Part shown: piece after piece, positions 1 through 64,000 of the stretch
How the letters are laid out: each line of letters starts with the position of its first letter
How positions within the stretch are numbered: the stretch's first letter is position 1
DNA from: Escherichia coli
GTDB lineage: Bacteria; Pseudomonadota; Gammaproteobacteria; Enterobacterales; Enterobacteriaceae
Direction: 5' to 3' (one strand)
Length of the DNA stretch: 64,000 nucleotides
Assembly (NCBI RefSeq): GCF_045037415.1
Contig: NZ_CP173438.1
Notes under the pieces: generated by a model
Told to the model about the DNA's origin: nothing
Seen by the model: only the letters and a program-made list of their open reading frames with translations
Databases searched by the model: none
Translations under genes and position numbers: made by a program

Positions 1-16
1 AAAACCTAAAATATTC
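1..16 (-). CDS. nagE: PTS N-acetylglucosamine transporter NagE, first 5 codons only (gene runs off the window start)
   Basis: Reverse complement of 1-16 reads ATG AAT ATT TTA GGT = MNILG, the NagE N-terminus; divergent from nagB as in E. coli. Confidence 0.5.
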
Positions 17-140
17 ATCTTATTCCCCCTACGAGAACCCTATTTGGCTCGTTTAAAGCCGTATTTTTATTTTGCTGCAAATTGTACTGCCGATGTTCTG
101 TAATCAGATTGTTAGATCATCTGCTACAGAGTGTGTGAAA

Positions 141-194
141 ATTTAATTCGTATCGCAAATTAAACGCGTGTCTTTTGTGAGTTTTGTCACCAAA
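141..194. promoter_or_regulatory. nagE-nagB divergent control region: NagC-operator-like palindrome (aatttaattcgtatcgcaaattaaa) and CRP-like site (TGTGAgttttgTCACC)
   Basis: Palindromic AT-rich operator-like sequence and TGTGA-N6-TCAC motif read directly; nag regulon is known to be NagC/CRP controlled. Confidence 0.45.
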
Positions 195-350
195 TATCGT
201 TATCATCACTCCCTTTTACTGGCTAAACCAGAAAACTTATTTTATCATTCAAAAAATCAGGTCGGATTGACGCCTGTCTGCGCAAATCCAGGTTACGCTT
301 AAAGATGCCTAATCCGCCAACGGCTTACATTTTACTTATTGAGGTGAATA

Positions 351-2359
<2,009 letters not shown>

Positions 2360-2367
2360 GAGAAAGT

Positions 2368-3588
2368 ATGACACCAGGCGGACAAGCTCAGATAGGTAAT
2401 GTTGATCTCGTAAAACAGCTTAACAGCGCGGCGGTTTATCGCCTGATTGACCAGTACGGGCCAATCTCGCGGATTCAGATTGCCGAGCAAAGTCAGCTTG
2501 CCCCCGCCAGCGTAACCAAAATTACGCGTCAGCTTATCGAACGCGGGCTGATCAAAGAAGTTGATCAGCAGGCCTCCACCGGGGGCCGCCGCGCTATCTC
2601 CATCGTCACCGAAACCCGCAATTTCCACGCAATCGGCGTACGGCTTGGTCGTCACGACGCCACCATCACCTTGTTTGATCTCAGCAGCAAAGTGCTGGCA
2701 GAAGAACATTACCCGCTGCCGGAACGTACCCAGCAGACGCTGGAACATGCCCTGCTGAATGCCATTGCTCAGTTTATTGATAGCTACCAGCGCAAGCTAC
2801 GCGAGCTGATCGCGATTTCGGTGATCCTGCCAGGGCTTGTAGACCCGGACAGCGGCAAAATTCATTACATGCCGCATATTCAGGTAGAAAACTGGGGGCT
2901 GGTTGAAGCACTGGAAGAGCGTTTTAAAGTGACCTGTTTTGTCGGCCACGATATCCGCAGTCTGGCGCTGGCAGAGCACTACTTCGGTGCAAGTCAGGAT
3001 TGCGAAGACTCCATTCTGGTGCGTGTCCATCGCGGAACCGGGGCCGGGATTATCTCTAACGGGCGAATTTTTATCGGGCGCAACGGCAACGTCGGTGAAA
3101 TTGGCCATATTCAGGTCGAACCGCTGGGTGAACGCTGCCACTGCGGCAACTTTGGCTGCCTGGAAACTATCGCCGCCAATGCTGCCATTGAACAACGGGT
3201 GTTGAATCTGTTAAAGCAGGGCTACCAGAGCCGTGTGCCACTGGACGACTGCACCATCAAAACTATCTGCAAAGCCGCGAACAAAGGCGATAGCCTGGCC
3301 TCGGAAGTGATTGAATATGTCGGTCGTCATCTGGGTAAAACCATCGCCATTGCTATCAACTTATTTAATCCGCAAAAAATTGTTATTGCTGGAGAAATCA
3401 CCGAAGCCGATAAAGTGCTGCTCCCTGCTATTGAAAGCTGCATTAATACCCAGGCGCTGAAGGCGTTTCGTACTAATCTACCGGTGGTACGTTCTGAGTT
3501 GGATCACCGCTCGGCAATCGGCGCTTTTGCGCTGGTAAAACGCGCCATGCTCAACGGTATTTTGCTCCAGCATTTGCTGGAAAATTAA
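2368..3588 (+). CDS. nagC: N-acetylglucosamine repressor (ROK family)
   Basis: 406-aa ORF with N-terminal HTH and ROK sugar-kinase-like domain incl. CHCGNFGCLE zinc motif. Confidence 0.97.
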   Translation: MTPGGQAQIGNVDLVKQLNSAAVYRLIDQYGPISRIQIAEQSQLAPASVTKITRQLIERGLIKEVDQQASTGGRRAISIVTETRNFHAIGVRLGRHDATITLFDLSSKVLAEEHYPLPERTQQTLEHALLNAIAQFIDSYQRKLRELIAISVILPGLVDPDSGKIHYMPHIQVENWGLVEALEERFKVTCFVGHDIRSLALAEHYFGASQDCEDSILVRVHRGTGAGIISNGRIFIGRNGNVGEIGHIQVEPLGERCHCGNFGCLETIAANAAIEQRVLNLLKQGYQSRVPLDDCTIKTICKAANKGDSLASEVIEYVGRHLGKTIAIAINLFNPQKIVIAGEITEADKVLLPAIESCINTQALKAFRTNLPVVRSELDHRSAIGAFALVKRAMLNGILLQHLLEN

Positions 3589-3635
3589 TGTGCTTTTATA
3601 GTGGCGCTTATTGTTGTCAATATTCTGGGTAGTCC

Positions 3636-4388
3636 ATGACCATTAAAAATGTAATTTGCGATATCGACGGCGTGCTGATGCACGATAACGTCGCCGTACC
3701 GGGTGCAGCGGAATTTTTGCACGGGATTATGGATAAAGGCCTGCCGCTGGTGTTGCTGACCAACTATCCTTCGCAGACCGGGCAAGATCTGGCGAATCGC
3801 TTTGCCACTGCCGGTGTCGATGTACCGGATAGCGTGTTTTATACCTCCGCAATGGCGACCGCCGATTTTCTGCGTCGCCAGGAAGGCAAGAAAGCGTATG
3901 TGGTGGGCGAAGGCGCACTGATTCATGAACTGTACAAAGCCGGTTTCACTATTACCGATGTGAACCCTGATTTTGTGATTGTTGGCGAAACGCGTTCCTA
4001 CAACTGGGACATGATGCATAAAGCAGCCTATTTCGTCGCTAACGGTGCACGCTTTATCGCCACCAACCCGGACACCCACGGGCGCGGTTTTTATCCCGCC
4101 TGTGGCGCGTTGTGTGCAGGGATCGAGAAAATCTCCGGGCGCAAACCGTTCTATGTTGGAAAGCCGAGTCCGTGGATCATCCGCGCGGCATTAAACAAAA
4201 TGCAGGCGCATTCGGAAGAAACGGTGATTGTCGGCGATAACTTGCGTACCGATATTCTGGCGGGCTTCCAGGCCGGTCTGGAGACGATTCTGGTGCTTTC
4301 TGGTGTTTCGTCGCTCGACGATATCGACAGTATGCCGTTCCGCCCAAGTTGGATTTACCCATCGGTCGCTGAAATCGACGTTATCTGA
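3636..4388 (+). CDS. nagD: HAD-family UMP/ribonucleotide phosphatase NagD/UmpH
   Basis: 250-aa ORF with HAD motif DIDGVL near N-terminus; synteny. Confidence 0.95.
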   Translation: MTIKNVICDIDGVLMHDNVAVPGAAEFLHGIMDKGLPLVLLTNYPSQTGQDLANRFATAGVDVPDSVFYTSAMATADFLRRQEGKKAYVVGEGALIHELYKAGFTITDVNPDFVIVGETRSYNWDMMHKAAYFVANGARFIATNPDTHGRGFYPACGALCAGIEKISGRKPFYVGKPSPWIIRAALNKMQAHSEETVIVGDNLRTDILAGFQAGLETILVLSGVSSLDDIDSMPFRPSWIYPSVAEIDVI

Positions 4389-4393
4389 ATAGC

Positions 4394-4425
4394 AACCACG
4401 CCTCAGGGCGTGGTTTCTTATTTTT
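4394..4425 (+). terminator. rho-independent terminator after nagD
   Basis: Hairpin aaccacgcc-tcag-ggcgtggtt followed by T-rich run. Confidence 0.6.
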
Positions 4426-4643
4426 ACCCATCATTAAAATCACCCCATTCAATAAAACCCGTCAAAAACTATCGATCCATCAATAAATATACCCAAAAGC
4501 CCTCCCCTTTTTCATCAATCAGCAATCGCCATTACGTTTTTTATTTTTCCACTGCCAAATCGCTTGCGCACCGTGCTGCTTTGCGGCATTTTTTTAACAA
4601 GTAAACACAACACGCAGTAAACACCAGGTTAATGGAGAAGGTT

Positions 4644-6308
4644 ATGTGTTCAATTTTTGGCGTATTCGATATCAAAACAGACGCAGTTGAGCTGCGTAAG
4701 AAAGCACTCGAGCTGTCACGCCTGATGCGTCATCGTGGCCCGGACTGGTCCGGTATTTATGCCAGCGATAACGCCATTCTCGCCCACGAACGTCTGTCAA
4801 TTGTTGACGTTAACGCGGGGGCGCAACCTCTCTACAACCAACAAAAAACTCATGTGCTGGCAGTAAACGGTGAAATCTACAACCACCAGGCATTGCGCGC
4901 TGAATATGGCGATCGTTACCAGTTCCAGACCGGGTCTGACTGTGAAGTGATCCTCGCGCTGTATCAGGAAAAAGGGCCGGAATTTCTCGACGACTTGCAG
5001 GGCATGTTTGCCTTTGCCCTGTACGACAGCGAAAAAGATGCATATCTGATTGGTCGCGACCATCTGGGGATCATCCCACTGTATATGGGCTATGACGAAC
5101 ACGGTCAGCTGTATGTGGCCTCAGAAATGAAAGCCCTCGTGCCAGTTTGCCGCACGATTAAAGAGTTTCCGGCGGGGAGCTATTTGTGGAGTCAGGACGG
5201 CGAAATCCGTTCTTATTATCATCGCGACTGGTTCGACTACGATGCGGTGAAAGATAACGTGACCGACAAAAACGAGCTGCGTCAGGCACTGGAAGATTCC
5301 GTTAAAAGCCATCTGATGTCTGATGTGCCTTACGGTGTGCTGCTTTCTGGTGGTCTGGATTCCTCAATTATTTCCGCTATCACCAAGAAATACGCCGCCC
5401 GTCGCGTGGAAGATCAGGAACGCTCTGAAGCCTGGTGGCCGCAGTTGCACTCCTTTGCTGTAGGTCTGCCGGGTTCACCGGATCTGAAAGCAGCCCAGGA
5501 AGTGGCAAACCATCTGGGCACGGTGCATCACGAAATTCACTTCACTGTACAGGAAGGTCTGGATGCCATCCGCGACGTGATTTACCACATCGAAACTTAT
5601 GATGTGACCACTATTCGCGCTTCAACACCGATGTATTTAATGTCGCGTAAGATCAAGGCGATGGGCATTAAAATGGTGCTGTCCGGTGAAGGTTCTGACG
5701 AAGTGTTTGGCGGTTATCTCTACTTCCACAAAGCGCCGAACGCTAAAGAGTTGCATGAAGAGACGGTGCGTAAACTGCTGGCCCTGCATATGTATGACTG
5801 CGCGCGTGCCAACAAAGCGATGTCAGCCTGGGGCGTGGAAGCACGCGTTCCGTTCCTCGACAAAAAATTCCTTGATGTGGCGATGCGCATTAACCCACAG
5901 GATAAAATGTGCGGTAACGGCAAAATGGAAAAACACATCCTGCGTGAATGTTTTGAAGCGTATCTGCCTGCAAGCGTGGCCTGGCGGCAAAAAGAGCAGT
6001 TCTCCGATGGCGTCGGTTACAGTTGGATCGACACCCTGAAAGAAGTGGCAGCGCAGCAGGTTTCTGATCAACAGCTGGAAACTGCCCGCTTCCGCTTCCC
6101 GTACAACACGCCGACCTCAAAAGAAGCGTATCTGTACCGGGAGATCTTTGAAGAATTGTTCCCGCTTCCGAGCGCCGCTGAGTGCGTGCCGGGCGGTCCT
6201 TCCGTCGCTTGTTCTTCCGCTAAAGCGATTGAGTGGGATGAAGCGTTCAAGAAAATGGACGATCCGTCTGGTCGCGCGGTTGGCGTTCACCAGTCGGCAT
6301 ATAAATAA
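4644..6308 (+). CDS. asnB: asparagine synthetase B (glutamine-hydrolysing)
   Basis: ORF track starts at 4632 (MEKVM...) but the real start is the ATG giving Met-Cys (MCSIFGVFDIK), the N-terminal Cys nucleophile of class II amidotransferases; 554 aa. Confidence 0.96.
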   Translation: MCSIFGVFDIKTDAVELRKKALELSRLMRHRGPDWSGIYASDNAILAHERLSIVDVNAGAQPLYNQQKTHVLAVNGEIYNHQALRAEYGDRYQFQTGSDCEVILALYQEKGPEFLDDLQGMFAFALYDSEKDAYLIGRDHLGIIPLYMGYDEHGQLYVASEMKALVPVCRTIKEFPAGSYLWSQDGEIRSYYHRDWFDYDAVKDNVTDKNELRQALEDSVKSHLMSDVPYGVLLSGGLDSSIISAITKKYAARRVEDQERSEAWWPQLHSFAVGLPGSPDLKAAQEVANHLGTVHHEIHFTVQEGLDAIRDVIYHIETYDVTTIRASTPMYLMSRKIKAMGIKMVLSGEGSDEVFGGYLYFHKAPNAKELHEETVRKLLALHMYDCARANKAMSAWGVEARVPFLDKKFLDVAMRINPQDKMCGNGKMEKHILRECFEAYLPASVAWRQKEQFSDGVGYSWIDTLKEVAAQQVSDQQLETARFRFPYNTPTSKEAYLYREIFEELFPLPSAAECVPGGPSVACSSAKAIEWDEAFKKMDDPSGRAVGVHQSAYK

Positions 6309-6318
6309 GACGTGTAAT

Positions 6319-6346
6319 ATTGCCCCGGAGAAATCCGGGGCAATTT
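6319..6346. terminator. bidirectional hairpin between convergent asnB and the 145-aa ORF
   Basis: Perfect stem attgccccgg / ccggggcaat with AGAAAT loop, flanked by A/T on both sides. Confidence 0.55.
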
Positions 6347-6349
6347 CAG

Positions 6350-6787
6350 TTACTGGGGCGCTTGTTGATTCTGATATGCAGTAAGGAAATGTTCCGGGTT
6401 TGCCACATCGCTATTTGACAACTCATCACTGTAGGCCACCAACCAGGTCGCCTGCTCATCCGGAATATGCAGTCTGCCATTTCCCTCTTTCAGGCGTAAT
6501 AACTCAAAAGATTTGCCCTTAATTACGGCGGTATAGGATTTCTCACCTTCCTGTAATGCTTTCACTTTACAGCGAAATATCTGACCATCGATGTCATTAT
6601 CAACATGCGATACCTGAATGAGGGCTTCATTAGAAGCTTTCGGGCCTATCCGCATCATCCACACCACAGCGCCTTCCTGCCCACGATAGCCAAAAACATA
6701 TTTACCGATTTCCGGTTTAACCGTATCGGCGAACGCAGATTGCATAAGTAATAACGCACCCATCAACGCCGTCATAAAACGCAGCAT
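6350..6787 (-). CDS. hypothetical exported protein, 145 aa, predicted signal peptide (MLRFMTALMGALLLMQSAFA|DT)
   Basis: Clean ORF, hydrophobic N-terminal signal with AFA cleavage motif, no TM segment afterwards; no family recognised. Lies between asnB and the metT promoter. Confidence 0.6.
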   Translation of the reverse strand: MLRFMTALMGALLLMQSAFADTVKPEIGKYVFGYRGQEGAVVWMMRIGPKASNEALIQVSHVDNDIDGQIFRCKVKALQEGEKSYTAVIKGKSFELLRLKEGNGRLHIPDEQATWLVAYSDELSNSDVANPEHFLTAYQNQQAPQ

Positions 6788-7050
6788 AGTATTCCCTCAA
6801 TAAATCGCCTGAAGTGGTAGCAGAGATGCAGGCGTAGCGATCCCTGCCCTGTCCTGTTGCAACGGGCCAGTATTTCATAGATTAATTTCCCACCACTATT
6901 GTTGAATTCCGAATTTCATCCTGTATGACAAAAGAATGGCTGTAGGGTGGGGAAAAAACACAAAGTAAACAATAATTGACGAATATAGCGCCATGCTGTT
7001 CGCAACCTAACCAAACAGTCACTTTCGAGCAATTTTCCTTGAAAAAGAGG

Positions 7051-7079
7051 TTGACGCTGCAAGGCTCTATACGCATAAT
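7051..7079 (+). promoter_or_regulatory. sigma70 promoter of the metT tRNA operon (-35 TTGACG, 17-bp spacer, -10 CATAAT, GC-rich discriminator)
   Basis: Motifs read directly; GC-rich discriminator gcgccccgc typical of stringently controlled stable-RNA promoters; ~40 bp upstream of the first tRNA. Confidence 0.6.
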
Positions 7080-7120
7080 GCGCCCCGCAACGCCGATAAG
7101 GTATCGCGAAAAAAAAAGAT

Positions 7121-7197
7121 GGCTACGTAGCTCAGTTGGTTAGAGCACATCACTCATAATGATGGGGTCACAGGTTCGAATCCCGTCGTAGCCACCA
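7121..7197 (+). tRNA. metT: tRNA-Met (CAU), elongator
   Basis: ggctacgtagctcagttggttagagcacatcactCATaatgatggggtcacaggttcgaatcccgtcgtagccacca; cloverleaf with CAU anticodon, encoded CCA. Confidence 0.95.
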
Positions 7198-7207
7198 TCT
7201 TTTTTTT

Positions 7208-7292
7208 GCGGGAGTGGCGAAATTGGTAGACGCACCAGATTTAGGTTCTGGCGCCGCAAGGTGTGCGAGTTCAAGTCTCGCCTCCCGCACCA
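7208..7292 (+). tRNA. leuW: tRNA-Leu (UAG), long variable arm
   Basis: gcgggagtggcgaaattggtagacgcaccagattTAGgttctggcgccgcaaggtgtgcgagttcaagtctcgcctcccgcacca. Confidence 0.95.
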
Positions 7293-7315
7293 TTCACCAG
7301 AAAGCGTTGTACGGA

Positions 7316-7390
7316 TGGGGTATCGCCAAGCGGTAAGGCACCGGTTTTTGATACCGGCATTCCCTGGTTCGAATCCAGGTACCCCAGCCA
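7316..7390 (+). tRNA. glnU: tRNA-Gln (UUG)
   Basis: tggggtatcgccaagcggtaaggcaccggtttTTGataccggcattccctggttcgaatccaggtaccccagcca. Confidence 0.95.
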
Positions 7391-7424
7391 TATTCTTCGA
7401 GTAAGCGGTTCACCGCCCGGTTAT

Positions 7425-7499
7425 TGGGGTATCGCCAAGCGGTAAGGCACCGGTTTTTGATACCGGCATTCCCTGGTTCGAATCCAGGTACCCCAGCCA
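7425..7499 (+). tRNA. glnW: tRNA-Gln (UUG), identical duplicate
   Basis: Identical 75-nt sequence to the preceding tRNA-Gln(UUG). Confidence 0.95.
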
Positions 7500-7514
7500 T
7501 CGAAGAAACAATCT

Positions 7515-7591
7515 GGCTACGTAGCTCAGTTGGTTAGAGCACATCACTCATAATGATGGGGTCACAGGTTCGAATCCCGTCGTAGCCACCA
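7515..7591 (+). tRNA. metU: tRNA-Met (CAU), elongator, duplicate
   Basis: Identical to the first tRNA-Met. Confidence 0.95.
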
Positions 7592-7639
7592 AATTCTGAA
7601 TGTGTCGAATATGTTCGGCAAATTCAAAAACCAATTTGT

Positions 7640-7714
7640 TGGGGTATCGCCAAGCGGTAAGGCACCGGATTCTGATTCCGGCATTCCGAGGTTCGAATCC
7701 TCGTACCCCAGCCA
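7640..7714 (+). tRNA. glnV: tRNA-Gln (CUG)
   Basis: tggggtatcgccaagcggtaaggcaccggattCTGattccggcattccgaggttcgaatcctcgtaccccagcca. Confidence 0.95.
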
Positions 7715-7751
7715 ATTTATTCAAGACGCTTACCTTGTAAGTGCACCCAGT

Positions 7752-7826
7752 TGGGGTATCGCCAAGCGGTAAGGCACCGGATTCTGATTCCGGCATTCCG
7801 AGGTTCGAATCCTCGTACCCCAGCCA
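7752..7826 (+). tRNA. glnX: tRNA-Gln (CUG), duplicate
   Basis: Identical to preceding tRNA-Gln(CUG). Confidence 0.95.
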
Positions 7827-7830
7827 CATT

Positions 7831-7860
7831 AAAAAAGCTCGCTTCGGCGAGCTTTTTGCT
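7831..7860 (+). terminator. rho-independent terminator of the tRNA operon
   Basis: aagctcgc-ttcg-gcgagctt hairpin followed by TTTTT. Confidence 0.75.
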
Positions 7861-7914
7861 TTTCTGCGTATATTCAATGCCGAATACGATGTTGACTCGT
7901 CTTATCCTTACAAA

Positions 7915-7950
7915 GTCGGATGCGACGCTGCCGCGTCTTATCCGACCTAC
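7915..7950. repeat. REP-like palindromic element
   Basis: gtcggatgcgacgctgccgcgtcttatccgacctac resembles the enterobacterial REP/PU consensus. Confidence 0.5.
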
Positions 7951-7980
7951 GGTTGGCATGCATCCAGCAATGTTGTGAGG

Positions 7981-9156
7981 CTACAACCCTAACGCATATT
8001 TCAGCGCCTTACGTTTCAACACGCCAGCACGCTCCGCCGCCATCAAACCAAGATTACGCACAAAACGCAGCGGTGGCAGATTATTGCTGAATCCGGCATA
8101 AAACAGATCCATACCACTTTGCATCATGAAGTTATCCGCCATACGCCGCATCTGGTAACGCTTGAGCACAGGATAACTGGCCCACGCTTCGCCGTAGCTG
8201 CGGGCGTTCACCAGAACGTCAATCAGGGCATCGACATCACGATAACCAAGATTCACTCCCTGCCCCGCCAGCGGATGGATGGTATGCGCGGCATCGCCCA
8301 CCAGAGCAAGCCCTGGTTGCACATACTGCAACGCATGGCGACGTATAAGCGGAAACGCACCAGCGGCAAGCGGTGTCACGTAACCCAGACGCGACGGGAA
8401 ATGCTTCGCGATTTCCGCCTGTAGCTGCGCCATATTCATATTCTGCAACTGGCGAATGCGCGCCGGAGAGTCATACCACACCAGCGATGCCCAGTTATCA
8501 AACAACGGCAGAAACGCACGCGGTCCGTCCGGGGTAAATTGCTGCCAGGTGCTGTCGCCGGGATCGTTCTCACACTGTACGCTAATCAACATACACGACT
8601 GCGCATACTGCCAGGCATGAACGCCAATTCCCGCCATCTGTCGCACCTGCGAATTTGCGCCGTCGGCACCAATCACCAGCTTCGCGAGGATCGTTTCACC
8701 GCCCTTCAGTTCCAGCTCCTGAAGATCATTATGGCGATGCAGTGCAGTCAGCGAGGTTGGCACACGTAACGTTACTTTCGGATGCGCTTCCAGCGCCTGC
8801 CACAAAGCCTGTTGCAGGACAGTGTTTTCCACCATGTAGCCAAGCAACGGTAGCTTAAGTTCAGCGGCGTCAAACACGACATGCGCCGTTTCCCACTCCC
8901 ACGTTTCCAGTCTGCGGTAAGGATGGCAACGCATAGCCTGTACTGCATCCCAGACCCCTAACCCTTTAAGCAATGATACCGAAGCCGCGCTGATCGCCGA
9001 GATCCGCACATCCGGTTGGCTGTCAGCGACAAACGGCGCAGGTTCTGCGTGCTCGATCACCGTTACCGTAAACCCGTGCTGTGCCAGCCCCAGCGCCAGT
9101 GCGCCGCCGACCATTCCTCCGCCGACAATGGCAATTTCCGTTGGTTGATTTGTCAT
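7981..9156 (-). CDS. ubiF: 2-octaprenyl-3-methyl-6-methoxy-1,4-benzoquinol hydroxylase (FAD monooxygenase)
   Basis: ORF 7981-9162; N-terminal FAD-binding GGGMVGG motif; start taken at the second Met (MTNQPTEIAIVGGG), 391 aa. Confidence 0.93.
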   Translation of the reverse strand: MTNQPTEIAIVGGGMVGGALALGLAQHGFTVTVIEHAEPAPFVADSQPDVRISAISAASVSLLKGLGVWDAVQAMRCHPYRRLETWEWETAHVVFDAAELKLPLLGYMVENTVLQQALWQALEAHPKVTLRVPTSLTALHRHNDLQELELKGGETILAKLVIGADGANSQVRQMAGIGVHAWQYAQSCMLISVQCENDPGDSTWQQFTPDGPRAFLPLFDNWASLVWYDSPARIRQLQNMNMAQLQAEIAKHFPSRLGYVTPLAAGAFPLIRRHALQYVQPGLALVGDAAHTIHPLAGQGVNLGYRDVDALIDVLVNARSYGEAWASYPVLKRYQMRRMADNFMMQSGMDLFYAGFSNNLPPLRFVRNLGLMAAERAGVLKRKALKYALGL

Positions 9157-9301
9157 GGTCAATCATCCTGTTAGCAATATGCTTTAAGTTTACAGGATTT
9201 TTACCCCCAAGGGCTGATAACGCTCATACTGGTCACAACGGCAGCAAAGCATTACACTATGCGCCCTGCATTCCTGGCTACTATTTCGCAAGAGCAAGTC
9301 G

Positions 9302-10726
9302 ATGACCAAAAAACTCCATATTAAAACCTGGGGCTGTCAGATGAACGAGTACGATTCATCGAAGATGGCCGATCTGCTGGATGCCACCCACGGCTATCAA
9401 CTGACCGACGTGGCGGAAGAAGCGGATGTGCTGCTGCTGAACACCTGCTCAATCCGCGAGAAGGCTCAGGAAAAAGTCTTCCATCAGTTGGGTCGCTGGA
9501 AACTGTTAAAAGAGAAGAATCCAGACCTGATTATCGGCGTCGGCGGCTGCGTGGCATCGCAAGAAGGCGAGCACATTCGCCAGCGCGCCCACTATGTCGA
9601 TATTATTTTTGGGCCGCAAACGCTGCATCGTCTACCGGAGATGATCAACTCCGTGCGCGGCGACCGCAGCCCGGTTGTAGATATCAGCTTCCCGGAAATC
9701 GAGAAGTTTGACCGTCTGCCGGAACCGCGCGCCGAAGGGCCGACCGCGTTTGTCTCCATCATGGAAGGCTGCAATAAATATTGCACCTACTGCGTGGTGC
9801 CTTACACCCGTGGTGAAGAGGTAAGCCGTCCGTCCGACGATATTCTGTTTGAGATCGCCCAGCTTGCGGCTCAGGGCGTGCGTGAAGTCAACCTGCTCGG
9901 TCAGAATGTGAATGCCTGGCGTGGTGAGAACTACGACGGCACCACCGGAACGTTTGCCGATCTGCTGCGTCTGGTTGCGGCGATTGACGGGATCGATCGT
10001 ATTCGCTTTACCACCAGCCATCCGATCGAATTCACCGACGATATCATCGAAGTGTATCGCGACACGCCGGAGCTGGTGAGCTTCCTGCACTTGCCGGTAC
10101 AGAGCGGTTCCGATCGCATTCTGAACCTGATGGGCCGTACTCACACGGCGCTGGAGTACAAAGCGATCATCCGTAAACTGCGTGCGGCGCGTCCGGATAT
10201 TCAGATCAGTTCTGACTTCATCGTTGGCTTCCCTGGCGAAACCACCGACGACTTCGAGAAAACGATGAAGCTGATTGCCGACGTCAATTTCGACATGAGC
10301 TACAGCTTTATCTTCTCCGCTCGTCCAGGAACGCCTGCCGCCGATATGGTTGATGATGTTCCGGAAGAAGAGAAGAAGCAGCGTCTGTATATTCTGCAAG
10401 AGCGCATTAATCAGCAAGCGATGGCATGGAGCCGCCGTATGCTCGGCACCACCCAGCGTATTCTGGTAGAAGGTACATCGCGTAAGAGCATCATGGAGCT
10501 TTCCGGTCGTACTGAAAATAACCGCGTGGTTAACTTCGAAGGCACGCCGGATATGATCGGTAAATTCGTCGATGTAGAAATTACCGACGTCTATCCAAAC
10601 TCCCTGCGCGGAAAAGTGGTGCGTACTGAAGATGAAATGGGTCTGCGCGTCGCAGAAACACCGGAATCGGTGATTGCCCGTACCCGCAAAGAAAACGACC
10701 TTGGCGTGGGTTATTATCAGCCGTAA
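9302..10726 (+). CDS. miaB: tRNA i6A37 methylthiotransferase (radical SAM)
   Basis: 474-aa ORF with CxxxCxxC radical-SAM motif (CNKYCTYC) and N-terminal MTTase cysteines. Confidence 0.96.
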
Positions 10727-10731
10727 TTCTC

Positions 10732-10767
10732 AGGCCCGCCGTTCCGGTGGGCCTTGTTTTTTCTCTC
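10732..10767 (+). terminator. hairpin plus T-run after miaB (attenuator/terminator)
   Basis: aggcccgcc-gttc-cggtgggcct followed by tgttttttctc. Confidence 0.45.
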
Positions 10768-10878
10768 TTTATCCCCATCTTTATCGCAATGCTTGCGCCT
10801 TTTTCCTGTGGCGTGAATAATTTCCTTATAGGCCGGTGAATGTTCAGCTTCCGGCGGCATACAGATAAGAGGAACGGT

Positions 10879-11919
10879 TTGAACATAGACACTCGCGAAA
10901 TCACCCTGGAGCCAGCAGACAATGCGCGTCTGTTGAGCCTGTGCGGCCCGTTTGATGACAACATCAAACAACTCGAACGCCGTCTCGGCATCGAAATCAA
11001 TCGCCGTGATAACCACTTTAAACTGACCGGCCGTCCGATTTGCGTCACCGCTGCGGCAGACATTCTGCGTAGCCTGTATGTCGATACTGCCCCGATGCGC
11101 GGTCAGATTCAGGATATCGAACCGGAACAGATCCACCTTGCGATTAAAGAAGCGCGGGTACTGGAGCAAAGCGCGGAGAGCGTGCCGGAGTACGGCAAAG
11201 CAGTCAATATCAAAACCAAACGCGGCGTAATTAAGCCGCGCACGCCAAACCAGGCGCAGTACATCGCCAATATTCTCGACCATGACATTACCTTCGGCGT
11301 TGGCCCGGCGGGTACGGGTAAAACCTACCTGGCAGTGGCTGCGGCAGTTGATGCCCTGGAGCGTCAGGAAATTCGCCGTATTCTGCTGACTCGTCCGGCG
11401 GTCGAAGCCGGTGAGAAACTGGGCTTCCTGCCTGGCGATTTAAGCCAGAAAGTAGACCCGTATCTGCGCCCGCTGTACGACGCGCTGTTTGAAATGCTGG
11501 GCTTTGAGAAAGTCGAGAAACTGATTGAGCGCAACGTTATTGAAGTCGCACCGCTGGCCTATATGCGTGGTCGTACGCTGAACGACGCGTTTATCATTCT
11601 TGATGAGAGCCAGAACACCACCATCGAACAGATGAAGATGTTCCTGACCCGTATCGGTTTTAACTCAAAAGCGGTTATCACCGGCGACGTCACACAGATC
11701 GACCTGCCGCGTAATACCAAGTCTGGTTTGCGTCATGCCATCGAAGTGCTGGCTGATGTCGAAGAGATCAGCTTTAACTTCTTCCACAGCGAAGACGTGG
11801 TTCGTCACCCGGTGGTGGCGCGTATCGTTAACGCTTATGAAGCCTGGGAAGAAGCCGAACAAAAACGTAAAGCGGCGCTGGCGGCAGAACGCAAGCGCGA
11901 AGAACAGGAACAAAAATGA
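10879..11919 (+). CDS. ybeZ: PhoH-like ATPase YbeZ
   Basis: ORF track 10840-11919; Walker A GPAGTGKT; likely TTG start at 10879 giving the 346-aa form ([12 protein letters not shown]...). Confidence 0.9.
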
Positions 11920-12383
11920 GTCAGGTGATCCTCGATTTACAACTGGCATGTGAAGATAATTCCGGGTTACCGGAAGAGAGCCAGTTTCAGACATGGCTGA
12001 ATGCGGTGATCCCGCAGTTTCAGGAAGAATCGGAAGTGACTATTCGCGTGGTCGATACCGCCGAAAGCCACAGTCTGAATCTGACCTATCGCGGTAAGGA
12101 TAAGCCGACCAACGTGCTCTCCTTCCCGTTTGAAGTGCCGCCTGGCATGGAAATGTCGCTACTGGGCGATCTGGTTATCTGCCGTCAGGTGGTTGAGAAG
12201 GAAGCTCAGGAGCAAGGCAAACCACTGGAGGCGCACTGGGCGCATATGGTGGTGCACGGCAGTCTGCATTTGTTAGGTTACGATCACATCGAAGATGACG
12301 AAGCAGAAGAAATGGAAGCCATCGAAACAGAGATTATGCTTGCTCTGGGCTATGAGGATCCGTACATTGCCGAGAAAGAATAA
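11916..12383 (+). CDS. ybeY: endoribonuclease YbeY (16S rRNA 3'-end maturation)
   Basis: 155-aa ORF with metallo-hydrolase motif [11 protein letters not shown]; start overlaps ybeZ stop (ATGA). Confidence 0.95.
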
Positions 12384-12472
12384 TTTGCCAGGCATTTGAC
12401 TGGCAGACGTCCCCGCCGTTGGTGATTAACGACGGCGTTTTGATTAACTAACATGAGAACCCATACGACGCC

Positions 12473-13352
12473 ATGAGCGACGACAATTCACACAGTAGTG
12501 ACACGATAAGCAACAAGAAGGGATTTTTCTCCCTGTTACTCAGCCAACTTTTCCACGGTGAACCGAAAAACCGTGACGAACTGCTGGCGCTGATCCGTGA
12601 TTCCGGGCAGAACGACCTTATCGACGAAGATACGCGCGATATGCTCGAAGGGGTGATGGACATCGCAGACCAACGCGTTCGCGACATCATGATCCCCCGC
12701 TCCCAGATGATTACCCTGAAACGCAACCAGACGCTGGACGAATGCCTTGATGTCATCATCGAGTCCGCCCACTCACGTTTCCCGGTGATTAGCGAAGACA
12801 AAGATCACATTGAAGGGATTCTGATGGCGAAAGACTTGCTGCCGTTTATGCGCAGCGATGCTGAAGCCTTCAGCATGGACAAAGTGTTACGTCAGGCGGT
12901 TGTCGTTCCTGAAAGTAAGCGCGTAGACCGGATGCTGAAAGAGTTTCGCTCTCAGCGTTACCACATGGCGATCGTCATTGACGAATTCGGTGGGGTTTCC
13001 GGTTCTCGTGACCATTGAAGACATCCTGGAACTGATTGTTGGTGAGATTGAAGACGAGTATGACGAAGAAGATGATATCGACTTCCGTCAGCTGAGTCGT
13101 CATACCTGGACCGTGCGCGCACTGGCTTCTATTGAAGACTTCAACGAAGCGTTCGGCACCCACTTTAGCGATGAAGAGGTTGACACTATCGGTGGTCTGG
13201 TGATGCAGGCATTTGGGCATCTTCCGGCGCGTGGCGAAACCATCGACATCGACGGTTACCAGTTCAAAGTGGCGATGGCCGACAGTCGGCGTATTATTCA
13301 GGTTCATGTCAAAATCCCGGATGACTCACCCCAGCCGAAGCTGGATGAATAA
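12473..13352 (+). pseudogene. corC: corC/ybeX (CBS-domain Mg/Co efflux-associated protein) disrupted by a +1 frameshift near 13003
   Basis: Two ORFs (12473-13018, 181 aa; 12978-13352, 124 aa) together cover the 292-aa CorC sequence; the span is 880 nt (not a multiple of 3); frame changes after ...DEFGGVSG at ggTTctc. Confidence 0.75.
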
Positions 13353-13376
13353 AACCGAAACTGGATAGATAACTAC

Positions 13377-14915
13377 ATGGCTTTTGCCTCATTAATTGAA
13401 CGCCAGCGCATTCGCCTGCTGCTGGCGTTATTATTCGGTGCCTGCGGAACGCTGGCCTTCTCTCCTTACGACGTCTGGCCTGCGGCGATTATTTCGCTGA
13501 TGGGACTTCAGGCGCTGACCTTTAACCGCCGTCCACTCCAGTCTACCGCTATTGGCTTTTGCTGGGGATTTGGCCTCTTTGGCAGCGGTATTAACTGGGT
13601 CTATGTCAGCATCGCGACCTTTGGCGGAATGCCTGGCCCGGTTAACATCTTCCTGGTGGTACTGCTGGCGGCGTATTTGTCGCTGTATACCGGACTGTTT
13701 GCTGGCGTGCTGTCGCGTCTGTGGCCGAAAACCACCTGGCTGCGCGTGGCGATTGCCGCCCCTGCTCTCTGGCAAGTGACCGAGTTTCTGCGCGGTTGGG
13801 TACTTACAGGCTTCCCGTGGTTACAGTTCGGCTATAGCCAGATTGATGGCCCGTTAAAAGGGCTGGCACCGATAATGGGCGTGGAAGCCATTAACTTCCT
13901 GCTGATGATGGTTAGTGGCCTGCTGGCACTGGCGTTGGTCAAACGCAACTGGCGTCCGCTGGTGGTGGCCGTCGTGCTGTTTGCCCTTCCCTTCCCGCTG
14001 CGTTACGTCCAGTGGTTTACCCCGCAACCGGAGAAAACCATTCAGGTTTCGATGGTTCAGGGCAATATTCCGCAATCGCTGAAATGGGACGAAGGCCAGC
14101 TTCTTAATACGCTGAAGATTTACTACAACGCAACGGCACCGCTGATGGGCAAATCATCGCTGATTATCTGGCCGGAGTCGGCGATAACCGATCTGGAAAT
14201 TAATCAGCAACCGTTCCTCAAAGCTCTGGACGGTGAGTTGCGCGATAAAGGTAGCTCGCTGATCACCGGGATTGTCGACGCGCGTCTCAATAAACAGAAC
14301 CGCTACGATACCTACAACACCATCATCACACTGGGTAAAGGCGCACCGTACAGCTATGAATCAGCCGATCGCTATAACAAAAACCATCTGGTGCCGTTTG
14401 GCGAGTTTGTCCCACTGGAGTCGATTCTGCGTCCATTAGCACCGTTCTTTGATTTGCCGATGTCGTCATTCAGCCGCGGACCATATATTCAGCCACCGCT
14501 GTCGTTGAATGGCATTCAACTTACTGCGGCCATTTGCTACGAAATCATTCTCGGCGAGCAAGTGCGCGATAACTTCCGCCCGGATACCGACTATCTGCTG
14601 ACTATCTCCAACGATGCGTGGTTTGGTAAGTCTATTGGTCCATGGCAGCACTTCCAGATGGCGCGAATGCGTGCGCTGGAGCTGGCGCGCCCACTGTTGC
14701 GCAGCACCAACAACGGCATTACGGCGGTGATTGGCCCGCAGGGTGAGATTCAGGCGATGATCCCGCAGTTCACCCGCGAGGTGTTAACCACTAACGTAAC
14801 GCCGACCACCGGACTCACCCCGTACTCACGTACCGGCAACTGGCCACTGTGGGTGCTGACGGCACTGTTTGGCTTTGCCGCTGTACTGATGAGTCTGCGT
14901 GCTCGCAAACGTTAA
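13377..14915 (+). CDS. lnt: apolipoprotein N-acyltransferase
   Basis: 512-aa ORF, N-terminal TM segments then C-N hydrolase domain. Confidence 0.96.
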
Positions 14916-14916
14916 T

Positions 14917-14950
14917 GTGCCTGATGCGCGACGCTTATCAGGCCTACGCG
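14917..14950. repeat. REP element
   Basis: tgcctgatgcgcgacgcttatcaggcctacg matches REP consensus palindrome. Confidence 0.6.
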
Positions 14951-15013
14951 ATTTTTGCAATATGTTGAATTTTCGCGATTTTGTAGGATAAAGCGTACTT
15001 TTTCAACACGCTC

Positions 15014-15039
15014 TGGGGCATGATTATCATGCCCTTTTT
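15014..15039 (+). terminator. rho-independent terminator after lnt
   Basis: ggggcatgattatcatgccc hairpin followed by TTTTTT; the stop codon of the convergent 625-aa gene abuts it. Confidence 0.7.
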
Positions 15040-15041
15040 TC

Positions 15042-16919
15042 TTACGGTTCAGGGATACAAGCCACATCGCCATATTGGGGATGCCGAATAATTGCCTGCG
15101 GATCAAGTGAACTTTCTCTGTCCAGTTGTATTAGCCCGTTCTTCGCCATAACAAATATCTTTCTACCATCCGCTGAAAAACGAAGATGATTCACGTAGCT
15201 GGCAGGATAAACGCCAATAATCTGCCCGGCATTAATATTGAGCAGGATGACATAACCTTGCAGGCCATATGACACCAACGCTAAATATTGACCGTCCGGG
15301 CTAATACCCTCAACGGAATAAACGCTCCTGCTACACCATTGCGTCATAATGCTGGCTTGTTGATCCTCAGCTCTTATACGTGAAATCCCCTGGCTATCGG
15401 CAAAAATAATCTCACCATTTTTTGGTCGGAATCCCATCGCAGAAACGACACCACGCGCATCACCTGCGGGAAAGTCTTCTTTCTGATGCGTGATGGTATT
15501 GATCCGCACGATGTTACCTCTGCCTGCTCCCGGAACCAGTAATGTTTTTTCATCCGGGGAAAGTGCCATAACCCAGGCGCCTGGTTTACCGCTCATCCCC
15601 GTCCCGTCGTATTTCTCCAGCGGGATATCCGCCACATGCTGATAAGCCACCAGATCAATCGCTGACACACTATTACTGGTGCGATTCATCACCCAGGCTT
15701 TTGTGCCATCACGCGAGAGGATAAGGCTGTCAGGATGTGCGCCGGTGGTAATCGACTGAATAATCTCCCCCGTTGCCACGTTAATGACCGATAATGCATT
15801 CGCTTCAAATGAAGTCGCATACAGCAACGTTTCATCCGGGCTTAGCGCCAGCGACCTGACGCCCTGATCTTTACAGCCACCACAATGTTTGACTGACTTT
15901 TCTTTCGCTATGGGGGCTGTAAAGGTATGCAGGATTTTCTTTTGTCCGAGGTCGAAAACAACAATGCTGTTCGTGTTTTCAATTGCGGCATACAACGTAT
16001 TAGCATCCCGACTGATCGCCATATCATGGATATCGGCAATCTCAGCGAGTAAATCACCACTGGCCTGCTCACGACTTACCGGAGCGGATAATGTTTCCCT
16101 GAGGGCGTTGCGCTCCTCCACTAACTGCTGCTTTTTTTGTCGTCGCTCTTGTTCAATCTCCTGCGGATAAAACGCTTCACGCAGGCTTTGCCTGACCTGT
16201 AAAACTGATTCATCAATCTGCTGCTGCACAAGCCAGATAGTCCCGGTCAGAAGAAGAGTGACCGCAACAATAATCCCGCCTTCCGTAACGAGCCGATTTT
16301 GCCCAACTAAACGCGCACTCAGCCAACCCAACGCGCCCCCCGCAATCAGGCCGCCAATGTGGCAAGCGTTATCTATTCCTGTTTGCCGGGTACCATACAA
16401 CAGTGTCAGCGCCACCATACCCAACAGAGGAAATACTCGCCGCTGGTTTTTATGGTGTGTGCCCGCACCTGAAGCAAGCTGTGTTGCTATCGCAGCGCCC
16501 GCTATTCCCATAATTGCCCCGGATGCCCCAACGCTGATGACTATCTGCTCACTTTCGCGTAACGCATAACAGGCGCTGATCAGCCCACCAAAGATGCCGG
16601 AGAATAACCAGATAATCAGGAGTCGCCATTTCCCCAGTATCCGTTCCGCCACTGTCCCCACCACCAGGAGTGCAAACATATTCATCAGCAAATGGGAAAA
16701 ACTACTGTGCAGAAAAACACTGCTCAATAAGCGCCAGGATTCATCCGACAACGTGAGAGAAGCAACGTTAGCGCCGAGATGGATGAGTGCGGATTGATCG
16801 ACTTCTTCGTAACTCATCCATTGTGCGAGGTAACAAAATATCCCAACACAGAGCGCAAAAAGGATCAGGGTTATTGCGGGTAATTGAACATTTAACGGCT
16901 TAACCGAAGATGCAGACAT
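15042..16919 (-). CDS. rhomboid-family intramembrane serine protease fused to a C-terminal seven-bladed beta-propeller (YVTN/YncE-like), 625 aa
   Basis: N-terminal ~230 aa: 7 predicted TM helices with rhomboid signatures (TM2 FLHSSFSHLLMNMF, catalytic GASGAIMG, catalytic His in ACHIGGLIAGG). Then a charged coiled-coil-like linker (QEIEQERRQKKQQLVEERNALRE) and ~350 aa of repeated beta-strand blades. Good RBS (AAGGAAG). Confidence 0.8.
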   Translation of the reverse strand: MSASSVKPLNVQLPAITLILFALCVGIFCYLAQWMSYEEVDQSALIHLGANVASLTLSDESWRLLSSVFLHSSFSHLLMNMFALLVVGTVAERILGKWRLLIIWLFSGIFGGLISACYALRESEQIVISVGASGAIMGIAGAAIATQLASGAGTHHKNQRRVFPLLGMVALTLLYGTRQTGIDNACHIGGLIAGGALGWLSARLVGQNRLVTEGGIIVAVTLLLTGTIWLVQQQIDESVLQVRQSLREAFYPQEIEQERRQKKQQLVEERNALRETLSAPVSREQASGDLLAEIADIHDMAISRDANTLYAAIENTNSIVVFDLGQKKILHTFTAPIAKEKSVKHCGGCKDQGVRSLALSPDETLLYATSFEANALSVINVATGEIIQSITTGAHPDSLILSRDGTKAWVMNRTSNSVSAIDLVAYQHVADIPLEKYDGTGMSGKPGAWVMALSPDEKTLLVPGAGRGNIVRINTITHQKEDFPAGDARGVVSAMGFRPKNGEIIFADSQGISRIRAEDQQASIMTQWCSRSVYSVEGISPDGQYLALVSYGLQGYVILLNINAGQIIGVYPASYVNHLRFSADGRKIFVMAKNGLIQLDRESSLDPQAIIRHPQYGDVACIPEP

Positions 16920-17372
16920 AAGGTGATTCTTCCTTGAAAAGACTAGTAAAAAGCATTTTCCCGTGTGTAGTTATCATCCCGGCAAACGTCCCACACCGAA
17001 AAGTTAACACTGTCCGAAATATGACTTTTTCAAACTGAAATTACAATCGTAATTAATTCACCCCTAAGTATTTTTTGGCATGTAAGTTGCTTTATTTACT
17101 GTGTAAGCAATGAAATCAGCCGCAACGCAACCGGGTTGCACCACCACAAATCAGCGGTAGCACCAAAAAGGTGCGGTTTAAGAATTTTGCTTCGGAATGG
17201 TGCGGCGCACCTCGCAAAAACAAACAATAAAACAGCAATATCTTTACATTTATCCAAACTAAATGTTACCTAACAAGCACAACACTGCACAATAAAGTCG
17301 CAGATGATAACAACACAAACACTCACAACGGGTATCCATGCGTTTTTAACGCAGAAGATAAAGGAGTTGGAT

Positions 17373-18281
17373 ATGCAATTACGTAAACCTGCCACAGCAA
17401 TCCTGGCCCTGGCGCTTTCCGCAGGACTGGCACAGGCAGATGACGCCGCCCCGGCAGCTGGCAATACGCTGGACAAAATCGCCAAAAACGGCGTGATTGT
17501 CGTCGGTCACCGTGAATCTTCAGTACCTTTCTCTTATTACGACAATCAGCAAAAAGTGGTGGGCTACTCGCAGGATTACTCCAACGCCATTGTTGAAGCA
17601 GTGAAAAAGAAACTCAACAAACCAGACTTACAGGTGAAATTGATTCCGATCACCTCACAAAACCGTATTCCACTGCTGCAAAACGGCACTTTCGATTTTG
17701 AATGCGGTTCTACCACCAACAATGCCGAACGCCAAAAACAGGCGGCTTTCTCTAACACTATTTTCGTGGTCGGTACGCGCCTGCTGACCAAAAAGGGCGG
17801 TGATATCAAAGATTTTGCCGACCTGAAAGGCAAAGCCGTAGTCGTCACTTCCGGCACCACCTCTGAAGTTTTGCTCAACAAACTGAATGAAGAGCAAAAA
17901 ATGAATATGCGCATCATCAGCGCCAAAGATCACGGTGACTCTTTCCGTACCCTGGAAAGCGGTCGTGCCGTTGCCTTTATGATGGATGATGCTCTGCTGG
18001 CCGGTGAACGTGCGAAAGCGAAGAAACCAGACAACTGGGAAATCGTCGGCAAGCCGCAGTCTCAGGAAGCCTATGGTTGCATGTTGCGTAAAGACGATCC
18101 GCAGTTCAAAAAGCTGATGGATGATACCATCGCTCAGGTGCAGACCTCCGGTGAAGCGGAAAAATGGTTTGATAAGTGGTTCAAAAATCCAATTCCGCCG
18201 AAAAACCTGAACATGAATTTCGAACTGTCAGACGAAATGAAAGCACTGTTCAAAGAACCGAATGACAAGGCACTGAACTAA
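17373..18281 (+). CDS. gltI: glutamate/aspartate ABC transporter periplasmic binding protein
   Basis: ORF track 17304-18281; true start at MQLRKPATAILALALSAGLAQA (signal peptide) preceded by AAGGAG; 302 aa. Confidence 0.95.
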   Translation: MQLRKPATAILALALSAGLAQADDAAPAAGNTLDKIAKNGVIVVGHRESSVPFSYYDNQQKVVGYSQDYSNAIVEAVKKKLNKPDLQVKLIPITSQNRIPLLQNGTFDFECGSTTNNAERQKQAAFSNTIFVVGTRLLTKKGGDIKDFADLKGKAVVVTSGTTSEVLLNKLNEEQKMNMRIISAKDHGDSFRTLESGRAVAFMMDDALLAGERAKAKKPDNWEIVGKPQSQEAYGCMLRKDDPQFKKLMDDTIAQVQTSGEAEKWFDKWFKNPIPPKNLNMNFELSDEMKALFKEPNDKALN

Positions 18282-18437
18282 TTACAAGAACCAGGGGCGG
18301 AAATTCCAGCCCTCTCGATTGTTACGTAGCACGGACAGACTATACGCCTGGTGGTCGTTCCCCATCGGGCCTGAAAACCGCAATACGCTGGGTAACAATC
18401 TTCGAGGGTAGCAGTTAACGCTGCTACCCTCTTTTTT
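18280..18437 (+). ncRNA. sroC: SroC sRNA (processed from the gltI 3' end / gltI-gltJ spacer)
   Basis: 169-bp gltI-gltJ spacer ending in hairpin gagggtagcagttaacgctgctaccctc plus TTTTTT (18404-18437); SroC is known to derive from this spacer. 5' end not determinable from sequence. Confidence 0.5.
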
Positions 18438-18450
18438 CTGGAGTAGATTT

Positions 18451-19191
18451 ATGTCTATAGACTGGAACTGGGGTATTTTTTTACAACAAGCCCCGTTCGG
18501 CAACACCACCTATCTTGGTTGGATCTGGAGTGGCTTTCAGGTGACGATCGCTTTGTCGATCTGCGCCTGGATTATCGCTTTCCTCGTCGGTTCATTTTTC
18601 GGCATTTTACGTACCGTTCCAAACCGTTTTCTCTCCGGTCTGGGTACGTTGTATGTCGAACTGTTCCGCAACGTGCCGTTGATTGTGCAATTCTTTACCT
18701 GGTACCTAGTGATCCCGGAGCTGCTGCCAGAGAAAATCGGCATGTGGTTTAAGGCAGAGCTGGATCCCAATATTCAGTTTTTCCTTTCATCCATGCTCTG
18801 CCTGGGGCTGTTTACCGCCGCCCGTGTTTGCGAACAGGTACGCGCAGCTATTCAGTCGCTGCCGCGTGGGCAAAAAAATGCCGCGCTGGCGATGGGTCTG
18901 ACGCTACCGCAGGCTTACCGCTACGTACTGCTGCCTAATGCTTATCGCGTTATCGTCCCGCCGATGACCTCAGAGATGATGAACCTGGTGAAAAACTCCG
19001 CCATCGCCTCGACTATCGGTCTGGTGGATATGGCGGCGCAGGCGGGTAAATTGCTCGATTACTCGGCCCACGCCTGGGAGTCGTTTACCGCCATCACGCT
19101 GGCGTATGTATTGATTAACGCTTTTATCATGCTGGTGATGACGCTGGTTGAACGTAAAGTTCGCCTGCCCGGCAACATGGGGGGCAAATAA
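18451..19191 (+). CDS. gltJ: glutamate/aspartate ABC transporter permease
   Basis: 246-aa polytopic ORF; synteny. Confidence 0.95.
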
Positions 19192-19865
19192 TGTACGAGT
19201 TTGACTGGAGTTCCATTGTTCCTTCCCTGCCATATCTGCTCGACGGGCTGGTGATCACGCTGAAAATCACCGTCACGGCAGTGGTGATTGGTATTTTGTG
19301 GGGCACCATGCTGGCGGTGATGCGCTTGTCCAGCTTTGCGCCCGTAGCGTGGTTTGCCAAAGCCTACGTTAACGTATTCCGCTCGATTCCTTTAGTTATG
19401 GTTTTGCTGTGGTTTTACCTGATCGTACCGGGTTTTCTGCAAAACGTGCTGGGATTATCACCCAAAAATGATATCCGTTTAATTTCGGCGATGGTGGCGT
19501 TTTCGATGTTTGAAGCGGCCTACTATTCAGAGATTATCCGTGCTGGTATTCAAAGTATTTCTCGTGGTCAGTCGAGCGCCGCGCTGGCGTTGGGAATGAC
19601 TCACTGGCAGTCGATGAAACTGATTATTCTGCCGCAGGCGTTCCGCGCGATGGTGCCGCTGTTGCTCACTCAGGGCATCGTACTGTTTCAGGATACCTCA
19701 CTGGTGTATGTGTTATCTCTGGCCGATTTCTTCCGTACCGCCTCAACCATTGGTGAGCGTGATGGTACGCAGGTTGAGATGATCCTGTTTGCCGGATTTG
19801 TTTATTTCGTTATTAGCCTTAGCGCGTCGTTGTTGGTCAGCTACTTGAAAAGAAGGACAGCATAA
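19191..19865 (+). CDS. gltK: glutamate/aspartate ABC transporter permease
   Basis: 224-aa ORF, start overlaps gltJ stop. Confidence 0.95.
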
Positions 19866-20590
19866 TGATTACCCTGAAAAATGTTTCAAAATGGTATGGT
19901 CACTTTCAGGTGCTGACCGACTGCTCAACCGAAGTGAAAAAAGGCGAAGTTGTGGTGGTTTGCGGCCCGTCTGGTTCCGGCAAATCAACGCTGATTAAAA
20001 CCGTCAACGGCCTCGAACCGGTGCAGCAAGGTGAAATCACCGTCGATGGCATCGTGGTTAACGACAAGAAAACCGATCTGGCGAAACTGCGTTCCCGCGT
20101 CGGGATGGTGTTTCAGCATTTCGAGCTGTTCCCCCATCTGTCGATTATCGAAAACCTGACCCTGGCGCAGGTGAAAGTGCTTAAACGCAATAAAGCGCCG
20201 GCTCGTGAAAAAGCATTGAAATTGCTGGAGCGCGTCGGGCTTTCCGCACATGCCAATAAGTTTCCGGCGCAGCTTTCCGGCGGCCAGCAGCAGCGTGTGG
20301 CGATCGCTCGCGCATTGTGCATGGATCCTATTGCCATGCTGTTCGACGAACCAACGTCGGCGCTGGATCCGGAGATGATCAACGAAGTGCTGGACGTGAT
20401 GGTCGAACTGGCGAACGAAGGAATGACGATGATGGTGGTGACCCACGAAATGGGCTTTGCCCGTAAAGTGGCGAATCGGGTGATCTTTATGGACGAGGGT
20501 AAAATTATCGAAGACTCGCCGAAAGACGCTTTCTTCGATAATCCGAAATCGGACCGCGCAAAAGACTTCCTCGCAAAAATCCTGCATTAA
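19865..20590 (+). CDS. gltL: glutamate/aspartate ABC transporter ATP-binding protein
   Basis: 241-aa ORF with Walker [10 protein letters not shown] and ABC signature LSGGQQQR. Confidence 0.96.
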
Positions 20591-20707
20591 TCACTCTGGC
20601 GCGCATACTCAATTGCGCGCCATCTCACGCTTTCTCGTTTCGTCCCTCGTATCTGTTACATCCCGGCGTTACCCTTGTCGCAAAGAAACACACAACAAGG
20701 AGCAACA

Positions 20708-21643
20708 ATGGCACTGCCAATTCTGTTAGATTGCGACCCAGGTCATGACGACGCTATCGCAATAGTTCTCGCCCTCGCCTCACCAGAGCTTGATGTCAAA
20801 GCAATTACGTCTTCCGCCGGAAACCAGACACCAGAAAAAACCTTACGCAATGTTCTGCGTATGCTGACCTTGCTTAATCGCACCGATATTCCGGTAGCAA
20901 GCGGTGCGGTAAAACCGTTAATGCGTAATTTGATTATTGCGGACAACGTGCACGGCGAAAGCGGCCTGGACGGCCCGGCATTGCCGGAACCGGCATTTGC
21001 ACCGCAAAACTGCACGGCAGTGGAGCTGATGGCGAAAACGCTGCGTGAAAGTGCGGAACCTGTCACCATTGTTTCTACCGGACCGCAAACTAACGTTGCC
21101 TTGCTGCTCAATAGCCACCCGGAACTGCATAGCAAAATTGCCCGTATCGTGATTATGGGCGGCGCAATGGGGCTTGGTAACTGGACGCCTGCGGCTGAAT
21201 TTAATATTTACGTTGACCCGGAAGCGGCAGAAATTGTCTTCCAGTCAGGAATTCCGGTGGTGATGGCCGGTCTGGATGTTACTCACAAAGCACAAATCCA
21301 CGTTGAAGACACTGAGCGTTTCCGCGCGATTGGCAACCCTGTTTCAACCATTGTTGCCGAACTGCTGGATTTCTTCCTCGAATATCACAAAGACGAAAAA
21401 TGGGGCTTTGTCGGCGCACCACTGCATGACCCATGCACCATCGCCTGGCTGTTGAAACCGGAGTTGTTTACCACTGTTGAGCGCTGGGTTGGCGTGGAAA
21501 CACAAGGGAAATATACCCAGGGTATGACAGTTGTTGATTATTATTATCTGACTGGCAATAAACCGAATGCCACCGTAATGGTCGATGTTGATCGTCAGGG
21601 CTTTGTTGATTTACTGGCTGATCGTCTGAAATTTTACGCTTAA
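20708..21643 (+). CDS. rihA: pyrimidine-specific ribonucleoside hydrolase
   Basis: ORF track 20675-21643; start at [15 protein letters not shown] (nucleoside hydrolase DxDxxxDD motif), 311 aa. Confidence 0.94.
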
Positions 21644-21726
21644 CATACGTCATTGATTAAGATCACCACGCATTACCTGGGTGGTCTTAATCTGGTTATC
21701 TCTTTTTCTTTCAAGATATAAATGCA

Positions 21727-23397
21727 ATGGATAATGCAGAACTTGCTATTGGTATCGATCTCGGTACTACCAATAGTTTAATTGCCGTCTGGAAAGACGG
21801 TGCCGCGCAATTAATTCCAAATAAGTTCGGTGAATATTTAACACCATCCATAATTAGCATGGATGAAAATAATCATATTTTAGTCGGAAAACCGGCTGTA
21901 TCACGGCGGACTTCGCATCCGGATAAAACGGCAGCGTTATTTAAACGTGCAATGGGCAGTAATACCAACTGGCGGTTAGGCAGCGACACATTTAACGCGC
22001 CAGAACTGTCCTCTTTGGTATTACGCTCATTAAAAGAAGATGCCGAAGAATTTCTGCAACGTCCGATTAAAGATGTGGTGATCTCCGTTCCTGCTTATTT
22101 CAGCGATGAACAACGCAAGCATACCCGTTTAGCAGCAGAGTTAGCCGGGCTAAATGCAGTGCGCCTGATTAATGAGCCAACGGCAGCCGCGATGGCGTAT
22201 GGCCTGCATACGCAGCAAAATACCCGCTCGCTGGTTTTTGATCTCGGTGGCGGCACGTTCGACGTTACGGTGCTCGAGTACGCCACGCCGGTGATTGAAG
22301 TTAACGCCTCCGCTGGCGATAACTTCCTCGGTGGCGAAGATTTTACCCATATGCTGGTCGATGAGGTTTTAAAACGCGCGGAAGTTGCCAAAACCACGCT
22401 TAACGATAGCGAACTGGCAGCCTTGTACGCCTGCGTGGAAGCGGCAAAATGTAGCAATCAATCGCCAATGCACATTCGCTGGCAGTACCAGGATGAAATG
22501 CGGAAATGCGAATTTTACGAGAACGAACTGGAAGATTTGTGGTTGCCGCTGCTCAATCGCTTGCGAGTGCCGATTGAACAGGCGTTGCGCGATGCACGTC
22601 TGAAGCCGAGTCAAATCGACAGTCTGGTGCTGGTTGGCGGCGCGTCACAAATGCCGCTGGTGCAGCGAATCGCAGTGCGTCTGTTTGGCAAATTACCGTA
22701 TCAAAGTTACGATCCGAGCACCATTGTCGCGCTGGGCGCAGCAATCCAGGCCGCCTGCCGCTTACGCAATGAAGATATTGAAGAAGTGATCCTCACTGAT
22801 ATTTGCCCTTACTCGTTGGGTGTTGAAGTTAACCGTCAGGGCGTATCCGGCATTTTCTCGCCGATTATTGAACGAAACACCACAGTACCGGTGTCGCGTG
22901 TAGAAACTTATTCAACCATGCACCCGGAACAGGATTCAATTACGGTTAACGTCTATCAGGGAGAAAACCACAAAGTTAAAAATAACATTCTTGTGGAATC
23001 CTTCGATGTGCCGTTGAAGAAAACCGGGACTTATCAGTCGATTGATATTCGCTTTAGTTATGATATCAACGGCTTGCTTGAAGTTGACGTGCTTCTGGAA
23101 GACGGCAGCGTTAAGTCCAGAGTGATTAATCACAGTCCGGTAACATTGAGCGCGCAGCAGATTGAAGAGAGTCGGACGCGGTTATCCGCATTGAAAATTT
23201 ATCCGCGCGATATGCTCATCAATCGCACCTTTAAAGCCAAACTGGAAGAGTTGTGGGCGCGGGCGCTGGGTGACGAGCGAGAAGAGATTGGTCGGGTGAT
23301 CACCGATTTTGATGCGGCGTTGCAGTCAAACGATATGGCCCGCGTGGATGAAGTTCGGCGGCGGGCGAGCGATTATTTAGCCATTGAGATCCCATAA
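21727..23397 (+). CDS. hscC: Hsp70-family chaperone HscC
   Basis: 556-aa ORF, Hsp70 ATPase motifs (IGIDLGTTNS, DLGGGTFD). Confidence 0.95.
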   Translation: MDNAELAIGIDLGTTNSLIAVWKDGAAQLIPNKFGEYLTPSIISMDENNHILVGKPAVSRRTSHPDKTAALFKRAMGSNTNWRLGSDTFNAPELSSLVLRSLKEDAEEFLQRPIKDVVISVPAYFSDEQRKHTRLAAELAGLNAVRLINEPTAAAMAYGLHTQQNTRSLVFDLGGGTFDVTVLEYATPVIEVNASAGDNFLGGEDFTHMLVDEVLKRAEVAKTTLNDSELAALYACVEAAKCSNQSPMHIRWQYQDEMRKCEFYENELEDLWLPLLNRLRVPIEQALRDARLKPSQIDSLVLVGGASQMPLVQRIAVRLFGKLPYQSYDPSTIVALGAAIQAACRLRNEDIEEVILTDICPYSLGVEVNRQGVSGIFSPIIERNTTVPVSRVETYSTMHPEQDSITVNVYQGENHKVKNNILVESFDVPLKKTGTYQSIDIRFSYDINGLLEVDVLLEDGSVKSRVINHSPVTLSAQQIEESRTRLSALKIYPRDMLINRTFKAKLEELWARALGDEREEIGRVITDFDAALQSNDMARVDEVRRRASDYLAIEIP

Positions 23398-23402
23398 ACA
23401 CG

Positions 23403-23440
23403 GCTACCGGATGCGGCGTAAACGCTGCATCCGGCATCGG
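23403..23440. repeat. REP-like palindrome
   Basis: ccggatgcggcgtaaacgctgcatccgg. Confidence 0.45.
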
Positions 23441-23456
23441 CGCAAAAAACACATCG

Positions 23457-24907
23457 TCAACTAAACAACATCGCGATTTTGCCGAGAGCATAACCTATCA
23501 CCAGCACCGTTAAACTGATTTTGATAATGCTGGTAATGCTCTGTGGTTTTTCATCCTCATCATTTATTTCTTCATGGTTTTCAGGTGTTGGCTCATCGAC
23601 ATCTTCATCCTCCGGCTCGAGCTTCACTTTCGTCAACAGCATTCGGGTGATAATGGTTCTAATGGATGTGCCTCTCCGCGTTCCAGCCGCGCGTCCAGAC
23701 GGGCCAGCATCTCTTGTTTCGGAAACGCTTCAAGTACTACCTGTTCCGCTACCCGATACAAATCCAGTAACGGTGAATCTTGCTCTGTCTCGCTACCGAC
23801 TCTCGATTTCCACCACGCCCATGCTTTGCGTTTGAAGAATAACGACTCAATAAACGATTGACCTAACGGCGATAATTTTCCGCTATGTAAAATCTCCGCC
23901 CATAACAGCCGCGTCCGGGCGCTCTCACCAGGAACATATTTCAACGGCTTACCTTGCGCATCTACCATGCTCCGCGCTTCGATAACCATCACTAATAACG
24001 CGAAATAATCCGGGCAATGACGCTTGCTCCACTGCAACAACAAATTATCGGCTTGTGTAGATGGGTAACTTTCCCGGTACGCGCAGAGATCGGCAAGCAG
24101 GCTTTCCCCCTCGCCGCAGTACAACCGTTGTGCGCACTGGTAATAACGGGCATCTTCGCTTTCTGGTTCTTCCGCTTGCCACTGTTGAGCGACAGGAATG
24201 AGTTCCGCCATACCTGTTTGCACCGAGCTGTACCAGCGCAACAGTTTGCGATGCAACTTCGCATCATCAGGAATGAACCACGGACCTTCCATCGCCAAAA
24301 ACGCAGTGACATAGTCAGGATGGTAACGGCAGCAACGTTCCAGCGAGAAGTAATACTCAACCGTCTGGTTCTGCAACGCAACGGGATATTCCAGAAGGCT
24401 AAGGAAATCGAAACAATCACCAGCCTGAATGGCCTCAAGAAAAGCCTCCCTTTCTTCCTCATCTATTCCTTCGCAGTCATTAAACGAATGCCAGTTCAAA
24501 CGCTCTGCCAGCAAAGAAGCACAATTTAATGAAAGATATCGCGCTTCTATAGCGATTGCACACAGCGGCCAGCGTAATTGATCGACATCCTCCATGTTCC
24601 AGGTATTTAATTGCTGAATAAATTTCTGCCAGGCGGAGGGCTGAAAACGATCATTTTCTGAATCCAGTAATGCCCTGAATACACGTAGTATTTCATGCTC
24701 AGTGGCAGCATCTTTTTCTTCATCATCTGCTTCCTCGACAGGATTTACCGCCAGTCGCAGCGCCTCTTCATAGGCCTGGCGTAATGCTTTAAACCCTTGT
24801 GGATCGGTTTCGGGATGACATAACGGTAAGCGAGCAAGATAAGCCTGGCGGATAATGTCTATTTGCGTCGTGCTTTCAATTTCGAGGATTTGCCAACATG
24901 TTTTCAT
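23457..24907 (-). pseudogene. djlC: J-domain co-chaperone DjlC (YbeV) with an apparent -1 frameshift near 23633-23642
   Basis: ORF 23633-24907 (424 aa, J-domain-like N-terminus) and ORF 23457-23642 (61 aa, acidic linker plus C-terminal TM anchor) overlap by 10 nt in different frames; combined span 1451 nt is not a multiple of 3 (expected 1452 for the 483-aa protein). Confidence 0.65.
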
Positions 24908-25611
24908 AGGTCGCTCACATCCTTAAGCGTTACCGGGCATTCAGGCTGGACAGTTAATGGCTGCCAGGGAAGCGTGGCATAGAAACGGTCGCTTCCCGCT
25001 GCCAGCTCTTCGAACATCCGACTCCCGGCGCTATCGTATTTGTACAGGGTTAGCGCCTCGCGTAGCGAAGCGTTGTCTTCGCACTGAGAAGATTGCCAGT
25101 AGAGACGCCCTAACGAATAGGCAGAAAAATAGTGCATCCAGCTGTGATAGTAATGGTGTGCTCGTATATAGACGCGCGATTGCAGCCATAAACTCTCGTC
25201 TTCCGTCAACCACTTGTTGAGCACACCAACCCGTGATAAAAAACCCATCCGCACATAATCCCAGGCTTTGATTCCCCCTTCCCCACAACACATAGCGGTT
25301 TGGGCAACGAATTGGGTATAAATCAACCCTCTCTCCGAGCCGCCAGCAATTAATGCTTTCCACTCTTCAGGGGAAGAGCGATGCCATGTCAGATATAAGC
25401 CAGCTAAATCATTGGCATGACCATCATCGGTCATCTGATAAATAGTCTGAATTAAATCATCACGATTATTTATTCCCCAGGATGATGAGAGATCGAATTC
25501 TTTTATCCCGGTATACATTTTTGGCGAGTCATGCGCGGGCTTGCAACCCTGATTAAGTATTTCCATGGGCGTAGAAAGCGCAAAAAGAAGATATTGTTCT
25601 TCCTTATTCAT
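24904..25611 (-). CDS. ybeU: DUF1266-family protein YbeU
   Basis: 235-aa ORF; stop overlaps djlC start. Confidence 0.85.
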
Positions 25612-25712
25612 TTGTTAATAATCCCTTAAGTGCATTAACTGACTACTTTTTTATTATTGATGAGTATAAACTTGACGCTTTCAAAATAAAAAGAAAATCG
25701 AAGCATTCACAC

Positions 25713-26267
25713 ATGAATAAAAAATTAATGTATATATTCGCAATATTTATAGTTGCAGCAATAACCTGTATTAGCCAACCCAAGAAAACGACGTTGCGTG
25801 ATAAAGCCATGGCGAATTATGCCTTTGATTATTTAAGCTCACCGGGCAGTCTTCCATTCACCACGGCAGCCACGGAGCTTTCCGCGATTCATGGTCACTC
25901 AACGTCGCAATATCGCCTTGGAGAATTTTATCTTCATGGTAGCGACGGTAAACCACTGGATTATACACAGGCGAGATACTGGTATGAGCAATCAGCAGAA
26001 CAGGAAAATCCACGCGCGCAAAGTAAACTGGGGTGGATCTACCTCAAAGGTCTGGGGGTCAAACCCGACACCCGTAAAGCAATTCTCTGGTATAAGGAAG
26101 CAGCTGAACAAGGGTATGCTCATGCTCAATATACTTTGGGTTTGATCTACAGAAATGGCTCAGGTATTAATGTTAACCATTATGAATCTCAAAAATGGTT
26201 AAAACTGGCCGCCAAACAACATTACAAAAATGCGGAAAGATTACTTGCCGGGCTTTCCGCACATTAA
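25713..26267 (+). CDS. ybeT: Sel1-repeat protein YbeT
   Basis: 184-aa ORF with N-terminal hydrophobic segment and Sel1/TPR-like repeats ([21 protein letters not shown]...). Confidence 0.85.
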
Positions 26268-26343
26268 CGTCGACTGTCACCCGAACAGATGGAGTATTTT
26301 CCCTATCAAACCAGCAAAGATAAAAATATAGAAAATAATTTTA

Positions 26344-26742
26344 ATGATGCCCAGACAGCCTGGCCCACCATCGTCAACGGGCATTGGCTGCGGTTGCGGC
26401 TCCGATAACGCTGGCGAAGGGGTGGACCAGGACTATAAGCAAGCGATGTACTGGTATCTGAAGGCTGCTGCTCAGGAAAGCGTCGGCGCTTACGTCAACA
26501 TCGGTTATATGTATAAACACGGACAAGGCGTTGAGAAAGATTATCAGGCCGCCTTTGAATAGTTTACGATAGCCGCTGAATGCAATGACGCCACAGCCTG
26601 GTATAACCTGGCCATTATGTATCACTACGGAGAAGGAAGACCTGTCGATCTCCGACAGGCTCTCGACTTGTATCGTAAAGTTCAGTCATCCGGAACCAGA
26701 GATGTCAGTCAAGAAATTCGTGAGATTGAAGATTTACTGTAG
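26344..26742 (+). pseudogene. ybeQ: 3' remnant of a Sel1-repeat gene (ybeQ-like) with in-frame amber stop at 26560
   Basis: Sel1-type repeats read in one frame (...AMYWYLKAAAQESVGAYVNIGYMYKHGQGVEKDYQAAFE*FTIAAECNDATAWYNLAIMYHYGEGRPVDL...); no credible N-terminus. Confidence 0.6.
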
Positions 26743-26811
26743 AGATAAAAACAAGGGCCGGGGAATTTCATTCGGCCCATATTCTCTTTATTGCTGTGCG
26801 AAATCAGACTA

Positions 26812-27294
26812 TTACGGCTCAAACGGGCGTCTCTGGAACTGGTCATGACCACATTTAGGGCATAGCGTCAGCACTTCCGGTGTGTAGATCGGGAGATGGA
26901 AGTGACATTTCTCGCAGACCAGATTTCCCAGCCCTACCACTTCTCCGCTGTGATAAACCCCATGATGATTGAGGTCCTGGAAAACTTCGCGCCATTCAAG
27001 CTGCGTTTTATCGGTGATGTCTGCCAGCTCCTGCCACAAGCTTTCTTTAATCACCCGCATAAAGACGCTGTCAGACTCTTCTTTCAGGCTCTCTTCATAG
27101 CTCATGGCGAACTCTTCCAGGTCACGTCTGACAGCTCGCGTCAGCTCATCGACCTCGGTTCGCGTTAACTCCCCTGTTTTTATTACGCGCTCGCGCGCCT
27201 GTTCCACCAGTGCGTCGATATCACGTTCGCCATTGCGCAGGCGTTCGCTCAGTGACGCGACCAGTTCACGGTAATATTGAGCAACCTTGTTCAT
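26812..27294 (-). CDS. ybeL: DUF1451 zinc-ribbon protein YbeL
   Basis: 160-aa ORF with C-terminal CxxC...CxxC. Confidence 0.9.
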   Translation of the reverse strand: MNKVAQYYRELVASLSERLRNGERDIDALVEQARERVIKTGELTRTEVDELTRAVRRDLEEFAMSYEESLKEESDSVFMRVIKESLWQELADITDKTQLEWREVFQDLNHHGVYHSGEVVGLGNLVCEKCHFHLPIYTPEVLTLCPKCGHDQFQRRPFEP

Positions 27295-27528
27295 CGTTTC
27301 ATCTCCCGGGTCGTTAACTGACTATAATAATAGACGTTCTTTGTTCCTTGCTTTGCTAATACGCCCACAAACTCTGTAAATTAATGTATGAATAATCCGG
27401 GCATCATTTCAACGTCGAGTGCGCGAAAGGCTGTTTTGACGCGGGCGTTTGGGCTATGCTATGCGGATCTGAAAAACCACATCAACGCTACATTTGTAGC
27501 CGTATTGAAAACAGGACCACTGGCTGCC

Positions 27529-30111
27529 ATGCAAGAGCAATACCGCCCGGAAGAGATAGAATCCAAAGTACAGCTTCACTGGGATGAGAAGCGCACATTT
27601 GAAGTAACCGAAGACGAGAGCAAAGAGAAGTATTACTGCCTGTCTATGCTTCCCTATCCTTCTGGTCGACTACACATGGGCCACGTTCGCAACTACACCA
27701 TCGGTGACGTGATCGCCCGCTACCAGCGCATGCTGGGCAAAAACGTTCTGCAGCCAATCGGCTGGGACGCATTTGGTCTGCCTGCGGAAGGCGCGGCGGT
27801 GAAAAACAACACCGCGCCAGCACCGTGGACGTACGACAACATCGCGTATATGAAAAACCAGCTCAAAATGCTGGGCTTTGGTTATGACTGGAGCCGCGAG
27901 CTGGCGACCTGTACGCCGGAATACTACCGTTGGGAACAGAAATTCTTCACCGAGCTGTATAAAAAAGGCCTGGTATATAAGAAGACTTCTGCGGTCAACT
28001 GGTGCCCGAACGACCAGACCGTACTGGCGAACGAACAAGTTATCGACGGCTGCTGCTGGCGCTGCGATACCAAAGTTGAGCGTAAAGAGATCCCGCAGTG
28101 GTTTATCAAAATCACAGCTTACGCTGACGAGCTGCTCAACGATCTGGATAAACTGGATCACTGGCCAGACACCGTTAAAACAATGCAGCGTAACTGGATC
28201 GGTCGTTCCGAAGGCGTGGAAATCACCTTCAACGTTAACGACTATGACAACACGCTGACCGTTTACACTACCCGCCCGGACACCTTTATGGGTTGTACCT
28301 ACCTGGCGGTGGCTGCGGGTCATCCGCTGGCACAGAAAGCGGCGGAAAATAATCCTGAACTGGCCGCCTTTATTGACGAATGCCGTAACACCAAAGTTGC
28401 CGAAGCTGAAATGGCGACGATGGAGAAAAAAGGCGTCGATACTGGCTTTAAAGCGGTTCACCCATTAACGGGCGAAGAAATTCCCGTTTGGGCAGCAAAC
28501 TTCGTATTGATGGAATACGGCACGGGCGCAGTTATGGCGGTTCCGGGTCACGACCAGCGCGACTACGAGTTTGCCTCTAAATACGGCCTGAACATCAAAC
28601 CGGTTATCCTGGCAGCTGACGGCTCTGAGCCAGATCTTTCTCAGCAAGCCCTGACTGAAAAAGGCGTGCTGTTCAACTCTGGCGAGTTTAATGGTCTTGA
28701 CCATGAAGCGGCCTTCAACGCCATCGCCGATAAACTGACTGCGATGGGCGTTGGCGAGCGTAAAGTGAACTACCGCCTGCGCGACTGGGGTGTTTCTCGT
28801 CAGCGTTACTGGGGCGCGCCGATTCCGATGGTGACGCTGGAAGACGGTACCGTAATGCCGACCCCGGACGACCAGCTGCCGGTGATCCTGCCGGAAGATG
28901 TGGTGATGGACGGCATTACCAGCCCGATTAAAGCAGATCCGGAGTGGGCAAAAACTACCGTTAACGGTATGCCAGCACTGCGTGAAACCGACACTTTCGA
29001 CACCTTTATGGAGTCCTCCTGGTACTATGCGCGCTACACTTGCCCGGAGTACAAAGAAGGTATGCTGGATTCCAAAGCGGCTAACTATTGGCTGCCGGTG
29101 GATATTTACATTGGTGGTATCGAACACGCCATTATGCACCTGCTCTACTTCCGCTTCTTCCACAAACTGATGCGTGATGCAGGCATGGTGAACTCTGACG
29201 AACCAGCGAAACAGTTGCTGTGTCAGGGTATGGTGCTGGCAGATGCCTTCTACTATGTTGGTGAAAACGGCGAACGTAACTGGGTTTCCCCGGTTGATGC
29301 TATCGTTGAACGTGACGAGAAAGGCCGTATCGTGAAAGCGAAAGATGCGGCAGGCCATGAACTGGTTTATACCGGCATGAGCAAAATGTCCAAGTCGAAG
29401 AACAACGGTATCGACCCGCAGGTGATGGTTGAACGTTACGGCGCGGACACCGTTCGTCTGTTTATGATGTTTGCTTCTCCGGCTGATATGACTCTCGAAT
29501 GGCAGGAATCCGGCGTGGAAGGGGCTAACCGCTTCCTGAAACGTGTCTGGAAACTGGTGTACGAGCACACAGCAAAAGGTGATGTTGCGGCACTGAACGT
29601 CGATGCGCTGACTGAAGATCAGAAAGCGCTGCGTCGCGATGTGCATAAAACTATCGCTAAAGTAACCGATGATATCGGCCGTCGTCAGACCTTCAACACC
29701 GCAATTGCGGCGATTATGGAGCTGATGAACAAACTGGCGAAAGCACCGACCGATGGCGAGCAGGATCGCGCCCTGATGCAGGAAGCGCTGCTGGCGGTAG
29801 TCCGTATGCTTAACCCGTTCACCCCGCACATCTGCTTCACGCTGTGGCAGGAACTGAAAGGCGAAGGCGATATCGACAACGCGCCGTGGCCGGTTGCTGA
29901 CGAAAAAGCGATGGTGGAAGACTCCACGCTGGTCGTGGTGCAGGTTAACGGTAAAGTCCGTGCAAAAATCACCGTTCCGGTGGACGCAACGGAAGAACAG
30001 GTTCGCGAACGTGCTGGCCAGGAACATCTGGTAGCAAAATATCTTGATGGCGTTACTGTACGTAAAGTGATTTACGTACCAGGTAAACTCCTCAATCTGG
30101 TCGTTGGCTAA
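27529..30111 (+). CDS. leuS: leucyl-tRNA synthetase
   Basis: ORF track 27388-30111; true start [15 protein letters not shown] and KMSKS class I motifs; 860 aa. Confidence 0.97.
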
Positions 30112-30125
30112 GCGCGGGAGGAAGC

Positions 30126-30707
30126 GTGCGATATCTGGCAACATTGTTGTTATCTCTGGCGGTGTTAATCACCGCCGGGTGTGGCTGGCATCTGCGTGAC
30201 ACCACGCAGGTTCCTTCCACTATGAAAGTCATGATCCTGGACTCAGGCGATCCGAACGGGCCATTAAGCCGTGCGGTGCGTAACCAGTTACGTCTGAATG
30301 GTGTCGAGTTGCTTGATAAAGAAACCACGCGTAAGGACGTTCCATCCCTGCGTTTGGGTAAAGTGAGCATCGCGAAAGATACCGCATCGGTATTCCGTAA
30401 CGGTCAAACAGCAGAGTATCAGATGATCATGACGGTGAATGCGACCGTGTTGATCCCCGGCCGTGACATCTACCCGATTAGCGCCAAGGTCTTCCGTTCG
30501 TTCTTCGATAACCCGCAAATGGCGTTAGCGAAAGATAACGAACAAGACATGATCGTAAAAGAGATGTACGACCGTGCTGCCGAACAGCTGATTCGTAAGC
30601 TGCCAAGCATCCGTGCTGCAGATATTCGTTCCGACGAAGAACAGACGTCGACCACAACGGATACTCCGGCAACGCCTGCACGCGTCTCCACCACGCTGGG
30701 TAACTGA
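30126..30707 (+). CDS. lptE: LPS assembly lipoprotein LptE
   Basis: 193-aa ORF with lipobox LITAGC. Confidence 0.95.
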
Positions 30708-31738
30708 TGATTCGGTTGTACCCGGAACAACTCCGCGCGCAGCTCAATGAAGGGCTGCGCGCGGCGTATCTTTTACTTGGTAACGATCCTCTGTTATTGC
30801 AGGAAAGCCAGGACGCTGTTCGTCAGGTCGCTGCGGCGCAAGGGTTCGAAGAACACCACACTTTTTCCATTGATCCCAACACCGACTGGAATGCGATTTT
30901 TTCGTTATGCCAGGCCATGAGCCTGTTTGCCAGTCGACAAACGCTATTGCTGTTGTTACCCGAAAACGGACCGAATGCGGCGATCAATGAACAACTTCTC
31001 ACACTCACCGGACTTCTGCATGACGATCTACTGTTGATCGTCCGCGGTAATAAATTAAGCAAAGCGCAAGAAAATGCCGCCTGGTTTACTGCTCTTGCGA
31101 ATCGCAGCGTGCAGGTGACCTGTCAGACACCGGAGCAGGCTCAGCTGCCCCGCTGGGTTGCTGCGCGCGCAAAACAGCTCAACTTAGAACTGGATGACGC
31201 TGCAAATCAGGTGCTCTGCTACTGTTATGAAGGTAACCTGCTGGCGCTGGCCCAGGCACTGGAGCGTTTATCGCTACTCTGGCCGGACGGCAAACTGACA
31301 TTACCGCGCGTTGAACAGGCGGTGAATGATGCCGCGCATTTCACCCCTTTTCATTGGGTTGATGCTTTGTTGATGGGAAAAAGTAAGCGCGCGTTGCATA
31401 TTCTTCAGCAACTGCGTCTGGAAGGCAGCGAACCGGTTATTTTGTTGCGCACATTACAACGTGAACTGTTGTTACTGGTTAACCTGAAACGCCAGTCTGC
31501 CCATACGCCACTGCGTGCGTTGTTTGATAAGCATCGGGTATGGCAGAACCGCCGGGGCATGATGAGCGAAGCGTTAAATCGCTTAAGCCAGCCGCAGTTA
31601 CGTCAGGCCGTGCAACTCCTGACACGAACGGAACTCACCCTCAAACAAGATTACGGTCAGTCAGTGTGGGCAGAGCTGGAAGGGTTATCTCTTCTGTTGT
31701 GCCATAAACCCCTGGCGGACGTATTTATCGACGGTTGA
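30707..31738 (+). CDS. holA: DNA polymerase III delta subunit
   Basis: 343-aa ORF; synteny downstream of lptE. Confidence 0.95.
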
Positions 31739-31739
31739 T

Positions 31740-32381
31740 ATGAAATCTTTACAGGCTCTGTTTGGCGGCACCTTTGATCCGGTGCACTATGGTCATCTTA
31801 AACCCGTGGAAACGCTGGCGAATTTGATTGGTCTGACGCGGGTCACAATCATCCCTAATAATGTTCCTCCGCATCGTCCCCAGCCGGAAGCGAACAGCAT
31901 GCAGCGTAAACACATGCTTGAACTGGCGATTGCCGACAAGCCATTATTTACTCTTGATGAACGCGAGCTAAAGCGCAATGCCCCCTCTTACACTGCGCAA
32001 ACACTGAAAGAGTGGCGGCAGGAACAAGGACCGGACGTGCCGCTGGCGTTTATTATTGGTCAGGATTCATTGCTGACCTTTCCGACCTGGTACGAATACG
32101 AAACGATACTCGACAATGCACATTTGATCGTCTGTCGGCGTCCAGGTTACCCACTTGAAATGGCGCAACCGCAATACCAGCAATGGCTGGAAGATCATTT
32201 GACACATAACCCGGAAGATCTTCACCTTCAGCCTGCCGGTAAAATTTATCTGGCTGAAACGCCGTGGTTTAACATCTCGGCGACCATCATCCGCGAACGT
32301 TTGCAAAACGGTGAATCGTGTGAGGATTTATTACCGGAACCGGTACTGACTTACATTAACCAACAAGGCTTGTATCGCTGA
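31740..32381 (+). CDS. nadD: nicotinate-mononucleotide adenylyltransferase
   Basis: 213-aa ORF with [11 protein letters not shown] nucleotidyltransferase motif. Confidence 0.96.
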
Positions 32382-32404
32382 TACCTGTCGTTACGGAGGG
32401 CATG

Positions 32405-33016
32405 ATGCGACTGTGGTTAATTCGTCATGGTGAAACGCAAGCGAATGTCGATGGTCTGTACAGCGGTCATGCGCCCACACCCCTGACCGCGCGCGGTATT
32501 GAGCAAGCGCAAAATCTGCATACGCTGCTACATGATGTTTCCTTTGACCTGGTTTTATGCAGTGAACTGGAACGGGCACAGCATACCGCGCGACTGGTTC
32601 TTAGTGACCGCCAGCACCCCGTTCATATCATCCCTGAACTCAATGAAATGTTTTTTGGCGACTGGGAGATGCGACATCATCGTGACCTCATGCAAGAAGA
32701 TGCCGAAAACTATAGCGCGTGGTGCAATGACTGGCAGCAAGCTATCCCCACGAACGGTGAAGGATTTCAGGCATTTTCGCAACGTGTGGAACGATTTATC
32801 GCAAGGCTTAGTGAATATCAGCACTATCAGAATATTTTAGTCGTCAGCCATCAGGGCGTACTGAGTCTGTTAATTGCTCGTTTAATTGGTATGCCTGCCG
32901 AGTCTATGTGGCATTTCCGCGTTGACCAGGGGTGTTGGAGCGCCATTGATATCAACCAAAAATTCGCGACGCTACGCGTCCTCAATAGCCGTGCCATCGG
33001 GGTCGAGAATGCATGA
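32405..33016 (+). CDS. cobC: alpha-ribazole phosphatase / phosphoglycerate-mutase family
   Basis: ORF 32402-33016; RHGET histidine-phosphatase motif. Confidence 0.92.
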   Translation: MRLWLIRHGETQANVDGLYSGHAPTPLTARGIEQAQNLHTLLHDVSFDLVLCSELERAQHTARLVLSDRQHPVHIIPELNEMFFGDWEMRHHRDLMQEDAENYSAWCNDWQQAIPTNGEGFQAFSQRVERFIARLSEYQHYQNILVVSHQGVLSLLIARLIGMPAESMWHFRVDQGCWSAIDINQKFATLRVLNSRAIGVENA

Positions 33017-33257
33017 CTTTTCTGTTTTTTTACGGGTAAGCCGCAACGACCATTGACAGCCCCGGGCAGGCTGATATTCTCCGCAGCCAGACTTTTTCCG
33101 CCAGACACGACTTTGTAGAAATTGTTTTACAAAAATGGCGATGCAATCTGCGGCGCGGGGTGGGATGATAGCCCACTTTCGAAAGCCGATTCGGCGACAA
33201 TTGTCCCGAAATCGCCTCTGGTTCAGGTATACTGACAGACCATTTTTATCTATTTGA

Positions 33258-33593
<336 letters not shown>

Positions 33594-33596
33594 TGC

Positions 33597-34064
33597 GTGA
33601 AGCTGCAACTTGTCGCCGTGGGAACGAAAATGCCGGACTGGGTACAAACCGGTTTTACCGAGTACCTGCGTCGTTTTCCGAAAGATATGCCCTTCGAGCT
33701 GATTGAAATTCCGGCCGGAAAACGCGGCAAGAATGCGGACATCAAGCGCATACTCGACAAAGAGGGTGAGCAGATGTTGGCGGCCGCAGGCAAAAACCGC
33801 ATTGTCACCCTCGATATTCCAGGCAAGCCCTGGGATACGCCGCAGTTAGCCGCTGAGCTGGAACGCTGGAAGCTGGATGGTCGCGACGTCAGTCTACTGA
33901 TTGGCGGGCCTGAAGGGTTGTCGCCTGCCTGTAAAGCGGCGGCGGAGCAGAGCTGGTCGCTGTCGGCACTTACCCTTCCCCATCCGCTGGTTCGCGTGCT
34001 GGTCGCAGAGAGTCTGTACCGGGCGTGGAGCATCACCACCAACCATCCTTATCACCGTGAGTGA
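33597..34064 (+). CDS. rlmH: 23S rRNA (pseudouridine1915-N3)-methyltransferase RlmH
   Basis: 155-aa SPOUT-family ORF. Confidence 0.94.
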
Positions 34065-34094
34065 TAAGTGAGCTTTGAGTAGAAAACGCAGCGG

Positions 34095-45946: not shown

Positions 45947-47332
45947 ATGCTGACATTCATTGAACTCCTTATTGGGGTTGTGGTTATTGTGGGTGTAGCT
46001 CGCTACATCATTAAAGGGTATTCTGCCACTGGCGTGTTATTTGTCGGTGGCCTGTTATTGCTGATTATCAGTGCCATTATGGGGCACAAAGTGTTACCGT
46101 CCAGCCAGGCTTCAACAGGCTACAGCGCCACGGATATCGTTGAATACGTTAAAATATTGCTAATGAGCCGCGGCGGCGACCTCGGCATGATGATTATGAT
46201 GCTGTGTGGCTTTGCCGCTTACATGACCCATATCGGCGCGAATGATATGGTGGTCAAGCTGGCGTCAAAACCATTGCAGTATATTAACTCCCCTTACCTT
46301 CTGATGATTGCCGCCTATTTTGTTGCCTGTCTGATGTCACTGGCCGTCTCTTCCGCAACCGGTCTGGGTGTTTTGCTGATGGCAACCCTGTTTCCGGTGA
46401 TGGTAAACGTTGGTATCAGTCGTGGCGCAGCTGCTGCCATTTGTGCCTCCCCGGCGGCGATTATTCTCGCACCGACTTCAGGGGATGTGGTGCTGGCAGC
46501 GCAGGCTTCCGAAATGTCGCTGATTGACTTCGCCTTCAAAACAACGCTGCCTATCTCAATTGCTGCAATTATCGGCATGGCGATCGCCCACTTCTTCTGG
46601 CAACGTTATCTGGATAAAAAAGAGCACATCTCTCATGAAATGTTAGATGTCAGTGAAATCACCACCACTGCCCCTGCGTTTTATGCCATTTTGCCGTTCA
46701 CGCCGATCATCGGAGTGCTGATTTTTGACGGCAAATGGGGTCCGCAATTACACATCATCACTATTCTGGTGATTTGTATGCTAATTGCCTCCATTCTGGA
46801 GTTCATCCGCAGCTTTAATACCCAGAAAGTTTTCTCTGGTCTGGAAGTGGCTTATCGCGGTATGGCAGATGCATTTGCTAACGTGGTGATGCTGCTGGTT
46901 GCCGCTGGGGTATTCGCTCAGGGGCTTAGCACCATCGGCTTTATTCAAAGTCTGATTTCTATCGCTACCTCGTTTGGTTCGGCGAGTATCATCCTGATGC
47001 TGGTATTGGTGATCCTGACAATGCTGGCGGCAGTCACGACCGGTTCAGGCAATGCGCCGTTTTATGCGTTTGTTGAGATGATCCCGAAACTGGCGCACTC
47101 CTCCGGCATTAACCCGGCGTATTTGACTATCCCGATGCTGCAGGCGTCAAACCTGGGTCGTACCCTATCACCCGTTTCTGGCGTAGTCGTTGCGGTTGCC
47201 GGGATGGCGAAGATCTCGCCGTTTGAAGTCGTAAAACGCACCTCGGTGCCGGTGCTTGTTGGTTTGGTGATTGTTATCGTTGCTACAGAGCTGATGGTGC
47301 CAGGAACGGCAGCAGCGGTCACAGGCAAGTAA
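45947..47332 (+). CDS. dcuC: anaerobic C4-dicarboxylate transporter DcuC
   Basis: 461-aa polytopic ORF. Confidence 0.95.
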   Translation: MLTFIELLIGVVVIVGVARYIIKGYSATGVLFVGGLLLLIISAIMGHKVLPSSQASTGYSATDIVEYVKILLMSRGGDLGMMIMMLCGFAAYMTHIGANDMVVKLASKPLQYINSPYLLMIAAYFVACLMSLAVSSATGLGVLLMATLFPVMVNVGISRGAAAAICASPAAIILAPTSGDVVLAAQASEMSLIDFAFKTTLPISIAAIIGMAIAHFFWQRYLDKKEHISHEMLDVSEITTTAPAFYAILPFTPIIGVLIFDGKWGPQLHIITILVICMLIASILEFIRSFNTQKVFSGLEVAYRGMADAFANVVMLLVAAGVFAQGLSTIGFIQSLISIATSFGSASIILMLVLVILTMLAAVTTGSGNAPFYAFVEMIPKLAHSSGINPAYLTIPMLQASNLGRTLSPVSGVVVAVAGMAKISPFEVVKRTSVPVLVGLVIVIVATELMVPGTAAAVTGK

Positions 47333-47372
47333 ATAGTAATGCCGGAGGCAAGTTTCCTCCGGCTTTATCATG

Positions 47373-48053
47373 TCACCCACTGTGGTATATGCGTTGCGGT
47401 CTGCCAACTTTGCCGTGAACAATTTCAGCAATAATCAGATGGCGGCTGGCGCAATATTCAAGATAACGCCTGGCAGTGGTGCGACTGATGGTCAGTGCCT
47501 GCGCCACCGTTTCTGCCGTATGTTGCACACCAGGCTCTTTGAACAGTTTTCGCACCGCGTTTAGCGTCAAGGGGTCAATGCCGGTCGGCAGTTCGTCTTT
47601 GGGTTCACCGCGAGCATAGGCATTAAACATCTCATCAATTTGCTTCTGGCTGGCGCTATCAATACTTTCCAGCATATGTTTACGCTGGCGGAAACGGGTT
47701 AGCGTTTGCCCCAGACGTTCATAGGCAATTGGCTTAATGAGATAATCAAATACACCACAACGTACGGCTTCAGACACCGTTTCCATATCGCTGGCTGCAG
47801 TGGTAAACACCACGTCGCCGGGATAATGCGCCTGCACCAGTTCATGCAGTAAATTAATCCCTCTACCGTCAGGAAGATAGTTATCGAGCAAGATTAGCCC
47901 CGGCTTAAAACGCTCGATCATCATTCGGGCCTGCGCCAGGTTTCCCGCCAGTAATATCTGGCTGAATCCGGGAATGTGACGAATATATTCCGCATGCATC
48001 TCTGCCAGCGGCGTTTCGTCCTCAACGATCAATAGGGTTAATGGAGCTGTCAT
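47373..48053 (-). CDS. dpiA: two-component response regulator DpiA/CitB
   Basis: 226-aa receiver plus HTH ORF overlapping the upstream kinase gene. Confidence 0.94.
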   Translation of the reverse strand: MTAPLTLLIVEDETPLAEMHAEYIRHIPGFSQILLAGNLAQARMMIERFKPGLILLDNYLPDGRGINLLHELVQAHYPGDVVFTTAASDMETVSEAVRCGVFDYLIKPIAYERLGQTLTRFRQRKHMLESIDSASQKQIDEMFNAYARGEPKDELPTGIDPLTLNAVRKLFKEPGVQHTAETVAQALTISRTTARRYLEYCASRHLIIAEIVHGKVGRPQRIYHSG

Positions 48054-49680
48054 TAGGTTTCACTTTCGGAATATAGATTGAAAATAAGGTACCGCAGGGA
48101 TCATTATCTTCGAGAGTGATAACACCACCGCAGCGCGTTACGTAGCTGGCAATCAAGTACAACCCAATGCCATGTTCACCGGGCTCGTCAGCACGCGTAC
48201 TGACACCCTGCTCAAATATTTTGTCTCGTAGAGACTCTGGAACGCCGCAGCCCTGATCGGCGACTTCAATCACCACATCATCGCCTTCATCGCTGAGGTA
48301 TAATTCAACAATCTTGTTTCCTTCATCGCTACGCAGGCTTGCTTCGAAGGCGTTATCAAGTAAATTGCCAACAATGGCTGCAAACTCGGTGCTGTCCAGT
48401 CCTGGCGGCAGTTGCGAAAGCTGGCTACCGGGGACGATGACCATTTTTAGCCCCAGTTCGCGGGCGCGCTGCACTTTACCAAAAAGCAGCCCCGCCACCT
48501 GGCGATCGGCAAACGCCTCACGCAGGCTGTCAATAAGCTGTTGCTGGGCCTGAGACTCACCCTGCACCATCGCCAGCACGCGATCATACTCTTTCATCTG
48601 CAACAGACCATTGAGCGTCGACATCCAATTGAGATGCTCGTGTCGCAATGTACGAAGGCTCTCGACGTATTGTTTAATTTGCGTCAGTTGCGCATTGAGG
48701 GTGGAAATTTCGTCTTTACTACGAAAGCTGATAATGGCCCCCAGCAAATCATCGCCAGAACGAATAGCTTCCCGATTGGCGATAACGCTCAGACCGTTAA
48801 AGTTCGCCACCACATCCTGACGTTTTTCATCAATCTGTTCGGTAAAGAAATCGGCGGGCCTGACCACTTCAGCAATGGGTTTACCCAACCATTGCCGTCC
48901 GGGGGAGCTCAGCCCCAGCATCTTTCTTGCGTTACGATTGATGGCGGTAATGTACCCGTGCGGATCCACCGCAATCAGCCCTTCATAAACCGAACTAAAC
49001 AGCGCCTCTTGCTGACGGACCACGCGTGCGATTTGCTTTGGCTCCATGCCCATCATCTGCCGACGGATATGCGCGGCCAGGAACCACGATAGCAACATCA
49101 AAATCCCTAACAGCACGACAAACACGCCTGCCATCGGTAATAAAAACTCAGCCCGCCAGCTATCGATTTTACTCACCAGATAGCCAATCGACACCACACC
49201 GATGACTTTTCCATCGTCATCAAAGATTGGCGTTTTGGCACGCATCGCCATGCCAATTGACCCTTTCCCGGTGATGAAGTAGCTCTCCCCTTTCTCCAGC
49301 GCGCCCGGTTTGGTGAACTGCATAGGATAACCAATTTTCTCCGGATTAGGATGGTAAAGACGAATCGAGTGCCGGTCGCCAATCACCACATAATCGAAAT
49401 CAGTATCTCTTTGTAATTTGTCAGCGATGGTCGCCAGCCTCTTGTAGTCACGCGTTTTCACTGCGCTGATGATACTGTCATTAGAAGCAATAATTTTTGC
49501 CTGATTCATTGCCATGTCGCGCACATGAAGCGTTAAATAGTCCTCAAAACTGGCCGTAAAATATTGCGCCAGGGCTGCAATGACAAATATTGAGAACACC
49601 AGAATCAGCAAAAAGATACGCAGCGGAAATGCCAGTCTTTGGAAAAATGCAAACTGTTTATTCTCGTTAAGCTGCAACAT
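48022..49680 (-). CDS. dpiB: citrate-sensing histidine kinase DpiB/CitA
   Basis: 552-aa ORF: two TM segments flanking a periplasmic sensor domain, PAS and HATPase domains. Confidence 0.94.
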   Translation of the reverse strand: MLQLNENKQFAFFQRLAFPLRIFLLILVFSIFVIAALAQYFTASFEDYLTLHVRDMAMNQAKIIASNDSIISAVKTRDYKRLATIADKLQRDTDFDYVVIGDRHSIRLYHPNPEKIGYPMQFTKPGALEKGESYFITGKGSIGMAMRAKTPIFDDDGKVIGVVSIGYLVSKIDSWRAEFLLPMAGVFVVLLGILMLLSWFLAAHIRRQMMGMEPKQIARVVRQQEALFSSVYEGLIAVDPHGYITAINRNARKMLGLSSPGRQWLGKPIAEVVRPADFFTEQIDEKRQDVVANFNGLSVIANREAIRSGDDLLGAIISFRSKDEISTLNAQLTQIKQYVESLRTLRHEHLNWMSTLNGLLQMKEYDRVLAMVQGESQAQQQLIDSLREAFADRQVAGLLFGKVQRARELGLKMVIVPGSQLSQLPPGLDSTEFAAIVGNLLDNAFEASLRSDEGNKIVELYLSDEGDDVVIEVADQGCGVPESLRDKIFEQGVSTRADEPGEHGIGLYLIASYVTRCGGVITLEDNDPCGTLFSIYIPKVKPNDSSINPIDR

Positions 49681-50059
49681 TGTTTTCCTTGCGGGTTGTC
49701 CCGAGCCTCTTTGACGGATGTAATTAAAATGTTGAATAAAAATACATAGATATTAAATATGATCGTGGCAAATTTTATTCATTAAATCAATTAAATCACT
49801 TAAACCTGCGGGTTATTTCGTAATTACATTAGTTAAAAAACTTAAAACCATTAAATAAATAAAAAACCACTAACTCTATGTGAAATAAATCAAAATTTCA
49901 CGCCGAAATACTCCTTAGGATGTATAGCGAAAGGAGAAAAAGATATACCTCGATCACCCCCCTTTCTCCCAAGTGAAAATAAAAGGTTATCAATTTGCAA
50001 CATTGAACAACATTCGTTGCAAATCGATAACAACATGCACCTTCAGGATACTATTTATT

Positions 50060-51118
50060 ATGTTCGGCAATGATATTTTCACCCGCGTAAAACGTTCAGA
50101 AAATAAAAAAATGGCGGAAATCGCCCAATTCCTGCATGAAAATGATTTGAGCGTTGACACCACAGTCGAAGTATTTATTACCGTAACCCGCGATGAAAAG
50201 CTTATCGCGTGCGGTGGAATTGCCGGAAATATTATTAAATGCGTTGCTATCAGTGAATCCGTTCGCGGTGAAGGACTGGCGCTGACATTAGCCACTGAAC
50301 TGATAAACCTCGCCTATGAGCGGCACAGCACGCATCTGTTTATTTATACCAAAACCGAATACGAGGCGCTGTTCCGCCAGTGCGGTTTTTCCACGCTGAC
50401 CAGCGTACCCGGCGTGATGGTGCTGATGGAAAACAGCGCCACGCGACTGAAACGCTATGCCGAATCGCTGAAAAAATTTCGTCATCCAGGGAACAAAATT
50501 GGCTGCATTGTGATGAACGCCAATCCCTTTACGAATGGTCACCGTTATCTGATTCAACAGGCTGCGGCACAATGCGACTGGTTGCATCTGTTTTTAGTCA
50601 AAGAAGATTCTTCACGCTTCCCCTATGAAGACCGGCTGGATCTGGTGTTAAAAGGCACCGCCGATATTCCACGCCTGACTGTGCATCGCGGCTCCGAATA
50701 CATCATCTCCCGCGCAACGTTCCCTTGCTACTTCATTAAAGAACAGAGCGTCATTAACCATTGCTACACCGAAATTGATCTGAAGATTTTCCGTCAGTAC
50801 CTCGCTCCCGCGCTGGGTGTAACTCACCGCTTTGTCGGTACTGAACCCTTTTGTCGCGTTACCGCCCAGTACAACCAGGATATGCGCTACTGGCTGGAAA
50901 CGCCGACTATCTCCGCACCGCCCATCGAACTAGTTGAAATTGAGCGGCTGCGTTACCAGGAGATGCCGATATCCGCTTCCCGGGTACGTCAACTGCTGGC
51001 AAAAAACGATCTCACGGCTATCGCGCCGCTGGTCCCTGCAGTCACGCTGCATTATTTGCAGAACCTGCTTGAGCACTCCCGCCAGGACGCGGCAGCTCGT
51101 CAAAAGACCCCCGCATGA
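50060..51118 (+). CDS. citC: [citrate (pro-3S)-lyase] ligase
   Basis: ORF track 49973-51118; start at MFGNDIFTRVKRSENKKMAEI, 352 aa. Confidence 0.93.
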   Translation: MFGNDIFTRVKRSENKKMAEIAQFLHENDLSVDTTVEVFITVTRDEKLIACGGIAGNIIKCVAISESVRGEGLALTLATELINLAYERHSTHLFIYTKTEYEALFRQCGFSTLTSVPGVMVLMENSATRLKRYAESLKKFRHPGNKIGCIVMNANPFTNGHRYLIQQAAAQCDWLHLFLVKEDSSRFPYEDRLDLVLKGTADIPRLTVHRGSEYIISRATFPCYFIKEQSVINHCYTEIDLKIFRQYLAPALGVTHRFVGTEPFCRVTAQYNQDMRYWLETPTISAPPIELVEIERLRYQEMPISASRVRQLLAKNDLTAIAPLVPAVTLHYLQNLLEHSRQDAAARQKTPA

Positions 51119-51132
51119 GAAACAGGTGAAAA

Positions 51133-51429
51133 ATGAAAATAAACCAGCCCGCCGTTGCAGGCACCCTTGAGTCTGGGGATGTGATGATACGCATCGCCCC
51201 ACTCGATACGCAGGATATCGACCTGCAAATCAACAGCAGCGTTGAGAAACAGTTTGGCGATGCAATTCGCACCACCATTCTGGACGTTCTCGCCCGCTAC
51301 AACGTGCGCGGCGTACAGCTGAATGTCGATGACAAAGGCGCACTGGACTGCATTTTACGTGCACGACTGGAAGCCCTGCTGGCACGCGCCAGCGGTATCC
51401 CGGCTCTGCCATGGGAGGATTGCCAATGA
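51133..51429 (+). CDS. citD: citrate lyase acyl carrier protein (gamma subunit)
   Basis: 98-aa ORF; operon position. Confidence 0.95.
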
Positions 51430-52334
51430 TTTCCGCTTCGCTGCAACAACGTAAAACTCGCACCCGCCGCAGTATGTTGTTTGTGCCTGGTGCTAATGCC
51501 GCGATGGTCAGCAACTCCTTCATCTACCCGGCTGATGCCCTGATGTTTGACCTCGAAGACTCCGTAGCATTGCGTGAAAAAGACACCGCCCGCCGCATGG
51601 TTTACCACGCGCTGCAACATCCGCTTTATCGCGATATTGAAACCATTGTGCGTGTAAACGCGCTGGATTCCGAATGGGGTGTTAACGACCTGGAAGCCGT
51701 CGTTCGCGGTGGTGCGGACGTTGTGCGTCTGCCGAAAACCGATACCGCTCAGGATGTTCTGGATATCGAAAAAGAGATCCTGCGTATCGAAAAAGCCTGT
51801 GGTCGTGAACCCGGCAGTACCGGCCTGCTGGCGGCGATTGAATCTCCGCTGGGCATTACCCGCGCAGTGGAAATCGCTCACGCTTCCGAGCGTTTGATCG
51901 GTATCGCCCTCGGCGCAGAAGACTATGTGCGCAACCTGCGTACAGAACGCTCCCCGGAAGGAACTGAACTGCTGTTCGCTCGCTGCTCCATTTTGCAGGC
52001 CGCGCGCTCTGCGGGTATTCAGGCGTTCGATACCGTCTATTCCGACGCTAACAACGAAGCCGGATTCCTGCAAGAAGCCGCCCACATCAAACAGCTGGGC
52101 TTTGACGGCAAATCGCTGATCAACCCGCGTCAGATTGATCTGCTGCACAACCTCTACGCACCGACCCAGAAAGAAGTGGATCACGCCCGCCGCGTCGTAG
52201 AAGCCGCTGAAGCCGCCGCTCGCGAAGGCCTCGGCGTGGTTTCCCTGAACGGCAAGATGGTGGACGGTCCGGTTATCGATCGCGCCCGTCTGGTGCTCTC
52301 CCGTGCAGAACTTTCCGGCATCCGCGAAGAATAA
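51426..52334 (+). CDS. citE: citrate lyase beta subunit (citryl-ACP lyase)
   Basis: ORF 51411-52334; start at [10 protein letters not shown] overlapping the citD stop. Confidence 0.94.
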
Positions 52335-52344
52335 GGCAATCAAA

Positions 52345-53877
52345 ATGACGCAGAAAATTGAACAATCTCAACGACAAGAACGGGTAGCGGCCTGGAATCG
52401 TCGCGCTGAATGCGATCTTGCCGCTTTCCAGAACTCGCCAAAGCAAACCTACCAGGCTGAAAAAGCGCGCGATCGCAAACTGTGCGCCGATCTGGAAGAA
52501 GCGATTCGTCGCTCTGGTTTACAGGACGGCATGACGGTTTCCTTCCATCACGCTTTCCGTGGCGGTGACCTGACCGTCAATATGGTGATGGACGTCATCG
52601 CGAAGATGGGCTTTAAAAACCTGACTCTGGCCTCCAGCTCCCTGAGTGATTGCCATGCGCCGCTGGTAGAACACATTCGCCAGGGCGTGGTTACCCGCAT
52701 TTATACCTCTGGCCTGCGCGGTCCACTGGCGGAAGAAATCTCCCGTGGTCTGCTGGCGGAACCGGTGCAAATCCACTCTCACGGCGGACGTGTGCATCTG
52801 GTACAGAGCGGCGAACTGAATATCGATGTGGCTTTCCTCGGCGTCCCGTCCTGTGATGAATTCGGTAATGCCAACGGCTACTCCGGTAAAGCCTGCTGCG
52901 GCTCCCTCGGCTATGCAATGGTTGATGCCGACAACGCAAAACAGGTCGTGATGCTTACCGAAGAACTGCTGCCTTATCCGCATAATCCGGCAAGCATTGA
53001 GCAAGATCAGGTTGATCTGATCGTCAAAGTTGATCGCGTTGGCGATGCTGCAAAAATCGGCGCTGGTGCTACCCGTATGACCACTAACCCGCGCGAACTG
53101 CTTATTGCCCGTAGCGCTGCGGATGTGATTGTTAACTCTGGCTACTTCAAAGAAGGTTTCTCCATGCAGACCGGCACCGGCGGCGCTTCGCTGGCGGTAA
53201 CCCGTTTCCTGGAAGACAAAATGCGTAGCCGCGATATTCGCGCCGACTTCGCCCTCGGCGGTATTACCGCGACGATGGTTGACCTGCACGAAAAAGGTCT
53301 GATCCGCAAACTGCTGGATGTGCAGAGCTTTGACAGCCAAGCTGCGCAATCGCTGGCCCGTAACCCCAATCACATCGAAATCAGCGCCAACCAATACGCT
53401 AACTGGGGGTCGAAAGGCGCATCGGTTGATCGTCTCGACGTGGTGGTACTGAGTGCGCTGGAAATTGACACCCAGTTCAACGTTAACGTGCTGACCGGCT
53501 CTGACGGCGTACTGCGTGGTGCTTCCGGTGGTCACTGCGATACCGCGATTGCCTCTGCGCTTTCCATCATCGTCGCGCCGCTGGTACGCGGTCGTATTCC
53601 GACGCTGGTGGATAACGTGCTGACCTGCATCACCCCGGGCTCCAGTGTCGATATTCTGGTCACAGACCACGGCATCGCTGTTAACCCGGCACGTCCGGAG
53701 CTGGCAGAACGTCTGCAGGAAGCGGGGATCAAAGTGGTTTCTATTGAGTGGCTGCGTGAACGTGCGCGTCTGCTGACCGGTGAACCACAGCCGATTGAAT
53801 TCACCGACCGCGTCGTTGCCGTTGTGCGTTACCGCGATGGCTCGGTGATCGATGTTGTGCATCAGGTGAAGGAATAA
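52345..53877 (+). CDS. citF: citrate lyase alpha subunit (citrate CoA-transferase)
   Basis: ORF 52303-53877; start at MTQKIEQSQRQ, 510 aa. Confidence 0.94.
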   Translation: MTQKIEQSQRQERVAAWNRRAECDLAAFQNSPKQTYQAEKARDRKLCADLEEAIRRSGLQDGMTVSFHHAFRGGDLTVNMVMDVIAKMGFKNLTLASSSLSDCHAPLVEHIRQGVVTRIYTSGLRGPLAEEISRGLLAEPVQIHSHGGRVHLVQSGELNIDVAFLGVPSCDEFGNANGYSGKACCGSLGYAMVDADNAKQVVMLTEELLPYPHNPASIEQDQVDLIVKVDRVGDAAKIGAGATRMTTNPRELLIARSAADVIVNSGYFKEGFSMQTGTGGASLAVTRFLEDKMRSRDIRADFALGGITATMVDLHEKGLIRKLLDVQSFDSQAAQSLARNPNHIEISANQYANWGSKGASVDRLDVVVLSALEIDTQFNVNVLTGSDGVLRGASGGHCDTAIASALSIIVAPLVRGRIPTLVDNVLTCITPGSSVDILVTDHGIAVNPARPELAERLQEAGIKVVSIEWLRERARLLTGEPQPIEFTDRVVAVVRYRDGSVIDVVHQVKE

Positions 53878-53880
53878 GCC

Positions 53881-55285
<1,405 letters not shown>

Positions 55286-55335
55286 TTATTTAAGCACTTG
55301 ATAAATTTGGAAATATTAATTTTCGGAGAACCCGT

Positions 55336-56799
55336 ATGTCTTTAGCAAAAGATAATATATGGAAACTATTGGCGCCCCTGGTGGTGATGGGTGTCATGTT
55401 TCTTATCCCTGTACCTGACGGTATGCCGCCGCAGGCGTGGCATTACTTTGCAGTGTTTGTGGCAATGATTGTCGGCATGATCCTCGAGCCAATTCCGGCA
55501 ACGGCGATCAGTTTTATTGCGGTTACTATTTGCGTTATTGGCAGTAATTACCTGCTCTTTGATGCCAAAGAATTAGCTGACCCAGCGTTTAATGCGCAAA
55601 AACAGGCGCTGAAATGGGGTCTGGCTGGTTTTTCCAGCACCACGGTATGGCTGGTATTTGGCGCATTTATTTTTGCATTAGGGTATGAAGTTTCCGGGTT
55701 AGGCCGTCGTATTGCCCTTTTCCTGGTGAAATTCATGGGGAAACGCACGCTGACGTTGGGTTATGCGATTGTCATTATCGACATTCTGCTGGCACCGTTT
55801 ACACCGTCCAACACCGCGCGTACCGGGGGTACGGTTTTTCCGGTCATTAAAAACCTGCCGCCGCTGTTTAAATCATTCCCGAACGATCCGTCCGCGCGTC
55901 GTATTGGCGGCTATTTGATGTGGATGATGGTCATTAGTACCAGTCTGAGTTCGTCCATGTTTGTCACCGGTGCGGCACCAAACGTGCTGGGTCTGGAGTT
56001 CGTCAGCAAAATTGCCGGTATCCAGATTAGCTGGTTGCAGTGGTTCCTCTGCTTCCTGCCGGTTGGGGTTATCTTGCTTATCATTGCGCCGTGGCTTTCC
56101 TACGTGCTGTACAAACCGGAAATCACACACAGTGAAGAAGTGGCAACCTGGGCGGGTGATGAACTAAAAACCATGGGTGCGCTGACGCGCAGAGAGTGGA
56201 CGCTGATTGGCCTTGTATTGCTCAGCTTAGGTTTGTGGGTATTTGGCAGTGAAGTCATTAATGCTACTGCGGTAGGTCTGCTGGCAGTTTCGCTGATGCT
56301 GGCGCTGCACGTTGTGCCGTGGAAAGACATTACTCGCTATAACAGCGCATGGAACACGCTGGTCAACCTGGCAACGCTGGTTGTTATGGCGAATGGCCTG
56401 ACCCGTTCTGGCTTTATCGACTGGTTCGCCAACACGATGAGTACACACCTGGAAGGCTTCTCACCAAACGCAACGGTGATTGTACTGGTTCTGGTGTTCT
56501 ACTTTGCACACTACCTGTTTGCCAGCCTGTCTGCGCACACCGCAACCATGCTGCCGGTTATTCTGGCCGTCGGTAAAGGGATTCCGGGCGTACCAATGGA
56601 ACAACTGTGTATCCTGCTGGTGCTGTCTATCGGTATCATGGGCTGTCTGACGCCTTATGCAACCGGTCCTGGGGTGATTATTTACGGCTGTGGCTATGTG
56701 AAATCAAAAGATTACTGGCGTCTTGGCGCAATCTTCGGGGTGATTTACATCTCTATGCTGCTGTTGGTTGGCTGGCCGATTCTCGCCATGTGGAACTAA
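55336..56799 (+). CDS. citT: citrate:succinate antiporter
   Basis: 487-aa polytopic DASS-family ORF. Confidence 0.95.
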   Translation: MSLAKDNIWKLLAPLVVMGVMFLIPVPDGMPPQAWHYFAVFVAMIVGMILEPIPATAISFIAVTICVIGSNYLLFDAKELADPAFNAQKQALKWGLAGFSSTTVWLVFGAFIFALGYEVSGLGRRIALFLVKFMGKRTLTLGYAIVIIDILLAPFTPSNTARTGGTVFPVIKNLPPLFKSFPNDPSARRIGGYLMWMMVISTSLSSSMFVTGAAPNVLGLEFVSKIAGIQISWLQWFLCFLPVGVILLIIAPWLSYVLYKPEITHSEEVATWAGDELKTMGALTRREWTLIGLVLLSLGLWVFGSEVINATAVGLLAVSLMLALHVVPWKDITRYNSAWNTLVNLATLVVMANGLTRSGFIDWFANTMSTHLEGFSPNATVIVLVLVFYFAHYLFASLSAHTATMLPVILAVGKGIPGVPMEQLCILLVLSIGIMGCLTPYATGPGVIIYGCGYVKSKDYWRLGAIFGVIYISMLLLVGWPILAMWN

Positions 56800-56830
56800 T
56801 ACGTTCGCCAAACGCTGAATAAATCATCAC

Positions 56831-56866
56831 GCCCGCCAGGTAAGCCCACCTGGCGGGCTTTTTTAT
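56831..56866 (+). terminator. rho-independent terminator after citT
   Basis: gcccgccagg-taagcccac-ctggcgggc followed by TTTTTTAT. Confidence 0.75.
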
Positions 56867-56912
56867 GATTTAATAGATAATATTCAGTGTATGTATGAGT
56901 TCCACACCCATT

Positions 56913-57719
56913 ATGAAAGCATTCTGGCGTAACGCCGCGTTGCTCGCGGTTTCTCTGCTTCCCTTCTCTTCTGCCAACGCCGTGGCGTTGCAGGCAAAAC
57001 AGTATGGCGATTTTGATCGCTATGTCCTGGCCCTCTCCTGGCAAACCGGATTTTGCCAGAGTCAACACGATCGAAATCGTAACGAACGAGATGAATGTCG
57101 CCTGCAAACCGAAACGACCAACAAAGCTGATTTTTTGACCGTACATGGTCTGTGGCCAGGATTGCCTAAATCGGTTGCTGCCCGTGGTGTTGATGAACGC
57201 CGCTGGATGCGCTTCGGTTGCGCTACTCGCCCAATCCCGAATCTGCCAGAAGCACGCGCCAGCCGGATGTGTTCATCGCCGGAAACCGGGTTATCGCTGG
57301 AAACGGCAGCTAAACTAAGTGAAGTCATGCCAGGAGCTGGCGGACGTTCCTGCCTGGAACGCTACGAATATGCCAAACACGGTGCCTGCTTTGGTTTTGA
57401 TCCAGACGCATACTTCGGCACGATGGTACGCCTGAATCAAGAAATTAAAGAGAGCGAAGCCGGAAAATTCCTTGCGGATAACTACGGTAAAACAGTGAGC
57501 CGCCGTGACTTTGATGCCGCCTTTGCCAAAAGCTGGGGAAAAGAGAACGTGAAAGCAGTTAAGCTAACGTGCCAGGGTAACCCTGCGTATTTGACTGAAA
57601 TTCAGATCTCGATCAAAGCTGACGCCATCAACGCTCCGCTTTCTGCCAACTCATTCTTGCCACAACCACACCCAGGCAACTGTGGCAAAACCTTTGTGAT
57701 TGATAAAGCAGGTTATTAA
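56913..57719 (+). CDS. rna: periplasmic ribonuclease I (T2 family)
   Basis: ORF track 56895-57719; start at MKAFWRNAALLAVSLLPFSSANA (signal peptide); T2 RNase motifs FLTVHGLWP and KHGAC. Hand count of the line text places the ORF start 1 nt earlier than the track; track coordinates used. Confidence 0.94.
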   Translation: MKAFWRNAALLAVSLLPFSSANAVALQAKQYGDFDRYVLALSWQTGFCQSQHDRNRNERDECRLQTETTNKADFLTVHGLWPGLPKSVAARGVDERRWMRFGCATRPIPNLPEARASRMCSSPETGLSLETAAKLSEVMPGAGGRSCLERYEYAKHGACFGFDPDAYFGTMVRLNQEIKESEAGKFLADNYGKTVSRRDFDAAFAKSWGKENVKAVKLTCQGNPAYLTEIQISIKADAINAPLSANSFLPQPHPGNCGKTFVIDKAGY

Positions 57720-57948
57720 TCCTCTGATTTACAAAACACGCTAATTCGTCTTCCATAAACCATGACGATTAAGATTTATACATAATGCGCTACATTGAGG
57801 AATTCCCTGAATGTGACGCAAATCACTTCAAAGAGTGAGCAACAGTCAGTATCATCATGTGAGTTAAACCCTCGCCGCCTGACGGTGAGGGTTTTCTTTT
57901 GGGTATGTTTATCTGCGACACTCGCAGTACCGACGACATGGAGTAAAA

Positions 57949-58359
57949 ATGTCCAGACCAACTATCATCATTAACGACCTGGATGCCGAACGCATCGATA
58001 TTCTGCTGGAGCAACCCGCCTATGCTGGTTTGCCAATCGCCGACGCGTTAAACGCAGAGTTGGATCGCGCCCAAATGTGTTCGCCAGAAGAGATGCCACA
58101 CGACGTGGTGACAATGAACAGCCGGGTTAAATTCCGCAATCTTAGCGATGGCGAAGTGCGTGTGCGCACGCTGGTGTATCCGGCAAAAATGACCGATAGC
58201 AATACTCAGCTTTCCGTTATGGCTCCGGTAGGTGCCGCACTGCTGGGGCTGCGCGTTGGCGATTCCATTCACTGGGAACTTCCGGGCGGCGTTGCAACCC
58301 ACCTTGAAGTGCTGGAACTCGAATACCAGCCAGAAGCTGCTGGCGACTACCTGCTTTAA
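57949..58359 (+). CDS. rnk: regulator of nucleoside diphosphate kinase (GreA/GreB-like)
   Basis: 136-aa ORF. Confidence 0.94.
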
Positions 58360-58714
58360 TCCCATCTGCACAAGCGATAACTCGCTTTGCCCAGAGGATG
58401 CACTCGCATCCTCTTTCCGCTCAAATATCAACCAGATTTATCATTTTGCTCTTAAGCGCAGCATTCTAATCTGAACTGGTTATTCATCTGCGGAACCTCA
58501 TATGAGCGAAGCTCTCGGTATCACTGCATTTTATATATTCATAGCAGCAATTATTGTTGCTGCAGTGCTATACCTTGAACAACGCTGGTAGCGCCTGGTT
58601 TTATTTATTTTCCAGCTCAATAGCAAATTCAGATCAAATCAGCCTCGCAAATTATAGATTCATAACCAATAATGTGCTGTTATGTATACATGCAAAAACA
58701 AGGAGAGAATGCTT

Positions 58715-59143
58715 ATGTACAAAACAATCATCATGCCAGTGGATGTTTTCGAAATGGAATTGAGCGACAAAGCGATTCGCCACGCTGAATTCCTCGCCCA
58801 GGATGACGGAGTTATTCATCTACTTCACGTACTACCGGGGTCAGCCAGCCTGAGCCTGCACCGTTTTGCCGCTGATGTACGTCGTTTTGAAGAGCATCTG
58901 CAACATGAAGCAGAAGAACGTTTGCAAACGATGGTCAGCCACTTCACCATCGATCCTTCCCGCATTAAGCAACATGTCCGTTTTGGTAGTGTGCGGGATG
59001 AAGTTAACGAGTTAGCGAAAGAACTTGATGCAGATGTAGTAGTGATTGGTTCGCGTAACCCATCAATTTCAACTCATCTGTTGGGTTCTAACGCCTCGAG
59101 CGTAATCCGCCACGCCAATTTGCCGGTGCTGGTTGTGCGTTAA
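58715..59143 (+). CDS. uspG: universal stress protein G
   Basis: ORF 58682-59143; start at [11 protein letters not shown], 142 aa. Confidence 0.93.
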
Positions 59144-59161
59144 TTGCCAGAATAAGTCTCC

Positions 59162-59196
59162 CGCCCTGCCCGGAGCCATCCCTGCAGGGCTTTTTA
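59162..59196 (+). terminator. terminator after uspG
   Basis: ccctgc...gcaggg hairpin followed by TTTTT. Confidence 0.6.
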
Positions 59197-59202
59197 ATGC
59201 CA

Positions 59203-59235
59203 TAAAAAAGCCGCCAGGTTTGACCCCGGCGGCTA
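59203..59235 (-). terminator. terminator after ahpF (minus strand)
   Basis: On the minus strand: agccgccgggg-tcaaa-cctggcggct followed by TTTTTT. Confidence 0.65.
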
Positions 59236-59263
59236 AGCAATTACAGGTGAATCTTACTTCTTC

Positions 59264-60829
59264 TTATGCAGTTTTGGTGCGAATCAGGTAGTCAAAAGCA
59301 CTCAGAGAGGCTTTGGCACCTTCGCCAGTGGCGATGATGATCTGCTTGTACGGAACCGTCGTACAGTCACCCGCTGCGAACACGCCTTTGACGTTGGTTT
59401 CGCATTTCGCATCAATGATAATCTCGCCCATGCGATTACGTTCGACTGCGCCTTCCAGCCAGTTGGTGTTCGGCAGCAGACCAATCTGGACGAAAATACC
59501 GGCCAGTTCGATGTTGTGAATATCGCCGCTGACACGATCGCGATATTCCAGACCTACGACTTTGCTACCGTCGCCTTTCACTTCCGTGGTTTGCGCATTC
59601 AGAATAATGTCGACGTTTTTCAGGCTGCGTAGTTTGTCCTGCAGAACCTGGTCGGCTTTCATTTCTGGCGCAAATTCCAGCAGCGTTACGTGCTCAACGA
59701 TACCCGCCAGGTCAATTGCCGCTTCCACGCCGGAGTTACCGCCGCCGATAACCGCTACGCGTTTGCCTTTAAACAGCGGGCCGTCGCAGTGCGGGCAGTA
59801 GGTCACGCCTTTGGTGCGATACTGATCTTCGCCAGGAACGTTCATGTTGCGCCATTTTGCACCAGTCGCCACGATAATGCTGCGTGCTTTCAGTACCGCG
59901 CCAGAAGCTGTTTCAATCTGATGCAGGCCGCCTTCAACCGCTGCCGGGATCAGTTTGCTCGCGCTCTGGCTGTCGATCACATCAACGTCGTATTCATCAA
60001 CATGAACTTTCAGCGCACCTGCCAGTTTCTGGCCTTCGGTCTTCGGTACAGAAATGTAGTTTTCGATATCAACGGTATCGAGGATCTGACCACCAAAACG
60101 TTCGCCCATCAGACCGGTACGGATGCCTTTACGTGCGGAGTAAATTGCTGCCGCTGCACCCGCAGGGCCGGAACCAACGATTAATACGTCATAAGCATCA
60201 CGCTTGTTCAGCTCTTCTGCCGCACGTTTTTCCGCACCAGTATCAATTTTGGCAACGATTTCAGTCAACGTCATGCGGCCCTGACCAAACTCTTTCCCGT
60301 TTACGAACACTGCCGGAACGCCCATCACGTTGCGATCGGTGATTTCGTTCTGGAAGGTGCCGCCGTCAATTGCAGTGTGCTTGATGCGCGGGTTCAGTAC
60401 GCTCATCAGGTTCAGCGCCTGCACCACGTCCGGGCAGTTGTGGCAAGAGAGCGAATAATAGGTTTCGAATTCAAAATCACCGTCAATATGGCGAATCTGC
60501 TCCAGCAGAGACTGCGCTTCTTTCGACGGATGACCACCGGTCCACAACAACGCCAGTACCAGCGAGGTGAACTCGTGGCCCAGCGGGGAACCTGCAAAAC
60601 GTGGCCCCTGGTTGGAACCAGGGTTGGTAATCAGGAAAGACGGCTTACGCACCGGCAAGCTGTTATCTTCTTTAAAGGTGACTTTGTCTGACAGTTCTGC
60701 GATTTCAGCCAACAGTTCCTTGATTTCTGCCGATTTAGCGCTGTCATCCAGCGTGGCAATTAACTCAACAGGCTTGGTCAATTTCTCAAGGTAAGCCTTG
60801 AGTTGAGTTTTCATATTTGTGTCGAGCAT
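59264..60829 (-). CDS. ahpF: alkyl hydroperoxide reductase subunit F
   Basis: ORF 59264-60859; start at [10 protein letters not shown]; CxxC redox motifs and FAD/NAD GxGxxG motifs. Confidence 0.96.
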
Positions 60830-60999
60830 GTTTATCTCCTGGGCTTTAAACATCATCATGCAAGCGGCCTCTGCGGCTAGCTGGATGCAGCTTGCATCAT
60901 GGTGCGGGGAAGAAAATCGGGTGCCGCAGCACCCGAAGAATTAGGTGAATTTCCGAAGTATCTCGCGCCGGAGTTGATAGCGCGAAAGACGAAGGAAAT

Positions 61000-61563
61000 T
61001 TAGATTTTACCAACCAGGTCCAGAGACGGAGCCAGAGTTGCTTCACCTTCTTTCCATTTAGCCGGGCAAACTTCACCTGGGTGAGAAGCTACGTACTGTG
61101 CTGCTTTGATTTTACGCAGCAGGTCAGACGCGTCACGGCCAATGCCTTCAGCGGTAACTTCGATTGCCTGGATGATACCCTGCGGGTCAACAACGAAGGT
61201 CGCACGGTCAGCCAGACCTTCATCTTCACGCATGTTGTCGAAGTTACGGGTCAGGGCGCCAGTCGGGTCGCCGATCATCGCATATTTGATTTTAGCGATG
61301 GTTTCAGAGCTGCTGTGCCATGCTTTGTGGGTGAAGTGAGTATCGGTAGATACTGCGTATACGTCTACGCCCAGTTTCTGCAGTTCTTCGTAATGGTCAG
61401 CAACGTCACCCAGTTCGGTCGGGCATACGAAAGTAAAGTCAGCCGGGTAGAAGAAGAAGACGCTCCAGCGGCCTTCGGTATCTTTTTCGGTGATTTCGAT
61501 GAATTCGCCGTTTTTGAATGCCTGGTTTTTAAAAGGTTTAATTTTGGTGTTAATCAAGGACAT
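61000..61563 (-). CDS. ahpC: alkyl hydroperoxide reductase subunit C (peroxiredoxin)
   Basis: 187-aa 2-Cys peroxiredoxin (FTFVCPTE). Confidence 0.97.
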
Positions 61564-61934
61564 CTATACTTCCTCCGTGTTTTCGATGAGATGTAAGGTA
61601 ACCAATTTTTGCCGATTCGGCTAATGCGTTTCCATTATCAAATCGATAAGTTTTACCTTACAACCTTCGTAAGACAACTTTGTGAACTTTGCACCGCCAG
61701 CGGCGATAAAAAGTAAAATGGCCCCCTTTCCAGGTGACCGTGTAATCTGAACTACCCTTTGGTATCTTCAGCACCTGCCTGCAGGCTGAGGTGTTGCCCT
61801 TACAAATGCAACAACGACATGGATTACAACACCCTCATAAACAAAGGGCAATCACCTGATCTAAGCTCTTACCTATGACAGTGATAGGTTATGCCTTTTA
61901 CTCGACTTTTGCACTGACTGAAAAGGACAAATTA

Positions 61935-62681
61935 ATGTTAAAAAAGATACTTTTACTGGCCCTGCTTCCTGCAATCGCCTTCGCAGAGGAACTTCCTGCC
62001 CCAGTAAAAGCGATTGAAAAACAGGGTATTACAATCATCAAAACGTTCGATGCCCCTGGAGGAATGAAAGGTTATCTCGGTAAGTATCAGGATATGGGCG
62101 TCACCATCTACCTGACTCCAGATGGTAAGCACGCTATCTCTGGTTACATGTACAACGAAAAAGGTGAAAACCTGAGTAACACGCTTATCGAAAAAGAAAT
62201 TTACGCACCCGCCGGACGTGAAATGTGGCAACGGATGGAACAATCCCACTGGCTCCTCGACGGTAAAAAAGACGCGCCGGTCATTGTCTACGTCTTCGCC
62301 GATCCGTTCTGCCCATATTGTAAACAGTTCTGGCAGCAGGCTCGTCCGTGGGTAGATTCTGGCAAAGTGCAATTGAGAACATTGTTGGTTGGGGTTATCA
62401 AGCCAGAAAGCCCGGCGACAGCAGCGGCAATTCTTGCCTCCAAAGATCCCGCAAAAACCTGGCAACAATATGAAGCCTCTGGTGGCAAGCTTAAGCTAAG
62501 CGTGCCTGCAAACGTAAGCACAGAGCAAATGAAAGTGTTAAGCGACAACGAGAAACTCATGGACGATCTGGGGGCAAATGTCACACCAGCTATCTATTAC
62601 ATGAGTAAGGAAAATACCCTGCAACAAGCCGTCGGATTACCCGATCAGAAAACGCTTAATATCATTATGAGGAATAAATAA
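61935..62681 (+). CDS. dsbG: periplasmic thiol:disulfide interchange protein DsbG
   Basis: ORF 61875-62681; start at [17 protein letters not shown] (signal peptide); CPYC active site. Confidence 0.94.
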
Positions 62682-62885
62682 AAGATAATTCATGGATGGT
62701 TGAAATACATCATTGCTTTTCAACCATCCTAAAAACGCATGAATTGCTCGTAACCCACCTGACAGCTATGCTATTTTAGAAAATCTTAATCCAAAGTTAA
62801 GCAGAAAAACATAATACATATAAATACAACAACATTATTGATCAAGTGAATGATTTATGGAAGAGACAATACAACGGAGTATGTT

Positions 62886-63788
62886 ATGGCTAATCTTTAT
62901 GATCTAAAAAAATTTGACCTCAATTTACTGGTTATATTTGAATGTATTTATCAACATCTCAGCATTAGTAAAGCGGCAGAATCATTATATATAACACCCT
63001 CTGCTGTTAGTCAGTCGTTACAACGTTTACGTGCGCAATTTAATGACCCGTTATTCATTCGCTCAGGGAAAGGTATCGCGCCGACTACAACAGGGTTAAA
63101 CCTGCATCACCATCTTGAGAAAAATCTCAGAGGCCTTGAACAAACGATCAATATCGTTAATAAGTCTGAACTAAAGAAAAATTTTATTATCTACGGTCCT
63201 CAGCTTATTTCTTGTACTAATAACAACATGCTAATCCGCTGTCTTAGACAAGATACTTCAATCGATATAGAATGCCATGACATACTGCTTTCAGCTGAAA
63301 ATGCCGAAGAACTGTTGGTTCAACGCAAAACTGACCTGGCAATTACGCTGCAACCAGTAATTAGTCGCTCTGTCATCTGCATGCCGTTACACACTATTCG
63401 CAATTCCCTTATATGTAGCAACAAACATCCTCGTATTACTGATACCAGTAACTATGAACAAATTATCGCCGAAGAATTCACCCTGTTGATATCTAAATCA
63501 GCAGGGATTGACGAAATTCAAATGGACATAGATGAACGTTTTATAAACCGTAAAGTTTCATTTCGCAGTTCTTCTTTGTTGACTATAATTAATAGCATTT
63601 CTGTTACTGACTTATTAGGCATTGTGCCCACCGAACTGTACGATTTACATCGTGACTTTTTGAAGTTAAAAGAAATAAAACTGGAACAACCTCTTCCTGC
63701 GGTTAAACTTTATATTTCCTATAACAAGGCTTCGTTGAACAACCTTGTCTTCTCTCGATTCATAGATCGTTTAAATGATAGCTTCTGA
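62886..63788 (+). CDS. ybdO: LysR-family transcriptional regulator YbdO
   Basis: ORF 62850-63788; LysR HTH (ISKAAESLYITPSAVSQSLQRLR); AT-rich gene. Confidence 0.88.
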   Translation: MANLYDLKKFDLNLLVIFECIYQHLSISKAAESLYITPSAVSQSLQRLRAQFNDPLFIRSGKGIAPTTTGLNLHHHLEKNLRGLEQTINIVNKSELKKNFIIYGPQLISCTNNNMLIRCLRQDTSIDIECHDILLSAENAEELLVQRKTDLAITLQPVISRSVICMPLHTIRNSLICSNKHPRITDTSNYEQIIAEEFTLLISKSAGIDEIQMDIDERFINRKVSFRSSSLLTIINSISVTDLLGIVPTELYDLHRDFLKLKEIKLEQPLPAVKLYISYNKASLNNLVFSRFIDRLNDSF

Positions 63789-63935
63789 TTCATTACCACT
63801 GACAAATAATATATTACGCATCAATTAATTCATTGTGTGAATATAAAATAATGTGCTCTATCTTGCTTCGTTTATCCTATAATTAGCGGATTCATCTCAC
63901 GAGTCACCCCGTAACGTTCAGAGAGCGTTTTTAGA

Positions 63936-64000
63936 TGTCTATTTATAAAATCCCGCTTCCACTGAATATTCTGGAAGCTGCAAAAGAACGTATTACCTGG
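63936..64000 (+). CDS. ybdN: 5' end of the next gene (ybdN-like), runs off the window
   Basis: ATG at 63936 with in-frame MSIYKIPLPLNILEAAKERITW to the window edge; identity inferred from K-12 synteny only. Confidence 0.35.

Follow-up and report, generated by a model that had tools for sequence, protein, structure and literature searches.

The seven tRNA genes at positions 7051–7860 of the window (the whole 64,000-nt stretch of Escherichia coli DNA that was analysed), an interval that opens at the −35 hexamer and closes where the terminator stem ends, almost certainly constitute the E. coli metT operon, with one promoter, one terminator and no integrated mobile element. This operon is already known and is an ordinary feature; its original description, as cited in PMC9514646 (reference 78), is that of Nakajima, Ozeki and Shimura (Cell 23:239, 1981). 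The direction of the polymorphism found next to it is here corrected: the 145-aa ORF upstream of the promoter is an ancestral gene lost in roughly four fifths of E. coli genomes, and no extra DNA has been gained.

ARAGORN predicted exactly seven tRNA genes across the 64-kb window, all on the + strand between nt 7121 and 7826, and all of them (7/7) were matched by the Rfam tRNA model RF00005 with scores of 57.6–71.1 bits (E 1e-10 to 1e-14). The two methods agree on the order that had been proposed from the sequence: Met, Leu-UAG, two Gln-UUG, Met and two Gln-CUG. The genes, each called by both ARAGORN and Rfam, and their flanks, taken from the ORF list and from the annotation of the near-identical E. 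coli SA186 chromosome, are the following:

4644–6308, + strand: asnB (asparagine synthase B), upstream flank
7121–7197, + strand: metT, elongator tRNA-Met (CAU)
7208–7292, + strand: leuW, tRNA-Leu (UAG)
7316–7390, + strand: glnU, tRNA-Gln (UUG)
7425–7499, + strand: glnW, tRNA-Gln (UUG), same sequence as glnU
7515–7591, + strand: metU, elongator tRNA-Met (CAU), same sequence as metT
7640–7714, + strand: glnV, tRNA-Gln (CUG)
7752–7826, + strand: glnX, tRNA-Gln (CUG), same sequence as glnV
7981–9156, − strand: ubiF, downstream flank

Direct sequence comparison verified the predicted arrangement in three exact duplicate pairs plus Leu, the members of the Met, Gln-UUG and Gln-CUG pairs being 100% identical to each other; the Gln-UUG and Gln-CUG genes differ from one another at 7 of 75 positions. 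The CCA end is encoded in all seven genes. Elongator and initiator tRNA-Met are told apart by the pairing of position 1:72 and by the three G-C pairs of the anticodon stem. Since in both Met genes position 1:72 is paired and the anticodon stem has no run of three G-C pairs, they were assigned to elongator tRNAs.

The window is 99.989% identical to the SA186 chromosome and collinear with it throughout, and the same seven tRNAs are annotated there, within the neighbourhood nagE-nagBACD-asnB-[tRNAs]-ubiF-miaB-ybeZ-ybeY-corC-lnt. In both the ORF list and the SA186 annotation, the operon site is thus bordered by asnB on one side and ubiF on the other. Gene content and order agree with Table 1 of PMC11480407, where the metT operon is described as essential; the reason is that it carries every gene copy of elongator tRNA-Met, of tRNA-Leu(UAG) and of both tRNA-Gln species. 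The seven genes, their order and anticodons, the asnB and ubiF flanks, the one promoter and the one Rho-independent terminator are all shared with the known E. coli operon, and no difference was found inside it; the only difference lies upstream, where an intact 145-aa gene is found here and a 431-bp deletion in most E. coli.

Of 5,426 complete E. coli genomes, 5,424 contain a match to the operon. Query coverage in one place reached 80% or more in 5,375 of these, and the match was at least 99% identical in 4,936. E. albertii, Salmonella enterica and Pseudocitrobacter cyperus have the seven genes in the same order.

A few variants of the operon were observed. In the complete-genome assembly of CEA224S (NZ_CP166080.1; L004, 3440–3510) all seven tRNAs are missing and the promoter leader is fused to the sequence that follows glnX (...AAAAAAAAGA|CATTAAAAAAGC...). 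No other copy of the operon was found on the chromosome of this strain nor, by record count, on its plasmid; the first 50 kb of pCEA224S contain no tRNA gene, and the lysT tRNA operon is intact. This assembly conflicts with the essentiality of the operon unless it is wrong and, because the unit is essential in K-12, the loss of the seven tRNAs is likely an assembly error. In strain AVS0575 (L014, 9600–9674) six tRNAs are annotated in the operon, one Gln-CUG copy being absent, and three more genomes (matches H93, H14 and H81) are listed with three Gln genes; such losses presumably reflect recombination between identical duplicates. Plasmid-borne or relocated copies of the operon were also considered and rejected, the matches in the plasmid collection being mostly mislabelled chromosomes or large chromosomal fragments.

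The signals governing transcription of the unit are, in order:

6990–7050, + strand: A/T-rich region upstream of the promoter, highly conserved (near-invariant in the four taxa compared, namely E. coli, E. albertii, Salmonella and Pseudocitrobacter)
7051–7079, + strand: metT operon promoter, −35 TTGACG (7051–7056), 17-nt spacer and −10 CATAAT (7074–7079), from sequence, scan and conservation
7080–7088, + strand: GC-rich discriminator GCGCCCCGC, from sequence, invariant in the four taxa
7832–7866, + strand: Rho-independent terminator (hairpin 7832–7857), with an 11-bp stem, a UUCG loop and a T-rich tail, from folding and conservation

The promoter hexamers match at 10 of 12 positions. The hexamers alone are not significant because shuffled sequence yields as many sites (two promoter-like sites found by the hexamer scan versus 2.5 expected); support for the site comes from its place 42 nt upstream of the first tRNA and from its invariance across the four taxa. 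Indeed, in the four-way alignment the −35, the −10, the discriminator, the leader and approximately 100 bp upstream are almost invariant, and the sequence diverges further upstream. This pattern supports a functional promoter with upstream activating sequences, and the region 6990–7050 may represent a putative activating region of the UP-element or Fis type. Transcription would start near the 3′ end of the discriminator. The promoter followed by a GC-rich discriminator that had been predicted is therefore present, TTGACG-17-CATAAT and then GCGCCCCGC being invariant across the four taxa. The further designation of the promoter as stringent-type, that is, subject to stringent or growth-rate control, is read from the same discriminator and is best kept as a possibility suggested by its sequence and conservation; a literature search on control of metT by ppGpp, Fis or the discriminator retrieved nothing specific to this operon. 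When compared with stable-RNA promoters such as rrnB P1, the metT promoter shares a near-consensus −35, a GCGCC directly downstream of the −10 and conserved A/T-rich DNA further upstream, and differs in having CATAAT as −10 and a spacer of 17 nt.

At the other end of the unit, the terminator hairpin has a predicted folding energy of −17.9 kcal/mol versus a shuffle mean of −8.5 (z = −4.1), with none of 200 shuffled sequences as stable, and it is invariant across the same four taxa; the strong terminator claimed at first sight is thus confirmed. Judging from the sequence, the unit has one promoter-like site only and one strong hairpin at its end, with no terminator in between. One sigma-70 promoter would hence drive a single transcript of about 780 nt with the seven tRNAs, which would stop at the strong intrinsic terminator. 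[quoted passage not shown] Published work also names RNase G as an alternative to RNase E and has exonucleases trim the separated tRNAs to the encoded CCA end. An A/U-rich stretch, CAUUAAAAAA, located between the last CCA and the terminator hairpin, would fit the reported RNase E step.

As tRNA loci may host integrated elements, the original prediction had noted that none is present at this operon, and this was found to hold. No tRNA 12-mer occurs elsewhere in the 64-kb window on either strand. A word-7 blastn-short search for tRNA repeats gave, as best match, 16 nt with one mismatch (E 0.21), located 39 kb away and corresponding to the anticodon arm and not to the 3′ end, and the search for a duplicated tRNA 3′ fragment (attR) flanking the 145-aa ORF was run and found none. 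No integrase, transposase or phage gene is annotated in the collinear 64 kb of SA186, and the succession last tRNA (glnX), terminator and ubiF is contiguous in 5,371 of 5,426 genomes. The locus has in common with tRNA-associated islands and prophages, which carry an integrase and attL/attR derived from the tRNA 3′ end, the presence of strain-variable DNA beside a tRNA locus; it differs in having neither an integrase nor a tRNA-derived repeat, in the variable DNA lying on the 5′ side, and in the variation being the deletion of an ancestral gene. The result is a clean negative: across about 5,400 E. coli genomes, this essential multi-tRNA operon does not serve for integration.

Some variation was also seen between the operon and ubiF, where the window contains the following element:

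7882–7947, + strand: REP-like palindromic element in the terminator-ubiF interval, sub-threshold match to naRNA4 (RF02564)

This element, which is found also in E. albertii and is absent from Salmonella and Pseudocitrobacter, resembles REP sequences. In strain ET201 (L017, 5915–6895) the operon and ubiF are separated by a copy of IS621 (IS110 family), which lies in the stretch where the window has its REP-like element. IS621 targets REP sequences, and the ET201 copy is not a tRNA-targeted island. It is the only mobile DNA at the locus in the genomes inspected, ET201 being the weakest case, and the only one inspected, of the 55 genomes with less than 80% coverage of the glnX-ubiF segment. In Salmonella enterica (L007, 2261–2836) the place of the E. 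coli REP-like element is occupied by a 191-aa, very hydrophobic ORF of 41.8% GC, located between the operon terminator and ubiF, with no Pfam match on record and no NCBIfam match. An att-flanked insertion was considered for this ORF and discarded, as no tRNA-derived repeat of at least 12 nt was found around it and NCBIfam gave no match.

The DNA that does vary among E. coli strains lies on the promoter side of the operon:

6350–6787, − strand: uncharacterised 145-aa ORF, an ancestral gene of this site that most E. coli have deleted, from ORF list, homologs, synteny, dN/dS and structural model
6434–6438, no strand: left GGCCA microhomology, where the 431-bp deletion has one of its endpoints, from comparison with ORF-less E. 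coli
6865–6869, no strand: right GGCCA microhomology, the other endpoint, from the same comparison

A probe internal to the ORF matched 985 of 5,426 genomes, with one copy each and always on the chromosome, whereas a 50-nt probe spanning the deletion junction matched 4,132 of 5,426; about 309 genomes matched neither. ORF-bearing genomes include one O25b:H4-ST131 genome, SA186 and CE10; K-12 presumably lacks the gene. The ORF-less genomes do not display a clean empty site: they retain, at the GGCCA junction, the last 29 codons of the ORF and its stop (89 nt), and lack the 431 bp comprised between the two GGCCA pentamers. Indeed, when the 431-bp segment is removed from the window, the ORF-less allele is obtained with 3 mismatches in 380 nt. 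The intact ORF is found between asnB and the tRNA operon also in E. albertii, Salmonella and Pseudocitrobacter, and its dN/dS is 0.105 versus E. albertii and 0.089 versus Salmonella. Synteny in other genera and a dN/dS of about 0.1 indicate that the site carried the ORF ancestrally and that the ORF evolves under purifying selection, most E. coli carrying a deletion allele. The original prediction had regarded the 145-aa ORF as the only extra DNA near the operon; this is correct only with respect to ORF-less E. coli, and an insertion is contradicted by the synteny, the dN/dS values and the GGCCA deletion scar. The gene, separate from the operon and divergently oriented, was lost from most E. 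coli by a 431-bp deletion between the two GGCCA repeats.

Whether the polymorphism reflects one inherited deletion allele or a hotspot of repeated independent deletions was also considered. The 5-bp direct repeats at the endpoints could recombine more than once, and ORF-less alleles (strains A4 and P793) are found on flanks 99.5–99.6% identical to those of the ORF-bearing window; against this, one junction sequence is common to 4,132 genomes and no alternative junction was seen among the genomes inspected, the approximately 309 genomes in neither class lying outside that inspection. Repeated deletion is unlikely.

It is also very unlikely that the ORF is all that remains of an islet acquired horizontally beside the tRNA operon, and that the locus therefore carries old foreign DNA. 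In favour of such an origin, the G+C content of the ORF (46.3%, GC3 47.9%) is lower than that of its neighbours (52–56%, GC3 57–63%), the ORF is variably present in E. coli (985/5,426), and homologs occur at unrelated enterobacterial loci, for instance with a TonB-dependent receptor gene on one side and a PTS EIICB gene on the other and, in one case, within a group of small ORFs of 40% GC that lies directly against the 3′ end of an initiator tRNA-fMet gene. However, tRNA-targeting integrases insert at tRNA 3′ ends while the ORF stands on the 5′, promoter side of the operon, and neither an att-like repeat nor an integrase was found. Furthermore, Escherichia, Salmonella and Pseudocitrobacter all have the ORF at the same site, and the genomes without it show an internal deletion scar in place of an empty site. 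The site shared by three genera and the scar imply that any acquisition predates these genera and has left no recognisable element. Given the low G+C and the distant homologs at other loci, an ancient horizontal origin keeps a small probability.

The homolog close to tRNA-fMet is found in a metagenomic enterobacterial contig (L010, 3621–5313), where an ORF 57% identical to the 145-aa ORF lies between amiC and mltA, within a cluster of four small ORFs of 40% GC that abuts the 3′ end of the initiator tRNA-fMet gene and in which no integrase was called; this position would suit an island remnant. The idea, raised by this contig, that the ORF family tracks tRNA loci was rejected, since other homologs have a TonB-dependent receptor gene and a PTS EIICB gene as neighbours or lie in unrelated surroundings.

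That the 145-aa ORF is no gene at all, and that a long regulatory spacer just happens to contain an open frame, is hardly credible. It is true that Pfam, NCBIfam and PDB sequence searches, performed with both the ORF and a 74-member family alignment, were all empty, that the annotation reads just hypothetical protein, and that the scan gave no convincing sigma-70 promoter for the ORF. On the contrary, besides the low dN/dS values reported above, the reading frame is kept down to 56% identity, a GAGGGA motif lies 5 nt upstream of the ATG, an exhaustive HMMER search retrieved at least 150 homolog clusters at E ≤ 0.001 (mostly 135–155 aa, 25–40% identity), and the AlphaFold2 model is confident (pLDDT 91.8). 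A chance frame is thus effectively refuted.

The ORF product begins with a signal-peptide-like N-terminus, MLRFMTALMGALLLMQSAFA, followed by D. Cleavage is predicted after SAFA (residue 20). Some homologs are fused behind cytoplasmic domains, namely C-terminal to TIR_2 (P0106 and P0190), to a class III cyclase (P0065) and to a receiver domain (P0095), and in these the alignment starts at query residues 19–24, so that the boundary of the domain coincides with the predicted cleavage position. The AlphaFold2 model consists of eight beta-strands and a C-terminal helix, and the product is therefore modelled as an apparently secreted eight-stranded beta-barrel, its export being predicted from the N-terminus and the domain boundary. 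The predicted fold is closest to those of PliC and PhiA but lacks their motifs. With the MliC/PliC periplasmic lysozyme inhibitors the modelled ORF product shares the eight-stranded antiparallel beta-barrel; it differs from them in the absence of SxSGAxY and YxxxTKG, in having a single Cys, an extra C-terminal helix and no Pfam match, and in an identity of only 6–16%. Both signature motifs and the disulphide between beta1 and beta8 of the MliC/PliC family have been defined in PMC5507604. As only one cysteine is present, this disulphide cannot form in the ORF product, and the lack of the motifs and of the disulphide indicates a shared fold class and not family membership.

Our best guess, held with low confidence, is a putative periplasmic binding or inhibitor protein. 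Taken in full, the suggestion that the ORF founds an undescribed family of small secreted beta-barrels with no Pfam model, possibly periplasmic binders or inhibitors, for example of a peptidoglycan hydrolase as PliC or PhiA, kept in a minority of E. coli (the ST131 genome and other human-urine isolates) and lost elsewhere by one 431-bp deletion, is speculative and improbable as a whole. Some by-products of the analysis are perhaps of modest practical use: the deletion as a lineage marker, the beta-barrel family that has no name, the suspect assembly and the indel errors linked to a motif.

As for the last of these, the window differs from SA186 by only two indels, at 13001–13007 and 23654–23659, both inside GGTCTC motifs (GGTCTC to GGTTCTC and GGTCTC to GGTTC), which frameshift corC and djlC. 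Only four GGTCTC sites occur in the 64-kb stretch of SA186, and the chance of both indels falling in the motif is about 1e-7. The two indels look like a motif-linked, possibly methylation-related, sequencing error and not like real pseudogenes. In the SA186 annotation, ybeQ with an adjacent fragment and a ybeF-family regulator (window approximately 40300–41000 and 22900–23500) are reported as pseudogenes, frameshifted or truncated.

Elsewhere in the window, a 625-aa gene annotated as rhomboid family intramembrane serine protease (15042–16919, − strand) lies between lnt and gltI, at a position where K-12 has an IS5. Finally, four RNA families were matched by Rfam above the gathering thresholds, all of them expected in this E. 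coli region:

18277–18439: sroC
44368–44816: cspE mRNA (cspA thermoregulator family)
57795–57903: rnk leader
61708–61801: STnc70

Follow-up and report, generated by a model that had tools for sequence, protein, structure and literature searches.

The surplus T that splits corC (ybeX) into two reading frames in the analyzed window, a 64,000-nt stretch of an Escherichia coli genome, is very probably (at a probability of about 0.93, as judged from sequence comparisons) a nanopore consensus error caused by DNA methylation and not a mutation in the bacterium. The split is real in the sequence as given; its presence in the organism is a separate question. The surplus base coincides with a methylated motif, the methylase genes for this motif are encoded in the closest database record, assemblies of one clone disagree with each other at the site, and the differences between these assemblies are enriched in the motif.

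In the window, corC spans 880 nt vs. the normal 879 nt, with one surplus T at position 13003/13004. The first reading frame is followed as ...DEFGGVSG up to position 13003, and the other frame continues from position 13005 as [24 protein letters not shown]. The 5' fragment (Table 1) corresponds to CorC residues 1-177, to which the residues SRDH are appended before a premature TGA codon at positions 13016-13018. These observations bear out the preliminary description of this DNA, in which a single-base insertion was reported to divide corC into ORFs of 181 and 124 aa and the change of frame was placed at ggTTctc around positions 13003-13004, directly after DEFGGVSG. Deletion of one T from the window copy restored an 879-nt ORF with a 292-aa product, which matched the CorC equivalog profile NF011675 of NCBIfam over profile positions 1-292 with a score of 645.4 bits (the curated cut-off is 379 bits); the unrepaired fragments matched profile positions 1-177 and 176-292, respectively. 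The gene is located between ybeY and lnt in the RefSeq annotations of the closest record (E. coli Esc28), of the near-identical ST131-like genome SK1144, and of the assembly of E1, the parental strain of Esc28. The gene order miaB-ybeZ-ybeY-corC-lnt, which the preliminary description had also given, is annotated in Esc28. Compared with CorC/YbeX of E. coli, a CNNM-family Mg2+/Co2+ transport protein, the window copy is thus alike in its full-length profile match after removal of the T and in its usual gene cluster, but differs in being written in two frames.

Table 1. Split corC gene, shortened djlC gene, and Eco31I sites (GGTCTC) in the window.
Feature	Position	Strand	Description
corC 5' fragment	12473..13018	+	181-aa ORF, ATG start, ends ...[12 protein letters not shown] (ORF list, translation)
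corC 3' part, shifted frame	13005..13352	+	CorC residues 178-292 (LVTIED...KLDE*); mechanically called ORF 12978..13352, 124 aa, TTG start
Corrupted Eco31I site in corC	13001..13007	+	GGTTCTC for GGTCTC (alignments to SK1144, E1 assembly, and Esc28)
djlC	23633..24907	-	Shortened to 424 aa by a lost C; normally 483 aa, 1452-nt gene
Second corrupted Eco31I site, in djlC	23655..23660	+	GGTTCT for GGTCTCT, C4 gone after 23657
Intact Eco31I site	42876..42881	+	GGTCTC (motif scan)
Intact Eco31I site	54000..54005	+	GGTCTC (motif scan)

The distribution of the insertion among complete E. coli genomes was analyzed by a megablast search with the 880-nt corC region against 5,426 such genomes, in 5,424 of which corC was found. 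Among the megablast matches listed, all but one are 879 nt long, and a 61-nt probe centred on the insertion had a single perfect match among the 5,424 corC-bearing complete genomes, namely NZ_OZ369436.1 from E. coli Esc28, where PGAP flags corC as a pseudogene. Over the 64 kb, the window and Esc28 differ at three places: a 1-bp deletion at 23657 and SNPs at 58592 and 61130. Esc28 is one of 31 'escaper' clones that were obtained after delivery of a Cas9-carrying conjugative plasmid into clinical strains; most clones of the Esc series, including Esc28, derive from strain E1, and their genomes were built from nanopore reads by several long-read assemblers, the outputs of which were merged with Autocycler (PMC12774652). 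That paper contains no mention of polishing, Medaka, or Dorado (PMC12774652). The E1 assembly is that of CNR20191027, a urine isolate from Belgium, and 28 Esc chromosomes carry the dcm|ISEcp1 junction of E1. Of these 28 chromosomes, 25 have a length of ~5.1565 Mb, with extremes of 5,156,475 and 5,156,542 bp, a spread of lengths that clones one laboratory step apart should not show. We infer that the assembly containing the window was made in the same way as that of Esc28.

The insertion corrupts a recognition site of the Eco31I type (GGTCTC/GAGACC), in which the surplus T (13003 or 13004) lies between T3, which is paired with the m6A of GAGACC, and C4, which is the m5C. Alignment of the window with the E1 assembly revealed two indels only, the T gained in corC and the C lost in djlC, and both are located at the T3|C4 step of GGTCTC. 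The alignment with SK1144 likewise contains two indels only, apart from a rearranged tRNA array. A motif scan of the homologous 64 kb of SK1144 identified four copies of GGTCTC and no copies of GAGACC; thus, two of these four hexamers carry an indel in the window, in both cases between T3 and C4. The E1 assembly, Esc28, Esc29, Esc26, Esc2, and Esc10 all have an unaltered site in djlC, and the C lost from this site in the window belongs to the same class of artefact as the T gained in corC. Comparison of the bases flanking the corrupted and the intact GGTCTC sites revealed no rule that separates them. The sites also differ in how often they are affected: most E1-lineage assemblies contain a miscall at the corC site, as opposed to only a few per cent to ~10% for other sites.

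Several other features were observed in the same comparisons. At approximately 7700-7750 of the window, the tRNA Gln/Met array upstream of ubiF differs from that of SK1144 and the alignment breaks; Esc28 and SK1144 are also annotated with different orders of the tRNA-Gln and tRNA-Met genes. In the region of approximately 38000-41500, Esc28, the E1 assembly, and SK1144 have identical pseudogene annotations for ybeQ and ybeF; these are features common to the lineage and, in contrast to the corC split, not assembly-specific errors. The motif itself is scarce, with four ancestral sites in the 64 kb, all on the plus strand, vs. ~31 expected from base composition, and with eight sites vs. ~62 expected in 130 kb of EC958; the overall depletion of GGTCTC/GAGACC is 4- to 8-fold.

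In the ST131 strain EC958, the methyltransferase M1.EcoMI produces GAG-m6A-CC, and M2.EcoMI is predicted to produce GGT-m5C-TC (PMC4659465); 100% of the GAGACC sites were found to be modified in this strain (Forde et al., 2015, PMC4659465). When the methylated pairs of EC958 are placed on the T3|C4 position of the insertion, the indels are therefore flanked by exactly the two modified base pairs. The Esc28 genome encodes an adenine methyltransferase of the Alw26I/Eco31I/Esp3I family, WP_001295726.1 (1185619-1187241), which adjoins the m5C methylase WP_001295727.1, the accession of which is identical to that in EC958. Both methylase genes are intact, and an Eco31I-family endonuclease gene is annotated beside mcrBC. 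Thus, the modified bases of the Eco31I motif coincide with the corC error, and the methylases for this motif are encoded in the closest record. The Eco31I genes are absent from the position that mcrBC/hsd occupy in K-12 (1.225-1.275 Mb in Esc28; the start and 5.03-5.075 Mb in EC958) and are instead found ~70 kb upstream of it, beside a chromosomal blaCTX-M-15 insertion. In Esc28, the region 1188424-1198173, which is outside the window, contains an ISEcp1-blaCTX-M-15 / IS26 / aac(6')-Ib-cr / blaOXA-1 unit between the M2.Eco31I and endonuclease genes. The system of the E1 lineage resembles the Eco31I type IIS system of EC958 (M1.EcoMI/M2.EcoMI) in its recognition site, the accession of M2, and the neighbouring mcrBC; however, it differs from the latter by the ISEcp1-blaCTX-M-15/IS26 insertion between M2 and the endonuclease gene, and by the annotated length of the endonuclease gene (1671 vs. 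1740 nt).

Sibling assemblies of the E1 lineage were compared with the E1 assembly over 50 kb including corC (Table 2). In the E1 assembly, corC is an intact 879-nt gene (WP_001278605.1), djlC is intact, and ahpC is normal. Among approximately 30 E1-lineage assemblies, the corC site occurs in four states, GGTCTC, GGTTTC, GGTTCC, and GGTTCTC. A probe with the GGTTCC form had perfect matches in 19 records, comprising 15 Esc assemblies, among them Esc30 from a different strain, E3, and four unrelated records (A1.S1.126, 446, 463, and UID2309220027). An additional 16 records had one mismatch and no gap relative to the same probe, including 12 Esc assemblies (one of which is Esc31, also from E3) and four unrelated records; both one-mismatch records that were fetched, Esc20 and strain 447, contain GGTTTC. 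Among the unrelated strains, A1.S1.126, with GGTTCC, is from Poland, and 446, 463, and 447 are from Taiwan. A separate ranking of siblings by bit score with a 15.5-kb query was uninformative, the list being swamped by hundreds of identical ST131 genomes.

Table 2. Differences from the E1 assembly in the window and in Esc assemblies, over 50 kb including corC.
Assembly	corC site	Other differences
Window	+T	Lost C in djlC; C/T at 58592
Esc28	+T (GGTTCTC)	G-to-A in ahpC
Esc26, Esc29	GGTTCC	G-to-A in ahpC
Esc2	GGTTCC	None
Esc10	Wild type	G-to-A in ahpC

The ahpC gene provides a second marker for the descent of these assemblies. Position 61130 is G in the window, the E1 assembly, Esc2, and SK1144, and A in Esc28, Esc29, Esc26, and Esc10; the A form corresponds to a new protein accession, WP_452124670.1. 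The wild-type corC site occurs with G in the E1 assembly and with A in Esc10, the GGTTCC form occurs with G in Esc2 and with A in Esc26 and Esc29, and the insertion occurs with A in Esc28 and with G in the window. All pairings of corC and ahpC states are therefore present, and single events in a clonal, non-recombining lineage cannot explain them. As a test of the inheritance of the lesion, the corC states are inconsistent with clonal descent, counter to what a true frameshift pseudogene would show. With respect to ahpC itself, a scan for known ST131 motifs at 61130 gave no match, and the flip at this position may reflect either a further error-prone site or polymorphism within the E1 stock. 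At position 58592, C is found in the window and SK1144, and T in the E1 assembly and Esc28; a Dcm site (CCTGG at 58594) follows 2 nt downstream of this position, and the difference may be either a methylation-linked call or a real SNP that marks the window strain as a non-E1 derivative.

The same data bear on the possibility that a real single-base insertion inactivated corC in the clone, making it a true pseudogene, perhaps with a polar effect on lnt. In favor of this reading, the insertion is shared by the window and Esc28, the assemblies of which are not identical, and PGAP calls the Esc28 copy a pseudogene; corC is non-essential in E. coli. However, the insertion is missing from the E1 assembly and from all other Esc assemblies, siblings give three other readings of the same six bases, the site is a methylated motif in which the second indel of the window is also found, and the clade defined by the insertion conflicts with the clade defined by ahpC, in which the window and Esc28 differ. 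A real insertion is thus quite improbable. The preliminary description had considered a real lesion, possibly polar on lnt, along with a sequencing error. The former is made improbable by the methylated motif, the disagreement between siblings, and the intact 879-nt corC of the parental E1 assembly. The latter is supported by the same motif and the intact E1 copy, together with the four readings of the site within one clonal lineage. Since the corC error is not taken to be a real lesion, the question of polarity on lnt falls away.

The association with the motif extends beyond corC. A further 50-kb block, containing eight Eco31I sites, was compared among Esc28, Esc29, Esc26, and Esc2. No difference was found between Esc28 and Esc29, and single-base changes relative to Esc28 were found in Esc26 (GAGACC to GAAACC) and in Esc2 (GGTCTC to GGTTTC, in sgcC); these two motif changes were the only differences in the block. 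In a comparison of Esc28 with EC958 over 127 kb, the only difference was one base at the edge of an IS element, and 8 out of 8 GGTCTC sites were intact in Esc28, in keeping with most copies of the motif being called correctly. When the differences between siblings were pooled, 8 out of 13 were located in bases of the motif, vs. a share of 0.064% for these bases in the total sequence compared (binomial P = 3.6e-23). Every motif variant converts GGTC to GGTT, and the length-changing forms, i.e., the T gained in corC and the C lost in djlC, are merely those that resemble frameshifts.

Alternatively, the Eco31I sites could be truly hypermutable in this lineage, for example by deamination of m5C in GGT-m5C-TC that is left unrepaired by Vsr, with heterogeneous cultures as a result. 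Vsr very-short-patch repair is specific for Dcm CCWGG sites, several of the variants have T in place of C at the m5C position, and the 4- to 8-fold rarity of GGTCTC relative to base composition would fit a long-term loss of sites. In its broadest version, this explanation treats the Eco31I sites as real m5C-driven hot spots, with cultures that would be mosaic at GGTCTC sites, including those of corC and djlC, and with the motif depletion of the ST131 core genome as their outcome. Both versions are highly improbable. They would require about a tenth or more of the site observations to change within one laboratory experiment, a frequency that exceeds the known rates of deamination by many orders of magnitude; moreover, the gained T, the lost C, and the CT-to-TC forms are not deamination products, hundreds of other ST131 complete genomes have kept GGTCTC at this site, and restriction avoidance explains the depletion of the motif equally well. 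Real mutation is excluded in practice, as it would have to affect about a tenth of the sites or more in one experiment, in several ways, and repeatedly in unrelated strains. Finally, expression of corC via a programmed +1 ribosomal frameshift, suggested by the two overlapping ORFs and by nothing more, is scarcely credible: 5,423 of 5,424 complete genomes have corC in one frame and the two-frame form is not conserved, the overlap GGT TCT CGT GAC CAT TGA contains no prfB-like slippery codon with stop (CUU-UGA), and a direct reading of positions 12990-13020 revealed no upstream Shine-Dalgarno-like stimulator, in agreement with the preliminary description, which had noticed no obvious signal of this kind.

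The preferred explanation, a methylation-linked consensus error, could operate as follows. The window comes from a strain of E. coli ST131, in which the two methylases of the Eco31I restriction-modification system would modify adjacent base pairs in each GGTCTC site (GGT-m5C-TC / GAG-m6A-CC), and the modified T3/C4 step would produce an ambiguous pore signal that the basecaller tends to read toward GGTT...; this signal-level step is inferred. Resolution of the consensus would then decide whether the output is the correct GGTCTC, or GGTTTC, GGTTCC, or GGTTCTC. Of these corC outputs, only GGTTCTC would alter the length of the gene and thus appear as a frameshift. Methylation-induced errors in nanopore-only bacterial genomes have been described as differing between assemblies of one sample (Lohde et al., 2024, PMC11610573). 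Our case resembles the published ones (Chiou et al., 2023, PMC10687267; Lohde et al., 2024, PMC11610573) in that the motifs are strain-specific, not every copy of the motif is affected, the errors vary between assemblies, and false allelic differences arise between clonal isolates. In contrast to the published cases, which mainly involve purine-purine and pyrimidine-pyrimidine substitutions in other motifs (PMC11610573, PMC10687267), the motif here is Eco31I GGTCTC, it combines m5C and m6A on adjacent base pairs, and the outcomes include an indel that gives the false appearance of a pseudogene. The literature that we searched contains no report of GGTCTC/GAGACC as a nanopore error motif, the only hits being methylation-motif callers and unrelated papers.

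Thus, corC is almost certainly intact in this organism, and lnt is unaffected. In this ST131 lineage, most assemblies built from long reads alone contain a miscall at the Eco31I site of corC, as do unrelated assemblies produced in other laboratories, and in the case of Esc28 such miscalls have placed a false pseudogene in RefSeq. Two CorC alleles in RefSeq, WP_338756890.1 (GGTTCC, L178S) and WP_135141898.1 (GGTTTC, L178F), are probably nothing more than miscalls of this site; these codon forms, or forms one base away from them, are found in 27 Esc assemblies and eight unrelated records. Sites of this kind inflate pseudogene counts and generate false SNP and cgMLST differences between clonal isolates. 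In the unpolished nanopore assemblies of ST131 examined here, and probably in those of other Eco31I carriers, differences in GGTCTC/GAGACC should therefore be masked or checked before they are interpreted.

Follow-up and report, generated by a model that had tools for sequence, protein, structure and literature searches.

A predicted seven-bladed beta-propeller in the C-terminal domain of Rhom7, a rhomboid protease encoded between lnt and gltI in Escherichia coli

We report that a 625-residue open reading frame (ORF) between lnt and gltI in the window (the whole 64-kb stretch of E. coli DNA that was analysed) is, as judged by sequence and gene order, the E. coli orthologue of Shigella sonnei Rhom7 (SSON_0610, UniProt Q3Z4D6), and that its C-terminal approximately 340 residues, which follow a seventh transmembrane (TM) helix and a linker, are in the predicted structure a seven-bladed YVTN-type beta-propeller. 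The finding is largely known: a published protein has been correctly rediscovered and no new system is described. The propeller identity of the Rhom7 tail is the sole addition here to published knowledge. Taken together, our data make it very likely that Rhom7 is a second rhomboid, of the 6+1 TM type and distinct from GlpG, with a periplasmic propeller that would act as a binding platform, and that it is encoded by an old and often lost gene.

The rhom7 gene and its Shigella sonnei orthologue

The ORF starts with ATG and encodes 625 amino acids followed by a stop codon. The gene and the predicted signals next to it are:

15042..16919, minus strand: rhom7 ORF (ORF list; 93% identity to the S. 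sonnei protein; agreement with the sequence in Fig EV1 of PMC7232013)
16929..16935, minus strand: Shine-Dalgarno-like AAGGAAG, 9 nt 5' of the rhom7 ATG (read from the sequence)
15015..15035, plus strand: hairpin rich in G+C with a T-run behind it, located where lnt and rhom7 converge (terminator-like scan, a consensus match only)

This hairpin is the probable terminator of lnt and could also serve rhom7 as a hairpin. The gene is monocistronic, flanked by convergent lnt and divergent gltI, and the ORF list gave no operon partner within the 64-kb window; a simple promoter scan, the result of which is uninformative, returned no sigma-70-like promoter 5' of rhom7. The gene order in the window, gltLKJI, rhom7 and lnt-corC-ybeY-phoH, matches that of the S. 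sonnei contig.

The window protein and the S. sonnei protein (P0020) are 93% identical with 100% coverage, and the Rhom7 sequence presented in Fig EV1 of PMC7232013 agrees with the S. sonnei protein and has the same 625-residue numbering, including Ser133 and His187. Because of this full-length identity, the shared numbering and the shared position of rhom7 between lnt and gltI on the S. sonnei contig and in the window, we regard the E. coli ORF as the Rhom7 orthologue. The two proteins have the same seven-TM prediction and C-terminal domain, and the window protein represents an allelic variant (approximately 7% protein difference) in a class of alleles at 96-100% DNA identity that includes those of SK1144 and E2348/69. 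The initial annotation did not recognise a characterised protein in this ORF; its orthologue had, however, already been characterised by Liu et al. 2020 (EMBO J 39:e102922; PMC7232013), and the suggested novelty is withdrawn since the protein belongs to an annotated and characterised family (the RefSeq product name is 'rhomboid family intramembrane serine protease'). No study of E. coli rhom7 was found in the literature searched by this product name.

According to Liu et al., S. sonnei Rhom7 is an active rhomboid that is inactivated by either S133A or H187A, and when overexpressed it cleaves the TM segments of HybA, HybO and FdnH, while cleavage of HybA and FdnH was undetectable at native Rhom7 levels in S. 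sonnei. Removal of the C-terminal domain, with or without TM7, left cleavage of an artificial model substrate unaffected, a test that says nothing on the choice of natural substrates. A double rhomboid mutant was without growth, stress or secretion phenotype (PMC7232013). In the same paper the Rhom7 tail is named just 'C-terminal domain' and the word 'propeller' is absent, as it is from a 2025 rhomboid review in JBC; the literature searched, including for rhomboids with a beta-propeller or YVTN, held no report of the propeller identity of this tail.

Domain organisation of Rhom7

The domains and catalytic codons, all within the ORF, are positioned as follows:

16305..16919, minus strand: rhomboid core TM1-TM6, residues 1-205 (PF01694; invariant motifs; 2nr9 match; helices of the AlphaFold model)
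16521..16523, minus strand: codon of the catalytic Ser133 (computed position; S133A is inactive in S. sonnei Rhom7, PMC7232013)
16359..16361, minus strand: codon of the catalytic His187 (computed position; H187A is inactive in S. sonnei Rhom7, PMC7232013)
16221..16295, minus strand: TM7, residues ~209-233 (hydropathy peak 210-235; helix 209-233 of the AlphaFold model)
16056..16220, minus strand: charged helical linker, residues ~234-288 (helices 237-250 and 253-272 of the AlphaFold model; invariant alignment columns)
15045..16055, minus strand: predicted seven-bladed YVTN-type beta-propeller, residues ~289-625 (TIGR02276; 1l0q; Foldseek; strands of the AlphaFold model)

The two modules originally proposed for the ORF, a rhomboid and a propeller, were borne out by the PF01694 and TIGR02276 profiles and by the AlphaFold model. 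In the Pfam search PF01694 matched residues 60-201 (E = 7.8e-29) over model positions 3-140 of 143, and a phmmer search against the PDB aligned the GlpG homologue 2nr9 with residues 13-204 (E = 8e-10). Four motifs are invariant across 17 homologues with identities down to 25%, namely W62 R63 (the WR motif of the L1 loop), H71-x4-H76-x3-N80 (TM2; H76-x3-N80 is the HxxxN oxyanion part), G131-A-S133-G134 (GxSG, TM4) and H187-x-G189-G190...G194 (TM6; H187-I-G189-G190). The catalytic Ser in TM4 and His in TM6 are thus where the initial annotation had put them, but its oxyanion motif has to be corrected from H-x4-N to H-x3-N. By homology to the GlpG structures, the Ser133 and His187 side chains would lie within hydrogen-bonding distance of each other. 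Hence the profile match, GxSG Ser, His-GG, HxxxN and WR motifs and at least six TM helices that define rhomboids (PF01694 / MEROPS S54) are all present in Rhom7. As foreseen, the AlphaFold model (mean pLDDT 80) places seven long helices in residues 15-233 (~15-34, 62-95, 97-121, 131-149, 152-178, 182-203 and 209-233); hydropathy peaks agree with five of the seven, with TM5 (152-178) and TM6 (182-203) below the threshold.

With E. coli GlpG, the structures of which match residues ~13-204, Rhom7 shares the fold and catalytic motifs, but GlpG consists of an N-terminal cytoplasmic domain and six TM helices, with no domain in the periplasm. GlpG orthology was rejected (TIGR04239, 42.4 bits vs a cutoff of 250; NF008155, 36.9 vs 335 bits), as was orthology with rhombosortase (TIGR03902, 44.1 bits vs a cutoff of 84), which processes GlyGly-CTERM proteins. 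AarA of Providencia stuartii is a seven-TM bacterial rhomboid with a reported 30% identity to Rhom7, and the TM segment of its substrate TatA is also cleaved by Rhom7 (PMC7232013); AarA (281 aa), however, stops soon after TM7 and lacks a propeller, and while TatA is a defined maturation substrate of AarA none is established for Rhom7 at native expression.

A similar organisation is found in Bacillus subtilis YqgP/GluP (Began et al. 2020, PMC7231995), a 6+1 TM rhomboid in which TM7 exposes an extracytoplasmic repeat-type protein-binding domain and for which, as for Rhom7, a role in membrane-protein quality control has been proposed. Outside the Rhom7 family, the rhomboid cores closest to it are those of GluP-like proteins with TPR tails (35-43% core identity), which match the core only, with 23-47% of the query covered. 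The YqgP/GluP tail consists of three TPR motifs and the protein has an N-terminal cytosolic sensor domain, whereas Rhom7 has a YVTN beta-propeller as its tail, no TPR Pfam match and only ~14 residues before TM1; although the 6+1 core is present, assignment of Rhom7 to the GluP/YqgP type was consequently rejected. Unlike for YqgP/GluP, we know of no link between Rhom7 and FtsH or metal sensing.

Given the N-in/C-in topology of the six-TM rhomboid core, TM7 should put the C-terminal domain in the periplasm, and this location is supported by the hydrophobic TM7 following an R-rich TM6-TM7 loop and by the conservation of Cys529 and Cys621. Behind TM7 the model has a charged helical linker at residues 237-272 (~40 residues), in keeping with the charged coiled-coil-like linker expected there, and the homologue alignment places a conserved PVS-x-E-x-A-x-G motif at the linker end in which V281, A286 and G288 are invariant.

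The remainder of the model comprises 28 strands, i.e. seven blades of four strands each, across residues 289-600, with pLDDT values of ~85-95 in most 10-residue blocks. The TIGR02276 YVTN repeat matched two stretches of the protein with 53.3 bits, above its cutoff of 27.85, and an archaeal YVTN propeller from an S-layer protein (1l0q) was both the best PDB sequence match (phmmer, E = 3e-23) and the top Foldseek PDB match to the model (E = 1.4e-17); YncE- and lactonase-type propellers were among the AFDB50 structural matches. These data agree with the seven YVTN-type blades that had been suggested from the sequence. A strong YVTN sequence signature is kept only in blades 2-3 (residues ~352-436). 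Cys346 and Cys349 are conserved, and in the homologue alignment Cys529 is nearly invariant and Cys621 is invariant.

The YVTN/YncE-type propellers (1l0q; E. coli YncE, 3vgz) belong to the same repeat family and have the same seven-bladed fold as the Rhom7 tail, but they are free or part of an S-layer whereas the Rhom7 propeller is membrane-tethered via the rhomboid. YncE orthology was rejected (NF052280, 31.1 bits vs a cutoff of 400, with one blade matched). A search with the C-terminal domain alone against 1.84 billion protein representatives revealed no free-standing ancestor of the propeller; the matches were mostly giant multi-repeat YVTN proteins and covered only blades 2-3.

Distribution and evolution of rhom7

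The rhom7 gene is present in approximately 60% of complete E. coli genomes, which number 5,426, and absent from approximately 40%. It is carried by E. coli B and EPEC E2348/69 and is missing from K-12 and O157:H7, which matters when results on K-12 rhomboids are extrapolated to E. coli. Its absence from K-12, as stated in the initial annotation, is reflected in the length of the lnt-gltI spacer: 2457 bp in the window, 396 bp in O157:H7 and, without IS5, ~400 bp in K-12. The variable segment is:

14901..17127, no strand assigned: presence/absence segment of ~2.2 kb (blastn of the window vs the K-12 W3110 and O157:H7 loci)

In K-12 and O157:H7 this segment is replaced by an unrelated spacer of ~110-165 bp (blastn), with the left breakpoint within the last five codons of lnt and the right one between 17074 and 17128. 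The IS5 element of K-12 sits at a CTAA that lies ~100 bp upstream of gltI, equivalent to 17270-17273 in the window. Hence, the earlier placing of the gene where K-12 carries IS5 is right as to the intergenic region, but since the IS5 site falls outside the presence/absence segment IS5 did not replace rhom7.

The proposed check of the distribution across Enterobacteriaceae showed that the same lnt-gltI junction is occupied by homologues at 50-54% identity in Klebsiella aerogenes and Klebsiella sp., and it is also occupied in Shigella, E. whittamii, cryptic Escherichia and several Klebsiella species. The whole rhomboid-propeller architecture is kept at 22-32% identity in Chromobacterium, Cedecea, Paraburkholderia and Phytopseudomonas, i.e. 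the fusion spans Gamma- and Betaproteobacteria. A profile scan of contigs with a narrow alignment of the C-terminal domain understates this distribution, for it missed Klebsiella and gave four loci, all of Escherichia type (E. whittamii, Escherichia sp. MOD1 and two probably contaminated MAG contigs).

The presence/absence polymorphism with its sharp breakpoints, together with a GC content below that of lnt (0.498 vs 0.553), might indicate that rhom7 is a genomic islet that some E. coli lineages recently acquired at the lnt-gltI junction. We consider such an origin highly improbable: the GC content is that of the window mean (0.503) and above that of gltI (0.487), so that the impression of a GC slightly below both flanking core genes was incorrect; the alleles have diverged at synonymous sites about as far as the flanks (dS 0.14-0.19 vs 0.12-0.13 for lnt and gltI); there is no integrase, tRNA or direct repeat at the borders; the junction is occupied by the gene in the other Escherichia, Shigella and Klebsiella listed above; and the 'empty' alleles hold their own unrelated spacer rather than a clean attachment site. 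Recent horizontal acquisition was thus rejected on GC, dS and synteny. The matching dS and average GC, combined with a dN/dS of 0.2-0.3, instead point to an old, weakly constrained gene that has often been lost or frameshifted and is not a new island.

The dN/dS of rhom7 is approximately five times that of the flanking genes (0.02-0.06) but below 1 in every domain. For the rhomboid core the values are 0.32-0.36, and the propeller is at or below these with 0.17-0.19 in comparisons with strains B and IBS28 and 0.31 with the closer E2348/69. Since the architecture is also retained down to 22-32% identity, we take the propeller to be functional and not junk. One allele is split by a frameshift into 199 aa + 440 aa and forms a cluster of 640 member sequences, and E. 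coli fragments of it are present in AFDB, while an intact gene of 625 codons is found in four divergent E. coli alleles with dS up to 0.19.

The absence from ~40% of the genomes, the frameshifted lineages and the raised dN/dS fit a marginal function. They could even be read as signs of a decaying gene, intact here but poorly expressed, contributing little and heading for loss, with a propeller that has no current role, and the endogenous S. sonnei Rhom7 level, too low for detectable cleavage (PMC7232013), and the lack of a promoter-like site in the simple scan would go along with this. Yet decay to this point appears unlikely to us, considering that dN/dS is well below 1 throughout, that the four divergent alleles are all intact, that every catalytic residue is invariant and that Klebsiella, at ~50% divergence, has kept the gene in this position. 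We therefore favour an old, vertically inherited gene under weak constraint.

A possible role of the propeller

Few physiological roles are known for bacterial rhomboids, and Rhom7 is among the few with candidate substrates, which are subunits orphaned from hydrogenase-2 and formate dehydrogenase-N. The sequence and the published work on the 93%-identical S. sonnei protein show that the six-helix core with its Ser133-His187 dyad cleaves TM segments of single-pass proteins that have a helix-destabilising proline, among them, under Rhom7 overexpression, the HybA and FdnH anchors orphaned from their respiratory complexes. TM7 would place the propeller in the periplasm. The rhomboid active site opens towards this side, which also holds the ectodomains of the type I/III substrates of Rhom7. 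Recognition of the propeller thereby provides a concrete hypothesis, i.e. that it is a receptor for substrates or partners: a protein-binding platform that would select or recruit the natural ones while being dispensable for catalysis itself.

A more specific version, which we put forward tentatively, is that the propeller is a substrate-selection module that senses either a ligand or surfaces of periplasmic domains exposed only on orphan subunits (for instance the Tat-exported FeS subunits HybA and FdnH), and delivers the TM anchors to the active site; swappable tails, a propeller here and TPR in the GluP-like proteins, might then set the client range of 6+1 rhomboids. If true, selection by the propeller would explain in structural terms how a rhomboid discriminates between orphan and assembled proteins.

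The propeller could also bind a single cognate substrate or a particular ligand in the periplasm, with cleavage as a maturation or signalling step rather than as general quality control, comparable to AarA-TatA or rhombosortase; this includes the 'propeller-gated' protease of the initial annotation. Conservation of the fusion across Gamma- and Betaproteobacteria and purifying selection on the propeller are both compatible with such a dedicated protease, the TPR tail on the nearest outside cores suggests an exchangeable specificity module, and as HybA and FdnH are cleaved only on overexpression the true substrate may be something else. We nevertheless consider a dedicated protease rather unlikely. 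The gene has been lost from ~40% of E. coli, and nothing at the locus obviously compensates for this; no phenotype is known for Rhom7 loss and the model substrate is cleaved without the C-terminal domain (PMC7232013), which argues against obligatory gating of catalysis; and no conserved neighbour gene for a cognate substrate is apparent, the Chromobacterium-type and L010 contexts sharing nothing with the Escherichia/Klebsiella locus and giving no neighbourhood clue to the substrate.

Rhom7 and its C-terminal propeller

We report that the protein encoded between lnt and gltI is already known and has been experimentally characterised as Rhom7; the initial annotation, which did not recognise it as a characterised protein, observed the gene correctly and read its anatomy accurately. 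The ORF was found exactly as annotated and is the sole ORF between the two genes, arranged in the window as follows:

15042..16919, minus strand: rhom7 ORF, ATG start, 625 aa
9 nt upstream of the rhom7 start, minus strand: Shine-Dalgarno-like AAGGAAG, read from the sequence
13377..14915, plus strand: lnt, convergent with rhom7
Annotated start 17373, plus strand: gltI, divergent from rhom7

Profile searches recovered both predicted domains. Pfam gave a strong match to Rhomboid (PF01694, E=7.8e-29, residues 60-201) and weak matches to YncE and lactonase-type propellers, and in NCBIfam the YVTN repeat TIGR02276 scored 53.3 bits, above its curated cutoff of 27.85. The NCBIfam equivalogs for GlpG, rhombosortase and YncE scored far under their curated cutoffs. 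The motifs W62-R63, H71-x4-H76-x3-N80, G-A-S133-G and H187-x-G-G are conserved without exception in 17 aligned homologues, down to 25% identity, and stand where the initial annotation had placed them, except that its "H-x4-N" should read H-x3-N. With every catalytic determinant in place, the protein is a bona fide rhomboid.

The AlphaFold2 model made from the 17-homologue alignment (mean pLDDT 80; ~85-95 for most of the C-terminal domain's 10-residue blocks) has seven long helices within residues 15-233, a charged helical linker at 237-272 and 28 strands forming seven four-stranded blades from 289 to 600. In sequence searches of the PDB, GlpG structures match residues 13-204, and the tail finds its best match in 1l0q, the YVTN propeller of an archaeal S-layer protein (E=3e-23), which also ranks first among PDB matches in the fold search; AFDB50 gives YncE and lactonase-type propellers. 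The model together with the sequence and fold matches confirms the proposed two-module architecture with seven TM helices and seven blades, in which the seventh TM helix and a helical linker of ~40 residues precede a seven-bladed YVTN propeller.

The second rhomboid of Shigella sonnei, SSON_0610, was described by Liu et al. 2020 (EMBO J 39:e102922, PMC7232013) and named Rhom7 for its seven predicted TM domains, with Ser133 and His187 as catalytic residues. In the window protein exactly these positions are Ser and His; the protein is 93% identical to the S. sonnei database proteins (P0020) along its entire length and agrees with the sequence printed in Fig EV1 of that paper; the gene order gltLKJI, rhom7, lnt-corC-ybeY-phoH is also found on an S. 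sonnei contig. Rhom7 (Q3Z4D6) is counted among the characterised bacterial rhomboids in a 2025 JBC review. The tail is named only "C-terminal domain" in PMC7232013, the word "propeller" is absent from both texts, and no paper connecting rhomboids to YVTN or periplasmic propellers turned up in our literature searches. The domain is already recognised by databases, since at least one NCBI record, for a homologue from Klebsiella oxytoca, bears the title "YVTN family beta-propeller protein". What we add is the propeller identity of the C-terminal domain, the synteny conserved with Klebsiella, the relaxed constraint and frequent loss of rhom7, and the clarification that the K-12 IS5 is unrelated to its absence.

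Presence, absence and rate of evolution of rhom7

At least 80% of a 2.6-kb query is held by 3,231 of the 5,426 complete E. coli genomes, among them E. coli B, EPEC E2348/69 and ABU 83972; for K-12 and O157:H7 the match is limited to its gltI-proximal end. Homology with the latter two ends at window position 14900, five codons ahead of the lnt stop, and starts again between 17074 and 17128. Since this left breakpoint falls inside lnt, the Lnt C-termini differ (window 14901..14915: ...LRARKR vs ...LRQRRK in K-12 and O157:H7). Empty alleles carry ~110-165 bp of unrelated spacer with its own REP-like palindrome. The lnt-gltI spacer measures 2457 bp in the window, 396 bp in O157:H7 and 1595 bp in K-12 including IS5, and the estimate that the K-12 junction, once IS5 is removed, is about 2.0 kb shorter was therefore correct. 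The K-12 IS5 (locus L001, about 3147..4337) has a CTAA target equivalent to window 17270-17273, ~100 bp upstream of gltI in sequence common to all alleles, and its insertion is an event separate from the absence of rhom7.

In Klebsiella aerogenes and Klebsiella sp. RHBSTW-00484 the lnt-gltI junction also contains a homologue, with 50-54% identity as compared with 82-88% for Lnt and GltI; K. huaxiensis, K. oxytoca and K. michiganensis encode related proteins. More distant proteins (22-32% identity) from Chromobacterium, Cedecea neteri, Paraburkholderia and Phytopseudomonas share the complete architecture. A scan of species-representative genomes, which did not pick up the Klebsiella loci and so underestimates the distribution, returned only E. 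whittamii, a cryptic Escherichia and two MAG contigs; rhom7 is therefore accessory almost everywhere. These MAG contigs (L004 and L005, "Proteobacteria bacterium" and "Collinsella sp.", 2.4-2.7 kb) carry 94%-identical rhom7 fragments and most likely reflect mis-binning or contamination from Escherichia.

The E. coli alleles are 92-97% identical in Rhom7 protein sequence and 98-99% in Lnt and GltI. At synonymous sites rhom7 diverges much as its flanks do (0.14-0.19 vs 0.12-0.13). Its dN/dS is 0.2-0.3 vs 0.02-0.06 for the flanks, and its non-synonymous evolution is about five times faster than in the adjacent genes. Against strains B and IBS28, dN/dS is 0.17-0.19 for the propeller and 0.32-0.36 for the protease core; the propeller is no less constrained than the core. 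In a widespread E. coli allele (locus L017, 1947..3823) a frameshift leaves a 199-aa rhomboid ORF and a 440-aa propeller ORF; the latter represents a cluster with 640 member sequences, and similar E. coli fragments are annotated "Outer membrane protein" in AFDB. The patchy occurrence could be read as recent horizontal acquisition, which we disfavour: the identities, synonymous divergence and dN/dS, the GC content (0.498 vs 0.503 for the window), the Klebsiella junction and the frameshifted allele together point to an old gene that is inherited vertically, is subject to purifying selection, relaxed but real, and has been lost or inactivated repeatedly, rather than to an islet acquired recently.

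Two further features of the region were noted. A REP-like palindrome, GCCTGATGCGCGACGCTTATCAGGCCTAC, follows the lnt stop (14918..14950); rhom7-positive strains differ in whether they have it, and lnt and rhom7 are 126 bp apart in the window vs 77 bp in IBS28. Moreover, corC (ybeX; 12473..13352, plus strand) reads as two overlapping ORFs of 181 and 124 aa because of one extra nucleotide, a T at 13003, compared with corC of K-12 W3110. Either this strain carries a true frameshift pseudogene of CorC, which is associated with Mg/Co efflux, or the extra base is a sequencing error.

Possible role of the tail

Rhomboid active sites open on the periplasmic side, as established from GlpG structures, and TM7 would place the propeller on that side, where HybA and FdnH also have their large N-terminal domains. 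Cys621, near the C-terminus in the propeller (window 15045..16055, minus strand), is invariant and Cys529 nearly invariant among the 17 homologues; their conservation and the R-rich TM6-TM7 loop fit a periplasmic, disulfide-bonded domain, and we infer both location and disulfide.

The near-identical S. sonnei orthologue is an active protease that prefers proline-containing TM anchors of orphan Tat-exported FeS subunits. It cuts a TatA-based model substrate, S133A and H187A mutants are inactive, and cleavage is unimpaired without the C-terminal domain or without TM7 and the C-terminal domain (PMC7232013). When 44 candidate TM segments were screened with Rhom7 overexpressed, those of HybA, HybO and FdnH were cleaved; full-length FdnH was cleaved only as an orphan, without FdnI, and its TM proline was needed (PMC7232013). 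At native expression Rhom7 was too low for detectable cleavage, and a double mutant in glpG and rhom7 showed no phenotype in growth, respiration, oxidative stress or T3SS secretion (PMC7232013). A marginal or decaying function is a rival reading here, to be set beside the purifying selection; another is a dedicated processing or signalling role for some ligand or substrate.

Propellers and the TPR arrays of GluP-like proteins, the closest rhomboid cores outside the family, are both generic protein-binding scaffolds, as is the C-terminal (TPR) domain of YqgP. [quoted passage not shown]

A second conserved cysteine pair of the propeller, Cys346/Cys349 (C-x2-C), lies in a low-confidence loop between blades 1 and 2; its equivalent is C-x4-C in most of the distant homologues and is absent in K. 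aerogenes. The 346/349 and 529/621 pairs could be disulfides or a metal site.

What the first reader, a model, noticed from the sequence alone, without database searches (positions are those of the whole stretch)
18280..18437. gltI-gltJ spacer has the architecture expected for the SroC sRNA
The 169-bp spacer ends in a strong hairpin plus T-run just before gltJ, matching the known origin of SroC (a sponge of the GcvB sRNA) from the gltI 3' region. The hairpin also acts as an intra-operon attenuator.
Basis: partly seen in the sequence, partly recalled or inferred. Interest (0 to 1): 0.2.

Follow-up and report, generated by a model that had tools for sequence, protein, structure and literature searches.

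The report
The known E. coli SroC RNA

Summary
Confirmed, and already known. The window is E. coli. Rfam's sroC model (RF00369) matches 18277-18439 (+) at full length with 172.6 bits (gathering score 45, E 2.5e-36). These are exactly the coordinates of the curated K-12 gene sroC (b4763), and the sequence differs from K-12 at one base. That base (18351, A to G) turns an A-U stem pair into G-U and is a common allele (1086 of 5414 genomes). Both experimentally mapped GcvB contact sites are intact: GGACAGAC at 18333-18340 and UCGUUCC at 18355-18361, 14 nt apart. They are perfectly complementary to E. coli GcvB nt 156-163 and 13-19. The 3' end is a 12-bp hairpin (18404-18431, -21.3 kcal/mol) followed by T6. 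Across 80 species chosen only by GltI protein, GGACAGAC and CGUUCC are present in 80/80 while the stems between them covary. "Attenuator" is supported only as a leaky intra-operon terminator (literature, Salmonella). Regulated attenuation is unproven, and my test of an anti-terminator pairing was negative. Novelty: none. Interest: low.

The parts
17300..17332 (+). C/A-rich element in the gltI 5' UTR. It is the target of the GcvB R1 seed, which makes the parent mRNA itself a GcvB target.
   Evidence: Duplex with GcvB nt 61-91 is -34.3 kcal/mol against -17.4 +/- 3.6 for 1000 shuffles, none as good. The target role is described in PMC4474525.
17373..18281 (+). gltI CDS (periplasmic Glu/Asp-binding protein, 302 aa). 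It is the parent mRNA of SroC.
   Evidence: ORF list. RefSeq and K-12 annotation of the identical sequence.
18277..18439 (+). SroC sRNA, 163 nt. The 5' end is a processing site inside the end of gltI; the 3' end is the intrinsic terminator.
   Evidence: Rfam RF00369, 172.6 bits, model positions 1-163. The coordinates map exactly to K-12 ncRNA sroC b4763, 686681-686843.
18294..18313 (+). Stem-loop 1 (SroC nt 18-37).
   Evidence: MFE fold. Helix 1 is 91% paired across 57 species, with 2 pairs changed on both sides.
18317..18400 (+). Long-range stem (SroC nt 41-54 with 111-124) that encloses the GcvB-binding module.
   Evidence: MFE fold. Helix 2 has 9 of 13 pairs with changes on both sides.
18333..18340 (+). 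GcvB contact site GGACAGAC (SroC nt 57-64). It pairs with GcvB R3/SL4, nt 156-163.
   Evidence: Perfect 8-nt Watson-Crick match, duplex -15.3 kcal/mol. C60 pairs with G160, matching the compensatory mutants C63G/G160C in Salmonella numbering. Present in 80/80 species loci.
18346..18370 (+). Stem-loop 2 (SroC nt 70-94), which presents the second GcvB site in its loop.
   Evidence: MFE fold, -13.5 kcal/mol. Helix 5 is 97.5% paired, with 6 of 9 pairs changed on both sides.
18351..18351 (+). The only difference from K-12: G instead of A (SroC nt 75). The pair with U89 becomes G-U instead of A-U.
   Evidence: Alignment. The fold is unchanged, -13.5 against -14.1 kcal/mol. 1086 of 5414 E. coli genomes are identical to the window over the 57-nt probe centred on this base.
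18355..18361 (+). GcvB contact site UCGUUCC (SroC nt 79-85, the SL2 loop). It pairs with GcvB SL1, nt 13-19.
   Evidence: Perfect 7-nt match, duplex -10.9 kcal/mol. C84 pairs with G14, matching mutants C87G/G14C. CGUUCC is present in 80/80 loci and UCGUUCC in 68/80.
18404..18439 (+). Rho-independent terminator: a 12-bp hairpin (18404-18431) plus TTTTTTCT. It forms the 3' end of SroC and of monocistronic gltI mRNA, and is read through to make gltIJKL.
   Evidence: Terminator scan. Hairpin energy -21.3 kcal/mol. Pair probability is at least 0.996. A T-run is present in 80/80 loci. 'Leaky' comes from PMC4474525.
18440..19191 (+). gltJ Shine-Dalgarno GGAG (18440-18443) and gltJ CDS (18451-19191). 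This is the first gene that depends on read-through.
   Evidence: Sequence and ORF list. Annotation. No promoter-like site was found in 17000-19400, but that scan also missed the gltI promoter.
19191..20590 (+). gltK (19191-19865) and gltL (19865-20590), the rest of the operon.
   Evidence: ORF list. Annotation.

Best explanation
Window 18277-18439 (+) is the E. coli sroC gene. Steps 1 to 3 rest on experiments in Salmonella and E. coli K-12, and I apply them to this copy because it differs from K-12 by one base. (1) Transcription from the single gltI promoter stops at the intergenic hairpin plus U-tract in a fraction of rounds, giving a gltI-only mRNA. The remaining rounds read through into gltJKL. 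(2) RNase E, guided by Hfq and dependent on a 5' monophosphate, trims the gltI mRNA down to a very stable, tightly folded RNA of about 160 nt. Its 5' end lies in the last codons of gltI. (3) With Hfq, SroC pairs with the GcvB sRNA at two short sites. The internal-bulge site GGACAGAC pairs with GcvB R3/SL4, and the SL2-loop site UCGUUCC pairs with GcvB SL1. This triggers RNase E cleavage of GcvB while SroC survives. GcvB represses many amino-acid transporter and metabolism mRNAs, including gltI itself through the C/A-rich 5' UTR element. SroC therefore de-represses the whole regulon and its own parent mRNA. Shown here are the identity, the fold, its covariation, and the presence and conservation of both pairing sites, the terminator and the gltI 5' UTR target.
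For: The Rfam sroC hit is full-length at 172.6 bits against a gathering score of 45, E 2.5e-36. The coordinates equal K-12 ncRNA sroC b4763 and 162 of 163 nt are identical. The segment is present in 5421 of 5426 complete E. coli genomes. The fold has z = -6.0. Both GcvB sites are perfectly complementary to E. coli GcvB, and the residues pair in the register proven by compensatory mutations. In 80 species loci selected only by GltI protein, GGACAGAC is 80/80, CGUUCC 80/80 and the 14-nt spacing 67/68. On 57 distinct sequences, 18 pairs change on both sides and the covariation score is 0.220 against 0.106 for shuffles. None of 500 shuffles reaches that score, and slid controls give at most 0.057. 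gcvB is in 5425 of 5426 E. coli genomes, and a genome with the window's sroC allele (SK1144) has a K-12-identical gcvB. The gltI 5' UTR pairs with GcvB R1. Literature support comes from PMC4474525. RIL-seq finds about 70% of GcvB chimeras with SroC in E. coli stationary phase (PMC5145812; PMC9299463). In E. coli, SroC shortens GcvB half-life from over 16 min to about 3.8 min (PMC10250213).
Against: Nothing here contradicts it. There are three caveats. Expression, processing and Hfq binding of this strain's copy cannot be observed from sequence. The window does not contain gcvB, so the partner is inferred from other E. coli genomes. Short complementarities to GcvB are only modestly enriched over shuffles (6 seven-mers against 1.8 expected, p about 0.04), so the pairing claim rests on published mutagenesis plus the invariance shown here.
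Confidence: 0.97

Rival explanations
1. The spacer is only a cis-acting element: an intra-operon terminator and 3' stabiliser that sets the GltI:GltJKL ratio. The RNA fragment would then be an inert decay product with no trans-acting role.
For: The strong terminator sits immediately upstream of the gltJ Shine-Dalgarno. Binding-protein genes of ABC operons are commonly over-expressed relative to the downstream genes (PMC4474525 sec. 14).
Against: A terminator needs only about 36 nt, yet 127 nt upstream is a conserved, covarying structure. Two unpaired or loop segments are invariant in 80/80 species and exactly complementary to GcvB. Published compensatory mutagenesis and E. coli half-life and RIL-seq data show trans activity. 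The cis role is real, but it adds to the trans role and does not replace it.
Confidence: 0.02
2. In addition to encoding SroC, the spacer is a regulated attenuator. An alternative pairing of the invariant block CCCUCUCG (18310-18317) with the terminator's 5' arm CGAGGG (18403-18408), or a bound factor, would tune read-through into gltJKL and SroC output.
For: The blocks CCCUCUCGAUUG and AAUCUUCGAGGGUAGC and 9 of 12 terminator pairs never vary across genera, although the SL2 stem covaries freely. Rfam's own consensus structure pairs UCUCG with CGAGG. MFE folds of 132-150-nt nascent prefixes of the window show this pairing. Miyakoshi et al. raise regulated termination as a possibility.
Against: The forced alternative folds are 9-10 kcal/mol less stable than the terminator fold, and their pair probabilities are at most 0.0005. 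Across species the nascent-prefix pairing occurs in 34/57 sequences against 132/285 controls with the upstream block shuffled, so it is not specific. U39 changes to C or A without compensation at A129. A ribosome-coupled version is unlikely, because the distance from stop codon to SL1 varies and three Citrobacter species carry a ~125-nt repeat there.
Confidence: 0.1
3. The spacer encodes a small protein, for example the 75-aa ORF on the minus strand at 18282-18509.
For: The ORF exists mechanically.
Against: Spacer lengths among species take nearly every value from 154 to 170 nt, so indels are not in multiples of three. Variation follows RNA-stem compensation, not codon structure. The ORF overlaps the gltJ start on the opposite strand, and no annotation supports it.
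Confidence: 0.005

Closest known systems
SroC sRNA of E. coli K-12 (b4763) and Salmonella (Rfam RF00369; Vogel et al. 2003; Miyakoshi, Chao & Vogel 2015, PMC4474525)
   Same: Same locus, strand, length and ends. 162 of 163 nt are identical to K-12. Same fold, same two GcvB contact sites with the same 14-nt spacing, and same terminator.
   Different: One base differs (18351 G instead of A), giving G-U instead of A-U in the SL2 stem. This is a common natural allele, and 1086 of 5414 genomes are identical to the window over the 57-nt probe. Compared with Salmonella and most other genera, Escherichia has a terminator stem 4 bp longer and a U-tract of 6 instead of 8.
Other RNase E-processed sRNAs from mRNA 3' regions (CpxQ, SdhX, NarS, OppZ, MalH; review PMC9438474)
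   Same: All are released from a parent mRNA by RNase E, share the parent's terminator, depend on Hfq and carry a 5' monophosphate.
   Different: SroC comes from inside an operon, at a premature terminator, and not from the operon's end. Its main target is another sRNA, which it sponges and decays, and not an mRNA.
Other bacterial sRNA sponges (chbBC spacer against ChiX; tRNA-spacer 3'ETS-leuZ against RyhB/RybB)
   Same: Each is a by-product of another transcript that titrates an Hfq-dependent sRNA.
   Different: SroC acts through two separate short sites and causes RNase E cleavage of its partner while itself surviving. ChiX decay on chbBC follows a different route.

Membership tests
SroC (Rfam RF00369) | Covariance-model score at or above the curated gathering score, over the full model | tested here: met
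   172.6 bits against 45, model 1-163 of 163, E 2.5e-36. Repeated locally with E 7e-38.
SroC (Rfam RF00369) | Location in the gltI-gltJ spacer, on the same strand as the operon, with the 5' end inside the end of gltI | tested here: met
   gltI is at 17373-18281, SroC at 18277-18439 and gltJ starts at 18451. The coordinates equal K-12 b4763.
SroC (Rfam RF00369) | Rho-independent terminator forming the 3' end | tested here: met
   12-bp hairpin at 18404-18431 plus T6. A T-run is conserved in 80/80 loci.
SroC (Rfam RF00369) | Two GcvB-pairing sites, about 7 and 8 nt and 14 nt apart, complementary to GcvB SL1 and R3/SL4 | tested here: met
   GGACAGAC (18333-18340) matches GcvB 156-163 and UCGUUCC (18355-18361) matches GcvB 13-19, with a 14-nt gap. 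The register matches the published compensatory mutants.
SroC (Rfam RF00369) | Conserved secondary structure (SL1, long stem, SL2) supported by covariation | tested here: met
   91.8% of cells are paired and 18 pairs change on both sides. None of 500 shuffles reaches the observed score, and slid controls are 4-fold lower.
SroC (Rfam RF00369) | No promoter of its own; made by processing of the gltI mRNA | tested here: inconclusive
   No sigma-70-like site was found in 17000-19400. The scan is crude and also misses the gltI promoter. Processing is known from experiments.
SroC (Rfam RF00369) | GcvB partner encoded in the same genome | tested here: inconclusive
   gcvB is not in the 64-kb window. 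It is in 5425 of 5426 E. coli genomes, and strain SK1144, which carries the window's sroC allele, has a K-12-identical gcvB.
SroC (Rfam RF00369) | Stable ~160-nt Hfq-bound RNA with 5' monophosphate that accelerates GcvB decay through RNase E | not testable with these tools
   Known for Salmonella and E. coli K-12 (PMC4474525, PMC10250213, PMC5145812). Applied here because the sequence is nearly identical.
Regulated transcription attenuator | Mutually exclusive terminator and anti-terminator structures, with a signal that chooses between them | tested here: not met
   The alternative fold is 9-10 kcal/mol worse and has negligible probability. Nascent pairing is no more frequent than in shuffled-block controls. 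No signal was identified.
Leaky intra-operon intrinsic terminator | Intrinsic terminator between cistrons of one transcription unit, with downstream genes dependent on read-through | tested here: met
   The terminator lies between gltI and gltJ, and no promoter-like site lies downstream of it before gltJ (weak). The read-through fraction is not measurable here; 'leaky' comes from PMC4474525.

The most novel reading that the evidence does not exclude
The nucleotide blocks that never vary across genera but lie outside the GcvB contacts may mark a still-unknown control of termination at this site, or a binding site for an unknown factor or RNA. The blocks are CCCUCUCGAUUG (18310-18321), AAUCUUCGAGGGUAGC (18397-18412) and the invariant terminator stem. 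Such a control would set both the GltI:GltJKL ratio and how much SroC, and hence how little GcvB, the cell has. My two simple tests, alternative-structure energetics and specificity of nascent pairing, did not support an RNA-only switch. A protein- or sRNA-mediated mechanism is not excluded.
Probability: 0.12. Interest if true: 0.35.

Novelty: already known. Interest (0 to 1): 0.05.

Why it matters
It matters only as a correct annotation. SroC controls the level of GcvB, the master sRNA of amino-acid transport and metabolism, yet automatic RefSeq annotation leaves this gene unnamed in nearly all E. coli genomes. Nothing about this copy changes what is known. The comparative data collected here add small details only. 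Both GcvB sites are invariant across 80 Enterobacteriaceae species. The terminator stem is unusually invariant. Several species tolerate a ~125-nt repeat inserted next to sroC, or within it between SL2 and the 3' strand of the long stem.

Tried and rejected
1. An anti-terminator switch, pairing CCCUC/UCUCG with GAGGG, was not supported. The forced folds are -56.5 and -55.4 against -65.7 kcal/mol, and their pair probabilities are at most 0.0005. The pairing seen in nascent prefixes is not specific: 34/57 natural sequences against 132/285 shuffled-block controls.

2. Ribosome-coupled attenuation was rejected. SL1 starts 13 nt after the stop codon. That spacing varies between species, and in three Citrobacter species it is interrupted by a ~125-nt repeat.

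3. SroC-MgrR pairing could not be corroborated. The best 25-nt-window duplex is -18.8 kcal/mol against -20.6 +/- 2.9 for shuffles, and the only 8-mer match lies in MgrR's terminator. This reflects the limits of the method and does not argue against the published interaction.

4. Whole-molecule duplexfold runs (SroC against GcvB, and the UTR against GcvB) give meaningless long duplexes. I replaced them with site-restricted calculations.

5. An extra 8-nt match of SroC 101-108 to GcvB 189-196 lies in stems of both RNAs and is treated as chance.

6. A sub-threshold Rfam hit to Listeria sbrA (25.1 bits against 45) over the terminator hairpin is a chance resemblance between hairpins.

7. The mBio 2016 paper that mentions gltI-sroC-gltJKL contains no read-through measurement.

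8. The minus-strand 75-aa ORF was rejected.

Full report
**Observation.** The window is Escherichia coli. A 321-nt probe across the site is found at 95% identity or better in 5421 of 5426 complete E. coli genomes, lying between genes annotated gltI and gltJ. In the window, gltI is at 17373-18281 (+) and gltJ begins at 18451. It ends in a 12-bp hairpin with a 4-nt loop (18404-18431, -21.3 kcal/mol) followed by TTTTTTCT (18432-18439). The gltJ ribosome-binding site GGAG (18440-18443) follows directly. The 163-nt segment folds with z = -6.0 against dinucleotide shuffles.

**Identity.** The Rfam covariance model for sroC (RF00369) matches 18277-18439 (+) over its full length. The score is 172.6 bits against a gathering score of 45, E 2.5e-36. 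A permissive local scan on both strands adds only a sub-threshold chance hit on the terminator hairpin. The curated K-12 MG1655 record annotates ncRNA sroC (b4763) at 686681-686843, between gltJ and gltI. Aligned to the window, these ends map exactly to 18277 and 18439, and the two sequences differ at one base, 18351 (G here, A in K-12). That base is SroC nt 75 in the SL2 stem, and the change turns an A-U pair into G-U without altering the fold: -13.5 against -14.1 kcal/mol. It is a common allele, since 1086 of 5414 genomes are identical to the window over a 57-nt probe centred on it. PGAP-annotated RefSeq genomes leave the gene unnamed.

**GcvB-pairing region.** Miyakoshi, Chao and Vogel (PMC4474525) mapped two short SroC-GcvB duplexes of 7-8 nt, 14 nt apart in SroC. 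They proved them with compensatory mutations, SroC C63G/C87G against GcvB G160C/G14C in Salmonella numbering. In the window, GGACAGAC (18333-18340, SroC nt 57-64) is perfectly complementary to E. coli GcvB nt 156-163. UCGUUCC (18355-18361, nt 79-85, the SL2 loop) is perfectly complementary to GcvB nt 13-19, and the gap between the sites is 14 nt. The mutated residues line up as C60-G160 and C84-G14, because Salmonella numbering is offset by +3. The paper is inconsistent about which site it calls BS1 and which BS2, so I name the sites by their GcvB partner. gcvB is not in the window. It is present in 5425 of 5426 E. coli genomes, and strain SK1144, which carries the window's sroC allele, has a K-12-identical gcvB.

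**Comparative test.** I fetched 80 loci from 80 species of Enterobacteriaceae, selected only by similarity to GltI protein (86-98% identity), so the sample is unbiased with respect to the spacer. All 80 have a gltI-gltJ spacer of 154-339 nt ending in a T-run. GGACAGAC is present in 80/80 and CGUUCC in 80/80. UCGUUCC is present in 68/80, the other 12 share a single U-to-C change at the first loop base, and the 14-nt gap holds in 67 of 68. I aligned 57 distinct compact spacers and mapped the window's MFE structure onto the alignment. Under that structure 91.8% of cells are paired, 18 pairs change on both sides, and the covariation score is 0.220 against 0.106 for shuffles. None of 500 shuffles reaches the observed score, and slid controls give at most 0.057. 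The SL2 stem covaries at 6 of 9 pairs while its loop is invariant, which is the signature of a structured RNA presenting fixed pairing sites.

**Mechanism.** The chain below is taken from experiments and applied here by near-identity.

- A single gltI promoter gives both gltIJKL and, through a leaky Rho-independent terminator, monocistronic gltI (PMC4474525 sec. 14; PMC9438474).
- RNase E, in a reaction dependent on a 5' monophosphate and guided by Hfq, trims the gltI mRNA to SroC.
- SroC pairs with GcvB at the two sites and triggers RNase E decay of GcvB, while SroC itself is spared.
- In E. coli, SroC lowers GcvB half-life from over 16 min to about 3.8 min (PMC10250213).
- In stationary phase, about 70% of GcvB RIL-seq chimeras are with SroC (PMC5145812, PMC9299463).

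The parent mRNA is itself a GcvB target. The C/A-rich 5' UTR element at 17300-17332 pairs with GcvB R1 at -34.3 kcal/mol against -17.4 +/- 3.6 for shuffles. SroC therefore closes a positive loop on its own operon. Further reported targets are MgrR and fliE/flhBAE.

**The attenuator claim.** As a constitutive, leaky intra-operon terminator that lets GltI be made in excess over GltJKL, the claim agrees with the literature. It also fits the anatomy: a terminator lies directly before the gltJ Shine-Dalgarno, and no promoter-like site was detected between them (weak evidence). As a regulated attenuator it is unproven. Two blocks outside the GcvB contacts, CCCUCUCGAUUG and AAUCUUCGAGGGUAGC, and 9 of 12 terminator pairs are invariant across genera. 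The Rfam consensus structure even pairs UCUCG with CGAGG. I therefore tested an anti-terminator. In the window, nascent prefixes of 132-150 nt do fold that way. However, the full-length alternative is 9-10 kcal/mol less stable, with pair probabilities of at most 0.0005. Across species the nascent pairing appears in 34/57 sequences against 132/285 controls with the upstream block shuffled. U39 also varies without compensation. The idea is not supported. A ribosome-coupled variant is unlikely, given the variable spacing and a repeat insertion between the stop codon and SL1 in some species. Why those blocks are invariant remains unexplained.

**Verdict.** The feature is the already characterised SroC sRNA in an ordinary E. 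coli allele. Novelty is none and interest is low.

Noticed in passing
L014, L023, L038 (spacer nt ~10-135 after the gltI stop); L036, L039, L045, L053 (between SL2 and the 3' strand of the long stem): A ~125-nt dispersed intergenic repeat is inserted next to or inside sroC in several Citrobacter, Enterobacter, Yokenella and Trabulsiella species. Both GcvB sites and the terminator stay intact. The repeat has a median of 7 copies per E. coli genome at 60-90% identity. It resembles ERIC/IRU, a name I give from memory. There is no copy in the window.
   Followed up: partly
L081 (Cedecea colo), spacer nt ~150-340: The terminator module appears twice. The first copy is degenerate (GAGGCUAGC...CCCUCAC) and has no U-tract. 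About 130 nt further on is an intact copy with a T-run just before gltJ.
   Followed up: no
window 18404-18439, compared with alignment A2: The terminator stem core GAGGGUAGC/GCUACCCU never varies in 57 species, which is unusual for a terminator and contrasts with the freely covarying SL2 stem. Escherichia alone extends the stem by 4 bp through the inserted AGUUAACG, and has a U-tract of 6 instead of 8.
   Followed up: partly
window 18310-18321 and 18397-18412: The blocks CCCUCUCGAUUG and AAUCUUCGAGGGUAGC are invariant or nearly so across genera but lie outside the GcvB contact sites. Their role is unexplained.
   Followed up: partly
window 15042-16919 (-): A 625-aa ORF, annotated in strain SK1144 as a rhomboid family intramembrane serine protease, lies between lnt and gltI. 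K-12 MG1655 has insertion sequence IS5D at the corresponding place.
   Followed up: partly
window 44368-44816 (-), 57795-57903 (+), 61708-61801 (-), 7121-7823 (+): Other Rfam hits above the gathering score are the cspA thermoregulator (136.1 bits), the rnk leader (124.9 bits) and STnc70, which is barely above threshold (41.8 against 40). There is also a cluster of seven tRNA genes.
   Followed up: no
window 17120-17215: Upstream of gltI there are repeated TGCACC/GGTGC(A/G) motifs, such as ggttgcaccacc, gtagcaccaaaaaggtgcgg and aatggtgcggcgcacc. From memory they resemble NtrC binding sites of a nitrogen-regulated promoter. The simple sigma-70 scan found no promoter here.
   Followed up: no
window 18377-18384 and 18374-18381: SroC nt 101-108 (ACCGCAAU) is complementary to GcvB nt 189-196, and SroC nt 98-105 (AAAACCGC) to MgrR nt 87-94. 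Both matches fall in the partners' terminator hairpins and are probably chance.
   Followed up: partly
PMC4474525, sections 8 and 9: The paper's text is inconsistent about which SroC-GcvB duplex is 'BS1' and which is 'BS2'. Section 8 and the quoted energies imply that BS2 is the R3 site, while section 9 labels SroC C63 as BS1.
   Followed up: no

Follow-up and report, generated by a model that had tools for sequence, protein, structure and literature searches.

Introduction

HscC is a low-abundance Hsp70 whose ATPase is triggered by the J domain (an HPE variant) of DjlC, a tail-anchored protein of the inner membrane (PMC8215388, PMC13254874); this stimulation was shown for the K-12 proteins only (PMC8215388). 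Because its trigger resides in the inner membrane, the place of action proposed for HscC is the cytoplasmic side of that membrane. Loss of HscC, or of DjlB and DjlC together, results in sensitivity to cadmium (PMC8215388, PMC13254874). In E. coli K-12 the corresponding genes form the series ybeQ-ybeR-djlB-ybeT-ybeU-djlC-hscC (b0644-b0650) between rihA and ybeL.

Here we analyse the equivalent locus in a 64-kb stretch of DNA (the window), which is from E. coli and identical to genomes of the ST131 type. Genes, order and orientation are those of K-12, with the DNA 97% identical and DjlC matching at 462 of 483 residues; the window differs in having lost ybeR entirely and djlB and ybeQ for the greater part, and in a djlC gene that is short by one base.

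Results

The locus has the ordinary arrangement of ST131-type E. coli

The open reading frames, RefSeq annotation, Pfam matches and alignment to K-12 all identify positions 21727-26267 as the hscC-djlC-ybeU-ybeT chaperone locus. Gene names were taken from the RefSeq annotation of SK1144, which differs here by one base. The features are as follows.

21727-23397, plus strand: hscC, intact ORF of 556 aa, specialised Hsp70
23457-24907, minus strand: djlC, whole gene, J-protein gene split by a frameshift
23633-24907, minus strand: djlC 5' frame as given, a 424-aa ORF in which PLSPECC and a stop follow 417 native residues
23457-23642, minus strand: djlC 3' remainder, a 61-aa ORF with the acidic linker and tail-anchor helix
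23655-23659, plus strand: djlC frameshift site, reading GGTTC here and GGTCTC (an Eco31I site) in all relatives
24904-25611, minus strand: ybeU, DUF1266 protein of 235 aa
25713-26267, plus strand: ybeT, Sel1-repeat protein of 184 aa
26277-26402, minus strand: djlB 3' remnant, the final ~126-128 nt of the gene (SK1144 annotation, K-12 alignment)
26404/26405, no strand: deletion junction, 2,807 bp missing relative to K-12 675,908-678,714
26407-26742, plus strand: ybeQ 3' remnant, Sel1 repeats with an internal stop (SK1144 annotation, ORF fragments)

The identities and coordinates of the four genes given in the first-pass annotation, which had been made from the sequence alone, were thus confirmed by the ORFs, the SK1144 annotation and Pfam. 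HscC matches the Pfam HSP70 family over residues 7-539 (E=8.5e-117) and scores below the NCBIfam equivalog cut-offs for DnaK and HscA, as expected of the third Hsp70 subfamily. Its gene is orthologous and syntenic with b0650, lying between rihA and djlC, and is identical in DNA sequence to hscC of SK1144 (product WP_000367903.1). YbeU is a DUF1266 protein (PF06889; 154.7 bits, cut-off 27, E=3.8e-45), for which a homologue search reached the Enterobacteriaceae only and a literature search on DUF1266 found nothing relevant. YbeT, encoded divergently from ybeU, contains three Sel1 repeats (PF08238; 105.4 bits, E=1.1e-30) and has a hydrophobic N-terminus.

The ybeU stop and the djlC start share 4 nt, and in Salmonella DUF1266-J gene pairs are conserved beside hscC, as judged by gene context. 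Given this translational coupling, and given that the DUF1266-J pair has been duplicated and conserved as a unit, we infer that YbeU may act together with DjlC. Neither DjlC nor YbeU has a model of its own in NCBIfam. An Rfam scan detected no RNA element within 21.7-26.9 kb, and promoter and terminator scans of the region gave signals at or under chance level. An anti-phage role for the four proteins was considered and dropped, as PADLOC gave no defence-system match for HscC, DjlC, YbeU or YbeT.

The missing paralogous block is a property of the lineage

Relative to K-12, 2,807 bp are missing from the locus: ybeR in full, together with the 5' portion of ybeQ and the initial 1,300 nt of djlB. 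The first-pass annotation had noted the absence of this paralogous block as a feature of the strain. The block is indeed absent, but an identical junction 100-mer is found in 565 of 5,426 complete genomes, so that the deletion marks a lineage and not this strain. More broadly, the full block is present in 3,713 of the 5,426, with about a third lacking it. An old 2.8-kb deletion has removed the paralogous ybeQ'-ybeR-djlB' copy in the ST131-type form. We conclude that the locus is one already described: the ordinary hscC-djlC-ybeU-ybeT arrangement, in the version that is fixed among ST131-type E. coli.

The djlC frameshift spares the J domain and is private to the window

The split in djlC results from the loss of one C after window position 23657 (GGTCTCT to GGTTCT), at codon 418 of 483. 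As given, the frame runs out after residue 424, with the anchor left in a separate 61-aa ORF, the translation of which corresponds to the C-terminus of SK1144 and K-12 DjlC. When the C is restored in silico, the tail anchor returns to frame and the 483-aa product matches SK1144 DjlC exactly; in this full-length protein the tail-anchor helix lies at about residues 458-482, the hydropathy maximum being at 457-482. The earlier description of DjlC as the membrane-anchored J-protein partner of HscC is supported. The further statement that the J-protein looked inactivated was right in that the frame is split in the sequence, but overstated, since the J domain and 417 native residues are intact and only the acidic linker and anchor helix are removed. 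The Pfam DnaJ match of DjlC is weak (E=0.004; 17.7 bits, under the gathering cut-off of 27.8). Its N-terminus is identical to that of K-12 DjlC, with HPE at residues 31-33, and HPE in DjlB and DjlC is a known functional variant of the J domain (PMC13254874). Programmed frameshifting in djlC was rejected, as all 565 genomes of the lineage encode DjlC in a single frame.

Comparison with close relatives isolates the lesion further. Over the whole 64 kb, the window differs from SK1144 by only two indels and two SNPs, and between 19000 and 29000 the two agree in everything but the djlC base, also at the deletion junction and in the four proteins. Genome 4/1-1 matches positions 21000-27000 at 100.0%. 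Esc28 is identical across 24,081 bp around djlC except for the missing C, and only two SNPs separate it from the window over the next 39 kb. In all three genomes the GGTTC of the window reads GGTCTC, and djlC is annotated as intact (483 aa). Indeed, the deletion occurs in none of the 5,426 complete genomes, Esc28 included, although this argument is weakened if RefSeq 'complete' genomes are filtered against error-rich assemblies, as they may be. The lesion is therefore neither common to relatives nor backed by independent sequence, one of which would be asked of a genuine pseudogene.

Both indels in the window fall inside Eco31I sites, at positions modified in ST131

The two indels that distinguish the window from its relatives both lie inside GGTCTC: the djlC change removes C4, and the second, in corC at window position 13003, adds a T adjoining T3. 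Only four copies of this motif exist in 64 kb of true sequence, and by our own estimate the chance of both indels falling in it at random is about 2e-7. In ST131 the Eco31I system, whose genes are located on GI-leuX, methylates GGT(m5C)TC / GAG(m6A)CC at 100% of sites (PMC4659465). The affected positions are exactly T3 and C4, of which C4 is the m5C and T3 lies opposite the m6A.

Esc28 displays a similar pattern. Over 125 kb it contains two further changes at these motif positions, namely GGTCTC to GGTTCTC, which frameshifts a GTPase gene, and GAGACC to GAAACC in fecD, and just one indel outside the motif. Esc28 is also the one complete genome besides the window in which the corC insertion was found; its presence in both is as compatible with inheritance of a real mutation as with an error that recurs. 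Both Eco31I methylase genes are present in Esc28, on GI-leuX, and not between yaaJ and talB, a place suggested by the locus tags EC958_0008-0010. The window does not extend to GI-leuX, and the source strain probably carries the methylase genes too, judging by Esc28, its nearest relative. The gene pair is found in 633 of the 5,426 complete genomes.

Discussion

Since the djlC lesion coincides precisely with bases that Eco31I methylates, a sequencing error is its most likely origin, as opposed to a natural knockout. On the strength of these sequence comparisons, we think it probable that base calling at methylated positions produced the frameshift as an artefact and that the module is standard. 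The missing C would be the m5C of the site, adjoining a base that pairs with N6-methyladenine, and these modifications would cause an error in base calling or consensus building such as has been described for nanopore assemblies; the bacterium's own DNA would then keep the C, and DjlC would be intact. Errors induced by methylation are documented in nanopore assemblies and, at a given position, can differ from one assembly to the next (PMC11610573); our search of the literature on GGTCTC and nanopore sequencing found no report of this specific error.

It is unlikely that the deletion is instead a genuine private mutation of the isolate, leaving a soluble 424-aa DjlC that keeps the J domain and central region but has lost its tail anchor. 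Under this reading, recruitment of HscC to the membrane would cease in a lineage already without DjlB. The frameshift is, after all, present in the sequence as given, in an assembly that is otherwise very clean (compared with SK1144 or Esc28, its 64 kb are free of homopolymer errors), and loss could be tolerable, since djlC and hscC are dispensable and expressed under the proteomic detection limit (PMC8215388). A real mutation would, however, have to be unique among all the genomes compared, to be missing from the near-identical Esc28, and to have struck the m5C of one of just four Eco31I sites while the sole other indel struck another such site, in the conserved gene corC; no mechanism producing real indels at the m5C/m6A bases of Eco31I sites is known. 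That an ST131 isolate without DjlB makes an anchorless DjlC with an intact J domain, and so offers a natural separation-of-function allele, appears quite unlikely; if true, it would let one ask whether HscC needs membrane tethering, for example through cadmium sensitivity or altered HscC localisation. It is highly improbable that Eco31I sites are true mutational hotspots in the sublineage (for example through processing of m5C/m6A dinucleotides), with the corC, djlC, GTPase-gene and fecD changes all real: in fecD, C4 has become T, as m5C deamination classically produces, and the corC insertion is present in two distinct genomes, but deamination yields transitions and not the +T and -C indels of three sites, the complete genomes searched include none with the djlC deletion and only one (Esc28) with the corC insertion although 633 carry the methylase pair, and the sites are intact in the four closest ST131 genomes inspected.

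As regards the proposal that this strain is a natural background for testing HscC, the frameshift is probably not biological, given its absence from the complete genomes and the placing of both indels on the Eco31I motif. The first-pass annotation had itself allowed for a djlC assembly error in a standard module, and sequence comparison comes close to establishing this; proof would come from the reads. Its statement that the client of HscC is not established is upheld by reviews (PMC8215388, PMC13254874). The window adds no new handle on that client and has little meaning for HscC biology. What it does bear on is annotation quality: one-base changes at GGTCTC in ST131-type assemblies can create false pseudogenes, as with djlC and corC in the window, and the GTPase gene and a FecD variant in Esc28. 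In gene-loss comparisons or cgMLST typing of this clinically important clone, GGTCTC sites should therefore be masked or rechecked.

The pattern resembles the nanopore methylation errors of Lohde et al. 2024 (PMC11610573), which are limited to strain-specific methylated motifs in otherwise accurate assemblies and differ among near-identical strains, as here. Those errors are mostly A/G or C/T substitutions, whereas two of the changes in the window and one in Esc28 are single-base indels. As for the chaperone system, the pairing of DjlC with HscC is like that of DnaK with the membrane J-protein DjlA, or HscA with HscB, in that an Hsp70 is guided to a place or client by a J-domain protein of its own. 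DnaJ, CbpA and HscB do not stimulate HscC (PMC8215388, PMC13254874), and DjlC differs from DjlA and HscB in being anchored by a C-terminal tail and in having HPE replace HPD.

The locus and the missing paralogous block

The window is a nagB-to-ybdN segment of the E. coli chromosome. Of the 5,426 complete E. coli genomes searched, 5,424 matched a 6-kb query that spans the locus, and many ST131-type strains were ~100% identical to this query. ORF calls reproduced exactly the reading frames of the first-pass annotation, whose observations were confirmed while its interpretation was only partly supported:

21727-23397, + strand: hscC, ORF of 556 aa
23457-23642, - strand: djlC, 3' ORF of the split gene, 61 aa
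23633-24907, - strand: djlC, 5' ORF of the split gene, 424 aa
24904-25611, - strand: ybeU, ORF, DUF1266
25713-26267, + strand: ybeT, ORF, three Sel1 repeats

Pfam confirmed the HSP70, DUF1266 and three Sel1 assignments. The DnaJ profile matched DjlC weakly (E = 0.004), in agreement with its known divergent J domain, in which HPE replaces HPD (PMC13254874). An Rfam scan found no families in the locus region, and no PADLOC defence model matched HscC, DjlC, YbeU or YbeT. The RefSeq annotation of SK1144, an ST131-type strain, names hscC, djlC, a DUF1266 protein and ybeT, followed by a gene remnant of 126 nt, ybeQ in truncated form, ybeL and leuS. The hscC-djlC-ybeU-ybeT locus has been described before and has the form usual in its lineage.

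In K-12, ybeQ-ybeR-djlB adjoin ybeT, and 3,713 of the 5,426 genomes carry this block in full. The alignment to K-12 shows a clean deletion of 2,807 bp at window 26404|26405 (K-12 675,908-678,714), which removes the 5' two-thirds of ybeQ, the whole of ybeR and nt 1-1,300 of djlB. The exact junction (as a 100-mer) was found in 565 of the genomes searched, and likewise 565 carry this djlC allele, all as imperfect matches. The block is thus truly absent, as reported, yet its absence is fixed in a lineage and not peculiar to the source strain.

Side observations concern the rest of the window. Seven genes (Met, Leu, Gln x2, Met, Gln x2) make up the tRNA array at 7121-7826, the same number that the closest sister genome, Esc28, and presumably K-12 have; SK1144 has six, because the copy number of the glnV/glnX repeat differs. 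By the annotation of close relatives, a gene for a rhomboid-family intramembrane serine protease of 625 aa (~15042-16919, - strand) lies between lnt and gltI, where K-12 is not known to have a gene. The LysR-type regulator gene ybeF (~40936-41460, + strand) looks like a real lineage pseudogene, since it is annotated as frameshifted and truncated in both SK1144 and Esc28.

The djlC frameshift

Between 19000 and 29000, the window differs from SK1144 by one base: a C is missing after 23657 (GGTCTCT to GGTTCT), and restoring it reproduces the 483-aa SK1144 DjlC exactly. An 81-mer centred on the deletion had no exact match in the 5,426 genomes; 565 matched it, all imperfectly and, among the matches listed, by one extra base. 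As written, the product would comprise 417 native residues plus PLSPECC. The J-protein had been described as inactivated, which is too strong, since the lesion at codon 418 spares the J domain and the entire central region, and only the acidic linker and the tail-anchor helix (about residues 458-482) are lost. Even if the lesion were real, the product would be an anchor-less DjlC.

Indels at Eco31I sites

Aside from the tRNA copy-number difference, only two indels and two SNPs separate the whole 64-kb window from SK1144. The second indel, a T inserted at 13003 (GGTCTC to GGTTCTC), splits corC, so that both indels lie inside GGTCTC; we estimate the chance that two random indels both fall in this motif at ~2e-7. 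The undamaged 64 kb would hold four copies of this motif, against 18.65 ± 4.37 expected from composition (a 4-5 fold depletion; 2 sites as written, 4 after correcting the two indels). All four lie on the + strand, and the - strand has none; they are listed here with the split corC frames:

12473-13018 and 12978-13352, + strand: corC, split by the inserted T
13001, + strand: GGTCTC, damaged (altered site 13001-13007)
23655, + strand: GGTCTC, damaged
42876, + strand: GGTCTC, intact
54000, + strand: GGTCTC, intact

GGTCTC is the site of Eco31I, a restriction-modification system that ST131 strain EC958 carries on the genomic island GI-leuX; 100% of its sites are methylated, as GGT(m5C)TC on one strand and as GAG(m6A)CC on the complement (PMC4659465). 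On GGTCTC, m6A thus pairs with T3 and m5C is C4; the djlC lesion removes C4, and the corC lesion adds a T beside T3. The methylase pair occurs in 633 of the 5,426 genomes, and both genes were found in Esc28, on GI-leuX outside the window.

In Esc28, an ISEcp1-blaCTX-M-15/IS26/aac(6')-Ib-cr/OXA-1 unit is inserted in the chromosome within GI-leuX (8718-18173 of the segment examined), between the methylase genes and the endonuclease gene. Because its endonuclease CDS is shorter than that of strain 4/1-1 (1,671 versus 1,740 nt), Esc28 may have lost restriction while methylation persists.

Over 24,081 bp, the djlC base is the sole difference between Esc28 and the window, and the other 39 kb contain two SNPs; the Esc28 annotation gives djlC as intact and corC as a pseudogene. 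At both SNPs (58592 and 61130) the window agrees with SK1144, and these may be errors in Esc28; the former adjoins a Dcm site (CCTGG) and the latter gives Esc28 an unusual AhpC accession.

A comparison with 4/1-1 covered 125 kb of Esc28 in and around GI-leuX. The aligned part holds 16 Eco31I sites, of which two were altered in Esc28. GGTCTC to GGTTCTC (record position 1176186, GI-leuX) frameshifts a GTPase gene whose 4/1-1 counterpart is intact, and GAGACC to GAAACC in fecD (1156813) amounts to a C4-to-T change on the GGTCTC strand. The only indel outside the motif lay at an IS element end.

Artefact or mutation

The rare discrepancies of an otherwise near-perfect assembly sit at both modified positions of a methylation motif specific to the lineage, which argues that the djlC frameshift is quite probably a base-calling or consensus artefact; the corC insertion is probably of the same kind. 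Not all Eco31I sites are affected, and those hit differ between the window assembly and Esc28; methylation-induced nanopore errors likewise spare some sites and vary between assemblies (PMC11610573). Caveats apply: published errors of this type are mostly substitutions rather than indels (PMC11610573), the methylase genes are located beyond the window, and the corC insertion, found in one database genome only (Esc28, 1 of 5,426), could have been inherited by both. A genuine private mutation in djlC is unlikely. That Eco31I sites are true mutational hotspots is very improbable, since deamination accounts for the fecD transition but not for the indels. The sole unusual feature of the locus is thus most likely an artefact, and a useful by-product is the warning that Eco31I sites can yield false pseudogenes in ST131 assemblies.

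Relation to known HscC modules

HscC is a divergent Hsp70 whose abundance lies under the proteomic detection limit, DjlC is a tail-anchored inner-membrane protein, and cadmium sensitivity follows deletion of hscC, or of djlB and djlC together (PMC8215388). That the client of HscC is not established, as the first-pass annotation held, agrees with this study.

In a Salmonella contig, 5881-13006 holds ybeL, a 331-aa gene, two tandem DUF1266-J pairs and hscC; the two pairs are not separated by a ybeT-like gene. The Salmonella J-proteins carry PF27158 (DjlB_C_2nd), a newer Pfam family that the Pfam copy used did not report for DjlC.

The stop of ybeU and the start of djlC overlap by 4 nt; K-12 has a second ybeR-djlB copy, roughly 66% identical, with its own divergent Sel1 gene; and Salmonella has its two tandem pairs beside hscC. 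Together these features suggest that DUF1266 protein and J-protein may work as one unit, bringing HscC to the membrane.

Follow-up and report, generated by a model that had tools for sequence, protein, structure and literature searches.

The djlC (ybeV) gene of this Escherichia coli ST131 genome has very probably suffered a genuine, strain-private deletion of one nucleotide, which leaves a 424-aa fragment without its membrane anchor and represents ordinary decay of a dispensable locus of low expression. In K-12, DjlC is a class C J-domain protein that serves as co-chaperone of the Hsp70 HscC; it is also a model for the tail-anchored membrane proteins of bacteria. Within the window, by which we mean the whole 64,000-nt stretch of DNA analyzed here, the gene is spread over two frames of the minus strand: an ORF of 424 codons (23633..24907) and an ORF of 61 codons (23457..23642) overlap by 10 nt and together span 1451 nt, with the ATG of the shorter lying 7 nt upstream of the TGA of the longer. 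The initial annotation had pointed out this pair of ORFs, read it as djlC interrupted by a -1 frameshift ahead of a C-terminal membrane anchor, and put the length of the protein at 483 aa, for which 1452 nt would be expected. The ORF listing reproduced the pair, and the intact djlC of the closest genomes proved to have exactly that size (1452 nt, 483 aa, WP_001295869.1, annotated as 'co-chaperone DjlC'), one nucleotide more than the two ORFs span. K-12 DjlC is likewise 483 aa long and ends in the same hydrophobic segment, not at PLSPECC without a transmembrane segment.

The lesion was located by base-by-base comparison with O25b:H4, EC958 and Esc28. Where the reference has CCATTAGAGACCATT, the window has CCATTAGAACCATT: the third base of codon 417, a G at djlC nt 1251, is absent between window positions 23658 and 23657 on the minus strand. 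The deletion, delG1251, changes GAG-ACC to GAA-CC, by which codon 417 turns from GAG to GAA and Glu is kept; it lies 22 nt upstream of the TGA and not at the stop codon, which refines the site of the proposed -1 frameshift. Translation of the main ORF shifts frame after Glu417 and stops seven codons later. The 424 codons accordingly comprise 417 native ones, whose product is 100% identical to WP_001295869.1 and bears out the assignment of the gene to djlC, and seven out-of-frame ones encoding PLSPECC, followed by TGA. The 61-codon ORF, now shifted into the -1 frame with respect to the longer one, corresponds to residues 423-483 of reference DjlC, comprising the acidic linker and the tail anchor. 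The best megablast matches were ST131 / O25b:H4 strains (1562 record bases against 1561 query bases, 99.9% identity), and apart from the 1-nt gap the DNA of the djlC region is that of ST131 genomes. Judged from these alignments, the frame pattern reflects one defined base in which the window departs from relatives that are otherwise identical, and not a chance arrangement of ORFs.

An error of sequencing or assembly, behind which the strain would really have an intact 483-aa DjlC, is an unlikely source of the missing base. What speaks for an error is first of all the rarity of the allele. Megablast of the 5,426 complete RefSeq E. coli genomes matched the djlC locus in 4,377 and gave no match in about 1,049 (about a fifth); a 61-nt probe centered on the deletion found 565 genomes, each with the 98.4% identity that the single gap accounts for, and its exact delG1251 form matched none of the 5,426, so that support for the allele comes from one other data set. 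Two of the three differences between the window and EC958 are indels, a ratio typical of error-prone long-read assemblies, and noise is evident in some of the other public contigs that carry djlC indels, where hscC is fragmented as well. Against these points, the same deletion stands on a clean contig from that other data set, the sequence context (GAGA to GAA) is not a homopolymer, the other indel of the window, an extra T in corC, is confirmed in the separate Esc28 genome, and the whole 64 kb holds only three differences from EC958. The other data set is SRR34090864, whose Logan assembly yielded the only occurrence of the exact 424-aa product in public assemblies, on a 44-kb contig. Aligned to intact djlC, this contig carries the same delG1251; it matches window positions 13633-34907 (21,275 bp) gap-free and with one mismatch, and all genes called on it other than djlC are full length. 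The mismatch, at window position 13805 in codon 143 of lnt, is a synonymous T-to-A change (CTT to CTA), T being the base in the window, EC958 and Esc28. This SNP may mean that the read set comes from a distinct, very closely related isolate; SRR34090864 might also be the read set of this very assembly, in which case two assemblers would agree on sequencing that is not independent.

The remaining differences in the window fall into a nested order. Relative to EC958 they are an extra T in corC at 13003/13004, the djlC deletion and a C/A SNP at 58497. Esc28 (NZ_OZ369436.1), the closest complete genome, has an intact djlC and has the corC insertion and the C at 58497 in common with the window; it also carries two private SNPs, at window positions 58592 and 61130 (ahpC), at both of which the window agrees with EC958. 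These private differences identify Esc28 as a sister isolate and not the same genome, and the nesting of private and common changes among the three genomes is, on this comparison, the pattern of real descent. Since the same deletion occurs in the SRR34090864 assembly, the site is free of homopolymers and the differences from Esc28 are tree-like, an assembly error is unlikely, and delG1251 appears most probably real. The SNP at 58497 (C in the window and in Esc28, A in EC958) falls in the spacer before yldA, which encodes a small membrane protein, at a distance of 5 nt from the start codon, and the AhpC protein has the accession WP_452124670.1 in Esc28 and WP_000052796.1 in EC958.

The gene sits at the locus it has in K-12 (ybeT / ybeU-djlC / hscC). 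Upstream, ybeU (DUF1266; 24904..25611, minus strand) is intact and forms a pair with djlC, its stop overlapping the djlC ATG by 4 nt, and ybeT occupies 25713-26267. Downstream by 59 nt, hscC, the gene of the Hsp70 partner of DjlC, is convergent (21727..23397, plus strand), intact at 556 aa and equal to that of EC958. Since the transcription unit ends with djlC and hscC, which comes next, is convergent, no downstream gene is open to polar effects. A scan for terminators and promoters around djlC gave nothing above shuffled expectation and no terminator-like site within the hscC-djlC spacer, its single terminator match (23353-23370, plus strand) lying inside the 3′ end of hscC. Between the convergent stops, the 59-nt spacer (23400-23456) contains a REP-like palindrome, GCCGGATGCAGCGTTTACGCCGCATCCGG.

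Compared with K-12 DjlC, the window product shows 18 differences within the first 417 residues (the ST131 allele has 22 over the full 483 aa) and lacks residues 418-483, the anchor sequence still being present in the other frame. The best Kyte-Doolittle 19-mer of intact DjlC scores 1.99 at residues 464-482, its only strongly hydrophobic segment, and the best 19-mer of the 424-aa product scores 1.36 and is internal, so the same polypeptide has no C-terminal anchor. Hydropathy, an AF2 model and the homologues together place the tail-anchor transmembrane helix at reference residues of about 458-482, encoded at 23463..23537 (minus strand). A C-terminal hydrophobic segment ends the K-12 and ST131 proteins. 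Of 90 full-length homologues, which come from Escherichia, Salmonella, Citrobacter and Enterobacter and are 41-96% identical, 85 have such a segment, preceded by a linker that varies in length and composition; it also ends DjlB (YbeS), the paralogue of DjlC, which is 49% identical over the full length and has the same J domain and PLEALIxRxLL helix. The membrane anchor of the initial annotation is thereby confirmed, and the separation of the J-domain part from it, which had been put forward with the proviso 'if real', is supported by the same deletion in the SRR34090864 assembly. Because the anchor is encoded in a separate frame and most homologues are anchored, the locus is a disrupted allele and not a functional member of the DjlC/DjlB family (Pfam DjlB_C_2nd).

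The frameshift also breaks the last cytosolic helix. Its stretch (23624..23662, minus strand; residues 415-427 in intact djlC) is disrupted after E417, within the PLEALIxRxLL motif (residues 415-425), which is conserved in an alignment of 34 sequences (P415 in 31/34, L416 in 29/34, E417 in 30/34, I420 in 28/34 and L424 in 33/34). A single-sequence AlphaFold model of DjlC was uninformative (pLDDT 41) and was replaced by an AF2 model based on the alignment of the 34 sequences (mean pLDDT 81.9), which contains a helix at 415-427 (mean pLDDT 91 for residues 411-420 and 84 for 421-430), a disordered part at 435-456 (pLDDT below 50) and a terminal helix at 458-482. At the other end, the N-terminal J domain (about residues 1-55; 24743..24907, minus strand) is intact and, as in K-12, carries HPE in place of HPD at residues 31-33 (24809-24817, minus strand), with H31, P32 and E33 invariant among the 34 homologues. 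The Pfam DnaJ match of the product is weak (E = 0.003, 18 bits against a cut-off of 27.8), and an NCBIfam profile search gave no model for DjlC. The frameshift hence removes the anchor, the acidic linker and most of helix 415-427, and it spares the J domain together with the greater part of the cytosolic domain. With most of that modeled helix lost, the product may be unstable rather than merely soluble.

The arrangement of the two ORFs raises the question of whether djlC has been split functionally into a soluble J-domain protein and a separate 61-aa linker-anchor peptide, made by termination-reinitiation and having altered or new roles. The ATG of the 61-codon ORF, 7 nt ahead of the TGA, has a geometry that can allow coupling, and according to PMC6794478 the transmembrane domain of DjlC suffices by itself for insertion into the membrane. 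However, no Shine-Dalgarno-like sequence was found in the 25 nt before this ATG, the peptide has no domain beyond the linker and the helix, and the layout results from a private mutation and is not conserved, a separately called 61-aa ORF being explained by a djlC lesion in the other assemblies examined. A functional split is highly unlikely on these grounds.

The expected consequence of decay, our preferred reading, concerns the membrane tethering of HscC. PMC6794478, citing Peschke et al. 2018, describes DjlC as a bona fide tail-anchored protein of the inner membrane, the transmembrane domain being both necessary and sufficient for its targeting. Given the reported need of the transmembrane helix for targeting, any surviving truncated DjlC would be cytosolic, possibly unstable, and presumably unable to recruit HscC to the inner membrane. 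According to the literature (PMC8215388; Kluck 2002; Fauvet et al. [quoted passage not shown] Compared with K-12, the ST131 background is missing ybeR, the N-terminal part of ybeQ and all but the end of djlB; a tblastn search of the window with K-12 DjlB, the K-12 layout and the EC958 annotation concur on a djlB remnant at 26280..26369 (minus strand), the last 30 codons only. With djlB so reduced, djlC was the sole remaining gene for an HscC-type J-protein, and DjlB cannot compensate for its loss. HscC would thus be left without a membrane-bound J-protein, and probably is without any in this strain, which would be functionally similar to the djlB djlC double mutant reported as cadmium sensitive, with a phenotype that is probably mild.

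There is only a very slim chance that the lesion instead belongs to an adaptive remodeling, within a small ST131 subclone, of envelope and divalent-cation physiology, whereby the loss of tethered DjlC from a djlB-null background would free HscC activity into the cytosol, possibly alongside a separate 61-aa tail-anchored peptide. In the same subclone corC (ybeX) is frameshifted too, 10.6 kb from the djlC lesion. The restoration of full-length DjlC by programmed -1 ribosomal frameshifting or transcriptional slippage has next to no probability, for although a -1 shift anywhere in the 100 nt between the upstream -1-frame stop (23732) and the TGA (23633) would rescue the native C-terminus, neither an X XXY YYZ heptamer nor a homopolymer of five or more bases occurs there, and all 565 genomes matching this stretch have it in one frame. 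A recoding site at djlC was rejected accordingly, the slippery heptamer and base run being absent and the two-frame layout not occurring in relatives.

Decay of djlC is common and the gene is dispensable, as follows from the about 1,049 of 5,426 genomes without a match to the locus and from many independent lesions. A search with the 61-aa ORF recovered delA1248 in several public read sets, including ERR5984741 and ERR10496821, and further delC1205, delG1212 and delCA1238-9. In public contigs, djlC is also broken at about nt 1083 and 1114, next to prophage or Mu-like genes; in strain AVS0542 djlC is interrupted by IS1, and in E. coli B REL606 only a 379-aa C-terminal piece of djlC is annotated. 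Part of this public list may be sequencing error: three contigs (L012, L015 and L017) of those with the 61-aa ORF (L008-L017) have a fragmented hscC too and are probably error-rich. The outcome of the other natural lesions is the same as here, a disrupted djlC, and delG1251 is a distinct event found only in the window and in SRR34090864. A mutational hotspot at nt 1205-1252 was considered and rejected as ascertainment bias from the 61-aa ORF query, the apparent clustering arising because the exact 61-aa ORF is produced only by lesions after the -1-frame stop (nt 1176-1178).

The case is nothing new in kind: through a private frameshift, a known dispensable co-chaperone is inactivated or at the least loses its anchor. 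The proper annotation is one frameshifted djlC pseudogene and not two genes, and the matter has little importance beyond annotation. Its practical use is that of a natural experiment, a strain without both membrane-anchored HscC co-chaperones (djlB deleted, djlC truncated), for which Esc28, with intact djlC and three differences from the window in the 64 kb compared, provides the near-isogenic counterpart. The pair could be used to test the need for membrane tethering of the J-protein in HscC function, for example in cadmium tolerance.

The second frameshift in the window affects corC (12473-13352), which encodes a CNNM-family Mg2+/Co2+ transport protein. The extra T at 13003/13004 turns GGT into GGTT, and ORFs of 181 aa and 124 aa replace the 292-aa protein. 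The Logan contig SRR34090864_41 ends at about window position 13007, within about 3 nt of the insertion, which suggests mixed alleles or a coverage problem in the SRR34090864 reads. Among the 5,426 complete RefSeq genomes the insertion occurs in one, Esc28, where corC is annotated as a pseudogene, and the truncated 181-aa CorC product is on record for Esc28 only.

Follow-up and report, generated by a model that had tools for sequence, protein, structure and literature searches.

A clean 2.8-kb deletion beside hscC leaves the 3' ends of djlB and ybeQ as gene remnants in a lineage of Escherichia coli

The hscC island in K-12 and in the window

E. coli carries a specialised Hsp70 system formed by HscC and the J-proteins DjlB and DjlC (Kluck et al. 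2002, reviewed in PMC8215388). DjlB and DjlC are paralogous, tail-anchored proteins, 50% identical, that have been assigned to HscC, whose ATPase is stimulated by DjlC; strains lacking hscC, or lacking both J-protein genes, are reported to be sensitive to Cd2+ (PMC8215388). The K-12 MG1655 record gives the gene order leuS-ybeL-ybeQ-ybeR-djlB-ybeT-ybeU-djlC-hscC-rihA-gltL. It bears out what an earlier, sequence-only reading of the DNA studied here had stated, namely that K-12 has two paralogous triplets next to hscC (ybeT-ybeU-djlC and ybeQ-ybeR-djlB, the latter b0644-b0646).

Two reduced arrangements of this island serve as further points of comparison. E. coli B (BL21-derived B95.deltaA; L005 4912-8207) likewise has a single triplet beside hscC, and its ybeQ, too, contains a nonsense codon. 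However, it differs from the DNA studied here in that its reduction involved homologous recombination between djlB and djlC, in that ybeT-ybeU was lost, and in that its ybeQ nonsense codon is Gln171->stop; the resulting hybrid gene, annotated as frameshifted, is djlB-like over its first ~100 nt and djlC-like over the rest. In most other B2 strains (UTI89, NRG 857C, APEC O1:K1:H7), the same chromosomal site shows the same trend toward loss, but there the island, about 8 kb long, is missing altogether, and a spacer of only 44 bp that contains a GCCGGATG...CATCCGGC palindrome lies between rihA and ybeL (L003 8955-9004), whereas the DNA studied here retains hscC and one triplet.

Here we analyzed a 64,000-nucleotide stretch of E. 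coli contig NZ_CP173438.1 (the window). Its ORF list gives the order gltL-rihA-hscC-djlC-ybeU-ybeT, followed by 544 bp without a long ORF (26268-26811) and then by ybeL-leuS (Table 1). The remnants within these 544 bp are orthologous to and collinear with K-12 ybeQ-ybeR-djlB and lie between the same flanking genes, ybeT and ybeL, but the window lacks 2,807 bp of the K-12 arrangement and has an amber codon in what remains of ybeQ. Relative to the HscC-DjlB/DjlC system, the window keeps hscC and djlC, whereas DjlB is gone and DjlC would lack its tail anchor if the frameshift in its gene is real. The sequence-only reading had counted one remaining copy of the triplet; ybeT, ybeU and djlC are all present, but djlC is frameshifted near 23657, and the triplet is not intact.

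Table 1. Coordinates of the features of the reduced hscC island and its right-hand edge in the window
Feature	Position	Strand	Description
hscC	21727..23397	+	island Hsp70; intact, 556 aa; ORF with NCBIfam Hsp70-type matches; 96.7% nt identity to K-12
djlC	23457..24907	-	J-protein of the surviving triplet; frame shifted by a 1-nt deletion
ybeU	24904..25611	-	DUF1266 protein of the surviving triplet; intact, 235 aa
ybeT	25713..26267	+	Sel1-repeat protein of the surviving triplet; intact, 184 aa; 98.7% identical to K-12 ybeT
djlB 3' remnant	26277..26404	-	last 128 nt including the stop codon; tail-anchor region only
deletion junction	26404..26405		2,807 bp of the K-12 arrangement (L001 4909-7715) missing
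ybeQ 3' remnant	26405..26742	+	final 338 nt with the stop codon; about three Sel1 repeats; lacks its own start codon
in-frame amber codon	26560..26562	+	TGG->TAG (Trp->stop) within the ybeQ remnant
chimeric ORF, 72 aa	26344..26562	+	from the ORF list; runs antisense to the djlB remnant, across the junction and in the ybeQ frame to the amber codon
ybeQ-ybeL spacer	26743..26811		69 bp, retained; 100% identical to K-12; terminator-like hairpin at 26755-26778
ybeL	26812..27294	-	intact right-hand neighbour; ORF; NCBIfam PRK11032 at 299.7 bits against a cut-off of 183

YbeU matched Pfam DUF1266 (PF06889) over the full length of the model (positions 2-175 of 175; E = 4.4e-45). NCBIfam contained no specific models for YbeU or DjlC, and for YbeT and the ybeQ remnant it returned only sub-threshold matches to other Sel1/TPR proteins. 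An Rfam scan of 19000-31000 found no RNA family. Promoter- and terminator-like sites in the region occurred in numbers expected by chance, the retained hairpin between ybeQ and ybeL being the only one that stood out.

The 2,807-bp deletion and its two remnants

BLAST of window positions 19000-31000 against the K-12 locus (L001) returned two blocks, one pairing window 19120-26404 with 15001-7716 at 97.0% and the other pairing window 26405-31000 with 4908-313 at 98.4%. The two sequences are collinear except for one clean 2,807-bp gap at 26404|26405. This is the outcome of the K-12 alignment that the sequence-only reading had proposed, and it places the Sel1-repeat fragment in line with ybeQ. The segment missing from the window comprises the 5' 640 nt of ybeQ (640/978 nt, the 5' two-thirds of the gene), the ybeQ-ybeR spacer, all of ybeR, and the 5' 1,300 nt of djlB, which is 91% of that gene. 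The breakpoints are the same when the window is compared with strain DC71 (2,807 bp) and with Escherichia sp. MOD1-EC7003 (2,806 bp).

What is left of the two genes accounts for most of the 544 bp, which consist of the 9-bp ybeT/djlB spacer, 128 nt of djlB, 338 nt of ybeQ and the 69-bp ybeQ-ybeL spacer. Window 26268-26404 (137 nt) corresponds to L001 7852-7716 with 0 mismatches. The djlB remnant within it is therefore 100% identical to K-12, and its translation gives the last 41 residues of DjlB; it is collinear with the 3' end of K-12 djlB and convergent with ybeT, which identifies it as the djlB orthologue. This fragment on the minus strand had been overlooked in the sequence-only reading, which took the 544 bp to hold only the 3' part of ybeQ and both ybeR and djlB to be absent. 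For ybeR that description is correct, as the gene is wholly missing, but djlB is truncated, with its 3' 128 nt still in place.

The ybeQ remnant corresponds to L001 4908-4571 at 97.0% identity and is continuous with ybeL and leuS. Its 112-residue conceptual translation contains three matches to Sel1 (Pfam PF08238; i-Evalues 4.7e-7, 8.3e-6 and 8.4e-5). Thus, the Sel1-repeat frame with an in-frame amber codon that had been noticed from the letters is the 3' end of ybeQ. The remnant reads ...AAFE*FTIAAEC..., with TAG where K-12, E. coli B, DC71 and the outgroup read TGG, and the amber codon is present in all six of the deletion carriers that were aligned. With its 5' end and start codon gone and a premature stop in what remains, the fragment is a pseudogene. 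We are highly confident that a clean loss of about 2.8 kb took place in this lineage and left two dead gene ends.

These features can be arranged into a simple sequence of events. The ancestor of the lineage carried a full K-12-type island between rihA and ybeL, made up of hscC and of the triplets djlC-ybeU-ybeT and djlB-ybeR-ybeQ. One deletion of about 2.8 kb, illegitimate and unguided by repeats, then joined mid-ybeQ to djlB 128 nt short of its 3' end, taking out ybeR and the 5' parts of both flanking genes and leaving two fragments that are non-functional pseudogenes. The ybeQ fragment may have acquired its Trp->amber change and one missense change later, or may already have carried them. 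The deletion probably happened once, and it is fixed in the ST131 clone as well as in a few B2 sublineages closely related to it.

Decay of the ybeQ remnant since the deletion is real but minimal. Ten positions differ from K-12, of which six are K-12-specific or shared polymorphisms. Judged against K-12, E. coli B, DC71 and the outgroup, the remaining four are derived changes of the deletion lineage, namely W->* at 26561, K->I at 26570, and synonymous changes at 26595 and 26668. The four changes in 338 nt amount to 1.2% lineage-specific change, compared with 1.4% for rihA, 1.3% for hscC and 0.8% for leuS. Measurable acceleration of decay is thereby ruled out, since the remnant lies within the 0.8-1.4% range of its intact neighbours; the non-synonymous share in the remnant is higher (2/4), on numbers too small to test. 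The amber codon and the deletion always occurred together in the carriers examined, and the amber codon occurred in no intact allele examined, a pattern that fits either order of the two events.

The junction also created an open reading frame, and one might suppose that the deletion made a new functional gene of 72 aa, with 20 novel residues followed by about 1.5 Sel1 repeats and possibly co-transcribed with ybeT. The frame does start with ATG and spans the junction in frame, it lies just 3' of ybeT on the same strand, and it is kept in all carriers. However, the carriers are near-clonal, so retention says little, and both SNPs found among them in the novel 5' part are non-synonymous, with codons assigned by reading the sequence. 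Moreover, no promoter-like site lies upstream on the plus strand, such sites occur in the region at chance frequency in any case, and the end of the frame is a nonsense mutation within a Sel1 repeat. We consider a new gene extremely unlikely, and we see no indication that the 72-aa frame is more than a product of chance.

Polarity of the change and nature of the breakpoints

Either loss in this lineage or gain in K-12 could in principle produce the difference between the two arrangements, and the sequence-only reading had favoured deletion and decay over a duplication specific to K-12. That preference is supported by the truncated genes, the outgroup, the age of the paralogues and the lineage-specific substitutions. 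Loss is indicated, first, because the junction cuts short two genes, each at a point that is collinear with its full-length counterpart. Second, both triplets occur in K-12 order in Escherichia sp. MOD1-EC7003, which represents a GTDB species other than E. coli proper, and this again argues for loss. Its DjlB, DjlC and YbeT are 87-90% identical to those of K-12, compared with about 99% for LeuS. The comparison covers this one outgroup, the single useful locus among the matches listed in a DjlB search of genome contigs. Third, the duplication that gave rise to the two triplets is ancient, as amino-acid identity between paralogues is only 59% for YbeR/YbeU, 50% for DjlB/DjlC and 35% over 127 residues for YbeQ/YbeT, whereas orthologues within the species share about 97% nucleotide identity.

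The opposite polarity, in which a one-triplet state is ancestral and K-12-like strains recently gained the second triplet by duplication or insertion, was as open as the other beforehand, and the locus is clearly variable, given that some 18% of genomes are without the whole island. A recent gain, however, would not account for truncated djlB and ybeQ 3' ends at exactly collinear positions in the window, for both triplets in an outgroup Escherichia, or for paralogues that at 35-59% identity are far older than divergence within the species. The remnants and the outgroup refute it, and the probability that we would assign to it is practically nil.

The outgroup MOD1-EC7003 carries two extra genes between ybeL and ybeQ (L010 5741-8079), one encoding a third, distant DjlB/DjlC-like protein (27-29% identity) with a hydrophobic C-terminal tail and the other a 321-aa protein with a signal-peptide-like N-terminus. 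In addition, a 384-bp contig filed as Caballeronia mineralivorans (NZ_AEJF01000274.1; L011) encodes E. coli YbeR/DjlB at 98-100% identity and is most likely E. coli contamination of the Caballeronia assembly.

The sequence-only reading had suggested looking for short direct repeats at the deletion endpoints, but there are none in K-12, DC71 or the outgroup. In the undeleted alleles of these three genomes, microhomology at the junction is 0 bp, no direct or inverted repeats were found within 25 nt of both breakpoints, and no k-mer of 7 nt or longer is common to both breakpoints within 25 nt; the sole shared k-mer is a 6-mer with a 28-nt offset. The lack of repeats and microhomology, together with breakpoints in non-paralogous sequence on opposite coding strands, argues for an illegitimate deletion rather than recombination between paralogues. 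We infer this from the absence of repeats, and the term names no specific mechanism.

Recombination between paralogues is known to occur at this locus, as the djlB/djlC hybrid of E. coli B shows, and the copy missing here might have been lost in the same way. For the junction at 26404|26405, however, this explanation is refuted by the absence of any shared k-mer of at least 7 nt and of microhomology, and by breakpoints that lie in non-paralogous sequence on opposite coding strands; we see virtually no chance that it is correct. Draft assemblies can collapse paralogous repeats, but the likelihood that the missing triplet is such an artefact is negligible, given an identical junction in 565 independently assembled complete genomes, its position joining the antisense djlB 3' end to mid-ybeQ rather than paralogous sites, and paralogues that at ~66% nucleotide identity are too divergent to collapse.

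Distribution of the deletion and the state of the surviving triplet

The data show directly that the deletion exists, in which direction the change ran and how it is distributed in the population. Across 5,426 complete RefSeq E. coli genomes, a 120-bp junction probe detected the identical junction in 565, all at 99% identity or higher, and in 567 one uninterrupted piece covered 80% or more of the 1.8-kb region. The full island, scored as 80% or more of the deleted segment, was present in 3,715 genomes. In a further 963, comprising UTI89-type B2 strains and others, rihA directly abuts ybeL, an empty site with no hscC island. By difference, about 180 genomes are in other states, such as IS insertions, the arrangement of E. 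coli B or an unrelated cassette with a DUF6985 gene.

Several lines of evidence connect the deletion with ST131. Records under the labels 'O25b:H4-ST131 strain 2822' and 'O25:H4 strain 18044' are among those with the junction. Over 13.8 kb, the window is identical to strain AVS0935 except for one gap, and comparison with ST131 strain 2822 added one further mismatch across nine segments (about 10.4 kb). The flanks of the window are 99.3-99.6% identical to an empty-site (UTI89-type) B2 strain, as compared with 96.4-98.3% to K-12. Judging from the labelled carriers and this flank identity, the deletion appears to be a marker of the ST131 branch of phylogroup B2. Three carriers, A42 (isolated from a marsupial), SCU-124 and isolate 538, have flanks that are 0.1-0.3% different from those of the window, yet they share with it the junction, the amber codon and every other substitution in the remnant; the deletion is therefore older than the separation of ST131 from these sister lineages. 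The intact-island genome closest to the island allele of the window is no more than 97.3% identical to it, and the island is as diverged from K-12 (96.5-96.7%) as the left flank is (96.4%), values that fit vertical descent of the island within B2.

More generally, the rihA-ybeL interval (the equivalent of window 21644-26811) is a multi-state site. Some carriers of the deletion, such as NR3838 and Z0117EC0013, have an additional IS1 insertion within the reduced island (the equivalent of window 23400-27400). Strain F8111-1SC3 has at the rihA-ybeL site an unrelated 1.3-kb cassette that encodes a DUF6985 protein and two hypothetical proteins (L004 7740-9016) and keeps about 16 bp of island-type edge beside ybeL.

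Automated annotation has already registered the two fragments. PGAP calls both of them pseudogenes in every carrier examined (for example, AVS0935 QJB05_RS25145 and QJB05_RS19980), with the labels 'hypothetical protein, incomplete, missing N-terminus' and 'ybeQ, internal stop; incomplete; missing N-terminus'. It does not give the first fragment the name djlB, nor does it describe the deletion as a single event. A literature search found no paper that links ST131 to ybeQ, ybeR or djlB or that discusses the deletion. The deletion is a case of gene loss of the ordinary, lineage-specific kind.

The surviving J-protein gene is itself altered in the window. A 1-nt deletion near 23657 (GAAACC->GAACC) shifts the djlC frame, which stops at 23633, and the C-terminal tail anchor is lost. 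This gap is the sole difference from AVS0935 djlC across 1,452 nt and is also the one gap in the 13.8-kb comparison with that strain, and it occurs in none of 4,322 complete genomes that hold the segment (best match 99.5%). A frameshift common to other genomes is thereby rejected, and the gap may be either a private mutation or a sequencing error. The match of window DjlC to Pfam DnaJ (PF00226) is weak (E = 0.03, residues 4-47), and the J-domain motif in its N-terminal part (24800-24907) is HPE, not the canonical HPD; K-12 DjlB and DjlC also read HPE. A role for DjlC as HscC co-chaperone would follow from the literature (PMC8215388).

Two further features of djlC were noted. A 201-bp stretch near its 3' end (23557-23757), which covers the acidic linker that precedes the tail anchor, varies unusually strongly among E. 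coli genomes, being 90-95% identical in 3,450 genomes and 80-90% identical in 307, versus about 97% for the rest of the island. In its 5' third, ST131-type djlC differs from A42, isolate 538 and SCU-124 at eight shared positions within 24556-24821 (nt 87-352), with no differences from these strains in the adjoining ybeU; the cluster may be a small recombination patch.

Given what has been reported for DjlC and HscC (PMC8215388), tolerated loss of one copy would not be surprising, and the loss was probably tolerated because DjlC, YbeU and YbeT can substitute for DjlB, YbeR and YbeQ. The losses in the ST131 branch, in most other B2 strains and in E. coli B might together reflect selection against this membrane-associated Hsp70 module in some niches rather than neutral loss, or the 72-aa frame might be expressed as a new micro-protein, but nothing apart from the pattern of distribution speaks for either, and we think both very unlikely.

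In summary, the deletion can serve as a clean marker, present or absent, of the ST131 branch of B2, and it shows that the HscC co-chaperone triplets are singly dispensable. The locus has been reduced independently at least three times, by the deletion on the ST131 branch, by the formation of the hybrid gene in E. coli B and by loss of the whole island in other B2 strains, which is mildly useful for the study of the poorly understood HscC/DjlB/DjlC/YbeQRTU module. ST131 represents a natural djlB-ybeR-ybeQ knockout, and the genome from which the window comes may be without any membrane-anchored HscC J-protein.
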